Positions 1-64,000 of a DNA stretch of 64,000 nt are shown here, in pieces. The translations under genes and the position numbers were made by a program. This stretch comes from Acidimicrobiales bacterium (lineage in GTDB: Bacteria > Actinomycetota > Acidimicrobiia > Acidimicrobiales > JAHEJN01). The stretch spans positions 6,610-70,609 of the forward strand of contig JAHEJN010000007.1 in assembly GCA_024638845.1 (NCBI GenBank), read 5' to 3'. Under the pieces are notes generated by a model. That model searched no databases and was not told the DNA's origin. It worked only from the letters and a program-made list of their open reading frames with translations. Positions within the stretch are counted from its first letter, which is position 1; every line of letters begins with the position of its first letter.

Positions 1-359
1 CCGACGACACCCTCACCCTCGCCGACGGTCGCACCTTCACCGAGGACGGCACGACCTGCGACGACCAGCCGGTCACGCTCCAGGTTCTGCGCTGGACCAG
101 TGCCGTCGACGCCGATACGACCGAACCCGAGGTGATCACCGAGGACTTCGCCTCGATCCAGTTCCTCAACGAAGGCGAGGCATTCACGATCGCCCTGGCT
201 CCGCTCGGCGCCGACATCCCGCCGCCCGACACCATTCCGCGCCTGATCACGGTGAACCCGGACCTGTTGAATCCGACCCTGCAGGACGACCCCGACGCTC
301 CGGTGGTCGACGGCGACACCGGCGGCACCGACACTCCGGTCGACGAGAACGCAGGCTGA
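1..359 (+). CDS. 3' end of a gene that continues upstream of the window; acidic Pro/Asp/Thr-rich C-terminus, function unknown
   Basis: Frame 3 is open from nt 3 to the TGA at 357-359. The listed ORF 132..359 is only the part after an internal GTG. I recognise no family. Confidence 0.35.
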   Translation, partial: DDTLTLADGRTFTEDGTTCDDQPVTLQVLRWTSAVDADTTEPEVITEDFASIQFLNEGEAFTIALAPLGADIPPPDTIPRLITVNPDLLNPTLQDDPDAPVVDGDTGGTDTPVDENAG

Positions 360-384
360 GCGTTCCCCGCTCGGGCCGATCCGC

Positions 385-1083
385 TCAGCGGAACAGATCG
401 TCGGAGGGACGCCGCACGATGTCGGCGGCCACGCTGCCTTCGGTGAGCCACGTCGGGTCGACGCCCCGAATGACGGCAACCGGGATCCCCGACGACTTCC
501 CGCACACCAGGTCGGCCGCGGCCGCGAGCTCGTCGACGATGGCGATCTCGGTCACCTGAAGCTCGCGGCCGAGGGCGTCGGTCGAGCCTCGCAGGTCGAG
601 AATGGGACCGATACCGGCCGAGCCGATGGCCACATCGGTCACCCCGCGGCGCCACGGACGACCGAAGGTGTCCGACACGATCACCGCCACCTCGATGCCG
701 ACCTTGCCGCGTATGCCGTCGCGGATGCGCCGGGCCGAGCGATCGCTGTCGTCGGGCAGGAGAGCCGCTTGCCCGGGCGCCACGTTCGACAGATCGATGC
801 CTGCATTGGCACAGATGAAGCCGTGCTTGGTCTCGCTGATGACGAGCTCGCCGCGCCGCCGCAGGACACGCACCGACTCGCGCTCGACGATCGGCTTGTG
901 GCTCAGAGGATCCGACGGGTCGATGTCGACCATCGCGTTCTCGGCCTTCGACACGATCTTCTGGGTCACCACGACCACGTCGTGGGCGACCAGATCGACG
1001 TGGGCACAGATGAGGCCAGCCACGTCGGCGCCGACCCCGATCTCGGGCAGCCCTTCGACGCCGAAGATCTCGAGGCGGCTCAT
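385..1083 (-). CDS. cofE: Coenzyme F420-0:L-glutamate ligase (CofE-type, single domain)
   Basis: ATG at 1083 gives MSRLEIFGVEGLPEI. The body (VVVVTQKIVSKAE, GFICANAGID, SDTFGRPWR, ending RRPSDDLFR) matches CofE and the N-terminal domain of FbiB. Its start overlaps the cofD stop as ATGA. The 420-aa track ORF is an Arg-rich upstream extension that I reject. Confidence 0.85.
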   Translation of the reverse strand: MSRLEIFGVEGLPEIGVGADVAGLICAHVDLVAHDVVVVTQKIVSKAENAMVDIDPSDPLSHKPIVERESVRVLRRRGELVISETKHGFICANAGIDLSNVAPGQAALLPDDSDRSARRIRDGIRGKVGIEVAVIVSDTFGRPWRRGVTDVAIGSAGIGPILDLRGSTDALGRELQVTEIAIVDELAAAADLVCGKSSGIPVAVIRGVDPTWLTEGSVAADIVRRPSDDLFR

Positions 1084-2006
1084 GCGAAGGCCGCCATCAC
1101 GTTGCGGGCCACGGCCGCAGCCCGGAGATCGTCGACCATCATGGTGTCGGTGACGACGGGCTCGATGCCGGCGTCGTGTACGGCATCGGCATGGTGCGCA
1201 TCGACGGTGTCGATCACCAGTCGGGCGGCCAGGGCTGCGTAGAGCCGAGCAATGCCCGCCGCGCTCGACTCGTGACCGAGCTCCCGCAGCATGCGGTCGG
1301 CAGGTCCCTTCAGAGCGGCATCGCCGACAATCGGTGAGACGGCGACATTGCGGTGGCGCCGGGCCTCGACCGCCTCGCGAACGCCAGGCACCGCGAGAAC
1401 CGGATCGATCGACACGATCGGGTTCGACGGGGCCACGATCAGGTGGTCGGCACCGGTGATGGCATCGAGCACGCCCGGTGCGGGCCGACACGACGTCGCG
1501 CCGTCGAAGCGGACCGACGTCACCGCGACATCGTGACGGCGGCGCACGAAGTACTCCTGGAACCCGATCTCGCCTTCGTCGGCCACGGTGACCCGCGTCT
1601 CGAGCCGATCGTCGGTCACCGGCACGATCTGCACTCCGACGCCCCACGCAGCGGCGATCTCGGCGGTGACCGTCGACAGCGGCGCGCCGTCGCGGAGGCG
1701 GGTCGTGCGGTACAAGTGAGTCCCGAGATCACGGTCGCCGAGGTTGAACCAGGCGGGCCCGCCGTACCGGCGCAGCACCGTCATCGCCTGCCACGTCTCC
1801 TCCCGGAGCCCCCAACCGGTTTCGGGGTTGATCTCGCCGGCGAGTGTGTAGGTGACGGTGTCGAGGTCGGCGCTGACGTGGAGGCCGTGCAGCACGGTGT
1901 CGTCGCCGACGTTGACGATGGCGACGATGGAGCTCGGATCGACGATCTGCTGGAGGCCTCGGAGCAGCTTGGCGGCCCCTACCCCTCCGGCCAGAACACA
2001 GATCAC
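1080..2006 (-). CDS. cofD: 2-phospho-L-lactate (EPPG) transferase CofD/FbiA
   Basis: VICVLAGGVGAAKLLRGL glycine loop, NLGDRDLGTHL and APSNPIVSI are typical of CofD. I placed the start at GTG 2006, 22 nt downstream of the gmd stop codon at 2029-2031. The alternative ATG at 2075 would overlap gmd by 47 nt. Confidence 0.8.
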   Translation of the reverse strand: MICVLAGGVGAAKLLRGLQQIVDPSSIVAIVNVGDDTVLHGLHVSADLDTVTYTLAGEINPETGWGLREETWQAMTVLRRYGGPAWFNLGDRDLGTHLYRTTRLRDGAPLSTVTAEIAAAWGVGVQIVPVTDDRLETRVTVADEGEIGFQEYFVRRRHDVAVTSVRFDGATSCRPAPGVLDAITGADHLIVAPSNPIVSIDPVLAVPGVREAVEARRHRNVAVSPIVGDAALKGPADRMLRELGHESSAAGIARLYAALAARLVIDTVDAHHADAVHDAGIEPVVTDTMMVDDLRAAAVARNVMAAFA

Positions 2007-2028
2007 GACATCGCCGTGCCGGCCGGGG

Positions 2029-3941
<1,913 letters not shown>

Positions 3942-4010
3942 CGCCGGAAACGATCGGGGGTCATGGGTGGCGAGTGTACGGCTCCGGTGCGCCCGGTCGC
4001 GGTCCGCGAC

Positions 4011-5156
4011 TCAGGCTGTAGCTGCGGAGCGGTAGAGCTCATCCAGTCGTCGAGCGGTGTCGGCCCAGTCGAAGCGTCGGATGTTCTCGGTCCCCGCACG
4101 GATCAGCTCCTCCCGGCGGATCGGCTCGAGGGCGTTGAGCATGGCCTTCGCGAGGGCCGAGGCATCACCCACTCCGGCGATCTCGGCCGCCTCGCCTACG
4201 ACCTCGGGGAGGGCGCCGGCGTCGGTGGTCACCACGGGGACGCCGACCTGCATCGCCTCGAGGGGTGGCAGTCCGAAGCCCTCGTAGGCAGACGGATAGG
4301 CCAGCACGGCCGCGTGGCTGAGCAGGTTGCGGCGCGTCGTTTCGTCGACGTAGCCGAGGCTGACGATCCGATCGCGGGCCTGGGCTGAGGCCAGGACTTC
4401 GTGGTACTCGTCGTTGCCCCAGCCAACGCCTCCGGCCACGACCAGGCGTAGGTCGGGCTCGTCGGCGGCGAGCAGGTCGAAGGCCCGAACGAGGGTCGGA
4501 TAGTCCTTGCGGGGCTCGACCGTACCGAGCGCCAGAACGTAGGTCCCCGCGATGGCCGCCGCTCCGTCGGCCTCGGTGGTCCCGCCGAGTGCCGGGTCGA
4601 GTCCGTGAGGAATCGCCACCACCCGGTGGTGGTCGACGTCGAAGGCGTCGCGGATCTCGGTGGCGATGGCCTCGGCGCCGGTGTGGACGAAGGCGCCGCG
4701 ATCGATCGCTCGTTGAATGAGCCGCGGGAACCGCAACACTGTCTCGGTGCACCACTCGGGGTGATGCAGGAAGGTGAGATCGTGGACGCTCACGACCGCT
4801 GATGCCCGTCGGGTGGGCGGGGCCACGTAGTTCATTCCGTGTACGACGTCGGCGGGCCCGGCCAACAGCTCGGCCCACGGAACACCCACTCGCGCCCACA
4901 GGCGGTGCGCAAGGCGGGCCGGGAAGGGCCGGGCGTGTGCCGCGGCCCCGGGCGGGCAAGCGTCGGACAGACGACCGCGGCCGCGCCAGGTGACCGAGTA
5001 GCACGCAATGTCGAGGTCGGTGTGGGCGATGAGCGCTTCGATTGTCGATCGGGTGACGCGACCGATGCCGGTCGGTGGTTCGAGCAAGGGGGTGGCGTCG
5101 ACGGCGACTCGCACCGGACCAGTGTGCCAGGCTCGCCCGGCGCCGATGGAAAACAA
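4011..5156 (-). CDS. Glycosyltransferase family 4 (GT-B)
   Basis: C-terminal YPSAYEGFGLPPLEAMQVGVPVVTTDAGALPEVVG (EX7E-type signature). The start could instead be the GTG a few codons in (VRVAVDATPL). Confidence 0.8.
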   Translation of the reverse strand: MFSIGAGRAWHTGPVRVAVDATPLLEPPTGIGRVTRSTIEALIAHTDLDIACYSVTWRGRGRLSDACPPGAAAHARPFPARLAHRLWARVGVPWAELLAGPADVVHGMNYVAPPTRRASAVVSVHDLTFLHHPEWCTETVLRFPRLIQRAIDRGAFVHTGAEAIATEIRDAFDVDHHRVVAIPHGLDPALGGTTEADGAAAIAGTYVLALGTVEPRKDYPTLVRAFDLLAADEPDLRLVVAGGVGWGNDEYHEVLASAQARDRIVSLGYVDETTRRNLLSHAAVLAYPSAYEGFGLPPLEAMQVGVPVVTTDAGALPEVVGEAAEIAGVGDASALAKAMLNALEPIRREELIRAGTENIRRFDWADTARRLDELYRSAATA

Positions 5157-5227
5157 CCGATGCCGGCCTCGGAGAGGCCGGCATCGTCAACCGGGGGCAC
5201 AAAGGGGGGAGTGTGCCCCCGGTGAGA

Positions 5228-5680
5228 TCAGGCGTCGAGGCCGAGCGTGGTGCGGGCCTGGGCCGTTGAGTCCTTGGCGACCTCGCGCACGGTGTTCAGC
5301 ATGAACTGAGCGGGTGTCGGGAGCTTCGACTCGACTGCGTCGAGCACGGTGTCGACGCGATCCTCGACCGACAGGACCTGCTCGTCGATGGCATGCACGG
5401 CCGGAACGTCACCGAGACGACCGAACTGGGTGCGTGCGTCGTCGAGTCGGTTGCGGCCGGCGTCGACCGCTGAATGGGCCCACTCCGACGGGGCGAGCTC
5501 GACGTCGATCTTGCCGAGCCGGGTCTGAAGGTCGCGACGAGCGACCTGAGCCCGCTGAACGGTGAGCACACCACTGCCGACCGCGATGTACACGGTGTCC
5601 TTGGCGACGGCGGTGAGATCGTCGGCCGTGACGGGGAACTCGATGTTCCGGGGCAGCTTGGGAAGGGCAATTGTTGCCAT
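5228..5680 (-). CDS. Hypothetical protein (150 aa), helical and charged
   Basis: ATG at 5680 (MATIALPKLPRN) is preceded by GGAGGAG (5691-5697 on the complement). I recognise no family. Confidence 0.5.
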   Translation of the reverse strand: MATIALPKLPRNIEFPVTADDLTAVAKDTVYIAVGSGVLTVQRAQVARRDLQTRLGKIDVELAPSEWAHSAVDAGRNRLDDARTQFGRLGDVPAVHAIDEQVLSVEDRVDTVLDAVESKLPTPAQFMLNTVREVAKDSTAQARTTLGLDA

Positions 5681-5735
5681 TGGGGGATCTCCTCCTCGGG
5701 TTGTTGCTTGCAATATTACCACTGGTGTTTAACAG

Positions 5736-8700
5736 TTGCAAGCACTTCGCGGGAACGAGCGAGGGGTACCGCGCAGGTCGCGGAGCGACCACTACCCTGC
5801 GCCAGCAGTGCACATCCCTGCCTCGCCTCCCGCCGAGTCGGGCGACCGTGGCCCCGCGGGGCGGCCGCAGGCGCCCGGCGTGACTGCCGTGGTCGTCACC
5901 CACCGACCGGGCGAATGGTTCGAGGAGTGCCTGGTGTCGCTCCGTGGCCAGGACTACACGCGATTGCGGGTTCTGGTGCTCGATACGACCGATGCATCGG
6001 CCACCATCGACGAGCGCGTGCGCGCCGTGCTGCTCGATGCCGAGGTGCGCGCCGTCGACGGCCGTGCCGGCTTCGGATCGTCGATCAACTCCTTGAAGGG
6101 CGAGTCGGCCACGCCGTTCCTGCTCTTCTGCCACGACGATGTCGCGTTGGCCCCCGATGCGGTGCGACGGCTGGTCGAGGAGGCCATCCGCTCGAACGCC
6201 GGAATCGTGGGTCCGAAGTTCGTCGATTGGGACAATCCCTCGATCGTGCGTCAGGTCGGACTCGGTGCCGACAAGACCGGTGCGCCCGTGGACTCGGTCG
6301 AGCCCGACGAGCTCGACCAAGAACAGCACGACGCAGTTCGCGATGTCTTCATGACGTCGTCGGCGTGCATGCTCATCCGGTCCGATCTCTTCGATGCCCT
6401 CGACGGCTTCGACGAGGCCATCTCGTTCCGCGGAGAAGACCTCGATCTGTGCTGGCGGGCCCATGTGGCCGGCGCCCGCGTCCTCGTCGCACCCGCTGCC
6501 GTTGTGCGCCATCGGGCCGATCTCGAGCGTCGTCGACCTGGCGACGACCCACTCCGGCTGCGCCGGCGCCATCAGGTTCGGGCCATGCTGGCCGACTACA
6601 GCCGCATCCACCTCGTTCGCGTCGTGCCCCAAGCCGTCGTGGTGACCGCCATCGAGTTCGTCTTCGCCCTGATGACGGCACGGGTGCAACGGGCTCGTTC
6701 GGTGCTCGCGGCGTGGTCGTGGAATCTGCGTCGACTGCCGTCCCTGCTCCGCCGGCGGAAGTCCCTCGCCAAGGTGCGGGCGGTGAGCGACGGCGAGGTG
6801 CGACGAATCCAGGCCTCGGGGTTCGCCCCCATCGCCACCTATTTCCGCTCTCGTCGGGACAGTGGCCAGAGTGGCACCCGCGGCCGGCAGATGATCGAGG
6901 CCGCCCGGTCGGGCTCGGCTCGGGCGGCTGCGATCACGTGGGCGTTGGTCGTTCTGCTCTATCTGTTCGGTGTCCGCCACCTGATCACCCGCGGCATCCC
7001 GATCTACGGCGAGATGACCTCGTTCGGTGGTGGCGCACGCGATGCGCTCGACGAGTGGTGGAGCGGTTGGCGCGACGAGGGCCTGGGTCGGGAGGCACCC
7101 TCGGCGATCGGCACGCTCTTCGTCTCGGTCGGCGGGTTCGTCTTTCTCGGCCGAATGGCGCTGCTCAGGACCATCGTGGTGCTCGGTTTGCCGTTGCTGG
7201 GTGGGCGGGGCATGTGGAAGGCACTCGGCCCCTTCGGCTCGAATCGGGCTCGTATTGTCGGCCTGGTTGCCTACATGGCGAACCCGCTGGCCTACAACGC
7301 CATCGCCAACGGTTCCCTCTCGGCCCTCGTTCTCTTCGCCGGCGCACCATGGCTCCTGGTGGCCATCGGCCGGGCGGCCCAGCAGTCCCCCTACGGCCTG
7401 TTCGACGGAGGCAGGGGCCCCGGCGTCCCCGTCCCGTCGGTGTTGCGTGAGACCCTGACCCTCGGCCTGCTGCTCGGTGCGCTCATCGCCTTTGCACCCT
7501 CTGCGCTCCTCGTCGTGGCGCTCATGGTCGCCGCCGTGTTCGTCGGCTCGCTGCTGTCGGGGCACGTGCTCGGCACCGGCCGCCTGCTTGCGGTCGTCTT
7601 CGCCGGCTCGATCGTGGCCGTGGCGCTCCAGCTGCCGTTTGCGCTCGATGCGCTCGACCGGGAGTGGGCCCTGCTCGGCGGCATCCGATCCGACGGCGCA
7701 ACCGGCGATCACCTCACCGACCTCGCCCGCTTCGAAACCGGACCGGTCGGCGGTGACCTGCTCGGATGGGCCCTCGTTGCCGCGGCCCTGCTGCCCTTGG
7801 TGCTGGCCAGAGGCGCACGTTTCGCGTGGGCCGTCCGCGGCTGGGTCATGTATCTCGGCTCGATCGCCGTCGCTCTGGTGGCGGCGCAAGGGGTGCTGCC
7901 GGTCGGGTTGCCGCGCCCGGAGGTGCTGTTGGCACCCGGTGCTGCGGGTCTGGCGCTGGCCACCGCGTTGGGCATGGCGGCCTTCGAGACCGACCTCCGC
8001 CAGTACCGCTTCGGCTGGCGTCAGCTCGTGCCGATCACAGCGTTCGTCGCGCTGGTGGTGGCCACACTTCCGGTGCTCGTCGCGAGCTTCGGCGGACGCT
8101 TCGAGGCGCCGCGGCGCGACTTCGCCCACGTGCTCGCAAATGCGTCAGCCGACGACGGGCCCGGCGTGTCGAGGGTTCTCTGGCTCGGTGATCCCGACGT
8201 CGTTCCCACCGCCGGATGGGAGTACGAGGATGGCGTGGCCTACGCGCTCTCGGATTCGTTCGAGACCACGGTCCTCGATCGATGGCCCGGGTCGTCGACC
8301 GACGACACGCGGCTCGTCGCCGAGGCACTCGACCTCGGGTTCAGCAAGGCAACCAGTCGTCTCGGCTCGTTGCTCGGGCCGATGGGCATCCGGTACATCG
8401 TGGTACCCGAGAGACTGGCGCCGGCTCCTCATGGCTCGTTGCTCCGCCCCGCGCCATCGGGGCTCACCGCGATGCTCGGCGACCAGCTCGACCTCCAGCG
8501 CGTCGAGCTCAACCCCGGCGTGGTCGTCTACCGCAATGCGGCCTGGGTTCCGGTGCGATCGAGTCTCCCCGTGGGTACCACCACCGCCGGGACGACCTCC
8601 TTCCAGGATGCCGTGATCGTCGCGTTCGACGATGTCGTGCCCATCTTCGGTCAGGGGAGAACCTCGTCGACTGCGGTCGTGCCCGACGGCCGAGAGGTGT

Positions 8701-8942
8701 ACGTGGCCGCCGGCGGCGACGGCTGGGAGGTGTCGGTCGACGGCCGTCGGGCGCTCGAGACGCAGGCCTTCGGGTGGGCGCGGGCGTTCTCGATCGACGC
8801 GCCATCGGGGGAGGTGACGGCGGAGCTCGGCTATGCAGCGCCGTTCACGGTCCGCCTCCAGGTGCTCGCGCAGTTGCTCGGATGGCTGGTCGTGATTGCC
8901 GTCGCCGCCCGCCTCGTTTCGATCGACCGGGAAGGCGCCTGA
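5736..8942 (+). CDS. GT2 (GT-A) glycosyltransferase fused to a large polytopic membrane domain
   Basis: The N-terminal domain has VVVTHRPGEWFEECLVSL, FCHDDV and GEDLDLCWR. About 700 aa with many hydrophobic helices follow. The true start is probably the GTG at 5881 (VTAVVVTHR); the stretch before it is Arg/Pro-rich. Confidence 0.75.
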   Translation: MQALRGNERGVPRRSRSDHYPAPAVHIPASPPAESGDRGPAGRPQAPGVTAVVVTHRPGEWFEECLVSLRGQDYTRLRVLVLDTTDASATIDERVRAVLLDAEVRAVDGRAGFGSSINSLKGESATPFLLFCHDDVALAPDAVRRLVEEAIRSNAGIVGPKFVDWDNPSIVRQVGLGADKTGAPVDSVEPDELDQEQHDAVRDVFMTSSACMLIRSDLFDALDGFDEAISFRGEDLDLCWRAHVAGARVLVAPAAVVRHRADLERRRPGDDPLRLRRRHQVRAMLADYSRIHLVRVVPQAVVVTAIEFVFALMTARVQRARSVLAAWSWNLRRLPSLLRRRKSLAKVRAVSDGEVRRIQASGFAPIATYFRSRRDSGQSGTRGRQMIEAARSGSARAAAITWALVVLLYLFGVRHLITRGIPIYGEMTSFGGGARDALDEWWSGWRDEGLGREAPSAIGTLFVSVGGFVFLGRMALLRTIVVLGLPLLGGRGMWKALGPFGSNRARIVGLVAYMANPLAYNAIANGSLSALVLFAGAPWLLVAIGRAAQQSPYGLFDGGRGPGVPVPSVLRETLTLGLLLGALIAFAPSALLVVALMVAAVFVGSLLSGHVLGTGRLLAVVFAGSIVAVALQLPFALDALDREWALLGGIRSDGATGDHLTDLARFETGPVGGDLLGWALVAAALLPLVLARGARFAWAVRGWVMYLGSIAVALVAAQGVLPVGLPRPEVLLAPGAAGLALATALGMAAFETDLRQYRFGWRQLVPITAFVALVVATLPVLVASFGGRFEAPRRDFAHVLANASADDGPGVSRVLWLGDPDVVPTAGWEYEDGVAYALSDSFETTVLDRWPGSSTDDTRLVAEALDLGFSKATSRLGSLLGPMGIRYIVVPERLAPAPHGSLLRPAPSGLTAMLGDQLDLQRVELNPGVVVYRNAAWVPVRSSLPVGTTTAGTTSFQDAVIVAFDDVVPIFGQGRTSSTAVVPDGREVYVAAGGDGWEVSVDGRRALETQAFGWARAFSIDAPSGEVTAELGYAAPFTVRLQVLAQLLGWLVVIAVAARLVSIDREGA

Positions 8943-8943
8943 G

Positions 8944-10491
8944 GTGCGGATTCCCCGCTGGCCTGCGCTCGTGCTCCTGTTCGCGGCCGCGGTCGGGCTC
9001 GTGCTGTTCGACCGCCGCGACCCTACGCCGGAACGATCCGAGCTGACCGTGGAGTCGACGCCCCCGCTGCCGGTTGCGGCCGGCTCCGGCGCCCGGGCAT
9101 CGACCTGGTACTGCGCCGGCGGTACCGGTGTCGAAGGGGGAGCCGCCGACCACACCGTCGTCGTCGTGAACCCCTCCGCCGAGATCGTCTCGGGAACGAT
9201 CGAGGTCTTCGGCACCGAGATCCTCGACGACGCCAGTCCGATCTACCTCGAGCCGATCGAGGAACCGATCGAGATCGCACCGCAGAGCTCGATCTCGATT
9301 CGGCTGGGCGACATCTCCGCCGCCGCCCACGTCGCCGCCCTCGTCGAGGTCGCGTCGGGTTCGGTGGTCGTCGAGCACGCTGTCGCGGGACCCACCGGCA
9401 CCGACCAGGCGCCCTGTGCGTCGAGTGCGTCCGACGGCTGGTACTTCCCAGCCGGATCCACCAGTCGTGACGCCCGCCAGGTGATCTCGGTCTTCAACCC
9501 GTTCCCCGACGACGCCGTCGTCGACGTCACCTTTGCTACCGACGACGGCAATCGGGCACCGCAACGCTTCGACGGTGTGCCCGTGCCGGCTGGGACGCTG
9601 GTCCCGCTCGACGTGACCGAGGTCGTCGCTCGTTGGGACCAGCTCTCCCTCGCCGTCGAGACCAGGGTGGGTCGCGTGGTCGCCGATCGCCTGGTGACCT
9701 ACGACGGCACGACCGGCCTGACGGGTCTGACCCTGGCCAGTGGCGTACCTCGTGCCGCGCCCGTGTGGGTCTTCGCCGCCGGCATCGCCGCACAGGGGGT
9801 CAGTCAGAGCTACGCCATCTACAACCCGAGTCCCGACCAACCCGCCGAGGTCGACCTCGAGATCCGTCTCGACTCTCCCGAGACCAACGGCGCCGTCGAA
9901 CCCTTCGAGCTCACGATTCCGCCGCGGCGCCGAATCGTCGTGGCGGTCAACCGCGACGAGGTCCACCCCGTGTCGGGCACCGTCACCGTCGACACCGACA
10001 CCCGAGTTCCACCCGACATCGGCCATTCGGTCACGGTGCGGTCGTTCAACGGCGTGCCGGTGGCGGTCGAGCAGCTGACCACGTCGATCGACGGAACCGG
10101 TGACGTGGCGCTCGGCGTGGCCTCGGTCCTCGGTGCGCCGGCGACGGCGACGTCGATGGTCCTCGCTCTCGGTCCGGCTCCCCGACGTCACTCGCTGGCG
10201 CTGGTGAATCCATCGTTCTCGACCATTGCCAGGGTGAACGTCTCGTTGGTGGTCGACGGCGAGATCACGCCGCTCGACGGCTTCGACGACATCGAGATCG
10301 GCCCGCAGCGCCGCCTGGAGATACCCGATCTGGCCGCGGTGGCCGACGCCGAGCCCACCCTCGTGCTGATCGAGGCGTCATCGGGAGTCGTCGCCCAGCT
10401 GGTCGAGGGTCAGCCCGGGGCGCTCGGTCTCCGGTCGTCGATCGGGATACCGGTCGGCGGCGAGGTGGAGATTCCCGAGCTGTTCGGCTGA
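8944..10491 (+). CDS. Membrane-anchored extracytoplasmic protein (DUF5719-like, from memory)
   Basis: GTG at 8944 lies 2 nt after the upstream stop. An N-terminal TM helix (WPALVLLFAAAVGLVLF) is followed by a beta-rich body. The partnership with the preceding GT2-membrane fusion is conserved in Actinobacteria as far as I recall; I could not verify this. Confidence 0.5.
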   Translation: MRIPRWPALVLLFAAAVGLVLFDRRDPTPERSELTVESTPPLPVAAGSGARASTWYCAGGTGVEGGAADHTVVVVNPSAEIVSGTIEVFGTEILDDASPIYLEPIEEPIEIAPQSSISIRLGDISAAAHVAALVEVASGSVVVEHAVAGPTGTDQAPCASSASDGWYFPAGSTSRDARQVISVFNPFPDDAVVDVTFATDDGNRAPQRFDGVPVPAGTLVPLDVTEVVARWDQLSLAVETRVGRVVADRLVTYDGTTGLTGLTLASGVPRAAPVWVFAAGIAAQGVSQSYAIYNPSPDQPAEVDLEIRLDSPETNGAVEPFELTIPPRRRIVVAVNRDEVHPVSGTVTVDTDTRVPPDIGHSVTVRSFNGVPVAVEQLTTSIDGTGDVALGVASVLGAPATATSMVLALGPAPRRHSLALVNPSFSTIARVNVSLVVDGEITPLDGFDDIEIGPQRRLEIPDLAAVADAEPTLVLIEASSGVVAQLVEGQPGALGLRSSIGIPVGGEVEIPELFG

Positions 10492-10515
10492 CGTCGGCCA
10501 GATTACGCTCGGCCC

Positions 10516-11304
10516 ATGACCACGGCTTCGATCAACGGCGTCCCCATTCACTACGAGGACTCGGGGGGTGAGGGCCCGACCATCCTGTTCAGCCACGGAT
10601 TCCTCATGGACCACACGATGTTCGATGCCCAGGTTGCGGCCCTGTCCGACCGCTACCGCTGCATCCGCTGGGACGAGCGAGGTTTCGGGGCCACCCCGGC
10701 GCCCGAGCCGTTCACGTACTGGGACAGCGCCGACGACGCCGTGGGGGTGCTCGACGCGTGCGGCGTGGAGCGCGCCGTGTTCGTCGGGATGAGCCAGGGC
10801 GGCTTCCTGTCGCTGCGGGCTGCGCTGGCGCACCCCGATCGCGTCGCCGCGCTCGTGCTCATCGACTCCGCCGCCGACACCGACGACGACGAGACGATCC
10901 AGGGCTATCGCGACATGCTCGGCGCGTTCACCGGTGACGACGACGCCATGTTCGCCGGTGTGTGCGAGATCGTCGCCGGGCTCATCATCGGCGAACCCGA
11001 GCTGTCGGCCGTTTGGATCGGCGAATGGACGGCTCGCCGCGGTATGCCCGACATCGTGCACGCGGCCGACGCCCTCCTGTCTCGCGACGACGTGGAGGAC
11101 CGCATGAGCGAGATCACCTGCCCGGTGTTGATCATCCACGGCACTGCCGACCAGGCCATCGCTCCCGAGCGTCCGCAGAAGGTCGCCGACGCCGTGGTCG
11201 ACTGCCGGGAGGTGGTTCACGTCGACGGTGCTGCGCACGCGCCGAACATGACCCACCCCGATGCGGTGAACGCGGCCCTCGAGCGCTTTCTCAGCTCGCT
11301 GTGA
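10516..11304 (+). CDS. Alpha/beta-fold hydrolase
   Basis: ILFSHGFLMDH, the nucleophile elbow GMSQGG and a C-terminal GAAHAPN. Confidence 0.75.
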   Translation: MTTASINGVPIHYEDSGGEGPTILFSHGFLMDHTMFDAQVAALSDRYRCIRWDERGFGATPAPEPFTYWDSADDAVGVLDACGVERAVFVGMSQGGFLSLRAALAHPDRVAALVLIDSAADTDDDETIQGYRDMLGAFTGDDDAMFAGVCEIVAGLIIGEPELSAVWIGEWTARRGMPDIVHAADALLSRDDVEDRMSEITCPVLIIHGTADQAIAPERPQKVADAVVDCREVVHVDGAAHAPNMTHPDAVNAALERFLSSL

Positions 11305-11707
11305 CCAGCGGGTCGATCGCGTCGGCGATCTCTCCCCGAGCGGTCGGACCGAGGAACCAGCGGCGCACGACCCCGTTCGCGTCGGCCAGCACGGTGACCG
11401 GCACCGCGTCGATGCGATAACGCTCGTGAAGATCGAGGTGGGCCGCCACCTCGATCTGTTGCACGCTGAGACGGTCGCCGGCCAGGGCCGACGCCTGCTT
11501 CCACACCCCGGCGCAGGACGCGCACGTGGCCGAGGTGAACACCAGTAGGGCAAAGGGGGCGTCGGGCCGGGCGAAGTCGCGGCGATCGACCTGCATCGGC
11601 ACGTGCCCGGAGCCTCCCGTGGGGGCGTCGGGCCGCCGGCGCTGGATGAGCGCGGCCACGGCCACGGCCAGCGCACCGATGATCAGCGCGAGCAGCAGGC
11701 GTTCCAC
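11291..11707 (-). CDS. Membrane-anchored thioredoxin-fold protein
   Basis: N-terminal TM helix (LLLALIIGALAVAVAALI), a single CxxC (TCASCAG) and thioredoxin-like downstream spacing (DAVPVTVL). Confidence 0.55.
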   Translation of the reverse strand: MERLLLALIIGALAVAVAALIQRRRPDAPTGGSGHVPMQVDRRDFARPDAPFALLVFTSATCASCAGVWKQASALAGDRLSVQQIEVAAHLDLHERYRIDAVPVTVLADANGVVRRWFLGPTARGEIADAIDPLVTAS

Positions 11708-11731
11708 GGCAGCAGGGCCCGCGGGCCGCGA

Positions 11732-13732
<2,001 letters not shown>

Positions 13733-13773
13733 TGCACCGAGATGCTGGGTGTTGCAACCCTCGGGGGCTGGGA

Positions 13774-14580
13774 TTGTTCCGTTACCCTGCCGCCGTGCCC
13801 CTTTCGCCGGTCGACCGGCCGTTCCATCCGCGGAGCGGTGCCGTGATCTCGGCCGGCCTCATGGCGTCGATCGTGCTCCCGGCCCTCGTCGGTGCAGTGT
13901 TCCTCTCCAACACCGACTACGACACGACCAGCCCGACGGGCAGCGGGGCCTACATCGGACGCGTCGGGGCCCAGACACAGGTCATCGACGTGACCCCGAC
14001 GGCGCTGGGGCTGCCGCTGTGGGCGGTGACCCTCCTGCAATTGCCGCTCTGGATCGCGCTGCTCGCCGCGGTGTGGATTGCCGCCGGCCGGCGGGTCGAC
14101 GGAATGGTCGATCGTCTGGGATTCACCGCGCGCCGCGGCGATGTCCCTTCCGGTTTGTTCCTCGGCGTCGTCGCCCAGTTGGTGTTCGTGCCGCTGCTCT
14201 ACACGGTCATCTTCTGGTTCGTCGGCGAGCAAGACGTTTCCAGCAGTGCCCGTTCGCTCACCGATCGGGCCGATTCGATCGTCGGCGTGGCGCTTCTGTT
14301 CGTCGGTGTCGGCCTCGTGGCGCCGGTGGTCGAAGAGCTCTTCTTCCGAGGTCTGGCCCAGGCCACCTTCGAGCGATCCGTCGGGCGTCGCGCCGGTCTG
14401 TTGGCCGGCGCGATGCTCTTCGCCGTGGTCCACTTCCAGGCACTCCAGTTCCCGGCACTGCTGCTGTTCGGTCTGATCGCCGGAGGCCTCTTCCAGCGCC
14501 AGGGCCGACTCGGCGGGGCGATCTGGACTCATGTGGGATTCAACCTGACCACCCTGGTGGTCTTGTTGTTCGTCGTATGA
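13774..14580 (+). CDS. CPBP family intramembrane glutamic endopeptidase (CAAX protease-like)
   Basis: EELFFRGL and FAVVHF motifs within multiple TM helices. The start could be the later ATG (MASIVLPAL). Confidence 0.7.
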   Translation: MFRYPAAVPLSPVDRPFHPRSGAVISAGLMASIVLPALVGAVFLSNTDYDTTSPTGSGAYIGRVGAQTQVIDVTPTALGLPLWAVTLLQLPLWIALLAAVWIAAGRRVDGMVDRLGFTARRGDVPSGLFLGVVAQLVFVPLLYTVIFWFVGEQDVSSSARSLTDRADSIVGVALLFVGVGLVAPVVEELFFRGLAQATFERSVGRRAGLLAGAMLFAVVHFQALQFPALLLFGLIAGGLFQRQGRLGGAIWTHVGFNLTTLVVLLFVV

Positions 14581-14689
14581 AGCGTCCGACTGGGTGAATT
14601 CGCCCGACCGGGGCCGGCCTGCTCAAGTCGGCAGTTGCCTCGCCGACGGGTCACCCCACGAAGAGCCAGGCGACACTCCGGAGTTTCCG

Positions 14690-14884
14690 ATGACCACCTG
14701 CCCGCGATGCGATGGCGAGCTGATCGAAATCGACATCTCGCACAACTCGCTGACCTTCACGATGCAATCCTGTGCGCGCTGCGACACGCGGACCTGGGCC
14801 GTCGACGGCTCGCCCAGCCAGCTGCCGGCGGTGCTGCGCAGCCTGGCCGATGACGGCATTCCGGTGGAGGCGACCGCCATCTGA
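14690..14884 (+). CDS. Small zinc-ribbon protein
   Basis: ATG at 14690 (MTTCPRCDG). Two CxxC pairs (CPRC...CARC). Confidence 0.45.
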   Translation: MTTCPRCDGELIEIDISHNSLTFTMQSCARCDTRTWAVDGSPSQLPAVLRSLADDGIPVEATAI

Positions 14885-14908
14885 GGTCCAGCCTGACACC
14901 ATGGTGAC

Positions 14909-17308
14909 GTGGGCGTGAGGCTTCGGCGGTTGATCATCGACTACTGGCAGGTCATCGTGGCCATCGGCGCGTGCTGGTTCGTGATCGAACACCTGCACCC
15001 CGAGCTCATCCTTCGTGACTCCACCCCGACCGGCGGCGACACCGGCCTGCACATCTGGTCACCCGATGCGCTGCGGGCCTTGCTCGCCGAAGCTCGGATC
15101 TCAGGCTGGAGCGGCGACTGGTTCGCCGGGTTCCCGGTGTTTCGCTTCTACATGATCGTCCCGACGCTGTTCGTGGTGGCGCTCGATCTCGTCGCGCCGC
15201 AGAATGTCGCCTTCAAGCTCGTTGCGGCGGCCGGGCCTGCGCTCCTGCCGCTCGCCGCGTGGTTCCTCGCGCGTGAGGCGCGCCTTCGTGATCCGGCGCC
15301 GGCCCTCTTCGCCGTGGCGACGCTTCCGTTCCTGTTCGACCGATTCCACGTGATCTGGGGCGGGAACATCGCCGCCTCGCTGGCGGGCGAAGTGGGGTAC
15401 TCGTTGTCGTTGACGGCGGGCGTGATGGCCCTCGGGTTCGTGGCGCGGGGGCTCCACGACGGTCGGTTCAGGGCCGGAGCCGGAGCCTTCGGCGCGATCG
15501 CCGTGCTGTGCCATCCCATTGCGTCCCTGTTCATGGTGGTCGGCTGGACGGCCCTGGTCGCGACGTCGCCGCGGCCGCTGTGGGCCCTTCGCTGGTCGCT
15601 TCTGCCCGCCGCGCTCGGCGTGGCCGCCACCGCGTTCTGGGTCGGTCCCTTCGTGTGGGACCGTTCGCTCAGCGTCGATCTCGGGTGGGAGCCGCTGCCC
15701 GAAGTGTGGGCCACCCTCACTCGGCTCGATGCCGGTTCGAATTCGCTTCGGTGGCAGCTCGGTGCTGCGTTCATGGGTGTCGTGGCGGCTGCGGTTCGGC
15801 GCCACCGGGCCGAGCTGGCGCTGATCGCGACGGCAGCCGCATTTGCCGTAGCGGTGGCGGTGATTCCCGAGGGTCGGCTCTGGAACGCCCGGCTCGTGCC
15901 CCTCTGGTATCTGGGGCTGCACCTCGTCGCCGCTCTGGGGGTCGTCGCCCTGCTCCGCTCGTTGGTGCTCGCCGAGTCGATGCTGCGCCCTCCCGGGAAC
16001 GATCGGTGGTCGCAGCTCGACCCTCGCTCGCTTCCGGTGGTTCTCGGCGTAGTGGGTGGCGGCGTCGTGCTGTTCGCCGGTTCGGAGGGGATGGTCATCG
16101 GTGGTGCGGTGGTGGCACTGTCGGCCGGTGAGCTGCGGTCGGTGATCGCCGGTCGGCCGAGCCCGCACTCGCTGGTGCCCGCGACGGTAGTTGTGGTGGC
16201 CGTCGTCCTGGTTGCGCTGGCGCTCCCGTTGCGGTCGTTGCCCGGAGGCTCGGTCGACGCCGGCGGCACCTACCACTGGGGCCCGCTGCACACCGCGGAG
16301 CAGAGCTTCGTCCCACTGTGGGCTGCATGGAACAACGAGGGATACGAAGCCAAGGTCGGCGACGAGCGGGGCGGAGGATGGAGCGAGTACGAGGCGATCG
16401 TCGCGACCATGGCCGCCATCGGCGACGAACGCGGGTGCGGCCGGGCCATGTGGGAGGCCGGCATCGAGCTCGAGCGGTACGGATCCCCCGGGGCGATGGG
16501 ACTGCTGCCGTACTGGACCGACAGCTGCATCACGTCGATGGAAGGGCTGTTCTTCGAGTCCTCGGCGACGTCGCCGTTCCACTTCGTCAACCAGGTCGAG
16601 CTCTCCGAGCACCCGTCACCGGCCTTGCGCGGTATCGACTATCCGGGGTTCGACCCGACCGCCGGTTTCGACCATCTCGGCGTCTGGGGTGTGCGGTACT
16701 ACCTGGCGTTCTCACCCGCGGCCGTCTCGGCGGCCCAGGCCGATCCGGCCCTCGCCGAGGTCGGGGCGAGCGGCCCCTGGCGGGTGTACGAGGTGGCTGA
16801 CGTGGCCCTCGTCGAGGGGGCGGCATACGAACCGGTGGTGGTCACCGGGATCGATGGCGGCAACGGCTGGCGGGATGTGGCCCTGCTCGGCTATCTGGGC
16901 CAGGTCGACGCGCGGGTCCCGCTCGCCGCCGACGGGCCCGAGGAGTGGACGCGTGTCCCCGCCGATGCGCTCACCGTCGGCGTCGGCGCGGTCGCCCTGC
17001 CACCGATCGAGGTCTCCGACCTCTCCTTCGAAGACCATCGGATCGCCTTCTCCGTCGACCGGATCGGTGCGCCCGTCGTCGTGCGTTCATCCTGGTTCCC
17101 CAACTGGAACGCGAACGGCGCCGCTGGCCCCTACCGAATCGCCCCCAACCTCATGGTCGTGGTTCCCACCGCGACCGAGGTCGAGCTCCGATACGAGGAG
17201 CGACTGGTCGACCGGACCTTCCAGGGCATCTCGCTGATCGGTGTCGTCGGCCTCGCCGTCCTGGGTCGGGCCGAACGCCCTCGACCGCGCTGCCTGGACG
17301 CCGGGTAG
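14909..17308 (+). CDS. Large polytopic membrane protein with a C-terminal extracytoplasmic domain; possibly a GT-C-like glycosyltransferase
   Basis: About 430 aa contain more than 10 hydrophobic helices, followed by a soluble roughly 350-aa domain. Strong coding signal. The family assignment is inference only. Confidence 0.5.
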   Translation: MGVRLRRLIIDYWQVIVAIGACWFVIEHLHPELILRDSTPTGGDTGLHIWSPDALRALLAEARISGWSGDWFAGFPVFRFYMIVPTLFVVALDLVAPQNVAFKLVAAAGPALLPLAAWFLAREARLRDPAPALFAVATLPFLFDRFHVIWGGNIAASLAGEVGYSLSLTAGVMALGFVARGLHDGRFRAGAGAFGAIAVLCHPIASLFMVVGWTALVATSPRPLWALRWSLLPAALGVAATAFWVGPFVWDRSLSVDLGWEPLPEVWATLTRLDAGSNSLRWQLGAAFMGVVAAAVRRHRAELALIATAAAFAVAVAVIPEGRLWNARLVPLWYLGLHLVAALGVVALLRSLVLAESMLRPPGNDRWSQLDPRSLPVVLGVVGGGVVLFAGSEGMVIGGAVVALSAGELRSVIAGRPSPHSLVPATVVVVAVVLVALALPLRSLPGGSVDAGGTYHWGPLHTAEQSFVPLWAAWNNEGYEAKVGDERGGGWSEYEAIVATMAAIGDERGCGRAMWEAGIELERYGSPGAMGLLPYWTDSCITSMEGLFFESSATSPFHFVNQVELSEHPSPALRGIDYPGFDPTAGFDHLGVWGVRYYLAFSPAAVSAAQADPALAEVGASGPWRVYEVADVALVEGAAYEPVVVTGIDGGNGWRDVALLGYLGQVDARVPLAADGPEEWTRVPADALTVGVGAVALPPIEVSDLSFEDHRIAFSVDRIGAPVVVRSSWFPNWNANGAAGPYRIAPNLMVVVPTATEVELRYEERLVDRTFQGISLIGVVGLAVLGRAERPRPRCLDAG

Positions 17309-17317
17309 CCTCGGCTC

Positions 17318-18676
17318 ATGCTTGACACGGCAGCCATCTTCAAGGCCTATGACATTCGCGGCACGGTCCCCGATCAGCTCGATTCGGAGCTGTGTGGTCG
17401 AATCGGAGCCGCCTTCGGGGCGTTCTTCCGGCAGGCCGAGCCCGCCACCCGCGAGGTGATCCTGGGACGCGACATGCGCGAGTCCGGAGTCGAGCTCTCG
17501 GCGGCGTTTTCGGAGGGAGTGCGGTCACAGGGGCTCGACGTCGTGAACCTCGGCCTGGTCTCGACCGACATGTTGTTCTTCGCGTCGGGTCACCTCGGCC
17601 TCCCCGGTGTGATCTTCACGGCCTCGCACAACCCCGCTGGGTACAACGGCATCAAGTCGTGCCTGTCCGGTGCGGTGCCGATCGGAGTCGAGAGCGGTCT
17701 GGTCGACGTGGAGAACTGGGTGCACGACCCACCGATGCCTGCGGCTTCGGTGGGCACCGAGCGGCAGCTCGACCTGCTGGCGGAGTTCGTCGAGCACGTG
17801 CACTCGTTCATCGACATCGCCGCGCTCCGTCCGCTCAAGGTCGTCGCCGACACGGCCAACGGCATGGGCGGTCACGTCGTGCCGCCGGCGTTCGCCGATC
17901 TCGTCATCGATCTGGAGGTCATGTTCGGAGAGCTCGACGGCACGTTTCCCAACCATCCGGCCGATCCGATCCAGCCCGAGAACCAGGCCGACCTGCGCGC
18001 TCGCGTGCTCGAGGTGGGCGCCGACGTCGGGCTCGCCTTCGACGGTGACGCCGACCGCGTCTTTCTCGTCGACGACAAGGCGGAGCCCGTGCCCGGCTCG
18101 ACGATGACCGCAATGGTGGCCGATCGTGTCCTGGCGTCGGAACCCGGTGCGACGATCCTGCACAACCTCATCTGCAGCCGCTCGGTGGCCGAAGTCGTTG
18201 CCGAGGCCGGTGGCACGGCGGTGCGCACCCGCGTCGGGCACTCGTACATCAAGCAGATCATGGCCGAGACCGGCGCGGCCTTCGGGGGCGAGCACTCCGG
18301 GCACTACTACTTCCGAGACAACTACCGGGCCGACAGTGGGCTCATCGCCGCGCTGGTGGTGCTGGAGCTGCTCTCGAACCACACTGAGCCCCTCAGCGAG
18401 CTGCGCAAGCCGTACGAGCGGTACTGGGCGTCGGGTGAGATCAACACACGGGTCGACGACACGGCCGCGGTGATCGCTCGTGTCGAGCAGCACTACCGCG
18501 ATCTCGAGCTCGATCATCTCGACGGCCTCACCGTCAGTGCGGCCGACTGGTGGTTCAATCTGCGCCCGTCGAACACCGAGCCGCTGCTGCGCCTCAACCT
18601 CGAAGCCGCCGACGAGACGTCGGGGCGGGCCCGGCTCGACGAGGTCCAATCGCTCATAGAAGGCACCCCGACGTGA
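17318..18676 (+). CDS. manB: Phosphomannomutase/phosphoglucomutase
   Basis: Active-site loop TASHNPAGYNGIK, metal loop FDGDADR and GEHSGHYYF. Confidence 0.9.
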   Translation: MLDTAAIFKAYDIRGTVPDQLDSELCGRIGAAFGAFFRQAEPATREVILGRDMRESGVELSAAFSEGVRSQGLDVVNLGLVSTDMLFFASGHLGLPGVIFTASHNPAGYNGIKSCLSGAVPIGVESGLVDVENWVHDPPMPAASVGTERQLDLLAEFVEHVHSFIDIAALRPLKVVADTANGMGGHVVPPAFADLVIDLEVMFGELDGTFPNHPADPIQPENQADLRARVLEVGADVGLAFDGDADRVFLVDDKAEPVPGSTMTAMVADRVLASEPGATILHNLICSRSVAEVVAEAGGTAVRTRVGHSYIKQIMAETGAAFGGEHSGHYYFRDNYRADSGLIAALVVLELLSNHTEPLSELRKPYERYWASGEINTRVDDTAAVIARVEQHYRDLELDHLDGLTVSAADWWFNLRPSNTEPLLRLNLEAADETSGRARLDEVQSLIEGTPT

Positions 18677-18912
18677 CCCTCGACCCCCGCTTGCTCGAGA
18701 TCCTCGCCTGTCCCGACGACAAGGGTCCGTTGTTGTACATCGAGTCCGAGACGGTGCTCTACAACCCGCGTCTTCAACGGCGGTACGCCGTCGACGGTGA
18801 CATCCCCGTGATGCTCGTCGACGAGGCCGACGCGGTCGACGACGACGAGCACGCCCGGCTCATGGCTGTCGTCGCCGAGCGGGGCATCCAGCCCACCTTC
18901 GTGGTCGGCTGA
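18673..18912 (+). CDS. Trm112 family small protein
   Basis: GTG at 18673 overlaps the manB stop (GTGA). LEILACPDDKGPL...DGDIPVMLVDEA is Trm112/DUF343-like. Confidence 0.65.
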   Translation: MTLDPRLLEILACPDDKGPLLYIESETVLYNPRLQRRYAVDGDIPVMLVDEADAVDDDEHARLMAVVAERGIQPTFVVG

Positions 18913-18918
18913 GGGGCC

Positions 18919-20103
18919 GTGGATCTCCTCGACTGCCCGATCAAGACCTACGACTGGGGCTCGCCCACGGCCCTGGCCAGTCTTCAGGGGCGGCGCCCGA
19001 CCGGCGAGCCCGAAGCCGAGCTGTGGATCGGCGCGCACCCCTCCGCACCCGCGCATCTGGTACGCGGCGGTCGACGAACAGGCCTCGACGAGGTGATCGC
19101 GGCCGATCCGGTCGCCGAGCTCGGCGCCGAGGCTGCCGAGCGCTGGAAGGGTCGACTGCCGTTCCTGCTCAAAGTGCTCGCCGCCGCCCGGCCGCTGTCG
19201 CTCCAGACCCATCCGACATCCGAGCAGGCTGCGTCCGGATTCGCCGCCGAGGAAGCAGCCGGCGTGCCCGTCGACGCGCCGCAGCGGCTGTTTCGCGACA
19301 GGAATCACAAGCCGGAGCTGATCTGTGCTCTCACGCCGTTCACGGCGCTGTGTGGCTTCCGTGCGGTCGAAACCAGCATCGACCTGCTCGATGCCATCGG
19401 CGATGCCGACCTCGGTGCCGAACTGATCTCGATCCTCGCCGCGGAGCCCGGGCCCGACGGACTGCGCCGCGCCATGGTCACCGCACTGCGGACGTCCACC
19501 CGACGGGCCCGGCCCGCGGTCGCGGCGGTGGCTGCCAATGCCGCGCACGGCGTGCCCGGCTTCGAAGCCGAGTGCCGATGGCTGACGACGCTGGCCGACC
19601 GTCACCCCGGCGATCCGGCCGTCTTCGTGGCCGCGATGCTCGAGCTCGTCGTGCTCCAACCAGGTGAGGGGCTGTTCCTCACGGCGGGCACGCTCCACAG
19701 CTACCTCGATGGCGTCGGCGTCGAGCTCATGGCCAACTCCGACAACGTCCTTCGCGGTGGACTCACGTCGAAACCCGTCGACGTCGATGCGTTGGCCCGG
19801 ATCGTGACGACCGAGCCGGCGACTCCACCCGTCCAGACCGCCGACGACGGGACGTTCACCTACCGATCGCCGGTTCCCGAGTTCGCGCTCACCCGGTACG
19901 CCCTCCTCGGCGAGGCCGCGAGACTGCCGCCGGGCGTTGCCGCGGGTGTCGCGGTCGACGGCAGCTTCTCGCTGGAGATCGACGGAGCACCGCACACCAT
20001 CGGCCCGGGCACCGCGGTGTGGATCCCGGCCTCCGACGGGTCACGCGCCCTCTCGGGTACGGGAACGTTCTTCCTCGCCACCGAGGGCACCGTTGCTCGC
20101 TGA
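18919..20103 (+). CDS. manA: Mannose-6-phosphate isomerase, class I
   Basis: YDWGS, ELWIGAHP, LPFLLKVLAAARPLSLQTHP and NSDNVLRGGLT. Confidence 0.88.
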   Translation: MDLLDCPIKTYDWGSPTALASLQGRRPTGEPEAELWIGAHPSAPAHLVRGGRRTGLDEVIAADPVAELGAEAAERWKGRLPFLLKVLAAARPLSLQTHPTSEQAASGFAAEEAAGVPVDAPQRLFRDRNHKPELICALTPFTALCGFRAVETSIDLLDAIGDADLGAELISILAAEPGPDGLRRAMVTALRTSTRRARPAVAAVAANAAHGVPGFEAECRWLTTLADRHPGDPAVFVAAMLELVVLQPGEGLFLTAGTLHSYLDGVGVELMANSDNVLRGGLTSKPVDVDALARIVTTEPATPPVQTADDGTFTYRSPVPEFALTRYALLGEAARLPPGVAAGVAVDGSFSLEIDGAPHTIGPGTAVWIPASDGSRALSGTGTFFLATEGTVAR

Positions 20104-20160
20104 GCGGCCCGTGCCGAGGCATGGGTCCCTTCGCGGTATGACTCTGGGACACTGGGCGCC

Positions 20161-21195
20161 ATGAGCGGCGAACGAATCGACTCCCTCGGCATGTTCGACG
20201 CCATGCTGCGAACACCCGAACAGATGGTGGCCGCGGTCGAGGCGGCCCAGGATCTGCCCGGTCTGCCGGCCGCGGCCGACATCGACAACGTGCTGGTGCT
20301 CGGCGTGGGCGACTCGGGGACCGCTGGCGACCTGCTCACCGTGACCGCCGGACCTTTCATGCCCGTACCCGTCGTGGTCGTGCGCAGCTTCGTACCGCCG
20401 TCGTACGTCAACGAGCGCACACTGGTGTTCGCCATCTCGTTCTCGGGGAACACAACCGAGACGCTCGAAGCCGCCAACTCCGCCGCCGAGCTCGGTGGCA
20501 ACGTCGTGGCGGTGACCACCGGTGGCGTCCTCGCCGATCGAGCGGCCATCTGGGGTACCGGGGTGGTCGCGATAGATCCGGCCATTCCCGGGCCACGGGC
20601 GGCGTTTCCGTCGCTGGCGGTGGCCCCGCTGATCGTCCTCGAAGACGTCGGATTGTTCCGAGGGGCGACGCAATGGGTGATCTATGCAACCGAGCAGCTG
20701 CGCCGACGCCGCAACGAGCTCGCCGGTCCCGACAGCGTGGCCCGCCGTCTCGCCGAACAGATCGACCACACGGCGCCTCTGGTGCAGGGGGGCGGCGGTA
20801 TCGGCAAGGTCGCCGCCGATCGCTGGAAGACGCAGATGAACGCCAGCGCCAAGATGCCCGCCTTCAGCTCGGCGTTGCCCGACGCCGGCCACTACGAGGT
20901 CGAAGGCTGGGCGCGCGACAGCCGCCGGGCCCGCGACGCGCTGTCGATCGTGCAGCTGCGGCACGGTCACGAGCACCCCCTGGTCGAGCGGGCCTTCGAG
21001 GTCGTCACCGAGATGGTGCGCGACCGCGTGGCCACGGTCGTCTCCTGCCAGGCCGAAGGCGAGGGGCCGGTGGCCCAGATGTTCGATCTCATGATGTTGG
21101 GCGACGCCGTCTCGCTCGAACTGGCTGCCCTCGAGGGTGTCGACCCGGGGCCCGCTCCGGCTGTCGACGAGCTCGAACGGCGACTGGCGGAGTAA
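20161..21195 (+). CDS. SIS-domain bifunctional phosphoglucose/phosphomannose isomerase
   Basis: LVLGVGDSGTAGDLL and ISFSGNTTETL SIS motifs, with the C-terminal PGI/PMI-type domain. Confidence 0.7.
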   Translation: MSGERIDSLGMFDAMLRTPEQMVAAVEAAQDLPGLPAAADIDNVLVLGVGDSGTAGDLLTVTAGPFMPVPVVVVRSFVPPSYVNERTLVFAISFSGNTTETLEAANSAAELGGNVVAVTTGGVLADRAAIWGTGVVAIDPAIPGPRAAFPSLAVAPLIVLEDVGLFRGATQWVIYATEQLRRRRNELAGPDSVARRLAEQIDHTAPLVQGGGGIGKVAADRWKTQMNASAKMPAFSSALPDAGHYEVEGWARDSRRARDALSIVQLRHGHEHPLVERAFEVVTEMVRDRVATVVSCQAEGEGPVAQMFDLMMLGDAVSLELAALEGVDPGPAPAVDELERRLAE

Positions 21196-21244
21196 GGCAT
21201 CGGAATCCCAATCGCCACGTCTCAACCTTTCGGAGGCAGTGCCG

Positions 21245-22606
21245 ATGGAAGAACCCATGTCGCAGACCGTTCTCGATGAGCTCAGCCTCATACCGCCGCG
21301 CCGGCTCGGCATACTGCTCCAGCAGCGGCGCCGAGCGTTCGATCTGACCATCGACGACATGGCTCGCCGGTCAGGCGGGCGGCTTCTCGTGAGTGATCTC
21401 GATGCCATCGAACATGGCCTTCGCCCCATCGACGACGAGATGGCCGCCGCGGTGGCCCGGCTCTATCGGGTCGAGGCCGGCACCATCGCCCCGCAACGCT
21501 CCCGGCTCGTGATCGACGTGAACGAAGGGGTCCTTCACGTCGGTGACACGACCGGCGAGTTGCCGGCGCAGGCCACGCCCCAGCTGGTCCTCGGCCGCTA
21601 CCTGGCCCTCGTGCAACTCCTCAGGGCATGGACGCCGGGCCGACCGCTTCCGCTCCGTACCGACGATCTCGCCGTGTTGGGCGACTCGCTGGGATTGGCC
21701 CCGGAGACCGTCGAACGCCAGCTCCTCGACCTCCTCGAGCGTGGCCACTCCGTCGAAGGACTCGCCAGGCTCCGCCGTCGGCTGGTGATCCCCGCCGCCG
21801 GTCTGTTGGTCGGCACCACTATGGCGGGTGCTCTCGTGCTCGTCCGGGTCAACTCATCCGAGTCCGGCTCCGACGCCCCGCGCCCGGCGTCTCCGGCTGC
21901 GCCCGTGCCGCTCGAGGATCCGGCGACCTCTTCGGGGGCGCCCGCGGCTGCGCCGTCCGAGTTTCCGACCACCATCGGTGATACCGACCCGATCGAGGCC
22001 GAGCCGTCGACGACCGAGCCGGACCTCGACGTCGCCGACGATCCGATCGTCGCCGAGATCGGTGAACCGCTCACCATCGAGGGCCAACCGGCGGTCGGGA
22101 CCGACGCGATCCTCGCCGCGCCGCAGGTGGCAACGCCCACCGCTGGGGTGTCCGACGTGGTTTCCAGCCCCGCCGCCAAGCTCGTCGGCGATCAGGCGGA
22201 GGCGGCCATCGCCTACCCGTGGCGCAACTATCTCCCCGGCTGGACCGTTGCCTACCTCGACGCCGATGTCGTCTCGGGCAACACGAACATCCCCACCCAG
22301 ACGATCACCATCGGGGTGCCGCCGGGCGCCACTCCGGCCTACGTGAGCGAAGTGCTGGCCCACGAGATCGGTCATGCCATCGACGTGAGCTACCTGAGCG
22401 ACGCCGACCGGGCCCGCTGGCTCGCGGCTCGCGGCGCGACGGGGATCGACTGGTGGCCCAGCGGTGGCCCCAGCGACTTCGAGGTCGGTGCCGGCGACTT
22501 CGCCGAAGCGGTTGCCGCGTGGCTCACCGGTTCGTACAACGACTCTGCGGTTGCCGGTCCCTTCACCGACGAGCAGCTCGACCTGGTCGCCGAGCTGGTT
22601 CCCTGA
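21245..22606 (+). CDS. Membrane protein: N-terminal HTH-like domain, one TM helix, a Pro/acidic linker and a C-terminal HExxH domain
   Basis: ATG at 21245. TIDDMARRSGG...DLDAIEHG is XRE-like. The TM helix is AAGLLVGTTMAGALVLV. The zincin motif is LAHEIGHAID. Confidence 0.55.
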   Translation: MEEPMSQTVLDELSLIPPRRLGILLQQRRRAFDLTIDDMARRSGGRLLVSDLDAIEHGLRPIDDEMAAAVARLYRVEAGTIAPQRSRLVIDVNEGVLHVGDTTGELPAQATPQLVLGRYLALVQLLRAWTPGRPLPLRTDDLAVLGDSLGLAPETVERQLLDLLERGHSVEGLARLRRRLVIPAAGLLVGTTMAGALVLVRVNSSESGSDAPRPASPAAPVPLEDPATSSGAPAAAPSEFPTTIGDTDPIEAEPSTTEPDLDVADDPIVAEIGEPLTIEGQPAVGTDAILAAPQVATPTAGVSDVVSSPAAKLVGDQAEAAIAYPWRNYLPGWTVAYLDADVVSGNTNIPTQTITIGVPPGATPAYVSEVLAHEIGHAIDVSYLSDADRARWLAARGATGIDWWPSGGPSDFEVGAGDFAEAVAAWLTGSYNDSAVAGPFTDEQLDLVAELVP

Positions 22607-22649
22607 CATCGGTCTCCCCAATCCGATCCGACCCGGCTAGCCTCGTGGA

Positions 22650-22778
22650 GAGGGCTGACCAGATGGACATGGGTCGGATGATCCCAGCCCTCGTCTCGAT
22701 CGGGCCGCGCTGCGGCATCCGATCGCTCGGTTCCGCGTCTCGGCGCGCTCGTCTGACCCCGACCGTGATCCACGGAGG
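22650..22778 (+). promoter_or_regulatory. Structured 5' leader of ahcY (three hairpins, the last occluding the RBS)
   Basis: 8-bp stem 22650-57/22685-92. 11-bp stem with a 2-nt bulge at 22698-22724. CCGUG/CACGG hairpin at 22763-75, whose 3' arm runs into GGAGG (22774-78). Confidence 0.35.
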
Positions 22779-22787
22779 TTCAATCCC

Positions 22788-24224
<1,437 letters not shown>

Positions 24225-24278
24225 ACGGCGGCTCGGCTCGCGGCGAGGCTGTCACCCTCACTTCCTAGAGTCGGTCAG

Positions 24279-24920
24279 ATGCTGTTCCCGGTGACCTGCC
24301 CGTTGTGCCACTCGGTCGGCGCCGCTCCGTGCGCGGCCTGCATCCGGCGGCTTCGACCAGCCGGTCGCCCGCTTCCCCCTCCCGGCGTCGACGAGCTCTG
24401 CTGTCTGGTCGACTACGACGCTGTAGGCGCGCAGTTGATTGCCGCCCTGAAGTACCGCAATGCTCGTCGTCTGGTGCCCTGGTTGGCCGCTGCGCTGGCC
24501 GCCCTCGTACCTCCCGACATCCGCGTCATGACCTGGGCTCCCACCACCGATAGCCATCGGCGTCGCCGCGGCTTCGACCAGGCGGCCGTGCTGGCGCGAG
24601 CCACCGGGCGCCGCTGCGGGCTGCCGGTTCGGCCCCTCCTCTCACGACTCGACCGGCAGTCACAGACCGGCCGGAGCCGGCACGAGCGTCTGAGCGGTCC
24701 TCGGTTCGTCGGCCGGTCGACCGACGTCGGAGGGCCCGTCGTGGTGATCGACGACGTGGTCACCACCGGCGCCACGCTTGCCGCGAGCGCCGAGGCGTTG
24801 CGGCACGTCGGAGCCGCACGGGTCGTCGGAGTGACCGTGGCCCACACCCGCGCCGGGCGTCGCGACGCTTCGTCGATTTCGCCACGATCCAGAGTACTCA
24901 CCGCTGGTGAACACGGATAA
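24279..24920 (+). CDS. comF: ComF family protein (phosphoribosyltransferase fold)
   Basis: N-terminal Cys4 (CPLCH...CAAC) and the PRT motif VVVIDDVVTTGATL. Confidence 0.75.
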   Translation: MLFPVTCPLCHSVGAAPCAACIRRLRPAGRPLPPPGVDELCCLVDYDAVGAQLIAALKYRNARRLVPWLAAALAALVPPDIRVMTWAPTTDSHRRRRGFDQAAVLARATGRRCGLPVRPLLSRLDRQSQTGRSRHERLSGPRFVGRSTDVGGPVVVIDDVVTTGATLAASAEALRHVGAARVVGVTVAHTRAGRRDASSISPRSRVLTAGEHG

Positions 24921-24955
24921 GGTCAGCCGAAACCCAGACCAGGAGGCCACGTCGT

Positions 24956-25519
24956 ATGGAAGTCACGATCAGCAGCCGTAACACCGAGGTGAGCGAGCAG
25001 CTAGAGAGCGTGACACGAGAGAAGATCGGGCGACTCGACCGCCTGCTCGAAGGACTCGAACGGGCCAACGTGCACTTCAGCGAGGAGAGGAATCCGAGGA
25101 TCTCCGAAAAGGAGGTGTGCGAGGTGAACCTCGAGGGCCGGGGGCACCACGTTCGGTGCAAGGTGCAGGCTCGAGACGGATTCGTCGCCGTCGATCGCGC
25201 GGTGGCCAAGCTCGAGAAGCAGCTTCGCAAGGTGAAGACCAAGAGCGTCAACCACAAGCACGGCGGAACCAAGCACGCGCCAACCGTGCCCCTGTACACA
25301 CCGGAGCAGGCTCGGCGGATACCGCTGGCCGAGCGCGAGCCGGCGGTGGTGAAGGTCAAGGAGTTCGAGATCAACGCCATGAGTGCGCAGGAAGCGATCT
25401 TCCACCTCGACCTCGTCGATCACGACTTCTACGTGTTCGTGAACGTCGACACCGGTCGCCCCGCAGTCCTGTACCGCCGGAGCGACGGCGACTTCGGTCT
25501 CATCAACGCCGAGGCCTGA
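24956..25519 (+). CDS. hpf: Ribosome hibernation promoting factor (long form)
   Basis: MEVTISSRNTEVSEQL..., and a C-terminal dimerisation domain (FEINAMSAQEAIFHLDLVDHDFYVFVN). Confidence 0.88.
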   Translation: MEVTISSRNTEVSEQLESVTREKIGRLDRLLEGLERANVHFSEERNPRISEKEVCEVNLEGRGHHVRCKVQARDGFVAVDRAVAKLEKQLRKVKTKSVNHKHGGTKHAPTVPLYTPEQARRIPLAEREPAVVKVKEFEINAMSAQEAIFHLDLVDHDFYVFVNVDTGRPAVLYRRSDGDFGLINAEA

Positions 25520-25528
25520 GGGCGGTCT

Positions 25529-26269
25529 TCAGCCCGTCACCACGATCTCGAACCAGGCGCGGAACGGCTCGCCCGGCTGCACCACCAGTGGTCGTGTGTT
25601 CAGTGCGTTGGGCGGGCCACTCTGCGGCTCGAGACACACCGCATGCTCGGGGTGGTCATAGACCACCCAGTGGTCACACGACGACCGCAGCTCGATCGTG
25701 CCGAGGCCGGGCCAGGTGAGTCGTGGTGGCATGGCCAGTTCGACGAAGCAGTTGTCCCACGGTGGCGCCGAGGGCGACACGAGGTGCCCGGTGGGGATCG
25801 CGTGGGAATCGATCTCGACCATCCTTCCGGGCGCCACGACCAGCTCGACCTCGGCGGTGTCGTCGACCTCGACGGTGCGGCGAAACCACGGGTGCCAACC
25901 GAGCTGGACCGGCATGGGAACCATCGACTCGACGGTGAGCTCGAAGCGGACTCGATCGAAGCCGAGGTCGAACGTGTGCGTCACCCGGCCACCGAAAGGC
26001 CACGGATCGCCGAGCAGCAGTACGACGGTGCGATCGTCGACCTTGCTCCAGGTCGACGTGTAGCCGGTGCCGTGGATGGCGTGGGTCTCGATGTCGATCG
26101 GGAAGCGATGCACCGTTCCGCGGAAGTCGAGCTCGCCGCGGTCGAGGCGTCCGGCCCACGGCACCATCGGGTACGCGCCCCAGCTCAACGCCGTCGCGGC
26201 ATCGGTGATCAACAGCTCGACGCCGTCGAGACGCAGCGACGCCACCCGCCCGCCGTCGGTCGACAACAC
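25529..26269 (-). CDS. Aldose 1-epimerase family protein
   Basis: GAYPMVPWAGRL, HAIHGTGY and GWHPWF are mutarotase-like. The start may lie further upstream. Confidence 0.65.
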   Translation of the reverse strand: MLSTDGGRVASLRLDGVELLITDAATALSWGAYPMVPWAGRLDRGELDFRGTVHRFPIDIETHAIHGTGYTSTWSKVDDRTVVLLLGDPWPFGGRVTHTFDLGFDRVRFELTVESMVPMPVQLGWHPWFRRTVEVDDTAEVELVVAPGRMVEIDSHAIPTGHLVSPSAPPWDNCFVELAMPPRLTWPGLGTIELRSSCDHWVVYDHPEHAVCLEPQSGPPNALNTRPLVVQPGEPFRAWFEIVVTG

Positions 26270-26292
26270 GACGGCGAAACGCGAGGTGATGT

Positions 26293-26559
26293 TCAGGTCC
26301 CGTACCGGGGGACGTCGGGTCCGACCAGGGCGGCGAAGAGGCCGAGCACCTCACCCGGCTCGGCGTGACGGCCCGTCTCGTGCTTGGAGTAGAGCATCTC
26401 ACCGTCGACCATCACGTCGAACACGCCCTTGTCGCCGGTCACTACGGTGAGGTCGTCGATCACGTGCTGGTAGTTCGACAACAGATCATTGACCGCGCTC
26501 ACGGCGCGAGACGAATAATCTCACGGCACGCAGTAGGTGAGTTCGATTCGGTAAGTCAT
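26293..26559 (-). CDS. SelW/Rdx-family selenoprotein (in-frame UGA = Sec at 26521-26523)
   Basis: ATG at 26559 reads MTYRIELTYCVP-TGA-DYSSRAVSAVNDLL... in the same frame as track ORF 26293..26502. This restores the CxxU redox motif. The downstream GVFDVMVDGEMLYSKHETGRH parallels SelW (FEVMVAGKLIHSKKKGDGY). Confidence 0.7.
26485..26519 (-). promoter_or_regulatory. Candidate bacterial SECIS hairpin
   Basis: On the mRNA, 1 nt after the UGA: lower stem AUUAUU/AAUGAU, an internal loop, upper stem CGCGC/GCGCG and apical loop CGUGA. The loop contains GU and begins 17 nt after the UGA. Confidence 0.5.
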
Positions 26560-26628
26560 CCGGCCAAGCTACCGTGCGTCGGGCGCGTGAGCGCGCGCTA
26601 CGAACCCCATCGATCAGAAAGACCTCTC

Positions 26629-27129
26629 ATGGCCCAAATCACCCTCGGCGGCAATCCGGTTCACACGAACGGCGCTCTGCCATCGGTCGGATCCGCCGCC
26701 CCCGACTTCATGGTCACCAAGAGCGATCTCAGTGCCGTCACCAAGGATGACCTCGCCGGCCAGCGGGTCGTTCTGAACATCTTTCCCAGCATCGACACGC
26801 CGACCTGCGCCACGAGCGTGCGTACGTTCAACCAGCGAGCGTCGGAGGTCGACAACACCGTCGTGTTGTGCGTGTCGGCGGATCTGCCCTTCGCGGCCGG
26901 GCGTTTCTGTGGCGCCGAAGGGATCGAGAACGTCGCCACCGGTTCGACGTTCAAGAACCCCGAGACCCTGACCGACTACGGCGTTCTGATCGAGGACGGC
27001 AAGCTCCAGGGCCTGGCGGCTCGAGCGGTCGTCGTCATCGACGAGGGTGGCACGGTGATCCACACCGAGCTCGTACCCGAGATCGCCAGCGAACCCGACT
27101 ACGACGCGGCGTTGAGCGCGCTCAGCTGA
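26629..27129 (+). CDS. tpx: Thiol peroxidase (atypical 2-Cys peroxiredoxin)
   Basis: ATG at 26629 (MAQITLGGNPV). Peroxidatic Cys in FPSIDTPTC and resolving Cys in VVLCVSADLPFA. Confidence 0.9.
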   Translation: MAQITLGGNPVHTNGALPSVGSAAPDFMVTKSDLSAVTKDDLAGQRVVLNIFPSIDTPTCATSVRTFNQRASEVDNTVVLCVSADLPFAAGRFCGAEGIENVATGSTFKNPETLTDYGVLIEDGKLQGLAARAVVVIDEGGTVIHTELVPEIASEPDYDAALSALS

Positions 27130-27200
27130 GTCTGCGTGGGTGACTCTGAGCGCGCTCGGCTGAGTCTGCGTGGGTGACTCTGAGCGCGCTCAGCTGAGTC
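27113..27200. repeat. 2.6 copies of a 34-bp tandem repeat with embedded palindromes, spanning two convergent stop codons
   Basis: Copies at 27113-46, 27147-80 (one A>G change) and 27181-200 (partial). The unit is tgagcgcgctcagctgagtctgcgtgggtgactc, containing the palindromes gagcgcgctc and ctcagctgag. Confidence 0.9.
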
Positions 27201-28506
27201 CGTCGACCTGGGTGACCCGGACGGCGCCGAAGGTGGCGGCGCCGTCCCCGTCCCAGTCGCCGACGACGATCCCATCGTCGAACAAGCCGAACTCGTAGTC
27301 GAACTCGGCCGGGCCGGCGACGAGGGTGTTGGAGACGAAGTTGGTGGTGCCGCGGCGTACCGCGAAGGAGTCGCTTCCGTCGCCGTCGAAGTCGCCGACG
27401 TACACCCGGTCGGCGGCCTGTCCGTAGCCGAACGTCACATCGGCGACTCCGGTGGTGTTGGAGTTGCGCACGAAGAACTCGTTGCCGCGGCGTACGGCGA
27501 AGGTGTCGCAACCGTCGCTGTCCCAGTCGCCGACGAACACCTCGTCGGCGGCTCGTCCGTAGCCGAGCACGACATCGGCGTTGCCCGACGCGACGGTGTT
27601 CTTCAGGTAGAAGACATTGCCGCGTCGCACCGCAAGGGTGTCGTCGCCATCGCAGTCCCAGTCGCCGACGAGCAGCTGATCGGTGGCCTTGCCGTAGGAG
27701 ATCGAACCCAGCGGCGCGCCGCTCGATGTCAGCAGCTCGAAGATGTTCGCCGAGCGATTCCCGAGATCGGCCGACCCATCGCCGTCGAAGTCGCCGGCGA
27801 CAACCGCGCTGCCCAACGTCGAGAACGAGACGCTGGCCTGGAGGTCCGCCGAGTGCGAGTTGGCCAGATGCACGGAGGTGACCGCCTGGGGTGGGGGTAC
27901 CGAACCATCGCAGTTCGTCGAGATCACCCGAGGCGAGATCGCCGGGTCGACGTTTCGGGTCGAGATCCCCCACTCGTAGGGCACCACCACGCCGTCGAAG
28001 ACGATCTCGACCGGCACGCCGTTGTGACTGATCCCGACATGGAGATGAGCCCCCACCGCGTTCCCGCTGTCGCCGATGAGCCCGATCATCTGACCTTGGC
28101 TCACCGCGCCGCTCACCGCAGAGCCCTCTATCAGGTGGAGGTACGTGCTCGTCCACCCTCCACCGTGATCGATGGTGACCCCCCAGCCGGCGCTGGGGCC
28201 GTAGCTGACGGTGGCGGTGCCGGCGGCGACGGCAAGCGCAGGTGCGCCGAGCTCGTCACCGCCGGGTCCACCGGCGCTGCCGTAGTTCGGCCACTCGGGA
28301 CCGTACCCGTGGAAGTCGATGGCGGGCACGTGCCCGGCACGACTGGCCGGGTACATGGTCTTGCCGCACTCCCATGGTGCGAGGAACAAGGGTTGTCCGT
28401 CGGCGCCTCCAGCCGTACCGCCGGTTGTGGTCACGAGGATGGAGGTGAGCAGAGCGATCGCGACGGTCAGACGTGCGACCATCGGACGCTTGCGTGTACA
28501 GGGCAT
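27190..28506 (-). CDS. Secreted M23 metallopeptidase fused to FG-GAP/VCBS-like repeats
   Basis: A signal/TM segment is followed by M23 motifs (HxxxD-like region, GLIGDSGNAVGAHLH). Four or five repeats of the type VGDWDxDGxDTFAVRRGN follow. Confidence 0.75.
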   Translation of the reverse strand: MPCTRKRPMVARLTVAIALLTSILVTTTGGTAGGADGQPLFLAPWECGKTMYPASRAGHVPAIDFHGYGPEWPNYGSAGGPGGDELGAPALAVAAGTATVSYGPSAGWGVTIDHGGGWTSTYLHLIEGSAVSGAVSQGQMIGLIGDSGNAVGAHLHVGISHNGVPVEIVFDGVVVPYEWGISTRNVDPAISPRVISTNCDGSVPPPQAVTSVHLANSHSADLQASVSFSTLGSAVVAGDFDGDGSADLGNRSANIFELLTSSGAPLGSISYGKATDQLLVGDWDCDGDDTLAVRRGNVFYLKNTVASGNADVVLGYGRAADEVFVGDWDSDGCDTFAVRRGNEFFVRNSNTTGVADVTFGYGQAADRVYVGDFDGDGSDSFAVRRGTTNFVSNTLVAGPAEFDYEFGLFDDGIVVGDWDGDGAATFGAVRVTQVDGLS

Positions 28507-28619
28507 ACGGTTACTCCAGGTCGGCCAGCGCCCGCTGGCGTCATGACGAACGGATCAGGGTACCGACCGCTGGCCGAACGTCGACGTGTCGAATTTAGCC
28601 GCTCGTACACTCGACATCC

Positions 28620-28991
28620 ATGAGCCGTCCGCCCCTGCTTCGCATCGACGTGCGAGGACCCGGTCACCACGACCGCGCCGAGGTGGCGGCCTCGCTGATC
28701 CCCGGCCTGTGCCGACTCGGCTCGGTGGTCGTCGAGTCGACGCTTCGTCCCCGCCTGGCCGCCGACGTCGAGGCGCTGCTCGATGCGGGGGCCACCGGAG
28801 TGGTGCTCGACGGTCCCGCGTCACGAGGGTCGTTTCGCGCCGGTCACGATGCCGCGGAGTCGACCGAGCCCGACATCGTGGTGCGGCTCATCGCGGATTC
28901 TGGCCCCTGTCGAGCCGAGATCGTCGAAGGTCACGCCGAGGTTCGAGCCGCAGCCGTGGCCGTGATCGCGGCTGCGACGCCCGATGGGTGA
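28620..28991 (+). CDS. Hypothetical protein
   Basis: The only coherent ORF in this interval. No recognisable motifs. Weak call. Confidence 0.3.
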   Translation: MSRPPLLRIDVRGPGHHDRAEVAASLIPGLCRLGSVVVESTLRPRLAADVEALLDAGATGVVLDGPASRGSFRAGHDAAESTEPDIVVRLIADSGPCRAEIVEGHAEVRAAAVAVIAAATPDG

Positions 28992-29514
28992 GCCGCCGCC
29001 GACCTTCGATGCCCTGGCGGGCGCCGTCGGCGCGGCCGACATCGAGCCACCGATACTGGCTCGGGCGATTCGCCCCGCAGGTCGTGCGGGCCGCAGTCTC
29101 GCCGTCGGATTCGAGCTGACCGGTCGGTTGTACGAGCTCGCCGACGACCACGCTCGCGGGGAGGTCCGCCTTCCCCGTGGCGACATCGAACGGTTCGGGA
29201 GCGATCTGCTCGAGACATCACCGGGCGGGCGTCCGGAATCGGGGCCGCTTTGTCGCCTCGTGCGGTTCGAGGTCGAGCGGGCCCACGGCCTTCTCGATGC
29301 ATCGATCACGGTCATCGGGCCGTTGCCGCTCGGTGATCGACTGCGGGTCAGCTGGCTCGTGGGCGACGCCCGCGCCCGGTTGCAGGCCATTGCCCGCCAT
29401 CCCGATGTGTTCTCGACGCCGCCGAAGCCCTGGGCGATGAGCAAGGCGCTCGGCGCCTTCCGCACCCTCCGGCGGGCCCATCATCGACGCAGCGCCCGGC
29501 CCCGGGTCGGGTAG
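28984..29514 (+). CDS. Squalene/phytoene-synthase-like protein, C-terminal half only
   Basis: LADDHARGEVRLPRGDIERFG resembles the second conserved region of SQS/PSY (DxxxDxxxGRxYLPxxxLxxFG). The first Asp-rich region and the N-terminal helices are absent. Confidence 0.4.
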   Translation: MGEPPPTFDALAGAVGAADIEPPILARAIRPAGRAGRSLAVGFELTGRLYELADDHARGEVRLPRGDIERFGSDLLETSPGGRPESGPLCRLVRFEVERAHGLLDASITVIGPLPLGDRLRVSWLVGDARARLQAIARHPDVFSTPPKPWAMSKALGAFRTLRRAHHRRSARPRVG

Positions 29515-29524
29515 CGTCGCCGGC

Positions 29525-30556
29525 GTGACCTCGCCGTCGCTCCCGCCGTCGCCATCACCGCCCGTTCTCGAACAGGCTCGCGAGCTCGTCGAACCAGCTC
29601 TGCGGGCGGCGGTCGCCAACCTCGATTTCGAGCTCCGACTGCCCGCCGACTACCACTTCGGGTGGGCGAGCGCCGACGGTGCCGCCGCCGAACACGCAAG
29701 CGGCAAGGGGGTCCGTTCCGCCCTCGCCCTGCTCGGTGCCCAGGCCGCCGGGGCCGACCAGTCGATCGCCGTACCTGTCGGAGTGGCGGTCGAGCTGGTG
29801 CACAACTTCTCCCTGGTGCACGACGACATCATCGACGGAGACGTCGAGCGCCGGCACCGGCCGACGGTCTGGACGCAGTTCTCCACCGGTGACGCCATCA
29901 TCGTGGGTGATGCGCTGCACACCCTCGCTTTCCAGGTGCTGTTGGAGAACCCCCATCCGGCCAGCGCAGCCGTGGCTCGGCGTCTCGGCCGGGCGACCGC
30001 AGCCATGATCCGCGGTCAGTCGAACGACATGGGTTTCGCCAACCGCACCGGGGTGACCATCGACGACTGCATCGCCATGGAGGCCGACAAGACGGGAGCG
30101 TTGCTGGCCTTCGGAGTGGCCGGCGGGGCAACCATGGCCGGCGCACCCGCGCCGGTGGTGTCGGGGTTGCACGACTTCGGCGTCGAGCTCGGCATCGCCT
30201 TCCAGGCCCACGACGACATCCTCGGCGTGTGGGGTGAGCCGGCGGCGACGGGCAAAGCGGCGGGCAACGATCTTCGCGAGCGGAAGCGCTCGATGCCCGT
30301 GGTGTTGGCGCTCTCGGCGGGGGGACGCCATGCCGAGCGGCTGCAGGCGTTGTTCGCTCGCGACGAGATCCACGACGAGGCGGTGGCCGAAGGGATCGCC
30401 ATCCTCGACGACGCCGGCGCCCGGGCGGCCACCGCTCGGATCGCGAGCGAGCACCTCCAGGCCGCCACCGCCATGCTCGACACCATCGAGATCCGAAGCG
30501 ATGCCCGCGACGAGCTGATCTCGTTGGCTCGCTTCGTGGTCGACCGCGATCACTGA
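29525..30556 (+). CDS. Polyprenyl diphosphate synthase (GGPP-synthase-like)
   Basis: First DDxxD in LVHDDIIDGDVERRHRPTVW and second in FQAHDDILGVWG. Confidence 0.85.
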   Translation: MTSPSLPPSPSPPVLEQARELVEPALRAAVANLDFELRLPADYHFGWASADGAAAEHASGKGVRSALALLGAQAAGADQSIAVPVGVAVELVHNFSLVHDDIIDGDVERRHRPTVWTQFSTGDAIIVGDALHTLAFQVLLENPHPASAAVARRLGRATAAMIRGQSNDMGFANRTGVTIDDCIAMEADKTGALLAFGVAGGATMAGAPAPVVSGLHDFGVELGIAFQAHDDILGVWGEPAATGKAAGNDLRERKRSMPVVLALSAGGRHAERLQALFARDEIHDEAVAEGIAILDDAGARAATARIASEHLQAATAMLDTIEIRSDARDELISLARFVVDRDH

Positions 30557-30574
30557 GCCCAGGGTCCTACGCTC

Positions 30575-31990
30575 GTGGCGATGCGATCCCGATGCATGGC
30601 GGTGCTCGTCGCCCTCTTGGTTCTCGCGGCTTCGTGCTCCTCTTCGGGTCCCGACGAGGCAACTCCCGAGAGTGGTCCGGCGGCCGATGCCGGTCAGGAG
30701 GCGGAGTTTCTGGAGGCGCCGGCGGAGTCCGATCCCGATGCCTCGGCAACCGACACCGACCCCGCGCCCGAGCTGTATCCCGACGACGCGATCATCATCG
30801 GGGTCATCTCGGACCGGACCGGCTTGATGAAGGATCTCGACGGTCCGGCGCTCGAGGCCGCGCGGGTCCAGGTCGCGCGGGTCAACGAGCGGGGTGGCGT
30901 GCTCGGGCGTCCGCTCGTGTTGGCCGAGTTCGACTCGCGGTCCCAGCTCAACGCGTCGTTCCAGGCGGCCAACGAGTTGGTGAGTGACGGCGCCGAGCTG
31001 TTCCTCGTCACCTGCGACTATCAGTTCGCCAAACCGGCGATCGAGGTGGCCACCGAGGCCGACAGGCTGGTGTTGTCGCCGTGCGGCGGTACCGCCGAAT
31101 GGGGGAACCCGGCGGTCGGGGGGCGCAACGTCTTCTCCTTCGCGATGCCATCGGCCGCCGAGGGTGTGCTCATGGCCGACTACGTGGTGGAGCGCTACGG
31201 AACCACGGTCACGATGATCATCGACTCGACCGACCCCGACGCGCAGGCACAGTGTGCGGCCTTCGAGGAGACCTTCCGGGCTGCCGGCGGGGGCTTCCGA
31301 GGTCGGCTGGAGGTCGACGTCGAATCGGCCCCCGACCTCGAGGAGAACGTCGCCTCACTCGTCCGGACGTCGTTCGAGCTTCCCACGGCAGTGGTGTTGT
31401 GCGCCGGCACGACCGTCGGCCAGGACGTGGTGTTGTTCCTGCGTCGTTCCGGCCTCGAGGCACCCATCGTTGCCGGTTCGACCATGGACGGCGACGATTG
31501 GATCGTGAACGTCGAGCGCACCGGCGAGATGGTTGTGTTGTCGTATGCCTCGACGTTCGGGGACGATCCCGATCCGGCGGTCGACCAGCTCTTCGAGGAG
31601 ATCGAGGTCTTCACGGGCGAGCCACCCGATCAGGGGCGGCCGGTCACCGGCGCCGATGCGATCGAGGCGTTCGCGCTGGCCGCCGAGCGGGCCGGCTCGC
31701 TCGACCTCGAGTCGCTCATCGCCGAGCTCGAGTCCTTCGACGGCCAGAAGCTGGTTGCCGGCACGGTCACCTTCACGAGCACGGCCCATCTGAGCTCTCG
31801 GGCCATGAGGCTCCTTCGCATCGAGGATCGGTTGCCTCGCTTCGTCGAGATGATCGAGATCGGCGCCGACGAGGTCGTTCCCGAACCCGAGCCGACGCCC
31901 GAAACCGAGGCCACGCCCGAAACCGAGGCAACGCCCGAAACCGAGGCAACGCCCGAAACCGACGCAACGCCCACAGCCGAGGGTCAGTAG
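30575..31990 (+). CDS. ABC transporter substrate-binding lipoprotein (type I PBP, Leu/Ile/Val-binding-like) with a C-terminal PETEAT repeat tail
   Basis: Lipobox LAASCSS, an acidic linker, then a PBP1 body (IIIGVISDRTG..., NERGGVLGRPL). Confidence 0.7.
   Translation: MAMRSRCMAVLVALLVLAASCSSSGPDEATPESGPAADAGQEAEFLEAPAESDPDASATDTDPAPELYPDDAIIIGVISDRTGLMKDLDGPALEAARVQVARVNERGGVLGRPLVLAEFDSRSQLNASFQAANELVSDGAELFLVTCDYQFAKPAIEVATEADRLVLSPCGGTAEWGNPAVGGRNVFSFAMPSAAEGVLMADYVVERYGTTVTMIIDSTDPDAQAQCAAFEETFRAAGGGFRGRLEVDVESAPDLEENVASLVRTSFELPTAVVLCAGTTVGQDVVLFLRRSGLEAPIVAGSTMDGDDWIVNVERTGEMVVLSYASTFGDDPDPAVDQLFEEIEVFTGEPPDQGRPVTGADAIEAFALAAERAGSLDLESLIAELESFDGQKLVAGTVTFTSTAHLSSRAMRLLRIEDRLPRFVEMIEIGADEVVPEPEPTPETEATPETEATPETEATPETDATPTAEGQ
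31895..31972 (+). repeat. 18-bp in-frame tandem repeat (4.3 copies) encoding (TPETEA)n
   Basis: acgcccgaaaccgaggc[ca] repeated; seen directly in the sequence. Confidence 0.9.
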
Positions 31991-32937
31991 CCCAGGTCGG
32001 GGTAGACCGGCCCGAGCAGCTCGTTGCCGGCGAGGTAACGAGCCACGTTGGCTCGGACTCGGCGGGCGAGGAGTCGAATTCCCATCTCCGGGGTGTTCCC
32101 GACGTGAGGGGTGAGGAGGCAGTTGCCGATCGTCCACAGCGGATGGCCGTCGGGGAGTGGTTCGGGATCGGTGACGTCGAGGCACGCCCCGCCGATCGAC
32201 CCCGCCTCGAGTGCTTCGACCAGCTCGTGGGTCACGACGTGCGCGCCCCTTGCCACATTGACCAGCCAGGCGTGGTCGCTCATCGTGGCGAGCTCGGAGC
32301 GGCCGATGATGCCGGTGGTCGCAGGCGTGAGGGCCAGTGCGAGCACGACACCGTCGGCGGTCCCGAGGGCGTCGCGCAGGCCATCGGTGGTGACGACGCG
32401 AGTGGCGCCATCGAGAGGTATGTCGCGATTGCGCACCACGCTGATGTCGCACTCGAACGGGGCCAGCAGAGGCAGGAGGTGCTCGGTGATGCCACCGCCA
32501 CCCAGGATCGTCAGACGTGCGCCGCGGAGCTCGGTTCCGATGGGGCGCCCCCAGGACGTGGCCCGACCGAAGGTGACCAGCCCGCGAAAACCGGCCAACA
32601 ACATGGCGAGGGCCATCTCGGCGACGGGCTCCGCGTAGATGCCCTTGCCGCACGTCCAGGTGCGCCCGTCGCCGACGAGATCGAGGTAGGGCTCGATTCC
32701 GGCGTAGGGCAGCTGCACCCAGTCGATCTGGGGGTTCTCGGCCAGTATCGGTGCCAGCTTCTCGGGGGTCTGGGGATCGGCCCAGATCAGGCCGGTCGCC
32801 GAGCTCGGCTCGGTCACGGTTGCGCCGGCCGACTCGGCCGCGGCGACGAGATCGTCCCGACGCCACGAGCTGGGTTCGACCGCGATGTTCGTGGGGGTCA
32901 TGGCGCCCAGGTTCGCGCGGCGAGGAAGCAGGGGCAC
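31984..32937 (-). CDS. D-isomer-specific 2-hydroxyacid dehydrogenase family protein
   Basis: LTILGGGGITEHL NAD loop, NVARGAHV and LDVTDPEPLPDGHPLW. Its stop overlaps the convergent SBP gene by 7 nt. The start may be the internal MTPTNIAV. Confidence 0.8.
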   Translation of the reverse strand: MPLLPRRANLGAMTPTNIAVEPSSWRRDDLVAAAESAGATVTEPSSATGLIWADPQTPEKLAPILAENPQIDWVQLPYAGIEPYLDLVGDGRTWTCGKGIYAEPVAEMALAMLLAGFRGLVTFGRATSWGRPIGTELRGARLTILGGGGITEHLLPLLAPFECDISVVRNRDIPLDGATRVVTTDGLRDALGTADGVVLALALTPATTGIIGRSELATMSDHAWLVNVARGAHVVTHELVEALEAGSIGGACLDVTDPEPLPDGHPLWTIGNCLLTPHVGNTPEMGIRLLARRVRANVARYLAGNELLGPVYPDLGY

Positions 32938-33017
32938 GTCGACCGCGGCCGGCCCGAGCGGCGCGAGAAGCCGTGCGTATCTGCCTCGACTTTATCAACT
33001 TCTGCTAATCTGACGGC

Positions 33018-34169
33018 ATGTCAGGAGAACGGTACGATCCGATCGCCAATCCCTATGCCCCAGGTGCCGGCACGCCGCCGCCGGCACTGGTCGGGCGCGA
33101 CGCGATCATCGACGAAGCCGAGATCAGCCTCCGGCGCCTCGCATCGGCCCGTTCGAGCCAGCACCTGCTCATCACCGGTCTCCGTGGGGTGGGCAAGACG
33201 GTCCTGCTCGGAAAGCTCGCCGCGCTGGGTGAGCATCTGGGGTTTCGGGTGGTGCGGGTCGAGGCAGTCGGCGGCGACGACACCCTCCGCAGTTTTCTGC
33301 GCCAGGCGCGGCGCGTGGTGGAGGATCTCGATCGCAGCGGCAAGGCCACCCGGGCCCTGCGCTCGATCGAGTCGGTCACGCTCACGATCGCCGGCACCGG
33401 TTTCGGCGTCGACCGTCTCGACGCCACCCCCGATCGGGAGGCGTTGGCCGATGTCGTGATCGACATGGCCGCTGCGGCCGCAGAGGACGACGGGGGAGTG
33501 ATGATCGCCATCGACGAGGCGCAGATGCTCGATCCACACGATCTCCGGCGCATCCTGGCCGGCGTTCATCGATGCGGCCAGGATGGCCTTCCGCTCTACT
33601 GCCTCCTCGCCGGTCTGCCCAACCTGGTGGGCGACGTGGCCAAGGCGGCGACCTACGCCGAACGCATGTTCACGGTGGCCGAACTGGGTCCACTCTCGGC
33701 TCTCGACGTGGGTACGGCGGTGAACGGTCCGGCCGAGGAGATCGGTGTGGCGTGGTCGCCCGAGGCGATCGAGGCCATCGTCGACCGATCCGACGGGTTT
33801 CCGTTCTTCGTGCAGACCTGGGCCTATCACGTGTGGAATGCGGCGCGCGACGAGCCGGTCTCCTCCGATGACGTCGAGCGGGCGGCGATCGCCACCGATC
33901 ATGCGCTCGACTCCTCGTTCTTCGCGGCCAGGATCGCCCGGATACCGGCGTCGGAGGTGAGCTACGTACAGGCGATGGCGTCGCTCGGCCCCGGGCCCCA
34001 TCGATCCGGCGAGGTCGCCGCCGCGGCGGGGCGAACGACCTCGCAGGTCGCAGCCTTCCGCGATCGGCTCATCGCCGAAGGGGTGATCTACGCGCCCCGA
34101 TACGGCTGGGTCGAGTTCGCGATCCCGCACTTCGACGAGTACGTCCGCCGCCGGTTGCCGTCGCGCTGA
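33018..34169 (+). CDS. Orphan P-loop ATPase (ORC/Cdc6 / archaeal-ATPase-like) with a C-terminal winged-helix-like region
   Basis: Walker A ITGLRGVGKTVLL and Walker B MIAIDEAQML. The promoter region at 32960-33017 is AT-richer. Confidence 0.65.
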   Translation: MSGERYDPIANPYAPGAGTPPPALVGRDAIIDEAEISLRRLASARSSQHLLITGLRGVGKTVLLGKLAALGEHLGFRVVRVEAVGGDDTLRSFLRQARRVVEDLDRSGKATRALRSIESVTLTIAGTGFGVDRLDATPDREALADVVIDMAAAAAEDDGGVMIAIDEAQMLDPHDLRRILAGVHRCGQDGLPLYCLLAGLPNLVGDVAKAATYAERMFTVAELGPLSALDVGTAVNGPAEEIGVAWSPEAIEAIVDRSDGFPFFVQTWAYHVWNAARDEPVSSDDVERAAIATDHALDSSFFAARIARIPASEVSYVQAMASLGPGPHRSGEVAAAAGRTTSQVAAFRDRLIAEGVIYAPRYGWVEFAIPHFDEYVRRRLPSR

Positions 34170-34246
34170 GCCGGCGCCGGTGAGGTCGGGTTCGATGCGG
34201 GGTTCGGTGGGGATCTAGGATCGGACAACTCCACACGGGTCCTGCC

Positions 34247-34837
34247 ATGATTGCCGAACAAGCCGACTTCGAGAGCGAGGTACGAGAGCTGGTGGCGCGC
34301 GTGCTGGCAGGAGTACTCGACGACCCGGCTCCGGCTGCGGCCCCGTCGACGCCGACCGTGCCGGGTTCTGCTGCGAGCGAGCGCATCGCCATCGGGGCCG
34401 ATCACGGCGGGTTCTCCCTGAAACAGATGCTGGCGGCCGAGCTGGTCGAGGCGGGGTGGCAGGTCGAGGACTGCGGCACCGACAGCACGCAGGCATGCGA
34501 CTATCCCGACATCGCCCACCGAGTCGCCCGCCAGGTGGCCAAGGGCGACTGCACCTGGGGGATCATGATCGACGGGGCGGGCATCGGCTCGGCGATGGTG
34601 GCGAACAAGGTGCCGGGGGTGCGGGCCGCCGCGTGCTACGACCTCTCGACCGCCCGCAACAGCAGGGAGCACAACCGGGCGAACGTGCTCACCCTCGGTG
34701 CGGGTCTCACCGGTGCGGCGTTGGCCTGGCAGATCGTGCAAGAGTGGCTCGCCACGCCGTGGGGCGGCGACCGCCACCTCCGGCGGGTGGCCCTCATCAA
34801 CGAGATCGAAGAGATGTACGCCAGGAGCGAGGCATGA
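34247..34837 (+). CDS. rpiB: Ribose-5-phosphate isomerase B with an N-terminal encapsulation-peptide-like extension
   Basis: The core starts at [13 protein letters not shown]. It has [23 protein letters not shown] and [13 protein letters not shown]. About 45 extra N-terminal residues comprise the amphipathic [17 protein letters not shown] and a Pro/Ala linker. Confidence 0.85.
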
Positions 34838-35682
34838 CCGACGAACCCCTGGACCGTGAGCTGCTCATCGAGCTCATCACCAAGGAAGTGCTCAGCACGC
34901 TCAGCCGTCAGGTCGACCGCTGCGATTCGCCCGAGGGCTTGCGCCAGGTCGTCGTGAACGGCGCCGACCGAGTGGCGTTCCACGGCGATGCGTCCCAGGT
35001 GCCGATCGACCTTGCGATGTACATCGATCACACGGCGCTGAAGCCGGCAACCACGGGCGGCGAGGTCGACGTGCTCTGCCAGGAGGCCGAGCAGTACCAC
35101 TTCGCCACTGTGTGCGTGAATCCGTCGTGGGTGAAGCGCGCCGCCGACAACCTGCGGGGCAGCGACGTCAAGGTCTGCTCGGTCATCGGGTTCCCGTTCG
35201 GGGCCACGACCGGCGAGATCAAGGCCATGGAGGCCCGCCGCGCGATTCGTGACGGCGCCCGCGAAGTCGACATGGTCATCAACATCGGCGCGCTGAAATC
35301 CGGTGATCAGCAGACGGTCCTCACCGAGATGGAGAAGGTGGTCGACTCGGCGCACGAGGCCGGCGCGATCGTCAAGGTGATCATCGAGACGTCGCTGTTG
35401 ACCGACGAGGAGAAGGTGGTCGCCTCGGCGCTGGCCAAGAAGGCGAAGGCCGACTTCGTGAAGACCTCCACCGGGTTCAGCGACGGGGGCGCCACCGTGT
35501 ACGACGTTGCCCTCATGCGCGAGACTGTCGGTCCCGACATGGGCGTGAAGGCGTCGGGTGGCGTGCGAACCGCCGAGGACGTCGAGGACATGATTGCGGC
35601 TGGGGCGACCCGAATCGGGGCCTCGGCCGGAGTACAGATCGTGAGTCGAAACGAGGGAGACAGTAGTGGCGACAAGTATTGA
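34834..35682 (+). CDS. deoC: Deoxyribose-phosphate aldolase (DERA) with an N-terminal encapsulation-peptide-like extension
   Basis: ATG at 34834 overlaps the rpiB stop (ATGA). The core has [20 protein letters not shown] and the Schiff-base lysine in DFVKTSTGF. The N-terminus carries [16 protein letters not shown]. Confidence 0.88.
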
Positions 35683-36289
35683 GATCCGGTCCTTCGCCTT
35701 CCTCGACAGCCTGCAACCGCAGTACGCCGCGTTTCTCGGCACGGTGGCGCAGGGGTTCCTGCCGCTCGCCGGCGACGCCTCGCTGTACGTCGAAGTGGCG
35801 CCGGGCATCGAGATCAATCGCCTGACCGACGTCGCCTTGAAGGCCACGGCGGTCAAGCCCGGCATGCAGATCATCGAGCGCTACTACGGTCTGCTCGAGA
35901 TCCACTCACCCGATCAGGCCGAGACCAGGGCCGCCGGTGCTGCCATTCTCGATGCGGTCGGCCTCGGCGAGTCCGATCGCCTCAAGCCGAAGATCCTGTC
36001 GAGCCAGATCATCCGCCGCATCGACGATCATCACGCACAACTCATCAATCGCATGCGCCACGGCCAGATGATCGTGCCCGGCGAGACCCTGTACGTCCTC
36101 GAGTGCGAACCGGCCGCCTACGCCGCACTGGCCACCAACGAGGCCGAGAAGGCCGCCGACATCAACGTGCTCGAAGTTCGCGCCGCCGGCGCCATGGGCC
36201 GGGTGTATCTCGGCGGCGAGGAGCGCGACATCGACGTCGGCTGGCGGGCCGCAGTGGCCGCGCTGGAAGGACTAGACGGCCGCGAGTAG
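35666..36289 (+). CDS. BMC-T shell protein (tandem BMC domains, probably permuted EutL/PduB-like topology)
   Basis: GTG at 35666 after GAGGGAGA; it overlaps the deoC end by 17 nt. It has two roughly 100-aa halves, the second with [30 protein letters not shown]...GRVYLGGE. Confidence 0.65.
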
Positions 36290-36346
36290 GGCCGATTGCA
36301 GGAAGAAGACCGCAAGCAAACGAAGAGAAGATGAAGGGAGCCAGAA

Positions 36347-36649
36347 ATGGCTGAAGCGCTCGGCATGATCGAATGCAGGAGTTTCGCAGCGATGGTTGAG
36401 GCATCCGATGCGATGGTGAAGGCGGCCAAGGTCGACCTCGTCTCGTACGAGAAGACCGGAGGCGGCTACGTCACTGCGGTGATCCGTGGCGATGTTGCCG
36501 CGGTCAAGGCCGCGGTCGATGCAGGTGTCCGGGGAGCGGAGAAGGTCGGCGAGGTCATCTCGACCCACGTGATCGCCCGTCCGCACGTCAACATCGATGT
36601 CGTGCTTCCCCTGGGTCGGGCCGACGAGGCTGCCGCCGAGTCGAGCTGA
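36347..36649 (+). CDS. BMC-H shell protein (PduA/EutM/CcmK type, Pfam00936-like)
   Basis: MAEALGMIECRSFAAMVEASDAMVKAAKVDLVSYEKTGGGYVTAVIRGDVAAVKAAVDAG is a near-consensus BMC domain. A GAAGGGAG RBS precedes it. Confidence 0.92.
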   Translation: MAEALGMIECRSFAAMVEASDAMVKAAKVDLVSYEKTGGGYVTAVIRGDVAAVKAAVDAGVRGAEKVGEVISTHVIARPHVNIDVVLPLGRADEAAAESS

Positions 36650-36700
36650 TCCCGTGGGAATCGCAGAGAGCCGTGCACCTCGCCGGGAGGTGAGACGACC

Positions 36701-36988
36701 ATGCTGCTCGGCCGCGTGACCGGGACGGTCGTCGCCACCAAGAAGGAACCGCTCATCGAGGGTCTCCCCTTCCTGGTGGTGCGCCAGCTCGGCGTCGACA
36801 ACACCGAGACCGGCGGCTATGTCGTGGCGGTCAACGCGGTCGGTGCGGGCGTCGGCGAGGTGGTCATGTACGCGAGTGGCAGCTCGGCCCGTCAGACCGC
36901 GATGACCCAGAACCGTCCGTGTGATGCCGTCATCATGGCCATCGTCGACACGTGGGAAGTCGACGGCGAGACGATGTACGAGAAGTGA
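36701..36988 (+). CDS. BMC-P pentameric vertex protein (EutN/CcmL/PduN type), copy 1
   Basis: [15 protein letters not shown]...LVVRQL...[23 protein letters not shown]...DAVIMAIVD. Confidence 0.88.
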
Positions 36989-36995
36989 GCAGCCG

Positions 36996-38453
36996 ATGCT
37001 GAGCAACGACGAGGTCGAGTCGATCATCGCTCGGGTGAAGGGTCGCGTTGCTGCCGCCGAGGGCGCGGACCGGACCGGCCTCGGACTACGGGCGGCCGAC
37101 GATCTCGGTGCGGGCGAGGCCCTGCTGGGTGACGGGATCCACCCCAGCATCGACACGGCGGTCGGGGCCGCCCGAGCGGCGTTCGCCGCCTACCGCGGAA
37201 TGGGGCTCGAGTCGCGTCGGGCGATCGTCGAAGCCATGAGGGCGGCCATGCTGCGTGAAGGCGAGCGGCTGGCGTACATGGCCCATGCCGAGACCGGCCT
37301 CGGCCGAGCCGAGGACAAGGTGAAGAAGAACCTGATGGTCACCACCAAGACCCCGGGGCCCGAGGACCTCGAACCGCAGGCGGTCACCGGCGACGAGGGC
37401 ATGATGGTCACCGAGTACGCGCCCTACGGCGTCATCGGGTCGATCACCCCCACGACCAATCCGACCTCGACGATCATCAACAACAGCATCGCCATGGTCG
37501 CCGCCGGCAACGCGGTCACCTTCAACGTGCACCCTGGGGCCAAGCTGGTCTCGGTCGAGAACATCAAGCTTCTGAACCATGCGATCGCCGGTGCCGGCGG
37601 CCCGCCCGATCTCATCACGGCGGTGCCGAACCCCACGCTCGAGTCGGCCAGGGAGCTGATGGCCCACCCCGATGTGCGCGTGCTGCTCGTCACGGGCGGA
37701 CCTGCGGTGGTGGGCGAGGCGTTGCGCACACCGAAGAAGGCCATCACCGCCGGTCCGGGCAATCCACCGGCCGTGGTCGATCACACCGCCGACATCGAGC
37801 AGGCGGCGCGCGACATCGTCCGCGGCGCGTCGTTCGACAACAACATCGTCTGCGTCGACGAGAAGACCACCATCGTCGTCGAAACCGTGGCCGACGCGTT
37901 GGTGCGGGCGATGGTCGGTGCCGGGGCGTACCGCCTCAAGGAGCACGAGCTCCGTCGCCTCGAGCGGGTGATCTTCACGCAGATGGGCGCGCCCAACAAG
38001 CCAGGGGCCATCAATCCGGCGTGGATCGGCAAGAACGCCACCGACCTCCTGGCCGAGATCGGCGTCGCCGTCGACGGCGACGTGCGGCTGTTGGTCGCCG
38101 AGGTACCCGCAGAACACAGCCTGGTGTGGACCGAGCAGATGATGCCGGTGATGCCGGTGGTGCGGGTCAAAGACGTCGAGTCCGCCATCGATCTGGCCGT
38201 GCGCTCCGAGCACGGCTTCCGCCACACGGCGTCGATCCACTCCACCAATGTCGACACCATCACGACGATGGGCCGGGCCATGAACTGCTCGATCCTGGTG
38301 GCCAACGGCCCCAACTTCGCCGGTCTCGGTGAGGGGGGCGAGGGTTTCACGTCGTTCTCCATCGCCAGCCCGACGGGCGAGGGCCTCACTCGACCGCGGA
38401 CCTTCTCGCGCATCCGGCGCGTCGCAGTTGTCGGAGCGTTGCGCATTGTCTGA
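36996..38453 (+). CDS. CoA-acylating aldehyde dehydrogenase (EutE/PduP-like) with an N-terminal encapsulation-peptide-like helix
   Basis: ATG at 36996 (MLSNDEVESIIARVKGRV). YGVIGSITPTTNP, catalytic Cys in FDNNIVCVDEKT. Confidence 0.88.
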   Translation: MLSNDEVESIIARVKGRVAAAEGADRTGLGLRAADDLGAGEALLGDGIHPSIDTAVGAARAAFAAYRGMGLESRRAIVEAMRAAMLREGERLAYMAHAETGLGRAEDKVKKNLMVTTKTPGPEDLEPQAVTGDEGMMVTEYAPYGVIGSITPTTNPTSTIINNSIAMVAAGNAVTFNVHPGAKLVSVENIKLLNHAIAGAGGPPDLITAVPNPTLESARELMAHPDVRVLLVTGGPAVVGEALRTPKKAITAGPGNPPAVVDHTADIEQAARDIVRGASFDNNIVCVDEKTTIVVETVADALVRAMVGAGAYRLKEHELRRLERVIFTQMGAPNKPGAINPAWIGKNATDLLAEIGVAVDGDVRLLVAEVPAEHSLVWTEQMMPVMPVVRVKDVESAIDLAVRSEHGFRHTASIHSTNVDTITTMGRAMNCSILVANGPNFAGLGEGGEGFTSFSIASPTGEGLTRPRTFSRIRRVAVVGALRIV

Positions 38454-39060
38454 CGCCGGCCGCCGTCTCGATCCCGCCATCGGGCTCTTGGAGTTCTCGT
38501 CCATTGCGGCCGGAATCGTCGCCGGCGATGCCATGGCCAAGGCGGCACCCGTCTCGTCGCTCCATGCGGGCACCGTCCACCCTGGCCGATACCTGGTCCT
38601 GGTCGGCGGCGACACCGCTGCGGTCGAGATCGCGCTCGAGCGCGGCGGCACCGACACCGTGGTCGACCACCTGTTGCTCCCGAATGTGCACCCGACGGTC
38701 ATCACGGCCATGACGACGTCGGTGGACAGCGCGCTGCTCGACCACGACGCGCTCGGCATCGTCGAGACGTCCACGGCGGCCACCGCGATCGTGGCTGCCG
38801 ATGCAGGGGTCAAGGCCGCCGATGTGTCATTGCCGGTGGTCCGAGTGGCCGACGACCTGGGGGGCAAGGCGTACTGCCTCTTCTCCGGGGCGGTGGCCGA
38901 CGTCGAAGCCGCCGTCGAGCGCGCGGTCGCCGTCACCGAACCCACCGCGAAGTTGGTCGGAACCGCGGTCATCCCTCAGCTGCACACCGAGATGCGCGAC
39001 AACCTCGCGGCCGAGCTGCGGTTCAATCATCATCTGCAACATCGCTCGGAGTCGTCCTGA
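38446..39060 (+). CDS. BMC-T shell protein (tandem canonical BMC domains, PduT-like)
   Basis: TTG at 38446 is the only plausible start before AIGLLEFSSIAAGIVAGDAMAKAA. The second domain is ALGIVETSTAATAIVAADAGVKAADV. It overlaps the aldehyde dehydrogenase end by 8 nt. Confidence 0.8.
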   Translation: MSDAGRRLDPAIGLLEFSSIAAGIVAGDAMAKAAPVSSLHAGTVHPGRYLVLVGGDTAAVEIALERGGTDTVVDHLLLPNVHPTVITAMTTSVDSALLDHDALGIVETSTAATAIVAADAGVKAADVSLPVVRVADDLGGKAYCLFSGAVADVEAAVERAVAVTEPTAKLVGTAVIPQLHTEMRDNLAAELRFNHHLQHRSESS

Positions 39061-39341
39061 TGTTGCTGGGGCGAGTCATCGGCACGGTCGTCGCGACGGT
39101 CAAGGCCGAAGGCCTCGAAGGAGTGAAGTTCCTGGTCGTCCAGCCGCTCGACAAGCACCGGCGAGACCACGGCGCCGCCATCGTGGCCGCCGACGCGGTG
39201 GCCATGGCAGGACCGGGCGAGCTCGTGTACTTCGTTGCATCTCGCGAGGCGGCCGAGGCCTTGCCCGAGCGGTTCGTGCCCGTCGACCATGCCATCGTGG
39301 GGCTGGTCGATCAGGTGACCCTCAGCGAGGACGACCGTTGA
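39060..39341 (+). CDS. BMC-P vertex protein, copy 2
   Basis: MLLGRVIGTVVATVK...FLVVQPLD...; TGATG overlap with the preceding gene. Confidence 0.85.
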   Translation: MLLGRVIGTVVATVKAEGLEGVKFLVVQPLDKHRRDHGAAIVAADAVAMAGPGELVYFVASREAAEALPERFVPVDHAIVGLVDQVTLSEDDR

Positions 39342-39598
39342 AGATCGCACGTGTCGCCGGAACGGTGGTCTCGCCGGTCAGCCACCCCTTCTTCGAAGGG
39401 AAGCGGTTGCTGTTGTGCGACCTGGTCGACACCGACGGCTCGACGCAGGGATACGTGATCGCGGTCGACGTGGTGGACGCTGGTGTGGGCGACGAGGTGC
39501 TCATCTGCGACGAGGGCAGCTCGGCTCGGCAGATCTTCGCGCTGTCGACGGGGCCGATCCGCGCCGTGATCGTCGGCATCATCGACGAGATCAGCTGA
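39338..39598 (+). CDS. BMC-P vertex protein, copy 3
   Basis: TTG at 39338 overlaps the previous stop (TTGA). (M)KIARVAGTVVSPVSHPFFEGKRLLLCDLVD...VIAVDVVDAGVGDEVLICDEGSSAR...VIVGIIDE. Confidence 0.8.
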   Translation: MKIARVAGTVVSPVSHPFFEGKRLLLCDLVDTDGSTQGYVIAVDVVDAGVGDEVLICDEGSSARQIFALSTGPIRAVIVGIIDEIS

Positions 39599-39641
39599 GA
39601 GGCGTCGAACCTCCGGGCGCAGAGGGGGTCGCCCTGCCGGA

Positions 39642-40028
39642 TCAGCTGCGTGCCTCACCGAGGGCCGCCGCGATGGCTTCGAGCGCCTCGTTGTCGTCGC
39701 TGCCGAGCGACACGGCCACCTCGGCGAAGACCGACGCAGCCTCCGACAGTCGGTTCCGTCGTTCGACGACCGAGTACGCGATGGGCGGGCTGTCGGCCAC
39801 GAAGGTGCCGCGTCGCCCTTCACCGGTGAGGATGCCTGCGTACTCGAGCTCGCGGTAGGCCCGGGCGATGGTTCCGTTCGAGAGATCGAGCTGCGCCGCA
39901 AGCTGGCGGATGGTGGGCAGGCGCTGTCCGGGTCGGAGGCGGCCGGCGGCAACCTGCAACGCGATCTGCGCACGGAGCTGCTCGAAGGGAGGAATCCTCG
40001 AGTTGCTGTCGAGTCGGATGGTGACCAT
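39642..40028 (-). CDS. GntR-family transcriptional regulator (short, YtrA-like length)
   Basis: ATG at 40028 (MVTIRLD). The wHTH is LPTIRQLAAQLDLSNGTIARAYRELEYAGIL. Convergent with the last BMC gene. Confidence 0.8.
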   Translation of the reverse strand: MVTIRLDSNSRIPPFEQLRAQIALQVAAGRLRPGQRLPTIRQLAAQLDLSNGTIARAYRELEYAGILTGEGRRGTFVADSPPIAYSVVERRNRLSEAASVFAEVAVSLGSDDNEALEAIAAALGEARS

Positions 40029-40037
40029 GGTCTGTTT

Positions 40038-40055
40038 GTAGCATTGTTCTGCTAC
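40038..40055. promoter_or_regulatory. Inverted repeat GTAGCA-N6-TGCTAC, candidate GntR operator
   Basis: Perfect 6-bp arms 10 nt upstream of the GntR start codon. GntR-family sites typically contain GT...AC palindromes. Confidence 0.4.
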
Positions 40056-40102
40056 GTACGGCAAGTCAGATTCCGTTCACAGGAATGGAAGATCGCGGCT
40101 AG

Positions 40103-40585
<483 letters not shown>

Positions 40586-40614
40586 CCGGTAGGCGTCGGC
40601 CGAGCGCGCCGGCG

Positions 40615-41046
40615 TCATTCCTCGGGCACCGGCTCCTGCCAGGGTCCGGGCGCGGCCTCGCCTTCTCGGAGTGGTTCGGCCAGGAGATCGATGGCACCCC
40701 AGATGCCCTTGGACATCGGGAAGAAGACGGCCGGGACGATCAGCGCCACCGCGAGCACGGGCACGAGAATCGGTATCGGCTCGGGATCGGACCCGCTCAG
40801 CACGAAACCCAGGACGAGCGTGACGAGAACGGCCCCGAACGACACGATGGTGTTCATCCCGACCGCACCCACGAACTGGCCCTGCTCCCGCTCGAACTCC
40901 AAGTGACAGCGCGGGCATCGCGTCGCCATCCGCCAGCCGCGGAACACGCCGTTGCTCCCGCACAGGATGCAGCGAAGCCGCAGGGCTCGAACGAACAGGA
41001 GGGGTGCGGACCCGGTCGGCCGGTACTCGGTGACGATGTTGCGGAT
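40615..41046 (-). CDS. DUF983-like zinc-ribbon membrane protein (start codon unresolved)
   Basis: RCILCGSNGVFRGWRMATRCPRCHLEFE zinc ribbon followed by two TM helices. The only ATG (40929) would cut the ribbon in half. I found no ATG, GTG or TTG between it and the divergent gene, so the 5' end is uncertain. Confidence 0.5.
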   Translation of the reverse strand: MRNIVTEYRPTGSAPLLFVRALRLRCILCGSNGVFRGWRMATRCPRCHLEFEREQGQFVGAVGMNTIVSFGAVLVTLVLGFVLSGSDPEPIPILVPVLAVALIVPAVFFPMSKGIWGAIDLLAEPLREGEAAPGPWQEPVPEE

Positions 41047-41091
41047 CGTACTGGTGGGCGAGGTGGTCTCCGAGTCAATCCCGGACGCGGC

Positions 41092-41772
41092 ATGATGAGT
41101 GCGATGTCCACACTGAGACTTGGCACGGCGGCGCTGGTCTTCGCGGTCCTCGTCGTGGCGTGCTCCGGGACGGAGGACCCCGGCGACCCCGAGGCCTTCT
41201 GTGCCTTGTTGCGAGACGGCATCGGCCTGACTGCAGGTGGAACTGACGGGCTCGATGCGCTCGAGACGGCTGCGCCGCCCGACATCCGATCCACCGTGCG
41301 TGAACTGGCCAACACAGTGCGCTCGCTCGACGAGATCCCCGACGCCGATCTCGACGAGCTCTTCTCCGCGGCCTTCGACCCCGACGCGGTCGAGGCTCGC
41401 AACGGCTTGCGGGTCTATGCGGTCGAGCAGTGCGGTTCGACCTCGGTACCCGTCGACCAGGCCGTCGACGGTGTCGCCGACGAAGCCGACGCCGAGGTGC
41501 AACTGGCGTCCTACATCGCCACCAACTTCGGAACGACGACGTGGGCGGGTCAACTGTCGATCGACGCGGGGTTCGCCTTCGGTCGCCTCGACTCGCTCCA
41601 CGCGGAGTTCGGCGACGATCCTGCTGCGCCCGACGACGCGCTGGCGGCCTGCAATGCACTGGCCGTGTTCCTCTACGAGATCGAGAGCGGATCCGGCGAG
41701 ATACGGGTCACCCAGGGCGACATGCTCCTTGCCGGTCGGTCGGGTCCCTCGGCGCCCTGCGTGCGCCCCTGA
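41092..41772 (+). CDS. Lipoprotein, function unknown
   Basis: MMSAMSTLRLGTAALVFAVLVVAC lipobox, then an acidic soluble domain. Confidence 0.6.
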   Translation: MMSAMSTLRLGTAALVFAVLVVACSGTEDPGDPEAFCALLRDGIGLTAGGTDGLDALETAAPPDIRSTVRELANTVRSLDEIPDADLDELFSAAFDPDAVEARNGLRVYAVEQCGSTSVPVDQAVDGVADEADAEVQLASYIATNFGTTTWAGQLSIDAGFAFGRLDSLHAEFGDDPAAPDDALAACNALAVFLYEIESGSGEIRVTQGDMLLAGRSGPSAPCVRP

Positions 41773-41830
41773 TCGACATCGGGTCGCCGACTAGCATGGC
41801 CATCGTCGGTTGGTCGGTCATGGAGGACTC

Positions 41831-42025
41831 ATGCGCGTTGTCGTCGATTTCGATCTGTGTGAGAGCAACGCGGTCTGCATGCAGATCGTGCCCGAGGTGT
41901 TCGAGGTGCGCGACGACGACTTCCTCTACATCTTGAACGAGACACCGGGCGAGGAGCTGCGCGACAAGGTCGAAGAGGCCGTCCAGCGCTGCCCGAAGCA
42001 GGCCATCTCCCTCGCCGAGGGCTGA
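41831..42025 (+). CDS. Small ferredoxin (3Fe-4S/4Fe-4S, P450-partner type)
   Basis: ATG at 41831. MRVVVDFDLCESNAVCMQIVPEVFEV...VQRCPKQAISL. Confidence 0.8.
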   Translation: MRVVVDFDLCESNAVCMQIVPEVFEVRDDDFLYILNETPGEELRDKVEEAVQRCPKQAISLAEG

Positions 42026-42037
42026 GTCCGGCTCGAG

Positions 42038-43231
42038 ATGCAGCGCATCGCGATCGTCGGTGCCTCCCTCGCCGGTCTTCGGGCCGCCCAGGAGCTGCGT
42101 CGACGGGGCTTCACGGGGAACGTCCGGCTGATCGGAGCCGACCCCGAGCTTCCCTACGACCGCCCACCGCTGTCGAAGCAGGTCCTGGCGGGGGAGTGGG
42201 AGCCGGCGCGGGCGATGCTGATCGACCGCAAGGCGCTGCGCAGCGACGACATCGAGATCTCGACCGGCACCGCGGTCACCAGCCTCGACCTCGGCGGGCG
42301 CCGCCTGTCGACCGAGCACGAGAGCATCGACTACGACGGTCTCGTGATCGCCACCGGTGCACGGCCCCGACGCCTGCCGACGGCCACGCCGGCCGGTGTG
42401 CACGAGCTGCGCACGCTCGCCGACGCACGAAGTCTCGTCGCCGATCTGAGCGACGGCCCGCAGACGATCGTCGTGGTGGGTGCAGGGTTCATCGGCGCCG
42501 AGGTGGCCGCCACGTGCCGATCACAGGGGCATCGAGTAACGATCGTCGAGGTCGCGCCGGTGCCGATGGAGCGTGCCGTCGGCGCCGAGATGGGCGCCGT
42601 CATGGCCGATCTCCACCGACGCCACGGTGTCGATGTTCGCCTTGGAGTGGCCGTCGATCAGTTCGTCGGCGACGAACGAGTGGCCGGCGTCGAGCTCGGT
42701 GACGGTTCCACCCTGGAGGCCGACGTGGTCGTGGTCGGGATCGGGGTGGTGCCCAACACCGAGTGGCTCGAGGGATCGGGCCTCGTCCTCGACAATGGCG
42801 TCGTATGCGATGCGACACTGCTGGCGGCTCCGGGCGTGGTGGCTGCCGGTGATGTCGCCCGTTGGCCGAATCTGCTCTTCGACGAGACCATGCGCATCGA
42901 GCACTGGGACAATGCCGGCGACCAGGCGGCAGCCGCCGCGCGTCGCCTGCTCGCCACCGGAGCCGAGGCCCAAGCCTTCACACCGGTGCCGTGGTTCTGG
43001 AGTGATCAGTACGACCGCAAGGTGCAGGTGGCCGGACGCACGAACGACGCCGACGAGGTCGTGGTCGCCCACGGTGCTGTCGACGAGGGCCGGTTCGTTG
43101 CGCTCTACCGCCGAGGTGAGCGCCTGGCCGGAGCCTTCGGCATGAACCGACCCCGTCACGTCATTTCGTCGCGAGCCCTGATCGCAGAGCGGGGCTCCTT
43201 TGCCGAGGCGATCGATCGACTGACCGACTGA
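42038..43231 (+). CDS. FAD-dependent ferredoxin--NAD(P)+ reductase
   Basis: IAIVGASLAGLRAA, VVVGAGFIGAEVA and the C-terminal reductase dimerisation domain (FWSDQYD). Confidence 0.85.
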   Translation: MQRIAIVGASLAGLRAAQELRRRGFTGNVRLIGADPELPYDRPPLSKQVLAGEWEPARAMLIDRKALRSDDIEISTGTAVTSLDLGGRRLSTEHESIDYDGLVIATGARPRRLPTATPAGVHELRTLADARSLVADLSDGPQTIVVVGAGFIGAEVAATCRSQGHRVTIVEVAPVPMERAVGAEMGAVMADLHRRHGVDVRLGVAVDQFVGDERVAGVELGDGSTLEADVVVVGIGVVPNTEWLEGSGLVLDNGVVCDATLLAAPGVVAAGDVARWPNLLFDETMRIEHWDNAGDQAAAAARRLLATGAEAQAFTPVPWFWSDQYDRKVQVAGRTNDADEVVVAHGAVDEGRFVALYRRGERLAGAFGMNRPRHVISSRALIAERGSFAEAIDRLTD

Positions 43232-43275
43232 CCACGGAGGGCATCACCGGCCCGGAGGCCTCGGCGCCCTAGCTT

Positions 43276-43782
43276 TTGGCCATGGATGCCGCTCTCCCCA
43301 TCGTTGTCGTCACACCCACCCACATCTACGAGGGTTCGATCGCCGTCGCCAAACGTCTCCAGGAAGTGCTCAACGACGAGCTCACCGACTTCGTGCACAT
43401 GGACAACGTCAGCGTCGTCAGGCTGTCGGACCCCGACGTCACCATCCACGAGGCCGCCGAGATGAGCGTGGCGAAGGGCAGCATGACCTTCGTCCTCATC
43501 AACACCGAACAACACGAGGACCCCAAGACACGGGTGAGCCATCTCATGCCGAAGACGGCTCAGCCGGTCTTTATCGGGGCAGTGGGCAGTGAGCTCAAGG
43601 GGCTGCTGCACCTGACCCGCCGCTACGACAGCCCGACCGATGCGATGTCGCTCGAGCTCCACAAGTTCTTCGCGATCACCGACGCAGTCCTCAGCTTTCC
43701 GGCCGTCGACGACGAGCCGGTGTACTCGCCGGTCGTCCTGGCCAACCGCAGCATGCTCACCGCGCTGTCGATCGAGACCTGA
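43276..43782 (+). CDS. Hypothetical protein (168 aa), apparently two similar halves
   Basis: Clear coding signal but no recognisable motifs. Its stop abuts the convergent gene's stop (TGATCA). Confidence 0.5.
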   Translation: MAMDAALPIVVVTPTHIYEGSIAVAKRLQEVLNDELTDFVHMDNVSVVRLSDPDVTIHEAAEMSVAKGSMTFVLINTEQHEDPKTRVSHLMPKTAQPVFIGAVGSELKGLLHLTRRYDSPTDAMSLELHKFFAITDAVLSFPAVDDEPVYSPVVLANRSMLTALSIET

Positions 43783-44943
43783 TCAGCGGTCGCCGATCGG
43801 CCACCTGTGGGTGAAGCAGCGGTCGTCGAGGACGCCGGGTGACCAGCGGCCCCACAGACCCAACGCCGCCCAACGGGTGCGCTCGGTCCACTGAAGACAG
43901 CTCGGCTCGTCCACCCGGTACGAGACCTGACGGATTCCGCCCTCGTGCACGGCGTACCCCGACCACACGCCGGGGTAGTCCTTGGGTGCACCGACCTCGA
44001 TCACCGGTATGCCTCGGTGGTCGCGTCGGCGGTTGCGATGGGTGTGCCCCGAGACGGTCACCGATGCCGGGGCGACGTCGGCCAGTCGGTCGAGGAACCG
44101 TCGGGCGTGATGGCCGGCGACGCCCGCCGGGAGAAAGGTGGGAAGGCGGTGGGTCTGGAGGTTGTGATGCAGGCAGACCATCACCGGCCCGTCGGCTTCG
44201 GCTGCCGCCTCGATGATCGCGTCGGCCACATGAGCGATGCCCCCGCGGTTGGTCCGGCGGATCGTCGTGTCGGCCAGGACGAGACGGACGCCGGGAAGGT
44301 CGCGGACGCGGACCGGTTCGGAGAGGTCGAAGCCGCCGCCGGCAGCGCCGGCGATTGGATCGATGCCGTGACGCGCGCTTGCTTCGTGGTTCCCGAGCAG
44401 GATGTCGGTCGTGACGGGGAGCGACGAGGCGATCTGGTTCGCCGTCGCCCACTCCTCGACGGTGCCCCGGTTCACCATGTCGCCTTTGAAAACGGCATGG
44501 TCGGGCTGCCAGGCAGCCATGGCACGAACGGCGGCCCGCAGGCATCGCTCGGCGCTCGCCGGCTCGGGGGTGGGCCGTTCGCGGATGGTCTTCAGGTAGC
44601 CGAACCGGTTTCCGCCGAGGTGGGCGTCGTTCACGGTGGCCACGCGAGCGAGGAGCTCGCCAGGCGGATCGATCGCCGTCGTGAATCGATGCCGGCAGTC
44701 GGCGAGGGCCAGCCCGTGGCCACCGATGGACAGGTCATAGGTGGTTCCGGGGGTGAGGTCGTCGAGCTTCAGTGCCCCGGGCCCGCCGTCGGTGTCGACG
44801 GTCGACGACCGCGTCGAACCGTCGGGAGCGGTGCAGGACACCCGCATCGGCCCGGGTCCGGCCCGACGCCACACGAGTTGTGCGGTCGAGGGTTCGACGG
44901 CGAAGACTGCGACCGCAGGTGGTCGGCGTGTGAGCCAGCGCAC
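43783..44943 (-). CDS. Metallophosphoesterase with an N-terminal beta-sandwich (purple-acid-phosphatase-like)
   Basis: GTG at 44943, directly after the pepN stop. VNDAHLG, GDMVNRG, GNHE and GHTH motifs. The track ORF's 614 aa includes an Arg-rich extension overlapping pepN, which I reject. Confidence 0.75.
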   Translation of the reverse strand: MRWLTRRPPAVAVFAVEPSTAQLVWRRAGPGPMRVSCTAPDGSTRSSTVDTDGGPGALKLDDLTPGTTYDLSIGGHGLALADCRHRFTTAIDPPGELLARVATVNDAHLGGNRFGYLKTIRERPTPEPASAERCLRAAVRAMAAWQPDHAVFKGDMVNRGTVEEWATANQIASSLPVTTDILLGNHEASARHGIDPIAGAAGGGFDLSEPVRVRDLPGVRLVLADTTIRRTNRGGIAHVADAIIEAAAEADGPVMVCLHHNLQTHRLPTFLPAGVAGHHARRFLDRLADVAPASVTVSGHTHRNRRRDHRGIPVIEVGAPKDYPGVWSGYAVHEGGIRQVSYRVDEPSCLQWTERTRWAALGLWGRWSPGVLDDRCFTHRWPIGDR

Positions 44944-44945
44944 GA

Positions 44946-47513
44946 TCAGCCGAGAACGGTGGGAACGCGGTCGCGAACACGAGCGCGGAGGCCGACGTTC
45001 ACCCGAAGCCGTTCGAGGTGCTGGGCGATGGTCTTGGCTCCCTGGTCGAGCGGATGCTCGAGGCAGAACGACTCGATCTCCGCGGCGAGAGGTTCGATCG
45101 AGAGCGACCGAATCCCGCCGAGCAGGTACACCATGCTGGTCGACGGGAACGCCGACACGATGAACGCCCAGTTGTCGACGACGTGGGTCCACGCCCGCGG
45201 GCCGTGGTGGCGGTTGCCCATCGCCAAGGCGAGCACGAAGGGTGCGTCCTGGGTGCGGATGGTGCCGTCGACGGTCATGGCCAACAGTCGCTCGAAGTCG
45301 GCGAGACCGGGGACTGCGGCGAGGGCGTAGGAGTAGCGACGTTCGTCCTGAGGGGTCTCGGCGTCGCGGAAGCGGCGTACCAGATCGTCGAACCGGCCGG
45401 TGTCGGCGACCGATGCGACCACACCGACTGCGGCGGCTCGCAGACTGGCGTCGGCCGACTCGTCGTCGAGCAGCGCGGCGGCGCGTTCGATGGTCGGCCC
45501 GTCGACCCCGATGGTGCCGAGGGTGCCGAAGGCCGCCGCACGGAGCTCGCCGGTGCGGTCGTCCTCCTCGGCCGCCGGGTCGGGGCCCAGCCGATCGAGT
45601 AGAGGACCGAGCAGACGCCTGACCCACGCGGCGTAGGCCCCTCGGGCGTCGTCAGCGAGGAGATGGTCGATGGCGTGGAGCGTGCCCAGGATGCGCTGCC
45701 AGACCGAGAGGTCGTCGTCGTCGACGAAGGTCTGCACCAGGTCGAGGTAGGCGGCGGGGTCGAGGACACCTGCGACCAGGGCCGCCCAGGCGTCATCGAT
45801 GAGCCCGTAGCGTTCTATGGGCGCAACCGCGCCCGGGGGTAGGCCGGCGAGGGCCGTGGCCGCAGCCGGTGAGTAGTCGACTCGGTAGAAGCCGGAGGCA
45901 TCGGCGTTGACGAGCACGGCATCGTGGGCCCCCACTTCGACGATGGCATCGGGGGATTCGAGCAGAACCGGTACCGAGCGGCTGGCGCCGTCGTGGTACA
46001 CGCGCAGGACGATCGGCACGCCCCACTGCTCGCCCGACTCGACGCCGTCGTACCGGAAGCGTCGTTGTCGGAGATGTACTCGGGTGTCGTCGACGAGGTC
46101 GATCGACACGAGCGGGTGCCCGCCTTGGAAGATCCACGAGTCCATGATGCGTCGCACCGGTTGGTTCGAGACATGCTCGAGGTCGTCCCACAGGTCGGTG
46201 GTCTCGGTCGATCCGTAGGCGTGGCTGGCGAGGTAGTACCGGACGCCGTCGCGAAAGACCGTGGGTGTCAGGTACTGCTCGAGCATGCGCACGACCGCGG
46301 CACCCTTCTCGTAGGTGAGCAGGTCGTACATGCCCTCGGCGTCGGCCGGTGACACCACCGGGTATTCGATGGGGCGGGTCTCGGCCAGGGCGTCGACATC
46401 GAAGGCGGCCGAGCGGGAGAGCCCGAAGTCGACCCAGCGTTCCCAATCGGGTCGCCACGCGTTGGTTGCGTGCATCTCCATGAAAGTGGCGAAGGCCTCC
46501 TTCAGCCAGATGCCCTCCCACCACTTCATGGTCACCAGGTCGCCGAACCACATGTGAGCGATCTCATGGGCGATCACGTCGACCGATCGCTGCTGCTCGC
46601 GTTGGGTGGACCGCTGTGGGTCGAGGAGGAGGAGGATCTCCCGGAAGGTGACCGCGCCGAGGTTCTCCATGGCGCCGGACGCGAAGTCCGGAATGGCGAG
46701 CAGGTCGAGCTTGTCGCCCGGATAGGGGATGGCGAAGTACTCCTCGAAGTGGGCGAGGGAGAACGCGGCTGCTTCCTTGGCGAAGTCGATCAGGTGGTCC
46801 TTGCCGGGCACGTGGATGATCCGAACGGAGGTGTCGCTCACGTGCACCGGATCGCTCGCCTCGAGGGGGCCGACCATGAAGGCCACGAGGTAGGTCGAGA
46901 GCAGCATCGTCGGTGCGAACCGCACCTCGCGTCGTCCGTCCTCGAGCATCTCCGAGGAGATCTGGCGGCCACACGAGATGGCGAGCAGGTCGGGGTCGAC
47001 GACGAGGGTGACGTCGAAAACCGCCTTGAGGTCGGGCTCGTCCCAGCACGGGAAGGCCCGGCGGGCATTTGTCGACTCGAACTGCGTCGTGGCAAGGACG
47101 TGAGTGGCGCCGTCGGTGTCGGAGAACGAGCTGCGGTAGAACCCGCGAAGCTTGTCGTTGAGGACGCCGTCGAAGTGCGTGACCAGGACGTACTCGCCGG
47201 GCGCGAGGGTCGTGGCCGGTCCGAACGTGGCCCGCTCGTGGTCCTCGTCGAGGCTGATGGTGCACGCGATCGGGCCGTCGGTCGACTCGACATGGGCACG
47301 AGTCACCTCGAGCTCGGCCGCATTGCAGACGAGCTCGGCGGTGGGCACGTGAACGGTGACGGTCGCTCGGCACGTACCGCGAAACGTTGCCGCGTCGAGG
47401 TCGGGTTCGAGACGCAGGCGGTAGTGCGAGGGGGTGGCAGCACGTGGCAACCGGTACGGGTTCTCGATCACGTCGGGATGGTACCGGCGTGGCTCGGGGC
47501 CGCTAGCCTGCAC
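44946..47513 (-). CDS. pepN: Aminopeptidase N (M1 family)
   Basis: GAMENLG exopeptidase motif and HEIAHMWFGDLVTMKWW...WLKEAFA zinc site. Confidence 0.93.
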   Translation of the reverse strand: MQASGPEPRRYHPDVIENPYRLPRAATPSHYRLRLEPDLDAATFRGTCRATVTVHVPTAELVCNAAELEVTRAHVESTDGPIACTISLDEDHERATFGPATTLAPGEYVLVTHFDGVLNDKLRGFYRSSFSDTDGATHVLATTQFESTNARRAFPCWDEPDLKAVFDVTLVVDPDLLAISCGRQISSEMLEDGRREVRFAPTMLLSTYLVAFMVGPLEASDPVHVSDTSVRIIHVPGKDHLIDFAKEAAAFSLAHFEEYFAIPYPGDKLDLLAIPDFASGAMENLGAVTFREILLLLDPQRSTQREQQRSVDVIAHEIAHMWFGDLVTMKWWEGIWLKEAFATFMEMHATNAWRPDWERWVDFGLSRSAAFDVDALAETRPIEYPVVSPADAEGMYDLLTYEKGAAVVRMLEQYLTPTVFRDGVRYYLASHAYGSTETTDLWDDLEHVSNQPVRRIMDSWIFQGGHPLVSIDLVDDTRVHLRQRRFRYDGVESGEQWGVPIVLRVYHDGASRSVPVLLESPDAIVEVGAHDAVLVNADASGFYRVDYSPAAATALAGLPPGAVAPIERYGLIDDAWAALVAGVLDPAAYLDLVQTFVDDDDLSVWQRILGTLHAIDHLLADDARGAYAAWVRRLLGPLLDRLGPDPAAEEDDRTGELRAAAFGTLGTIGVDGPTIERAAALLDDESADASLRAAAVGVVASVADTGRFDDLVRRFRDAETPQDERRYSYALAAVPGLADFERLLAMTVDGTIRTQDAPFVLALAMGNRHHGPRAWTHVVDNWAFIVSAFPSTSMVYLLGGIRSLSIEPLAAEIESFCLEHPLDQGAKTIAQHLERLRVNVGLRARVRDRVPTVLG

Positions 47514-47539
47514 GCCGTCGGAACAGAGGGGGCTCCAAC

Positions 47540-48550
47540 GTGAAGCAGTACGACGTCGTCGGCATCGGCAACGCCATCGTCGATGTCATCAGCACCGAGC
47601 ACGAGGATTTCATCGAGGAGCTCGGCCTGGCGCGTGGCGCCATGACACTCATCGACACCGAACGCGCCGTCGAGCTCTATGCGGCCATGGGCCCGGGTTC
47701 GGAGACGTCGGGCGGATCGGCGGCCAACACCATGGCCGGCGTTGCGTCCTTCGGCGGCACGGCCGGATTCATCGGCAAGGTGCGCAACGACCAACTGGGT
47801 GAGGTCTTCCGCCATGACATCCGAGCACTCGGGGTCGACTTCGACGTGGATGGTGCCGACGAGGGCCCCTCGACCGCTCGGTGTCTCATCGTCGTCACCC
47901 CCGATGCGGCCCGCACCATGAGCACCTATCTCGGCATCGCCGGGCACCTGCATCCCGAGGACATCGACACCGAGCTCGCCTCGATGGCCAAGGTGTTGTA
48001 CTGCGAGGGCTACATCTGGGACGTCGACATCACCAAGGAAGCGATACGCAAGGCCATCGAGGCGACCAAGGCCGCGGGCAACAAGATCAGCTTCACGCTG
48101 TCCGATGCGTTCTGTGTGCAGCGCCATCACGACGAGTGGCTCGACCTGGTCGACGGCACCATCGACATCCTCTTCGGCAACCAGACCGAGCTGGCCGCCC
48201 TCACCGGGACCGACGACTGGGATGCCTGCGTCGCCGCCGTCCAGGGCAAGGTCGAGGTCGCCTGCCTCACCCGGAGTGCCGAGGGCTCGCTGATCGTGAC
48301 CGCCGACGAGCGCATCTTCGTGCCGGCGGCACCGGTCGAGAAGGTGGTCGACACGACCGGTGCCGGCGATCTCTATGCCGCGGGGTTTCTCTACGGCTAC
48401 ACGCACGGACTCGATCTCGCGACGTGCGGCGAGCTGGCCTCGCTGGCAGCGGCCGAGGTGATCGGTCACCTCGGGGCTCGCCCGCTGGTGAACCTGGCCG
48501 AACTGGCGGCCCCGGTGTTGGAATCGCGCTCCTCGGAGCCTCAGGTCTGA
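47540..48550 (+). CDS. PfkB-family kinase, adenosine-kinase-like
   Basis: DVVGIGNAIVDV, GGSAANT and the C-terminal DTTGAGDLYAAGFLYG. Confidence 0.75.
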   Translation: MKQYDVVGIGNAIVDVISTEHEDFIEELGLARGAMTLIDTERAVELYAAMGPGSETSGGSAANTMAGVASFGGTAGFIGKVRNDQLGEVFRHDIRALGVDFDVDGADEGPSTARCLIVVTPDAARTMSTYLGIAGHLHPEDIDTELASMAKVLYCEGYIWDVDITKEAIRKAIEATKAAGNKISFTLSDAFCVQRHHDEWLDLVDGTIDILFGNQTELAALTGTDDWDACVAAVQGKVEVACLTRSAEGSLIVTADERIFVPAAPVEKVVDTTGAGDLYAAGFLYGYTHGLDLATCGELASLAAAEVIGHLGARPLVNLAELAAPVLESRSSEPQV

Positions 48551-48591
48551 CCGACAACGGTCAGCCTGGGTCGAACGGCTCGCTTGTGTCG

Positions 48592-48618
48592 CTCCGACAA
48601 TAATGATTATTATCGGAG
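48592..48618. promoter_or_regulatory. 27-bp AT-rich palindrome, candidate TetR operator
   Basis: ctccgacaataat-g-attattatcggag has 13-bp arms with one mismatch. It ends 2 nt before the TetR GTG start. Confidence 0.45.
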
Positions 48619-48619
48619 C

Positions 48620-49261
48620 GTGAACCGCGACCCCGAGACCGTCCGCGAATCCCACTCTGTCGAGGAGAGCGACGACCTACGCACCCGGCTCATCGACGCC
48701 GCCAACGAGGTCTTCGCCGAACGCGGCTACGACGGTGCCGGAGTGCACGAGATCGCCCGCCGCGCCGGCCTCACGACCGGCGCCATCTACAGCCGCTTCC
48801 GCGGCAAGGACGATCTGCTGCTCGAGGCCATCGACAAGTCGATGCCCGAGGAGATCGAGCGGCTGCTCTCGGGTCAGGTCGACGCCGACGCGGCCAGCAT
48901 CATCACCCAGCTCGGCAGCCACCTCGTCGTGGAGCGGCACGGTTCGTCGGTGCTGCTCGAGGCGATCGTCGCCTCCCGACGCGAACCCGCGCTCGCCGAG
49001 CGGATCGGCGGCCGACTCGACGACGACAGCCGCCGGCTCGCCAAGCTCGTCGACGAGGCGAAGTCGGCGGGCCTGGTCGACGACACGTACACGACCGAGG
49101 CCATAACGACGTTCTGCAACGCTGTCTCCTTCGGCATGTTGGTGACCAACGCCCTCGATCGAGACCTACCCGACCACGAAAGTTGGGATCGGCTGATCGC
49201 CGGTCTCGTGACCGCACTCGCACCGGCCCGACCGGACCCGACGACGGGGGAACCACTATGA
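48620..49261 (+). CDS. TetR-family transcriptional regulator
   Basis: GTG at 48620. HTH: AANEVFAERGYDGAGVHEIARRAGLTTGAIYSRFRGKDDLL. Confidence 0.85.
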   Translation: MNRDPETVRESHSVEESDDLRTRLIDAANEVFAERGYDGAGVHEIARRAGLTTGAIYSRFRGKDDLLLEAIDKSMPEEIERLLSGQVDADAASIITQLGSHLVVERHGSSVLLEAIVASRREPALAERIGGRLDDDSRRLAKLVDEAKSAGLVDDTYTTEAITTFCNAVSFGMLVTNALDRDLPDHESWDRLIAGLVTALAPARPDPTTGEPL

Positions 49262-50391
49262 GCATCTCCGATGCCGACATCCGTAACGACATCAACGATC
49301 CCGACCGCATCATGCAGCTCGCCGAGTTCAACTCGAACCCCGAGGAACTGATCCACGCGGTCACCGACAGCAGCGAGGCAATCTTCACCTGGAACTACGA
49401 GAAGGGAGAGCGGGCCAAGCTCGACAAGCTGTACGAGAAGGCGAAGACGTCGCAGTGGAACGCCCAGACCGATCTCGACTGGAGCATCGACGTCGATCCC
49501 TATACCGCGCTGGGCGTCCTGGCCGAGGGCGGCGACAACGGGTACTACGAGGCGCCCGAGTCCCCGTTCCATCACTTCGGCGACAAGGAGTGGAGCGAGT
49601 TCACCTACCAGTCCTTCGCCTGGCGTATGAGCCAGTTCCTCCACGGTGAGCAGGGCGCACTGCTGTGCACCGCCAAGATCGTCGAGACCGTTCCGTGGAT
49701 CGATGCCAAGTACTACGCGGCCACCCAGGTGGTCGACGAGGCCCGCCACGTCGAGGTTTTCGCCAAGTACCTCGACGAGAAGATCGGTACCGAGTACCCC
49801 ATCAGCCCCCACCTTCGCCTGCTGCTCGACGACATCATCACCGACAACCGGTGGGACATGACCTACCTCGGCATGCAGATCATGGTCGAAGGCCTGGCGC
49901 TGGCCGCCTTCGGATTCATGCACCAGTTCGCCGACGATCCGCTCCTCGTGAAGATGTTGCGCTACGTGATGAGCGACGAGGCCCGTCATGTCGCCTTCGG
50001 CGTGCTCAGCCTCCAAGAGCTCTACCCGCAGATGACCCAGGCCGAGATCCAGGAGCGCCAGGAGTTCGCGTTCGAGGCGGGCCTGCGCATGCGCGACCGT
50101 TTCCTCCAGCAAGAAGTGTGGGATCGCATGGGGGTGAATGTCCGCGAGGCGGTGAAGTACCAGCTGGCCGCGCCGGCCGAGTTCAAGCAGTTCCAGGCGC
50201 TGCTCTTCTCCAAGATCGTGCCCAACTGCAAGAAGCTGGGCTTGCTCGACGCCGGCGACGGGTGGCTCCGCAAGCGATTCGAGGAGATCGAGGTCATCCA
50301 GTTCGAGGACTGGGCCGACACCACCGAGGAGTACAGCGATCTCGACCAGGTTGCCGCCGATCGCAACGCCGAGCCCGCACCGGCCGGCTAG
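49258..50391 (+). CDS. Ferritin-like di-iron protein (AurF-like oxygenase family)
   Basis: ATG at 49258 overlaps the TetR stop (ATGA). Two DEARHV (ExxH) motifs plus the partner glutamates (HGEQGA, VEGLALA). Confidence 0.7.
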   Translation: MSISDADIRNDINDPDRIMQLAEFNSNPEELIHAVTDSSEAIFTWNYEKGERAKLDKLYEKAKTSQWNAQTDLDWSIDVDPYTALGVLAEGGDNGYYEAPESPFHHFGDKEWSEFTYQSFAWRMSQFLHGEQGALLCTAKIVETVPWIDAKYYAATQVVDEARHVEVFAKYLDEKIGTEYPISPHLRLLLDDIITDNRWDMTYLGMQIMVEGLALAAFGFMHQFADDPLLVKMLRYVMSDEARHVAFGVLSLQELYPQMTQAEIQERQEFAFEAGLRMRDRFLQQEVWDRMGVNVREAVKYQLAAPAEFKQFQALLFSKIVPNCKKLGLLDAGDGWLRKRFEEIEVIQFEDWADTTEEYSDLDQVAADRNAEPAPAG

Positions 50392-50415
50392 TCGAACCAC
50401 TGAGGAAGGGCCGAG

Positions 50416-51021
50416 TCAGTCGGCGAGAGGGTCCTCGGCCGGCCGGTAGACCAGCGCCAGATCGCCCAGCCGCACGAGCGTCGAGGTGATCCAACCGCCC
50501 ATCGAGGCGAAGTGGTCGTCGAGCTTCTTGCCGTCGTCGAGCGTGTGCTCGTCGAGCTCGTAGCTGCCCTCGTAGGACACCTCGATGGCGTACTCGGCGT
50601 CGCCGAGATCGTGCCCGTACACGGTCTCGATGGTGGGACCCGAGCGGACGAGGGTATGCGGCCCGATGGTCGACGACTCGCGGGGCAGAACCTTGATCAC
50701 CACGCTCGGATCGGGCGACTCGGCCAATCGCTGGATGCGCATGGTGATGCCGATGTCGATGTGGGGTGGGTCGGTCGGTGCGTCGCCGAGGTACCAGTCG
50801 CGGTACGCGGTCTGGGACCACGTCGACCACAACAGCGTGACGTCGGCCCTCACGCGGGCCGGCGCGCCCTCGCCAGGGAGGGAGTACGAGGTCTCCCAGC
50901 TCAGGTCACCCAACAGGATGTCGCTCTGGAAGCGCTCTTCGAAGGCCTGACGTTCGAGCAACGCCGCCTCGATCGCGTCGCGCAGTGCGCCGATGGCATC
51001 GGTGAAGACGTGATCGAGCAT
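50416..51021 (-). CDS. Hypothetical protein (201 aa)
   Basis: ATG at 51021 (MLDHVFTDAIG). The coherent coding frame is the 3' part of a 658-aa track ORF. The rest of that ORF is antisense to the mutase gene, and I reject it. Confidence 0.5.
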   Translation of the reverse strand: MLDHVFTDAIGALRDAIEAALLERQAFEERFQSDILLGDLSWETSYSLPGEGAPARVRADVTLLWSTWSQTAYRDWYLGDAPTDPPHIDIGITMRIQRLAESPDPSVVIKVLPRESSTIGPHTLVRSGPTIETVYGHDLGDAEYAIEVSYEGSYELDEHTLDDGKKLDDHFASMGGWITSTLVRLGDLALVYRPAEDPLAD

Positions 51022-51084
51022 CGTGTCGGACCCTATCGGCGGGTTCTCCGGGCCGGCGGCCGGCGGGCGTGGTTGACTGGGCGA

Positions 51085-52740
51085 GTGAGCGGACTGAGCG
51101 ACGAACTCCGGTCGGTCATCGACCAATGGGTCCGGGCCGACCCCGATCCTGCCACCCGTGCCGAGGTGGCCCGACTCCTCGAGGCCGGTGACGATCTCGG
51201 CCTGGCCGACCGCTTCGCCAAGAGACTCGAGTTCGGCACTGCCGGCCTCCGCGGCGCCGAAGGAGCAGGCCCGAACCGGATGAATCGGCTCGTGGTCCGA
51301 CAGACGGCCGCAGGGTTGATGCACTGGCTTCCCGATGGCGCAACGGTGGTGATCGGCTACGACGCCCGGCCGACCTCCGAGGATTTCGCCGACGAGACCG
51401 CCGCCGTCGTTCGGCACTTCGGTGGGGTCCCCGTCGTGGGCCAGGGTCCGTTGCCCACGCCGGCGCTCGCCCATGCGGTGACGGCCCACGAGGCCGATGC
51501 CGGCGTGATGGTCACCGCCAGCCACAATCCTCGGGGCGACAACGGCTACAAGGTCTACATGGCCGACGGCGCCCAGCTGATACCGCCGGCCGATGCCGAG
51601 ATCCAGGCGGCGATCGTCGCCGCGGCCGAGGTCACGCTGGCGCTCGAAGTCGAGCGCCAGCCCCGGGTCGACATGGTGACCCCGTACCTCGATGCCGTCG
51701 AGCGCCACCTCGTCGCCGAGTCCGACGAGCCCGACTTCACGGTCGTCTACACGGCCATGCACGGCGTTGGTTCGGTCGCCCTCCGGGCGCTCTTCGCCCG
51801 GCTCGGTCTCCCCGCGCCGATCGTCGTTCCCGAGCAGGACGAGCCCGACGGTACGTTTCCCACCACGGCCTTCCCCAACCCCGAGGAGCCGGGCGCCCTC
51901 GACCTGGCCTTCGCCCTGGCCGAGCGCGTCGGGGCCGACGTGGTGATCGCCAACGACCCCGACGCCGACCGCCTCGGCATCGCCCTTCCCGGCCCGGATG
52001 GCTGGGCTCGAGTCACCGGAGACGAGCTCGGACTGTTGCTCGCCGACTCGCTGCTGCGTCGAACCACGGGCGACGATCGGATCGTGGCGTCGTCGCTGGT
52101 CTCGTCGAGCGCACTCGAGGTCCTGGCCGGCCGCCACGGTGTTCCCCACGGGTCGACGCTGACCGGTTTCAAGTGGATCGCCCGGGCCGGCCGCGACACC
52201 GGCCGGCGCCTCGTGTTCGGCTACGAGGAGGCACTCGGCTACGCGGTCACGCCGGCCGTGCACGACAAGGACGGCATCACCGCCGCGGCCGAACTGGTAC
52301 ACATCGCCGTCGACCGCAAGCGTCGAGGTTCGGATCTGCGAGGGCTGCTCGACGAGATCATGGCCGAGATCGGTGTGTTCGTCACCGCACAACGCACCAA
52401 ACGGGTCGAAGGCTCCGGGTCCCTCGAGCGCTTGGCGGCGGCGATGGCGTCGCTCCGATCGGTGCCTCCGCCCGACATCGGAGGCATCTCGATCACCACC
52501 ACCGAGGATCTGCTGGTCGGAGCCGTGCTGCCGCCGAGCGACGTCCTGATCTACCGGCTCCTCGACGGCTCGCGGGTCATCCTGCGACCGAGCGGGACCG
52601 AACCCAAGCTCAAGGCGTACCTCGAAGTCACCGCGCCGGCCGGGGCCGGCGGGACGGCGGCCACGAGAGCGGTGCTCACAGGTCGTATCGGGGCGCTGGC
52701 CGAGTCGGTCGAGGCGCTGCTCGAGGCTCGGCTCGACTGA
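51085..52740 (+). CDS. Phospho-sugar mutase, PGM2/PmmB-like (alpha-D-phosphohexomutase superfamily)
   Basis: GTG at 51085. FGTAGLRG, active-site TASHNPRGDNGYKVY, NDPDADR and SGTEPKLK. Confidence 0.85.
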   Translation: MSGLSDELRSVIDQWVRADPDPATRAEVARLLEAGDDLGLADRFAKRLEFGTAGLRGAEGAGPNRMNRLVVRQTAAGLMHWLPDGATVVIGYDARPTSEDFADETAAVVRHFGGVPVVGQGPLPTPALAHAVTAHEADAGVMVTASHNPRGDNGYKVYMADGAQLIPPADAEIQAAIVAAAEVTLALEVERQPRVDMVTPYLDAVERHLVAESDEPDFTVVYTAMHGVGSVALRALFARLGLPAPIVVPEQDEPDGTFPTTAFPNPEEPGALDLAFALAERVGADVVIANDPDADRLGIALPGPDGWARVTGDELGLLLADSLLRRTTGDDRIVASSLVSSSALEVLAGRHGVPHGSTLTGFKWIARAGRDTGRRLVFGYEEALGYAVTPAVHDKDGITAAAELVHIAVDRKRRGSDLRGLLDEIMAEIGVFVTAQRTKRVEGSGSLERLAAAMASLRSVPPPDIGGISITTTEDLLVGAVLPPSDVLIYRLLDGSRVILRPSGTEPKLKAYLEVTAPAGAGGTAATRAVLTGRIGALAESVEALLEARLD

Positions 52741-52788
52741 CGACGACGTCGATGATCCGACGACCGGGACGGAATCGAACTGGCTGCT

Positions 52789-53409
52789 TCAGTCGATGCC
52801 GAACTGGCGGTCGCCGGCGTCGCCGAGCCCGGGGTAGATGTAGGCGTTGTCGGTGAGGTATTCGTCGACCGAAGCGGTCACGACGTGGACGTTCTCGATG
52901 GCGGCGCCCAGCGTGTCGAGACCTTCGGGTGCAGCCAGCACGCAGACGACGATGAGGGGCCCGGCGTCTCGCTCGCGAAGCAGCTCGCAGGCATGGATGA
53001 GCGATCCGCCGGTGGCGAGCATCGGGTCGAGCACGATGGCCGGTCCGTCTTCGAGCATGGGCACGGTCTGCATGTACACCTTGGGCTGGAACGTGTCCTC
53101 GTCACGTTTGGCGCCCACGAACCCCACCGGGGCATCGGGCAGAAGGGTGCGCCCGGCCTCGAGCATGCCCAGACCGGCTCGCAGCACCGGGACCAGCACC
53201 GGGGGCTGGGCGATGATGTCACCGGTGGTCGGCCCGAGCGGGGTCTCGACGTCGATCGTGGCGACCGGACAATTGCGGAGCGCTTCGTAGAGCAGGAACA
53301 CCGACAGCTCGTGGAGCGCGGCACGAAACTCCGCCGCCGGTGTCTCTGCATCGCGAAGGGTGGTGAGACGGTCGGCGGCGAGGGGATGATCGACGATGCT
53401 GAGTTCCAC
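52789..53409 (-). CDS. upp: Uracil phosphoribosyltransferase
   Basis: HPL...LRD, VPVLRAGLGM, VLDPMLATGGS and YIYPGLGDAGDRQFG. Confidence 0.92.
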   Translation of the reverse strand: MELSIVDHPLAADRLTTLRDAETPAAEFRAALHELSVFLLYEALRNCPVATIDVETPLGPTTGDIIAQPPVLVPVLRAGLGMLEAGRTLLPDAPVGFVGAKRDEDTFQPKVYMQTVPMLEDGPAIVLDPMLATGGSLIHACELLRERDAGPLIVVCVLAAPEGLDTLGAAIENVHVVTASVDEYLTDNAYIYPGLGDAGDRQFGID

Positions 53410-53455
53410 GCGGCCAACCTACTCGGCCTCGCCGACACACTCCGCTCGCGCTCGA

Positions 53456-54355
53456 TCACGAGCGGAACGCGACGGCGATCTCAGCAGCAACCGCGGCATT
53501 GTTCGCCACGAGGGCAACGTTGGCCGGGATCGATCGGCCCTCGGTGGCGGCACCGATGCGGCCGAGCACCAGCGGGGTGACTCCGGCACCGCGCACTCCC
53601 GATGCCTCGGCTTCGGCGAGGGCGGCCGAGATCGCCTCGTCGACCTCGTGGCGGGGGAGCGCGGTGGCTTCGGGCGGGGGCGCGCAGACCAACACGCCAC
53701 CGCTCGACAGCTCGTTGTGGGCGCGAAAGACCGCCACGACGTCGGACGCGGTGTCGACTCGGTGCGGAAGCCGGAGTCCGCTCGTGCGGGTGTAGAAGGC
53801 CGGGAGCTCGTCGGTTCTCCACCCCAGCACCGGGACCCGGCGGGTCTCGAGGTCTTCGAGGGTCCGGGCCAGATCGAGGAACGCCTTGGCACCGGCGCAC
53901 ACGGTGATCACCGGGTGTTCGGCGATGGCGGCCAGATCACCGCTCACGTCGCCGGTGAGGTGGGCGTCGCGGTGTACACCGCCGATGCCACCGGTGGCGA
54001 ACACGTTGATGCCGGCCCGGGCGGCAAGGGCGAGCGACGCGGCGACCGTGGTGACACCCAGCGGCCATCGTCGGGCGACGGCCACCCCGAGGTCGCGTTC
54101 GGCCACCTTCTGATCGGCGCCGAGCATGCGGGTCACCCCGTTCTCGTCGAGGCCAACGGTGGCGACACCGTCGACGATGGCGGTGACGGCGGGGGTTGCG
54201 CCGCCCGAGCGGATGGCTTCGATGCAACGATCGAATGCCTCACGGTTGGCGGGCGCAGGCAACCCGAGGAGGCTGTACACGGTGGACTCGAGCGCCACCA
54301 CGGGCCGCCCATCGGCCAGCGCTGCGGCGACCTCCGGATGGATGTGGACGGTCAT
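53456..54355 (-). CDS. psuG: Pseudouridine-5'-phosphate glycosidase
   Basis: VVALESTV, TVAASLALAARAGI.VFATGGIGGVHR and DVSGDL are PsuG/IndA-like. Confidence 0.85.
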   Translation of the reverse strand: MTVHIHPEVAAALADGRPVVALESTVYSLLGLPAPANREAFDRCIEAIRSGGATPAVTAIVDGVATVGLDENGVTRMLGADQKVAERDLGVAVARRWPLGVTTVAASLALAARAGINVFATGGIGGVHRDAHLTGDVSGDLAAIAEHPVITVCAGAKAFLDLARTLEDLETRRVPVLGWRTDELPAFYTRTSGLRLPHRVDTASDVVAVFRAHNELSSGGVLVCAPPPEATALPRHEVDEAISAALAEAEASGVRGAGVTPLVLGRIGAATEGRSIPANVALVANNAAVAAEIAVAFRS

Positions 54356-55071
54356 GCGGCGAACGTGGCCAACGCCCCGGGCAGCAGATCGAACCGTTCG
54401 ATCTCGACATAGCCGTCGCCGTGGCCCTCGACATGATCGAGCGCCCAGCTGGTGTCGTAGGGAATGTGGATCCCCCGCCCGCCGATCTCGAGAACCGGCA
54501 GGATGTCGGACGCGACCGAGTTGCCGACCATCACGAAGGAATGGGCCGCGATGCCTCGCCGGTCGAGCACGCGGCGGTAGGTGGCGGGGTCCTTCTCGGC
54601 GAAGACCTCGACGCCGGTGAGATGCTCGGCGAGCCCGGAGGCCGCGACCTTCGATTCCTGGTGGAACAGGTCGCCCTTGGTCATGACCACCACGTCGTAG
54701 GAGCGGGCCAGCCGCCCGACCGTCTCGGCCACACCGGGCAGCAGCTCGATGGGATGAGCGAACATCTCGCGGCCCCAGTCGATGATGGTGGCTATGTCGT
54801 CGGCCGGAACGGCGCCGTCGGTGAGCTGGATGGCGGTTTCGATCATCGAGAGCACGAACCCCTTCACGCCGTAGCCGAAGACCTCGAGGTTGTGACGCTC
54901 GACGGCCAGGAGGTGCTCGTTCACCTCGTCGACATCACCGTGGGCCGCGACGAGGTCGGCGAAGCGTGCCTCGATGAGCTTGAAGTGCGGCTCGCAGTGC
55001 CAAAGCGTGTCGTCGGCGTCGAGACCGACCGTGGTGATCGCGGCAGCAGAGCCCGGGGCAGAACCGGTCAT
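54352..55071 (-). CDS. HAD-superfamily hydrolase (phosphatase)
   Basis: Motif [11 protein letters not shown] and motif [11 protein letters not shown]. It has ATGA overlaps at both ends, with add upstream and psuG downstream. Confidence 0.75.
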
Positions 55072-56144
55072 GCCATCAGTGTGGCGTACCGCGGCTTGAT
55101 CACGTCGTTGATGAGGCGCAGTCGGTCGTTGAACGGCCAGAAGGCGCTCTTCATCGCGTTGATCGTCACCCACTGCACCTCCGGCCAGCCCCACCCGAAC
55201 GCCTCGCTGCACAGCGCGAGCTCCTTCGAGAGGGTGGTGTCGCTCATGAGCCGGTTGTCGGTGTTCACCGTGCAGCGGAACTTCAGCTCGGCCAACAGTC
55301 CGATGGGATGGTCGGCCACCGAGGCGCACACGCCGGTGTGGACGTTCGAGGAGGGGCACAGTTCGAGGGGAATGCGATCGTCGAGCACGAACTGGGCCAA
55401 CGGACCGAGGGCGTAGCCGTCGGCGGTCTTCTCGATCTGTTCGACGATGCGGACGCCGTGGCCGAGGCGCTCGGCGCCGCAGTACTGGATGGCCTCCCAG
55501 ATCGACGGAGGTCCGTAGGCCTCGCCGGCGTGGATGGTGAAGTGGAAGTTCTCGCGCTGGATGAGGTGGAAGGCATCGAGATGCCGGGTGGGCGGGCTGC
55601 CCGCCTCGGCACCGGCGATATCGAAACCGACCACGCCGCGGTTGCGGCGCCGCACCGCCAGCTCGGCGATCTCGAGCGAACGGGCCGCGGTGCGCATCGC
55701 CGTGAGCAGGGTTCCGATGGTGATGTCGCGACCGGCTGAGCCGCGCGTGAACCCCGCGACCACGGCCTCGACCACCTCGTCGAGAGTGAGACCCTTCTCG
55801 ACGTGCAGCTCGGGCGCGAAGCGCACCTCGGCGTACACCACACCATCGTCGGCCAGGTCTTCTGCACACTCGGCCGCCACCCGCTCGAGCGCATCCTTGG
55901 TCTGCATGACTCCGACCGTGTGCGCGAAGGTCTCGAGGTACAGAGCGAGGTCGAGGCGGTTGGCGCCGCGGAGCATCCACGAGGCCAGGTCGGTGGGGTC
56001 GGTGGTCGGGAGGCCGCCGTAGCCCTGTTCGGCCGCCAATTCGATGATGGTGGACGGGCGCAGCCCACCGTCGAGGTGGTCGTGCAGGAGTACCTTGGGG
56101 GCGACGCGGATCTCGTCGTTCGAGAGCGGGTTCTGATTTTCCAT
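55068..56144 (-). CDS. add: Adenosine deaminase
   Basis: [21 protein letters not shown] and CPSSNV...[10 protein letters not shown]. Confidence 0.92.
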
Positions 56145-56345
56145 GCCTCATGTTAGGCCGCTCGATCGTTGTCAGAGGCCGAACCGAAGGGGCTCGATGG
56201 GTGGGGCAGGGCTTTCGCAACATGGTTGCGGTCTGGTGAAGCCCGCGGCCCATGGTGCGCGCAACGCCGATGGTCGCGCTAGTTTGGCGGCCAAGGGTGC
56301 GTCGGCCACACGGTCGGCGCGAAGAAGAAAGTCAATGGAGGGTTC

Positions 56346-57605
56346 ATGCAGAAGCGATTGTTTAGATTGCTGAGCGTATTGTTCGCGTTCACACTGATAG
56401 CCGCGGCCTGCGGCAGCGACGACGATTCCGAGACCGCGACCGAGGAGCCAACCGCGGAAGAGCCGGCCGCCGAGGAGCCGGCCGAGGAGCCAGCCGAAGA
56501 GCCGGCCGAAGAGCCGGCCGAAGAGCCAGCCGAAGAGCCGGCGATGGAGGAGACCGAAGAGCCGGCGATGGAAGAGGCCAGCTCGTTCGTCAGCCTCGAC
56601 GACCAGTGCGCGAGCTACGACGGCCTCCAGGCTCCCGCGGGCTTCACCGCCAACCTGGTGACCGACATCGGCAAGGTCGACGACGGCACCTTCAACCAGT
56701 TCGCGTTCGAAGGGTTGACGGCGGCAGTCGAGTGCTTCGGCATCGAGAACACGAGCTTCATCGAGACCGTGTCGGAAGCCGACTATGCGGCCAACATCGC
56801 CACGTCGCTCACGAGCGACCCGAACGTGCTGGTCACGGTCGGGTTCCTCATCACCGACGACACCGCAGCCGCAGCCACGGCGAACGCCGACGTCGACTTC
56901 ATCGGTATCGATCAGTTCCTCGTGGAGTATCCCGAGAACATGGTCGGCGTGCTCTTCAACGAGAACGAGGGCGGCTTCATCGCCGGTGCCCTCGCGGCCT
57001 CGCTGTCCGAGAGTGGCGTGGTCGGCGTGGTCGGCGGTCGCGAAGACGTCCCGCCGGTCGTGAAGTTCGTCAACGGCTACTCGGCCGGTGCGAAGTCGAT
57101 CAACCCCGACATCCGGGTCCTCGAAATCTACAACGAGAGCTTCACCGATCCGGCCAAGGGTGCATCCGACGCGGCGCAGTTCATCGGTGAAGGCGCCGAT
57201 GTGATCTTCGGGGCCGGCGGTCCCACCGGTTCCGGTGGGGTCAAGGCCGCGGCCGAGGCCGGTGTGTGGGCCATCGGTGTCGACCAGGACGAGTACTTCA
57301 CCACCTTCACCGGAGGAACCGCACCCGGTTCCGACAAGCTGGCCAGCTCCGCCGTGAAGCGCGTCGATCTCGCCGTGTTCGACAACGTCGCGGCATCGAT
57401 CCAAGATGCGTTCGTCGGGGGCCCGTACATCCTCTCGGCGGCCAACAACGGCATAACCTATGCACCGTTCCACGATGCCGCCGTCCCCGACGAGGCCGCG
57501 GTCGCCGTCGAGGCGGTTCGTGCGGGCCTGGCCGACGGCAGCATCGACACGGGGGTGTGTGGAATCGACGGCCTCTTCATCGGCGAAGGTTCTGCCTGCG
57601 ACTGA
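56346..57605 (+). CDS. BMP-family (PnrA/Med-like) nucleoside-binding ABC lipoprotein with an (EEPA)n linker
   Basis: Lipobox LIAAACGS, an acidic repeat linker, then the BMP body (TDIGKVDDGTFNQ, FGAGGPTGSG, WAIGVDQDEY). Confidence 0.85.
   Translation: MQKRLFRLLSVLFAFTLIAAACGSDDDSETATEEPTAEEPAAEEPAEEPAEEPAEEPAEEPAEEPAMEETEEPAMEEASSFVSLDDQCASYDGLQAPAGFTANLVTDIGKVDDGTFNQFAFEGLTAAVECFGIENTSFIETVSEADYAANIATSLTSDPNVLVTVGFLITDDTAAAATANADVDFIGIDQFLVEYPENMVGVLFNENEGGFIAGALAASLSESGVVGVVGGREDVPPVVKFVNGYSAGAKSINPDIRVLEIYNESFTDPAKGASDAAQFIGEGADVIFGAGGPTGSGGVKAAAEAGVWAIGVDQDEYFTTFTGGTAPGSDKLASSAVKRVDLAVFDNVAASIQDAFVGGPYILSAANNGITYAPFHDAAVPDEAAVAVEAVRAGLADGSIDTGVCGIDGLFIGEGSACD
56458..56578 (+). repeat. 12-bp in-frame tandem repeat encoding (EEPA)n
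   Basis: gaagagccggcc-type units repeated about 8 times, then two longer EEPAMEE units. Confidence 0.85.
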
Positions 57606-57776
57606 CGGGTTCATCGTGAACGGTTGACAGCCTGAGCCGCCACCCGTTCCCACAACTCGCGAACGAGAGCCCGACACCATCCGCGGTGTCGGGCTCTCTC
57701 GCGTTCACCTTCGGTTCGACCCGCTCGACGATCCGTCGTATTGTCGGGCGTCGGTCGACAGCGACGAAGGAGCGTG

Positions 57777-59327
57777 ATGGCGGTCAGTGCGAACGGCACA
57801 CCGGTGTTGGAGGTCGAGGGAGTCACCAAGACCTTCCCCGGCGTCATTGCCAACGAGGACGTCGATCTCACGCTGAATCAGGGCGAGATCCACTGTCTGC
57901 TCGGCGAGAACGGTGCAGGCAAGAGCACGCTCGTGAACGTGGTGTTCGGCCTCTACCAGCCCGACACCGGCACTATCCGAGTCCGCGGTGAGAAGACGCA
58001 GTTCGCCGGGGTCGGCGACGCGATCGAAGCCGGCATCGGCATGGTGCACCAGCACTTCCAGTTGATCCCGGTCTTCACGGTGGCCGAGAACGTCATCCTG
58101 GGCAACGAGCTCGTCAAGGGACCGTTTCTCGATCTCGACGATGCTCGGAAACGAATTCGGGCGCTCGAGGAGCAGTACGGCCTGATGGTCGACCCCGACG
58201 CGAAGGTGGGCGATCTCTCGGTCGGCGAGCAGCAACGAGTGGAGGTGATCAAAGCGCTCTTCCGGGAAGCCGAAATCCTCATCCTCGACGAACCGACCGC
58301 CGTGCTCACACCCGGTGAGGTCGACGACTTCTTCGCCGTGGTCCGGAGTCTCGTCGATCAGGGCAAGTCGATCATCTTCATCACCCACAAGCTGCGCGAG
58401 GTGTTGGCGGTCGCCGATCGCATCACGGTGCTGCGCAACGGCCGGGTGGCCGGCACCGCCGACCCGAAGACGGCCACGCAGCAGTCGCTGGCCAACCTCA
58501 TGGTCGGTCGTGAGGTGGTGTTCCAGGTCGAGAAGGGTGACGCCCATCCCGGTGACCCGGTGATTCGCATCAAGGACCTCGGCGTCGACGACGTTCGCGG
58601 TGTTCGGACCGTCGACGGCCTGAGCGCCGAAGTGCGCGCGGGCGAGATCTTCGGCGTCGCCGGCGTCGAGGGCAACGGTCAGCGCGAGCTGGTCGAGGCC
58701 CTCACCGGAATGCGCCCGAAGGCCGCCGGCACCGTCGAGATCCTGGGCCGGGATGCCACCAAGATGACCCCGCGCCGGATCACCGAGCTGGGCACGGGGC
58801 ACATCCCCGAGGACCGGAACAAACATGGCGTGGTCGGCTCGTACTCGATCGCCGACAACCTCGTGCTCAACCGTTACTACCAGGCACCGTTCACGCAACG
58901 ATGGGTGCGCAACACCCAGGCGGTCGACGAGGAGGCCGAGCGGTTGATCGATCAGTTCGACGTGCGCACGCCGAGCATCCACGTCAAGGTCGACAACCTT
59001 TCGGGCGGCAACCAGCAGAAGGTGATCGTCGCCCGGGAGCTCACCGGAGACGTGAAGGCGTTGATCGTCGCCCAGCCGACGAGAGGACTCGATGTCGGAT
59101 CCATCGAGTTCATCCACAAACAGATCATCGCCCTGCGCGACAAGGGTGTCGGCGTGCTGCTCGTCTCGGCCGAGCTCGACGAGATCCTGTCGTTGTCCGA
59201 CCGGATCGGCGTGCTCTACCGCGGCCGCCTCGTCGGCACTTTCGATGCCGCCGACGCGACCCGCGAAGGGCTCGGTTACATGATGGCCACCGGCGCCGCG
59301 CCCGACAGCGAGGTGGTCCGGTCATGA
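57777..59327 (+). CDS. ABC transporter ATP-binding protein (duplicated ATPase, sugar/nucleoside type)
   Basis: GENGAGKST, LSVGEQQRV and LILDEPTA in the first half. LSGGNQQKV and the GLDVGS context in the second. ATG at 57777 follows GAAGGAG. Confidence 0.9.
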   Translation: MAVSANGTPVLEVEGVTKTFPGVIANEDVDLTLNQGEIHCLLGENGAGKSTLVNVVFGLYQPDTGTIRVRGEKTQFAGVGDAIEAGIGMVHQHFQLIPVFTVAENVILGNELVKGPFLDLDDARKRIRALEEQYGLMVDPDAKVGDLSVGEQQRVEVIKALFREAEILILDEPTAVLTPGEVDDFFAVVRSLVDQGKSIIFITHKLREVLAVADRITVLRNGRVAGTADPKTATQQSLANLMVGREVVFQVEKGDAHPGDPVIRIKDLGVDDVRGVRTVDGLSAEVRAGEIFGVAGVEGNGQRELVEALTGMRPKAAGTVEILGRDATKMTPRRITELGTGHIPEDRNKHGVVGSYSIADNLVLNRYYQAPFTQRWVRNTQAVDEEAERLIDQFDVRTPSIHVKVDNLSGGNQQKVIVARELTGDVKALIVAQPTRGLDVGSIEFIHKQIIALRDKGVGVLLVSAELDEILSLSDRIGVLYRGRLVGTFDAADATREGLGYMMATGAAPDSEVVRS

Positions 59328-60472
59328 GTATCGGAGCCGATCAACGTGAAGTCGAGCCGGGCGGGTTCCGACAGAAGGTCCAGGAGGCCTTCGAGCTGCA
59401 ATCGGTTCTCGTCCCCTTCTACGCCGTGCTGCTGTCGTTCATCGTCGGCGGCGTGCTCATCGCCCTCATCGGCGTGAACCCCTTCACGGCGTACTGGGCG
59501 CTGCTCGAAGGCATGTTCGGGAGCAAGGACAACATCGCGGGGTCGATCGCCCGGTCGGTTCCGTTCATGGGCTCGGCGCTCGCGCTGGCGTTTGCGTTCC
59601 GAGCCGGGCTGTTCAACATCGGGGCCGAGGGTCAGTTGCTGGTGGGCGGCATCACCGCTGCGTGGGTCGGCACCTGGGCCTGGATGACCGACGCCCCTGG
59701 CATCGTCGCCGTGCCGGTCATCTTGCTCGCCGGTGCCTTCGGCGGCTTCGTATGGGGTTGGGTGCCCGGCATCCTGCGAGCCAAGACCGGCGCCCACGAG
59801 GTCATCAGCACCATCATGTTGAACAGCATCGCGCTGTTCCTCGTTCGCTGGATCGTGAACTCCCGCGATCCCTTGATCCTGCGCGATCCGGCGGCGTCGG
59901 TGCCGCGGACCGAATCCATCTCCGACACGGCGATACTGCCGACGATCATCGAGTCGCAGCCCCCGCTCCACTGGGGTCTGTTCGTCATGATCGGTGTCTG
60001 CCTGCTCATCGCGTTCGTGCTGAAGCGAACGACGTTCGGGTTCGAGGTGAACACGGTGGGCGCCAATCCCCATGCATCCCTGTACGCGGGCATCAGCGTC
60101 AATCGCATCATCGTCCTGGCGATGGCGATCTCCGGCGCGTGCGCCGGCATCGCCGCCGCCTCCGAGGTGTCGGGCACCAATCAGCTGTTCCAGCCCGGCA
60201 CCTTCCTCTTCATCGGGTTCGACGGAATTGCCGTGGCCCTGTTGGCCCGGGCCAACCCGGTCGGCATCATCGCCTCCGCCTTGTTGTGGGGTTCGCTGTT
60301 GTCGGGTGCGCCGCTGATGCAACAGGAAGCCGACGTCTCCATCGACGTCGTCCGCATCATCCAATCCATGGTGCTGCTGTTCGTGGCGGCCGACGCGATC
60401 GTCCGCTATCTCTTCCGTGTCCGCGGTGAGGCCGGAAGCCACATCCAGGCCACGAGCTCGGGGTGGGCCTGA
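59324..60472 (+). CDS. ABC transporter permease (BMP/nucleoside system)
   Basis: ATGA overlap with the ATPase stop. About 9 TM helices, in the branched-chain/sugar permease fold. Confidence 0.85.
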   Translation: MSIGADQREVEPGGFRQKVQEAFELQSVLVPFYAVLLSFIVGGVLIALIGVNPFTAYWALLEGMFGSKDNIAGSIARSVPFMGSALALAFAFRAGLFNIGAEGQLLVGGITAAWVGTWAWMTDAPGIVAVPVILLAGAFGGFVWGWVPGILRAKTGAHEVISTIMLNSIALFLVRWIVNSRDPLILRDPAASVPRTESISDTAILPTIIESQPPLHWGLFVMIGVCLLIAFVLKRTTFGFEVNTVGANPHASLYAGISVNRIIVLAMAISGACAGIAAASEVSGTNQLFQPGTFLFIGFDGIAVALLARANPVGIIASALLWGSLLSGAPLMQQEADVSIDVVRIIQSMVLLFVAADAIVRYLFRVRGEAGSHIQATSSGWA

Positions 60473-60474
60473 TC

Positions 60475-61785
60475 ATGAGCGCACAGGCCATCGAGGTCGC
60501 CAACGAGCAGCGAGCCGAGTCTCGTCGGGTGGGGCGACGCCAGATCACCGGATTCGCCTTCGGCCTCGCCGGTGTCGCGCTCATCGCTCTGGTGGCACCG
60601 AACATCACCGGCGACACGCGAACCTTCGCGTTCGAGCCACCCCCAGATCCGCTGGAGTTCAGCTTCGATCCGCCCACCGTGGTCGTCGTCATCGGCGTCG
60701 TCTACCTGCTCGCCGCGATTGCGTCGTTCCTCCCGGAACGACTCGACCACTGGGCGCGAGCGGCCCAGATCCTCGCGGCGGCTGCGACCATCCCGTTGAT
60801 CCTCGTGGTCGCGCTCGGCCTCTCCGCCGCGCCGGCCACCAACGTGACCAATCTCCTCGACGAATCACTCGTGCTCTCGACCCCGATCGCGCTGGGAGCG
60901 ATGACCGGGCTGTGGTCGGAGCGATCCGGGATCATCAACATCGGCATCGAGGGCACGATGCTGGGCTCCGCCGGTGTGGGGTTCATGGTGTTCGCCACGT
61001 TGGGCGAGGCCAGCAGTACCGGTTGGTTGTGGTTCGCGGTCTTCGCTGCCGTCCTCACCGGCGGCGCCCTCGCGCTCCTGCTCGCGGTGCTGGCGATCCG
61101 CTATCAGATCAATCAGATCGTTGCCGGAGTGGTCATCAACCTCTTCGCGCTGGGGCTCACCGGCTTCCTGCGCTCGGAGGTCATCGTTCCCTCCGGAAAC
61201 AGCAAGGGAATCTCGACCGCTGAGTTCGGCTTCCCGCTTCTCGAGGACATCCCGATCCTCGGCGAGACGTTGTTCAGGGGCAAGCCCATCCACTACATGA
61301 TGTTCGCGGTCGTATTCCTGACCTGGCTGGTGATGTTCCGCACAGCCTGGGGGCTGCGAGTCCGGTCGTGTGGCGAAGACCCCCATGCCGCCGAGACGCT
61401 GGGCATCGACGTCATCAAGACGCGGTATCGCTCCGTTGTGCTCGGTGGCTTCATCGCCGGCCTGGCCGGCGCCTGGTTCTCCATGGAGTCCCAGTCGGGC
61501 TTCGAGGACAACATGACCAACGCCGCCGGCTTCATCGCTCTCGCCGCCATGATCTTCGGCAAGTGGACGCCGTGGGGAGCGTTCGCCGGCGCGCTGCTCT
61601 TCGGTTTCGCGCGGGCACTGGGCTCACGACTGCAGTTCCTCGACGTGGAGATCAGTGGCTTCGGCATTCCGAGCGAGTTCTTCCAGAGCATGCCCTTTGC
61701 TGTGACCCTGGTGGTGGTGGCGGGTGCGCTCGGTCGATCGGTCGCACCGGCCGCAGAAGGGCAGCCGTACAGCCCGTCGAAGTGA
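60475..61785 (+). CDS. ABC transporter permease (second subunit)
   Basis: Starts 3 nt after the previous stop. Polytopic. ERSGIINIGIEGTML is typical of this permease family. Confidence 0.85.
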   Translation: MSAQAIEVANEQRAESRRVGRRQITGFAFGLAGVALIALVAPNITGDTRTFAFEPPPDPLEFSFDPPTVVVVIGVVYLLAAIASFLPERLDHWARAAQILAAAATIPLILVVALGLSAAPATNVTNLLDESLVLSTPIALGAMTGLWSERSGIINIGIEGTMLGSAGVGFMVFATLGEASSTGWLWFAVFAAVLTGGALALLLAVLAIRYQINQIVAGVVINLFALGLTGFLRSEVIVPSGNSKGISTAEFGFPLLEDIPILGETLFRGKPIHYMMFAVVFLTWLVMFRTAWGLRVRSCGEDPHAAETLGIDVIKTRYRSVVLGGFIAGLAGAWFSMESQSGFEDNMTNAAGFIALAAMIFGKWTPWGAFAGALLFGFARALGSRLQFLDVEISGFGIPSEFFQSMPFAVTLVVVAGALGRSVAPAAEGQPYSPSK

Positions 61786-61831
61786 TGTCGCCGATCTGGC
61801 GATCGCCCCGTGGCGGGTACAGTGCGGCGGC

Positions 61832-62230
61832 ATGCGGCGTAGCGACACATCGGGCCTCGACGCCCTCGGTGCAGGTCCACTGCCTGCCTCCCGCAACCTC
61901 GAGATCATTGCCCTCGACACACCAGCTGCCGTCGAGATCACGTTCCGCACCTCCGAGCTCCTCGCGTTGTGCCCCGTGACCGGGCAGAGAGACCTCTACG
62001 ACGCCGAGATCTCCCTATTCTCCCGCGCCACGCTCGAGTCGAAGTCGCTGAAGCTCTACCTCGCCACCTGGGACCGAGAACAGATTCTGGCCGAGGATCT
62101 GGCCAACTCCATTGCCGACGACGTCGCGGCGGTGCTCGGCGAGCATGCCGACTCGGTCGAGGTTCGGCTGCACCAGCACGTCCGCGGCGGTCTCGACATC
62201 ACGGTTGCCACCCGCCGCCCCGTGGACTGA
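61832..62230 (+). CDS. queF: NADPH-dependent 7-cyano-7-deazaguanine (preQ0) reductase, unimodular type
   Basis: ATG at 61832. Catalytic Cys in LCPVTGQRD and the QueF motif ESKSLKLYL. Confidence 0.75.
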   Translation: MRRSDTSGLDALGAGPLPASRNLEIIALDTPAAVEITFRTSELLALCPVTGQRDLYDAEISLFSRATLESKSLKLYLATWDREQILAEDLANSIADDVAAVLGEHADSVEVRLHQHVRGGLDITVATRRPVD

Positions 62231-62261
62231 TAGGCATCGAGGGGTTTCGGAAGCCGCCGGC

Positions 62262-63104
62262 TCAGTTCTGCGCAGCGATCTTGGCGAGAATGCCGTGCAG
62301 TCGCTCGCCCACCGACGTGCGGGCCGCACGGCCCGCCTCGACGACCTCGTCGTGACTCAGTGCCTCACCGCTCATTCCCGCCGCGGCGTTGGTGACCAGC
62401 GACATGCCGAGGACCTCGGCCCCGAGATGACGAGCGGCGATGGTCTCGAGCACCGTCGACATGCCGACGAGATCGGCACCGAGCGTTCGCAACATGGCGA
62501 TTTCGGCCGGCGTCTCGTAGTGCGGTCCGCCGAGGCCGGCATACACGCCCTCGGCGAGGTCGGGGTCGACCTCGCGGGCCAGCGCGCGCAGCGCGGGCGA
62601 GTAGGCGTCGGTGAGATCGGTGAAGCGAATCGGGTAGGGATCGGGTGCAGCCGGACCGCCGACGGGTGACTTCCCCGTGAGGTTGAGATGGTCACGGAGC
62701 ACCACCAACTGGCCGACGCCATAGTCGGGATTGATGCCCCCGCACCCGTTGGTGATCACGACGGTCTCGCTGCCGGCCAGGATGGCCGTGCGCAGCGGGT
62801 GGACGACCACGTGGGGGTCGTGGCCCTCGTACATGTGGATGCGGCCCTGGATGAGCAACACGTTCGACCCGTCGACCTGCACGAGCGAGAGGGCGCCGCC
62901 GTGGCCGGGAACGCTCGGCGGCGGGAAGCCCGGGAGGTCCTCGTAGGACACCGTGGAGAGGGGAGTGCCGATCAGCGAGACGGCATCGGCCCAGCCCGAC
63001 CCCAGGACCACCGCCACGTCGGGGGCAGCACCGAGCACATCGGTGAGACGACGGGCCGCGTGCTCGGCGGCGACGATCGGATGCGGTTCGGCGGAGTCAG
63101 ACAT
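62262..63104 (-). CDS. punA: Purine nucleoside phosphorylase (trimeric PNP family)
   Basis: LGSGW, GRIHMYEGH, NGCGGIN, YAGLGGPHYETPAE and GMSTVLE. Confidence 0.9.
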   Translation of the reverse strand: MSDSAEPHPIVAAEHAARRLTDVLGAAPDVAVVLGSGWADAVSLIGTPLSTVSYEDLPGFPPPSVPGHGGALSLVQVDGSNVLLIQGRIHMYEGHDPHVVVHPLRTAILAGSETVVITNGCGGINPDYGVGQLVVLRDHLNLTGKSPVGGPAAPDPYPIRFTDLTDAYSPALRALAREVDPDLAEGVYAGLGGPHYETPAEIAMLRTLGADLVGMSTVLETIAARHLGAEVLGMSLVTNAAAGMSGEALSHDEVVEAGRAARTSVGERLHGILAKIAAQN

Positions 63105-63127
63105 CTGCTCAGCGTGGCAGACGGCAG

Positions 63128-63160
63128 GCGCCGGTGCTACCGGGAAGCTCGCACCGGTGC
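63128..63160 (-). terminator. GC-rich hairpin downstream of the bL37-like ORF (possible intrinsic terminator; no U-tract)
   Basis: gcgccggtgc / gcaccggtgc arms (9 of 10 complementary, or a G-U pair) with a 13-nt loop, 11 nt after the stop codon. Confidence 0.3.
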
Positions 63161-63170
63161 GCTCGTGGGT

Positions 63171-63260
63171 TCAGGAATTGCGCCCCATGTTGGGCTTGCG
63201 GCCGTGGTTGGCCTTCTTCTTGCGTGCGTTGTTCTTCTTCTTCTGCGTGCGCTTCGACAC
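63171..63260 (-). CDS. Actinobacterial ribosomal protein bL37-like micro-ORF (29 aa)
   Basis: GGAGG plus a 5-nt spacer plus GTG at 63260. The peptide VSKRTQKKKNNARKKKANHGRKPNMGRNS has the (K/R)-rich...ANHG(K/R)(K/R)PN pattern I recall for bL37. Confidence 0.55.
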   Translation of the reverse strand: MSKRTQKKKNNARKKKANHGRKPNMGRNS

Positions 63261-63313
63261 GACAACCTCCACGAAATCGAAGCCGAAGTGTACTGGCTGG
63301 GTCGGTGCGCCCC

Positions 63314-64000
63314 TCAGTCGTGAGCGCCAGCCCAGGCAAGAAGATCGTCGGCCCCCAGGGCGTTGACCACACGATCGGTGCCGATGCCGGCCGCGGCGGC
63401 CTTCTCGCATCCGTAGGGCTGCCACTCGAGCTGGCCGGGGGCGTGGGCATCGGTGTCGATGGCGACCTTGACGTCCCAGTCGGCCAGTTCGGCCAGCAGA
63501 TCGTCGGGTGGGTCGAGTCGTTCGGGCCGGCAGTTGATCTCGACGGCGGTGTCGAATCGCTCGCACGCCGCCCACACGATGGCCGAGTCGAACTCGGACG
63601 GCGGACGTCTGGTGCCGACGATCTTGCGATTGGTGCAATGGCCGAGGATGTCGACATGGGGGTTGGCGACGGCCAGCACCATCCGGCGGGTCATCTCGGG
63701 CTCGGGCAGACGCAGCTTGCTGTGCGCACTGGCGACGACGATGTCGAGCCGGGCGAGGATCTCGTCGGGCAGGTCGAGGGAGCCGTCGACCAGGATGTCG
63801 ACCTCGCAGCCCGTGAGCAGGCGGAAACCGTGGTTCTCGGGATCGGTGGCCAGCTCCTTGTTCACCTCGGCGATCTCGTCGAGCTGGTCGGCCAGTCGCT
63901 CCTCGGACAACCCGTGGGCGACCGTGAGCCGGGGCGAGTGGTCGGTGACCACCAGGTACTCGTGCCCGAGCGCTCGGGCTGCGGCGGCCATGTCGCGCAC
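63314..64000 (-). CDS. PHP-domain phosphoesterase (PolX C-terminal-domain-like); the 5' end is outside the window
   Basis: VVTDHSP, GCEVDI, ASAHS, LGH and AIDTDAH are PHP metal-binding motifs. Confidence 0.75.
   Translation of the reverse strand: MRDMAAAARALGHEYLVVTDHSPRLTVAHGLSEERLADQLDEIAEVNKELATDPENHGFRLLTGCEVDILVDGSLDLPDEILARLDIVVASAHSKLRLPEPEMTRRMVLAVANPHVDILGHCTNRKIVGTRRPPSEFDSAIVWAACERFDTAVEINCRPERLDPPDDLLAELADWDVKVAIDTDAHAPGQLEWQPYGCEKAAAAGIGTDRVVNALGADDLLAWAGAHD

Follow-up and report, generated by a model that had tools for sequence, protein, structure and literature searches.

A probable SelW-like selenoprotein gene of Acidimicrobiia, truncated in annotation at a GTG within its putative SECIS loop

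INTRODUCTION

Among the selenoprotein families surveyed in the Sargasso Sea, the SelW-like proteins were the most abundant, being represented by 48 Sec and 7 Cys forms, all of the CXXU type, and the function of the family is poorly defined (PMC1088965). The family is noted for its few Cys homologues (PMC1794560), and Peng et al. recorded it for 35 organisms (PMC5029168, Table S3). Both the SelW-like CXXU family and the recoding of UGA by a SECIS element placed within the coding region have been known since 2005, and the gene described here represents neither a new mechanism nor a new family.

Bacterial SECIS elements are described by a bSECIS model with a loop of 3 to 9 nt, an upper stem of 4 to 16 bp, a distance from UGA to loop of 16 to 37 nt, a G at loop position 1 or 2 that is usually followed by G or U, and a minimum free energy (MFE) of −7.5 kcal/mol or lower (PMC13188914). 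In complexes of SelB with SECIS, a conserved G lies about 20 nt downstream of the UGA (PMC4605307).

The Acidimicrobiia are an abundant and mostly uncultured class of soil, marine, and wastewater bacteria. SelD, SelA, and SelB are recorded, together with 15, 10, and 7 selenoproteins, for Ilumatobacter coccineus, I. nonamiensis, and “Ca. Microthrix parvicella,” respectively, and Acidimicrobium ferrooxidans is listed without SelD, SelA, and SelB (Peng et al. 2016, PMC5029168, Tables S1 and S2). The genes selA, selB, selC, and selD are present in all 84 complete Actinomarina genomes (2026 Actinomarina preprint). Among Acidimicrobiia, the use of selenocysteine (Sec) is no rarity (Peng et al. 2016; Actinomarina preprint), which narrows the remark of an earlier sequence-only reading of the present locus that selenoproteins are uncommon in Actinomycetota.

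RESULTS

Reading frame and annotation of the gene

The window (the whole stretch of DNA that was analyzed, 64,000 nucleotides from an Acidimicrobiales bacterium) contains on its minus strand an open frame interrupted by a single UGA. Starting at the ATG at 26559, the frame reads MTYRIELTYCVP, meets the UGA at 26523-26521, and continues as DYSSRAVSAV... in frame to 26293. The codons that follow the ATG are ACT TAC CGA ATC GAA CTC ACC TAC TGC GTG CCG TGA, the last of these being the UGA at 26523-26521; on its 3' side the codons continue GAT TAT TCG TCT CGC GCC GTG AGC GCG GTC..., and the terminating TGA occupies 26295-26293. The terminating UGA, unlike the internal one, is not accompanied by the hairpin described below. 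In the mechanical list of open reading frames, the same locus appears as a 69-amino-acid (aa) ORF without Cys, running from GTG 26502 to 26293. The sequence-only reading, which had placed an ATG at 26559 and a TGA at 26521-26523 ahead of a called ORF that starts at GTG 26502 and lacks a redox motif, proved exact in all of these particulars. The features of the locus are collected in Table 1.

Table 1. Coordinates of the SelW-like gene, its proposed recoding signals, and the adjacent gene
Feature	Position in the window	Strand	Remark
Full SelW-like/Rdx coding sequence	26293..26559	-	88 codons including one probable Sec, plus stop; same in-frame architecture in 80 species
In-frame UGA, probably read as selenocysteine (U13)	26521..26523	-	Conserved stop; aligned with Cys of homologues
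C-V-P-U redox motif (CxxU), end of strand beta-1	26521..26532	-	Y-C-V-P 99-100% conserved
GTG used by gene callers as start	26500..26502	-	Invariant GUG of the putative SECIS loop; encodes Val20
Conserved putative SECIS core	26494..26508	-	5' arm CGCGC 26508-26504, loop CGUGA 26503-26499, 3' arm GCGCG 26498-26494
Extended hairpin of the window sequence	26484..26520	-	Lower stem GAUUAUU 26520-26514 / AAUGAUC 26490-26484 around the core
Tpx-type thiol peroxidase, divergent, 69 bp from the SelW-like start	26629..27129	+	Pfam Redoxin 106.6 bits

A search of protein collections retrieved 838 homologues, and lengths were read for the best 120. Among these, 118 are proteins of 66 to 74 aa that cover only about 72 to 80% of the query, in agreement with the expectation that such genes are truncated by gene callers. 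Several of the short homologues, from metagenome-assembled genomes (MAGs) of Acidimicrobiia, carry the name “Rdx family protein” or “selenoprotein W-related.” The database homologues start with “MSAV...” or “VSAV...” at the GUG codon of the SECIS loop, and a GTG is found at codon +7 in all 81 sequences aligned. Both the 69-aa call in the window and the uniform 69- to 70-aa “MSAV...” proteins of the databases arise because the first start-type codon after the UGA is this loop GUG, and the 69-aa annotation is an artefact of gene calling. That UGA has been reassigned throughout the genome is excluded, since the SelW-like gene itself terminates in UGA and ordinary genes of the window also end in this codon. 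A scan for promoters and terminators between 26150 and 26750 found nothing.

Protein family, active site, and fold

The 88-aa protein, with U read as C, matches the Pfam Rdx profile (PF10262) with 56.5 bits over profile positions 1 to 69 of 74 (cutoff, 22.6), and the 69-aa called ORF obtains 33.1 bits over positions 21 to 69 only, so that the addition of 19 upstream codons raises the score from 33.1 to 56.5 bits. The NCBIfam model TIGR02174 (SelT/SelW/SelH; cutoff, 34.2) is passed by the long form with 41.8 bits and failed by the 69-aa form with 22.6 bits. Both profiles bear out the Rdx/SelW-like identity first proposed from the letters of the sequence. The best match to an NCBIfam equivalog is NF041051 (Campylobacter type), which with 65.1 bits stays below its cutoff of 88 bits, so that the protein is assigned to a subfamily of its own that spans the Acidimicrobiia.

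The long form aligns from residue 2 to 5 onward with the bacterial Rdx proteins of known structure 3DEX, 2FA8, and 2OJL. In these sequence alignments, the UGA position (U13) coincides with the second Cys of the CTQC motif in all three structures and with the last Cys of CVPC in the homologues P0001, P0003, and L008 (described below), so that alignment with Cys-containing relatives places the UGA where the sequence-only reading had put it, at the Sec/Cys site of a CxxU motif. The fold was examined on the Cys-containing homologue P0001, which is 77% identical to the window protein, by means of an AlphaFold model with a pLDDT of 76. The model has the order beta1-alpha1-beta2-beta3-beta4-alpha2, with strand beta-1 ending at the first Cys and helix alpha-1 following it. 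All top Foldseek matches of this model are Rdx proteins (3DEX, 2FA8, 2P0G, 2OBK, 2OKA, and 2OJL; target-normalised TM, 0.80 to 0.88), and mouse SelW (2NPB) gives a target-normalised TM of 0.70. The 12 residues before the UGA constitute the first strand of the sheet and half of the active site, and are therefore not a dispensable leader. Positions 26559 to 26293 of the minus strand thus very probably encode a SelW-like (Rdx) oxidoreductase with the active site Cys10-Val-Pro-Sec13. Its function would be one of thiol/selenol redox chemistry, as a thioredoxin-like fold that carries a CxxU motif points to a selenenylsulfide/thiol-selenol cycle.

Conservation of the UGA among relatives

A scan with one genome per species yielded 471 relatives, and the best 80 loci, all from MAGs or closed chromosomes of Acidimicrobiia, were fetched. 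In 79 of these 80 species, translation upstream of the annotated gene gives xIxITYCVP-stop-(D/N)YS... in frame; the one exception, L008 from a “Ca. Microthrix” MAG, has a Cys (CVPC) at the position of the UGA. The codon itself was read at 81 loci, comprising 76 species and five copies from the population of the window itself: it is TGA at 80 loci (75 species) and TGT in L008, and the four remaining loci have an in-frame stop at the same position. The loci with TGA include MAGs labelled Ilumatobacteraceae and “Ca. Microthrix,” and the relatives at the species level share only 64 to 90% protein identity. Closed chromosomes in which the gene has the in-frame UGA are OZ244195.1, OZ243946.1, OZ245048.1, and OZ244166.1. 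The closest sequences to the window are contig CAMYKR010000006.1 of GCA_947259135.1 (99.4% identical) and a Logan contig from SRR12825419 (99.97% identical). Two full-length matches with Cys (P0001 and P0003, which read ...ITYCVPCDYS...) are present among the best 120 of the 838 database homologues.

Every homologue has an in-frame start 11 to 21, mostly 12 to 15, codons upstream of the UGA. Immediately before the UGA, Val-2 is encoded by four codons and Pro-1 by three with the amino acids remaining fixed, and this synonymous variation shows that the region upstream of the UGA is translated in frame. The Cys form of L008 retains an intact CGCGCCGUGAGCGCG hairpin (L008:10019-10093), which suggests that Sec was replaced by Cys recently.

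Structure and folding of the putative SECIS hairpin

The hairpin core begins 12 nt and its loop 17 nt after the UGA. The core alone has a folding energy of −6.9 kcal/mol, and the extended structure (26520-26484), in which an internal loop separates the lower from the upper stem, has −11.5 kcal/mol. The element shows the features of the bSECIS model throughout, namely, a 5-nt loop CGUGA with G at position 2 followed by U, a 5-bp stem, a spacing of 17 nt, and an MFE of −11.5 kcal/mol; the GU-containing loop 17 nt after the UGA had been noticed from the sequence alone, and it falls within the 16 to 37 nt of the model (PMC13188914). The limit of −7.5 kcal/mol is reached by 96% of the 81 homologues. 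The distance from the UGA to the loop G is 19 nt, consistent with the conserved G of SelB-SECIS complexes.

Compared with dinucleotide shuffles, the folding of the single sequence gives z values of −0.26 (26470-26530) and −0.04 (26440-26565). As these are near 0, the folding energy is not above chance and by itself lends no support to a SECIS; the significance of the predicted hairpin is carried by comparative data. A covariance-model search with Rfam, a check suggested by the earlier reading, gave no relevant match for the hairpin region: no family reached its gathering threshold in the window, and with E values up to 10 only weak, unrelated matches on the opposite strand were obtained between 26200 and 26700. 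This null result says little, because the Rfam SECIS models represent bacterial SECIS poorly (2026 Actinomarina preprint).

Evolutionary constraint on the hairpin

The 75 nt around the UGA form an ungapped alignment of 81 sequences. In the apical stem (alignment columns 28 to 32 with 38 to 42, i.e., 26508-26504 with 26498-26494), 96% of the cells are paired, and double changes, amounting to 13 cells, are found at four of the five pairs. The observed paired fraction, number of double-change cells, and covariation score are each unmatched in 500 column shuffles, and shifting the 3' partner along the alignment abolishes the signal. The compensations combine amino acid replacements with silent changes: G-C to A-U is brought about by an Ala>Thr replacement in one arm coupled with the synonymous AGC>AGU in the opposite arm, and C-G to U-A by synonymous CGC>CGU together with Ala>Thr.

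Freezing of synonymous positions is confined to codons +5 to +9, which have zero or near-zero entropy. Ala+6 is GCC in 75 of 75 cases, Val+7 is GUG in all 81, Arg+5 is only CGC or CGU, and Ser+8 is only AGC or AGU. The control codons for invariant residues with four- or sixfold degeneracy (Val-2, Gly29, Val36, Arg51, and Ala53) have a codon entropy of 1.1 to 2.0 bits. The invariance of the loop GTG thus has an RNA-structure cause, because the adjacent Ala GCC and Ser AGY codons are equally frozen. In about 1.3 Mb of Acidimicrobiia DNA, 74 of the 75 matches to the hairpin motif lie in the SelW-like gene.

The lower 7-bp stem behaves differently from this core, in that it is only 58.6% paired across species, is not conserved, and is replaced by other lower pairings in other species. 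The extended hairpin of the sequence-only reading is therefore present in the window, at 26520-26484 and within one base of the proposed limits, and as a conserved element it is reduced to its upper part.

Codon choice beside the UGA is unusual outside the hairpin as well (26509-26520 and 26524-26526 on the minus strand of the window; alignment columns 10 to 27). For Tyr+2, 72 of 81 sequences have UAU, although UAC is preferred at the remaining Tyr positions of the gene, and Pro-1 is CCU in 44 of 80; elsewhere in the SelW-like gene, codons ending in C or G dominate, and the genome has a GC content of 68%. This bias may reflect a nucleotide-context constraint on Sec decoding.

Sec machinery and gene neighborhood

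No tRNA gene was found by ARAGORN in the 64-kb window, and neither the window nor the flanking DNA of 85 related loci yielded selA, selB, selD, or a tRNA-Sec gene. A motif search for SelD and SelA and a tblastn search with approximate E. coli SelD and SelA sequences likewise gave no match in the window and the 85 loci; the tblastn result is weak negative evidence, given such queries and the small size of the regions. The window was also searched for a second selenoprotein gene, both as an in-frame TGA with coding potential on either side and as a TGA accompanied by a similar hairpin, and none was found. The other candidates with an in-frame TGA are all adjacent genes or antisense frames. Among them, 41810-43231 (plus strand) consists of a 4Fe-4S ferredoxin gene (41810-42025) and a gene for a ferredoxin-reductase-like flavoprotein (42038-43231) in the same frame with a single TGA between them, i.e., two ordinary adjacent genes and not a selenoprotein.

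The neighbors of the SelW-like gene differ by lineage (loci L006 to L085), with Tpx at 14 loci, a divergent flavodoxin-like protein at 17, a YbaK-like protein at 14, and a TrmH-like methyltransferase at 12. Two of these four recurrent neighbors are redox proteins, and there is no single conserved partner. Because the neighbors differ between lineages, no partner can be inferred from them. A functional link between the SelW-like protein and the divergent tpx of the window was considered and rejected, as only 14 of about 77 relatives have the two genes side by side; the presence of Tpx is a suggestive but weak functional hint. Just past tpx, 27190-28506 (minus strand) encodes a secreted-looking protein of 438 aa with a Peptidase_M23 domain and FG-GAP-like repeats, which is found beside the SelW-like gene in two relatives only. 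Farther away, 34456-39341 (plus strand) contains a cluster of bacterial-microcompartment type, with a DeoC/LacD aldolase-like protein, a 207-aa ORF, a BMC-H shell protein (PF00936), an aldehyde dehydrogenase (PF00171), and an EutN/CcmL vertex protein (PF03319).

DISCUSSION

Proposed decoding and alternative explanations

In the proposed mechanism, translation would start at the ATG at 26559, and SelB, bound to the hairpin at 26508-26494, would bring Sec-tRNA(Sec) to the UGA at 26523-26521. A CxxU oxidoreductase of 88 residues with a thioredoxin fold would result, and the second UGA (26295-26293), which has no such hairpin, would terminate translation. This course of events as a whole is considered highly probable. 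SelB binding and actual insertion of Sec are inferred. The retention of the UGA at the catalytic position in 79 species, taken together with the covarying hairpin, can hardly be accounted for unless a recoding system is at work.

Three other explanations, namely, that the UGA is a true stop and the protein short, that the gene is a pseudogene, and that the UGA is read through with something other than Sec, are unlikely even when taken jointly. That the UGA is a genuine stop, the gene starting at GTG 26502 and yielding a 69-aa Rdx fragment without redox motif, agrees with the annotation here and in 118 of the best 120 homologues and with the 33.1 bits that the short form still obtains on Pfam Rdx. 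It is nevertheless very improbable, since the peptide encoded by the 12 upstream codons is conserved in 80 species while synonymous sites vary, and since this peptide contributes the CxxC/U motif and strand beta-1 to the fold. In addition, the short form does not pass TIGR02174, full-length Cys-containing homologues exist, and the invariance of the GTG is accounted for by RNA structure. A pseudogene, in which a Cys codon (TGC or TGT) had recently mutated to TGA and inactivated the gene, would require a single-base change, and the relative L008 does have TGT at this position. Against it stand the same in-frame stop in 79 of 80 species-level genomes that have diverged to 64 to 90% protein identity, the purifying selection that persists on both sides of the UGA, and the conserved, covarying hairpin that accompanies the stop; an origin of the stop in assembly or binning artefacts is implausible in view of 80 independent assemblies. 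This explanation is exceedingly improbable.

The UGA could also be read through with an amino acid other than Sec, either by near-cognate Trp or Cys insertion stimulated by the hairpin or by insertion of Cys via the Sec pathway at low selenium. Hairpins that lie 3' of stop codons can in general stimulate read-through, and no Sec machinery is found among the 64-kb window and the 85 related loci. The site is, however, the catalytic Cys/Sec position of a family with many known Sec members, and the hairpin fits all of the specific constraints on a bacterial SECIS, including the GU of the loop and the spacing. In addition, related cultured Acidimicrobiia have SelA, SelB, and SelD together with 7 to 15 selenoproteins (PMC5029168). 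Read-through of this kind is thus quite improbable, and decoding of the UGA as Sec is the reading retained here.

Implications for Acidimicrobiia

What is new is the gene itself, the scale of its mis-annotation in Acidimicrobiia, the supported minimal SECIS core, and the explanation of the false start. The same truncation is seen in essentially every Acidimicrobiia MAG examined, and being systematic, it means that the selenoproteomes of this class are undercounted. The false GTG start within the SECIS loop is an easy diagnostic for the error, and the well-conserved minimal hairpin would be well suited as the starting point for a bacterial SECIS model specific to this lineage.

A broader proposal, put forward tentatively and itself rather doubtful, is that nearly all Acidimicrobiia (79 of 80 species) have the SelW-like protein in its selenoprotein form, with a class-specific, unusually minimal, and rigid SECIS consisting of 5 bp plus an invariant CGUGR loop placed exactly 12 nt after the UGA. 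If the hairpin is the recognition code of the SelB of Acidimicrobiia, the complete set of selenoproteins of the class could be sought with it as a probe. It would also mark the SelW-like protein, rather than FdhA or SelD, as a main reason for these aerobes to retain the Sec trait.

Comparison with known systems

The gene most closely resembles those of the bacterial SelW-like selenoproteins defined by Zhang, Gladyshev, and colleagues (CXXU; PF10262 and TIGR02174 CXXU_selWTH; PMC1088965 and PMC1794560), with which it shares the same domain at scores above the curated cutoffs. Also shared are the CxxU motif after strand beta-1, the small size (88 aa here), and a Sec-UGA with a SECIS hairpin directly downstream in the coding region. 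Cys-containing homologues are likewise rare in the clade, and nothing essential differs.

In relation to the SECIS of E. coli fdhF type and the consensus bSECIS (PMC13188914, Fig. 2), the putative SelB site described here has in common a stem-loop that lies within the ORF and follows the UGA closely, a short loop at its apex in which positions 2 and 3 are G and U, and a spacing, here 17 nt, within 16 to 37 nt. It differs from the fdhF type in that the conserved part comprises only 5 bp and a 5-nt loop (CGUGR), without a conserved bulged U, and in that the lower stem is not conserved across species. The minimal fdhF element reportedly has a spacer of 11 nt between the UGA and its mini-helix, which is close to the 12 nt of the SelW-like gene.

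The thioredoxin-like fold is shared with the Cys-type Rdx proteins (3DEX SAV_2001, 2FA8 Atu0228, 2P0G, 2OBK, 2OKA, and 2OJL) and with mouse SelW (2NPB). The solved bacterial Rdx structures have Cys and not Sec, at a sequence identity of 20 to 35%, with C-T-Q-C in the place of the C-V-P-U found here. Eukaryotic SelW has its SECIS in the 3' untranslated region, whereas the SelW-like gene of Acidimicrobiia carries the putative element within its coding sequence.

Follow-up and report, generated by a model that had tools for sequence, protein, structure and literature searches.

What kind of compartment would be built by nine adjacent genes of an uncultured Acidimicrobiales bacterium, and on which substrate would it act? 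The window, i.e. the whole stretch of DNA analyzed, comprises 64,000 nt (assembly GCA_024638845.1, contig JAHEJN010000007.1, positions 6,610-70,609, forward strand). The initial annotation had placed in it a complete bacterial microcompartment (BMC) locus of the sugar phosphate utilisation (SPU) class, organized around deoxyribose-phosphate aldolase (DERA). SPU compartments rank with the most widely distributed organelles of bacteria, and the role proposed for them is to recycle deoxyribose from DNA in the environment. From the comparisons described here, the operon very probably encodes an SPU3-type BMC, in which deoxyribose phosphate would be broken down with exchange via BMC-Tdp and with an RpiB-like protein as the packaging partner.

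The nine ORFs are all intact and lie on the + strand between positions 34247 and 39598, as had been claimed. They encode, in order, an RpiB-like protein (34247-34837, 196 aa), DERA as the signature enzyme (34834-35682, 282 aa), BMC-Tdp (35666-36289, 207 aa, GTG start), BMC-H (36347-36649, 100 aa), a first BMC-P pentamer (36701-36988, 95 aa), a CoA-acylating aldehyde dehydrogenase (AldDH; 36996-38453, 485 aa), BMC-Ts (38446-39060, 204 aa, TTG start), and the adjoining second and third BMC-P pentamers (39060-39341, 93 aa; 39338-39598, 86 aa, TTG start). The junctions described earlier were all confirmed in the sequence. The RpiB-like and DERA genes share ATGA (4-nt overlap), DERA and BMC-Tdp overlap by 17 nt, AldDH and BMC-Ts overlap by 8 nt (TTGTCTGA), BMC-Ts meets the second BMC-P at TGATG (1 nt), and the last two BMC-P genes are joined by TTGA (4 nt). 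Gaps of 57 nt, 51 nt, and 7 nt, also read from the sequence, precede BMC-H, the first BMC-P, and AldDH, respectively. In a related metagenome contig (L002), independent gene calls gave nine products with lengths identical to those in the window.

The gene-by-gene identities were correct by profile and structure matches, and eight of the nine proteins scored above the Pfam gathering score. PF00936 hexamer and PF03319 pentamer genes, all above gathering scores, are clustered here with enzymes, which is the composition that defines a BMC locus. When PF00936 and PF03319 were applied to the six shell ORFs, as had been suggested, five were positive: BMC-H (PF00936, 102 bits), BMC-Ts (two PF00936 domains, 112.9 bits), and the three BMC-P (PF03319; 94, 85.8, and 79.3 bits in gene order). 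The exception was the third protein of the operon, for which PF00936 gave 15 bits, short of the 24.5-bit cut-off. Despite this failure, structure matches clearly point to a BMC-Tdp. Its residues 4-207 match beta-carboxysome CcmP (PDB 4ht5, 5lsr; E = 7e-86 for 4ht5) in an end-to-end alignment (290 bits over 204 residues). CcmP was the best solved-structure match, followed by the HO shell BMC-T proteins (E = 3e-71) and CsoS1D, and PF27545 (CsoS1D_N) was found in the precomputed annotation. The top NCBIfam match was also CcmP, at 330 bits, below the cut-off of 340. By these matches, the protein is a CcmP-like double-stacking trimer with a predicted large gated pore, and the earlier description as a permuted-like BMC-T was correct in spirit. 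The Glu-Arg pair in its motif QIIERYYGL, which we take to be the pore gate of CcmP-like BMC-Tdp, lies within the CcmP alignment and is invariant in 25 copies.

The shell set thus comprises this BMC-Tdp, one BMC-H, one PduT-like BMC-Ts, and three distinct BMC-P. BMC-H is the single main shell tile; it possesses a KAAK edge motif, ARPH, and a GGG pore loop, and it is 100% identical in six other contigs. The three BMC-P are mutually 40-44% identical, and the best model for all of them is CcmL, with scores of 60-90 bits that are below the equivalog cut-off of 125. BMC-Ts matches the PduT structures 3pac and 3n79 (E = 5e-33). Its TVHPGRY aligns with TICPGKF of PduT, in which the Cys is presumably the Fe-S ligand, Cys38. 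BMC-Ts has His in place of this Cys, as is the case in 22 of 22 copies.

DERA matches TIGR00126 (deoC) with 281.6 bits (cut-off 117), and its residues 58-275 match the solved DERA 8qps (E = 2e-77). The catalytic residues D102, K167, and K201 (E. coli DeoC numbering) are invariant in the alignment. AldDH contains PF00171 and matches NF011927 (PRK15398, EutE/PduP type) with 608.6 bits (cut-off 403); its C-terminus reaches the end of the model, and the catalytic Cys motif NNIVCVDEK is conserved. The proposed logic in which DERA releases acetaldehyde and the dehydrogenase converts it to acetyl-CoA holds.

All three enzymes have N-terminal extensions that are absent from free-living homologues. In DERA, the extension of approximately 57 aa, which free-standing DERAs lack, is kept in 25 homologues. 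Identities of 79% or more to this DERA were found for over 120 protein clusters. Each of these spans 94% or more of the query, and about 100 span the whole of it, extension included. An AF2 model places helices at residues 8-24 and 33-41 of the extension with low confidence (pLDDT 37-59). In the RpiB-like protein, a helix-like segment (residues ~5-25) and a Pro/Ala-rich linker precede the isomerase fold (47-184). AldDH begins with the helix-like segment DEVESIIARVKGRV and a Gly/Ala linker, its domain starts from about residue 51, and there is no C-terminal extension. The hydrophobic moments of the N-termini (0.43-0.63) are above the protein medians (~0.25) but not extreme; that of DERA is 0.63 against a median of 0.26. 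These features hint weakly that the extensions may serve as encapsulation peptides.

The RpiB-like protein belongs to the family to which it had been assigned (PF02502, 171 bits). However, the catalytic Cys66 of E. coli RpiB is replaced by Asp (IMIDGAG versus ILICGTG), and 24 of 24 cassette copies carry this Asp. The same replacement, with His99 kept, was reported for all SPU RPIs (Dwyer 2024, PMC11585597). In the SPU6 system, the purified DERA was assayed and was active on deoxyribose-5-phosphate (dR5P), and it formed a 1:1 complex with an RPI whose ribose-5-phosphate (R5P) isomerase activity was negligible (Dwyer, Sutter, Kerfeld 2024, PMC11585597). Most likely, the RpiB-like protein studied here would likewise be a DERA-binding packaging partner and not a ribose-5-phosphate isomerase. 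Alternatively, the compartment might handle another or an additional sugar phosphate, if the Asp-type protein were an active isomerase of new specificity that supplies the substrate of DERA or removes its product within the shell. Retention of His99, Asp9, and His10 in the alignment to E. coli RpiB would fit such an enzyme, Asp at the Cys66 position is also found in LacA-type homologues, and a rare sugar phosphate activity was left possible by Dwyer 2024 (PMC11585597). The gene adjoins that of DERA in every cassette copy and shows a dN/dS of 0.14-0.22; selection of this kind would be compatible equally well with a scaffold role and a catalytic role. In contrast, the negligible isomerase activity of the SPU6 homologue, together with its complex with DERA, speaks against this alternative. 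Furthermore, the locus contains neither a transketolase nor any other enzyme that would join a pentose phosphate to DERA, and DERA itself shares approximately 70% identity with a canonical DERA of solved structure and scores far above the deoC equivalog cut-off. On balance, we consider another sugar phosphate unlikely. A pathway other than dR5P to glyceraldehyde-3-phosphate and acetyl-CoA, with the Asp-type protein as an isomerase of new specificity and the His-lined BMC-Ts pore as a dedicated conduit, is decidedly improbable. If it were true, the cassette would be, given its varied positions in the genomes of aerobic Acidimicrobiia, an organelle module that is minimal and self-sufficient.

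The same nine-gene order is present in at least 20 other contigs (L002, L007-L022, L042-L045), mostly from Acidimicrobiia MAGs, with DERA identities of 64-98%. In five pairwise comparisons, dN/dS was 0.03-0.39 across all nine genes; thus, all nine are under purifying selection. Given this identical order in relatives and these ratios, the arrangement is not due to chance. The flanks are different from lineage to lineage. The upstream AAA ATPase is restricted to the closest relatives, and a convergent GntR gene (39642-40064, - strand; PF00392) is found beside the cassette only in the nearest ones (L001, L002, and L034) and is absent there in all other lineages. Therefore, neither is a conserved part of the locus; the convergent regulator noted in the initial annotation is present as a gene but does not belong to the conserved set. 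Its product is short (140 aa), resembles Rv1152, and has no UTRA domain. In L044 and L045, the flanks are unrelated. Since the flanks vary among lineages, the cassette has moved.

Such movement might suggest a decaying or silent cassette of horizontal origin that no longer forms an organelle. Frameshifted genes in one related contig (L001/L034) point in the same direction, and the surroundings of the operon showed neither promoter-like nor terminator-like sites, although a sigma-70 consensus scan is uninformative for a 68%-GC actinobacterium. However, the full set of nine intact ORFs is present here and in at least 15 further contigs, each gene has a dN/dS well under 1, and the start/stop overlaps are preserved. 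Moreover, the frameshifts of L001/L034 are scattered over many genes of a single contig, flanking genes included, and therefore fit sequencing or assembly error. Decay of the cassette is thus highly improbable.

The composition of the operon fits the description of SPU3 in the BMC locus catalogue (Sutter 2021, PMC8217296), against which a comparison had been recommended. According to its Supplementary Data 2, SPU3 loci have only AldDH, PF01791, and PF02502 as enzymes, with N-terminal encapsulation peptides (EPs), and their shell combines a single BMC-H and a triplet of BMC-P with a CcmP-like Tdp and with a Ts that has neither a pore Cys nor an accompanying PduS. The operon agrees with SPU3 on every feature compared. 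Its enzymes are only AldDH, the PF01791 DERA, and the PF02502 RPI, with RPI upstream of DERA and N-terminal extensions on AldDH and DERA. One BMC-H, three distinct BMC-P of which two are adjacent, the CcmP-like BMC-Tdp, and a BMC-Ts with neither a pore cysteine nor a PduS partner are shared as well. The defining features are all the same. Separate genes encode RPI and DERA here, whereas a fusion of the two occurs in 12 SPU3 loci by the 2021 count and in 20 by the 2024 count. This assignment was made from the written description and tree labels, while the catalogue itself uses "colour" clades of shell-protein HMMs. The SPU class given in the initial annotation was right, as DERA with intact Asp/Lys/Lys, an Asp-type RPI beside it, and three BMC-P are all present. 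Its high estimate of novelty was not sustained: Actinobacteria are among the SPU3 phyla, and the 2021 catalogue already holds actinobacterial loci such as that of Actinobacteria bacterium RBG_16_68_12, a 68%-GC MAG with a CcmP-like Tdp (A0A1F2Y269) (PMC8217296). The name Acidimicrobi* is absent from the searchable catalogue files (Sutter 2021), and thus the lineage may be newly sampled. The locus adds an example to the catalogued SPU3 type and is no new category.

The view that SPU compartments have never been characterised is outdated, since the SPU6 enzymes were studied in 2024 (PMC11585597), and self-assembly of an SPU-type shell with EP-dependent recruitment of cargo was described in a 2025 preprint (PMC12747264). 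The SPU6 locus of Chloroflexi bacterium GWB2_54_36 (PMC11585597) is likewise small and encodes RPI, DERA, and AldDH but no PTAC. It shares one BMC-H, one BMC-Tdp, three BMC-P, a DERA with the catalytic triad and an N-terminal extension, an RPI with Asp for the catalytic Cys, and a nearby GntR-family gene. However, the SPU6 AldDH carries a C-terminal encapsulation peptide and belongs to the EUT2-3/GRM1-2 branch, whereas the extension is N-terminal here. The SPU6 Tdp is of the "blue" clade and not CcmP-like, BMC-Ts is absent, and the regulator, with GntR and UTRA domains, leads the operon, in contrast to the convergent, non-conserved Rv1152-like gene of the window. Membership in SPU6 was rejected because AldDH has no C-terminal extension, the Tdp is CcmP-like, BMC-Ts is present, and the hosts are Acidimicrobiia and not Chloroflexi. 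The SPU-type BMC of Hodarchaeales (PMC12747264) has a DERA and AldDH core in common with our operon, and its proposed substrate is dR5P from nucleic-acid breakdown. Its DERA-flavoprotein domain fusion, citrate-synthase-PTAC fusion, and BMC-P with a DNA-binding disordered tail are all absent here.

A carboxysome-related or other non-SPU compartment, suggested by best scores of several shell proteins against CcmP, CcmL, and CcmO models and by the match of BMC-Tdp with CcmP, is barely credible, because the scores remain below the equivalog cut-offs (330 versus 340 for CcmP and 60-90 versus 125 for CcmL), CcmP-like Tdp is documented in SPU2 and SPU3, the operon of this non-photosynthetic actinobacterium contains DERA and AldDH, and neither the locus nor the window ORFs scanned include RuBisCO, carbonic anhydrase, CcmM, or CcmN; the gene content in effect refutes this reading.

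A nucleoside uptake and catabolism cluster was observed 8-24 kb downstream of the operon, at 47.5-63.1 kb in the window. Outside the operon, a PGM/PMM-family phospho-sugar mutase with PGM_PMM domains I-IV (51085-52740, + strand, start approximate) is a candidate phosphopentomutase, which would convert dR1P to dR5P. It is followed by genes assigned by Pfam to UPRTase (52789-53409, -), pseudouridine-5'-phosphate glycosidase (53456-54355, -), adenosine deaminase (55068-56144, -), a Bmp/PnrA-type binding protein (56283-57605, +), an ABC ATPase (57741-59327, +), and two permeases (to 61785, +), and by purine nucleoside phosphorylase (PNP; 62262-63104, -; NCBIfam, 308.8 bits, cut-off 218). We infer from these assignments that 55068-63104 is a block for nucleoside uptake and catabolism that is not part of the operon. 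In other genomes, the cassette itself is linked to such genes. In L042, it lies between upp and an orthologue of the mutase (53% identical), inside a nucleoside-catabolism cluster, and in L043 a PNP orthologue is two genes upstream. This linkage occurs in some lineages only; where the cassette is embedded in such a cluster, it gives independent genomic support for the proposed substrate.

Under the SPU3 assignment, deoxynucleosides would be imported and split in the cytosol to dR5P, for which the nearby Bmp-ABC transporter, deaminases, nucleoside phosphorylase, and PGM-family mutase are candidate suppliers. The dR5P would pass into the shell, where DERA would cleave it to glyceraldehyde-3-phosphate, which would exit to glycolysis, and acetaldehyde, which the shell would hold until AldDH converts it to acetyl-CoA with formation of NADH. 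The locus had been called complete, and this was right for the shell, the signature enzyme, and AldDH but not for cofactor recycling: PTAC (PF06130), alcohol dehydrogenase, and PduS were found neither in the operon nor among the window ORFs scanned. Since their absence is typical of SPU3 and SPU6, it is compatible with membership. Without these enzymes in the locus, the large gated pore of BMC-Tdp would most likely be the path by which CoA/acetyl-CoA and NAD+/NADH exchange with the cytosol; this recycling route is our conjecture. The organelle probably degrades the sugar of DNA.

To our knowledge, a native SPU compartment has been visualised in no organism, and the SPU3 subtype has had no experimental study. 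Acidimicrobiia are uncultured or rarely cultured actinobacteria that are abundant in soil and water, and among them the minimal SPU3 cassette of nine genes is both common and strongly conserved. Its small size would make it a reasonable candidate for heterologous reconstitution, and the cassette could be used to ask how CoA and NAD+ are recycled without PTAC, PduS, or alcohol dehydrogenase.

The nine genes of the microcompartment operon lie on the + strand of the window at 34247-39598; their coordinates, junctions and start and stop codons come straight from the sequence. The gene for an RpiB-like protein (34247-34837) overlaps that of deoxyribose-phosphate aldolase (DERA; 34834-35682) by 4 nt (ATGA), and the latter overlaps the gene of a predicted double-stacking trimer, BMC-Tdp (35666-36289), by 17 nt. 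A 57-nt gap precedes BMC-H (36347-36649), a 51-nt gap the first of three BMC-P genes (36701-36988) and a 7-nt gap the aldehyde dehydrogenase gene (AldDH; 36996-38453). The AldDH gene overlaps that of the PduT-like trimer BMC-Ts (38446-39060) by 8 nt. BMC-Ts shares 1 nt (TGATG) with the second BMC-P (39060-39341), which shares 4 nt (TTGA) with the third (39338-39598), the last gene of the operon. All of the junctions that the initial annotation had listed are right.

The GC content of the window is 65-70% throughout, and the nine ORFs show the codon-position GC pattern typical of genuine high-GC genes. Gene calls made independently on L002, a related metagenome contig, give identical lengths for all nine products. 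Compared with five relatives, each of the nine genes gave a dN/dS of 0.03-0.39. Since the ORFs are intact and the dN/dS values are of this order, pseudogenisation of the operon was rejected. An Rfam scan of the whole window at the gathering threshold gave no match, and thus no riboswitch or RNA element in the operon; a tRNA scan of the whole window also found none. Between 32.9 and 40.3 kb, a sigma-70 scan detected no promoter-like site and terminator-like sites were not more frequent than in shuffled sequences; both scans are uninformative for an actinobacterium of 68% GC. A search for inverted repeats in front of rpiB, and in the stretch from the operon to the adjacent GntR gene, gave nothing convincing.

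Two further long ORFs of the window, at 14897-17308 (+, 803 aa) and 21095-22606 (+, 503 aa), have a coding-like GC3 and no Pfam match at E <= 1e-5. They lie amid mannose-metabolism and housekeeping genes (ManB-like PGM/PMM, PMI, a PGI-like SIS protein and AdoHcy hydrolase).

Pfam, NCBIfam and structure matches confirmed the gene identities first proposed, and the finding is real. Eight of the nine operon proteins pass the Pfam gathering scores: the RpiB-like protein (PF02502), DERA (PF01791), AldDH (PF00171), BMC-H (PF00936), the three BMC-P (PF03319) and BMC-Ts, which has two PF00936 domains. Of the six proposed shell proteins, five were thus supported by Pfam, but BMC-Tdp stayed below the PF00936 cut-off (15 bits). 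BMC-Tdp aligned end to end with the beta-carboxysome CcmP structure 4ht5 (E = 7e-86). It also matched Haliangium shell BMC-T proteins, the RMM proteins MSM0275 and MSM0271, and CsoS1D, and scored 330 bits on the NCBIfam CcmP model (cut-off 340). Thus, on the matches to CcmP, BMC-T proteins and CsoS1D, the prediction that the third protein is a CcmP-like double-stacking BMC-Tdp is not in doubt despite the PF00936 result. A carboxysome affiliation of the locus was rejected on gene content.

When BMC-Ts was aligned with PduT, the cysteine in TICPGKF, which we take to be the Fe-S ligand Cys38 in the pore, was found to be replaced by His (TVHPGRY). This His (T[VT]HPG) is invariant in 22/22 related copies (window 38446-39060; L007-L022 and L042-L045, related loci from other contigs). 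If it is placed as in PduT, the three His residues would meet on the threefold axis and could form a putative metal or anion site.

Against the deoC equivalog, whose cut-off is 117 bits, DERA reached 281.6 bits, and its residues 58-275 match the solved DERA 8qps (E = 2e-77). In an alignment with E. coli DeoC, taken from NC_000913.3, the residues D102, K167 and K201 are all invariant. With 608.6 bits, AldDH belongs to the EutE/PduP type, and it has the catalytic Cys motif. In the RpiB-like protein, alignment with E. coli RpiB showed that catalytic Cys66 is replaced by Asp (IMIDGAG versus ILICGTG), while His99, Asp9 and His10 are retained. Asp occupies this position in 24/24 cassette copies examined, and the change has been found in all SPU (sugar-phosphate-utilising) RPIs (Dwyer et al., PMC11585597). 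The SPU6 RPI assayed in that study had negligible R5P isomerase activity but formed a ~1:1 complex with DERA (PMC11585597). Judged by its residues, the RpiB-like protein of the window is not an isomerase of the canonical kind. Its gene is under purifying selection (dN/dS 0.14-0.22) and the protein therefore has some function; the guess with the best support is that it serves in packaging or as a scaffold.

Each of the three enzymes has an N-terminal extension. In the RpiB-like protein, about 46 residues precede the fold and comprise a helix-like segment followed by a Pro/Ala linker. The extension of DERA is about 57 residues long, with many positions invariant among 25 homologues, and that of AldDH consists of DEVESIIARVKGRV and then a Gly/Ala linker. 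AldDH has no C-terminal extension. The hydrophobic moments of the extensions are 0.43-0.63, against medians of about 0.25. An AF2 model of DERA, built on a shallow alignment of 25 close homologues, placed a helix at residues 8-24 with pLDDT below 60, a low confidence over the N-terminal extension; the barrel was acceptable. These extensions look like encapsulation peptides (EPs), and the tests are mildly supportive, not decisive. The DERA of the Actinomycetota MAG SMAG_U2916 (L020, about 4340-4400) has a Cys/His-rich insertion, HCDDCHGSCAAHC, within the N-terminal extension, which is absent from the window DERA and may be a putative metal-binding site.

The observed part of the mechanism comprises gene content, catalytic residues, conservation and synteny. 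From the literature on the family, deoxyribose-5-phosphate (dR5P) would enter the shell, DERA would yield G3P and acetaldehyde, and AldDH would trap the acetaldehyde as acetyl-CoA. PTAC, alcohol dehydrogenase and PduS are absent from the operon and none was detected among the window ORFs scanned. Because these recycling enzymes are absent, acetyl-CoA/CoA and NADH/NAD+ would have to cross the shell. The Tdp pore has been proposed as the cofactor route in PTAC-less SPU types (Dwyer et al., PMC11585597).

In a search that scanned one genome per species, 33 loci were returned. The best 17 of the 33 have DERAs 64-98% identical to the window copy; they are all MAGs, the majority labelled Acidimicrobiales or Acidimicrobiia. 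Among these 17, the DERA of CAVOZP010000010.1 is 98% identical. No cultured isolate was found among the 33 loci. The nine-gene order is identical in L002, L007-L022 and L042-L045. In addition, more than 120 protein clusters (90% identity) have a DERA at least 79% identical to that of the window; all have a query coverage of at least 94%, in about 100 the coverage is complete, and one bears the name Ilumatobacter sp. From the abundance of these clusters, we infer that the cassette is common among environmental Acidimicrobiia.

The closest named relative, L001/L034 (contig_54593, MFD09779.bin.3.236; DERA 98% identical), has frameshifts in the AAA16, RpiB, DERA, BMC-P and AldDH genes, together with a fused polyprenyl-synthase/binding-protein call. 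Such a pattern resembles assembly error rather than decay. L013 and L016 bear the label 'Acidobacteriota', yet their flanking gene families are common to the Acidimicrobiia MAGs L019 and L021. The cassette of L010, a 6.3-kb contig labelled 'Gammaproteobacteria', is 85% identical to that of the window. For these three labels, an error of binning or labelling is likelier than a transfer between phyla. In Melioribacteraceae and Chlorobiota MAGs (L024, L025, L026), the DERAs have 52-53% identity to the window's; their alignments start at residue 1 or 16, and so the N-terminal extension is included. The 7.6-20.9 kb examined there (up to 10 kb on each side) showed no shell-protein gene. The signature enzyme appears to be in a satellite position in these MAGs.

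The flanking ORFs of 18 related loci were clustered in search of a conserved regulator or accessory gene. The flanks vary between lineages, and no flanking gene was common across them. Therefore, the GntR gene (39642-40064, -) and the upstream AAA_16 ATPase gene (33018-34169, +) were rejected as parts of the system. Beyond the nearest relatives (L001, L002 and L034), neither of them accompanies the cassette, nor does a 2-hydroxyacid dehydrogenase gene (31984-32937, -) that lies beside it in the window. The convergent GntR gene pointed out in the initial annotation thus exists, but is not a conserved part of the locus. Its product is a 140-aa, Rv1152-like short GntR form without the UTRA effector domain that the SPU6 regulator has. 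The gene is divergent from its neighbour, a P-II family gene (40109-40585, +). The sole clean palindrome in the operon-flank searches (GTGTCAG...CTGACAC, 40178-40218; 13-nt arms GTGTCAGCCCGTG...CACGAACTGACAC) lies in this GntR/P-II divergent region, on the far side of GntR, and no copy was found upstream of rpiB. It is a probable operator of the GntR/P-II pair, not of the BMC operon. As for regulators elsewhere, L020 has a co-directional GntR-like gene (about 265 aa) upstream of the cassette, whose product is 34% identical to the window GntR in the N-terminal part. LacI is encoded downstream of the cassette in L044 and HTH proteins in L016, L017 and L019; further loci showed nothing obvious.

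The AAA_16/STAND-like NTPase (383 aa) is encoded on the same strand, 77 nt upstream of rpiB; it had no NCBIfam match, and its conservation is confined to L002 (97%) and L001/L034, the closest relatives. A large BTAD-AAA_16 regulator gene lies two genes downstream of the cassette in L043. DNA-alkylation repair genes (DNA_alkylation, Ada/AlkA and methyltransferase domains) follow the cassette within a few kb in L044 (14897-20861) and L045 (14952-19498); this may be coincidental, but the arrangement is seen in both lineages.

In L042, which comes from a 3.83-Mb contig and has a DERA 84% identical to the window's, the cassette sits inside a nucleoside-catabolism neighbourhood. Genes for an ABC permease, cytidine deaminase, pyrimidine-nucleoside phosphorylase, adenosine deaminase, pseudouridine-5'-phosphate glycosidase, a PfkB kinase and UPRTase precede it; two unrelated genes and then a PGM/PMM-family mutase gene follow. 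In L043, a PNP_UDP_1 phosphorylase gene lies two genes upstream. In the window, an orthologous cluster for the uptake and catabolism of nucleosides (47507-63104) lies downstream of the operon, at a distance of 8-24 kb. It encodes a PfkB kinase (47507-48550), a PGM/PMM mutase (about 51085-52740), UPRTase (52789-53409), pseudouridine-5'-phosphate glycosidase (53456-54355), adenosine deaminase (55068-56144), a Bmp/PnrA-type binding protein with an ABC ATPase and two permeases (56283-61785), and purine nucleoside phosphorylase (62262-63104), as well as TetR and a QueF-like protein. The cluster resembles what we take to be the mycobacterial deoD-pmmB-upp-add-deoA-cdd region. Its proteins are 53-69% identical to the L042 and L043 copies, and orthologues of several of its genes directly flank the cassette in these two loci. 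The linkage lends circumstantial support to deoxynucleosides as the source of dR5P. It is not universal, as the L044 and L045 cassettes have unrelated flanks.

The name of the SPU class dates from 2014 (PMC4207490); by 2021 the class had been enlarged to >280 loci in seven subtypes (PMC8217296). The enzymes of the SPU3 subtype are AldDH, PF01791 and PF02502 only, with N-terminal EPs on AldDH and DERA; its shell has one BMC-H, a BMC-P triplet, a CcmP-like Tdp and a Ts without PduS and without the pore cysteine, and its hosts include Actinobacteria (PMC8217296). An SPU3 entry in the catalogue Tdp tree, from the actinobacterial MAG RBG_16_68_12, is labelled 'ccmPlike' (PMC8217296). Compared by written description and tree labels, our locus is like SPU3 in every listed feature, with its N-terminal extensions as putative EPs. 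The SPU class proposed from the sequence is right. In contrast, SPU6 has a C-terminal EP on AldDH, a blue-clade Tdp and no Ts, and is confined to Chloroflexi, whereas the operon has an AldDH without a C-terminal extension, a CcmP-like Tdp and a BMC-Ts, and is in Acidimicrobiia. SPU6 is the subtype with characterised enzymes (PMC11585597). The statement that experiments have never characterised the class no longer holds, although in vivo evidence is still lacking. The terms 'Acidimicrobi' and 'Ilumatobacter' gave zero matches in the supplements of the 2021 catalogue (PMC8217296).

To what had been read from the window before, we add the assignment to SPU3, the RpiB of the Asp type, the Ts with a His pore, the rejection of GntR as a conserved part and the link to the nucleoside cluster. 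On its predicted gene products, we conclude that the locus is a further example, in Acidimicrobiia, of an already catalogued subtype, SPU3.
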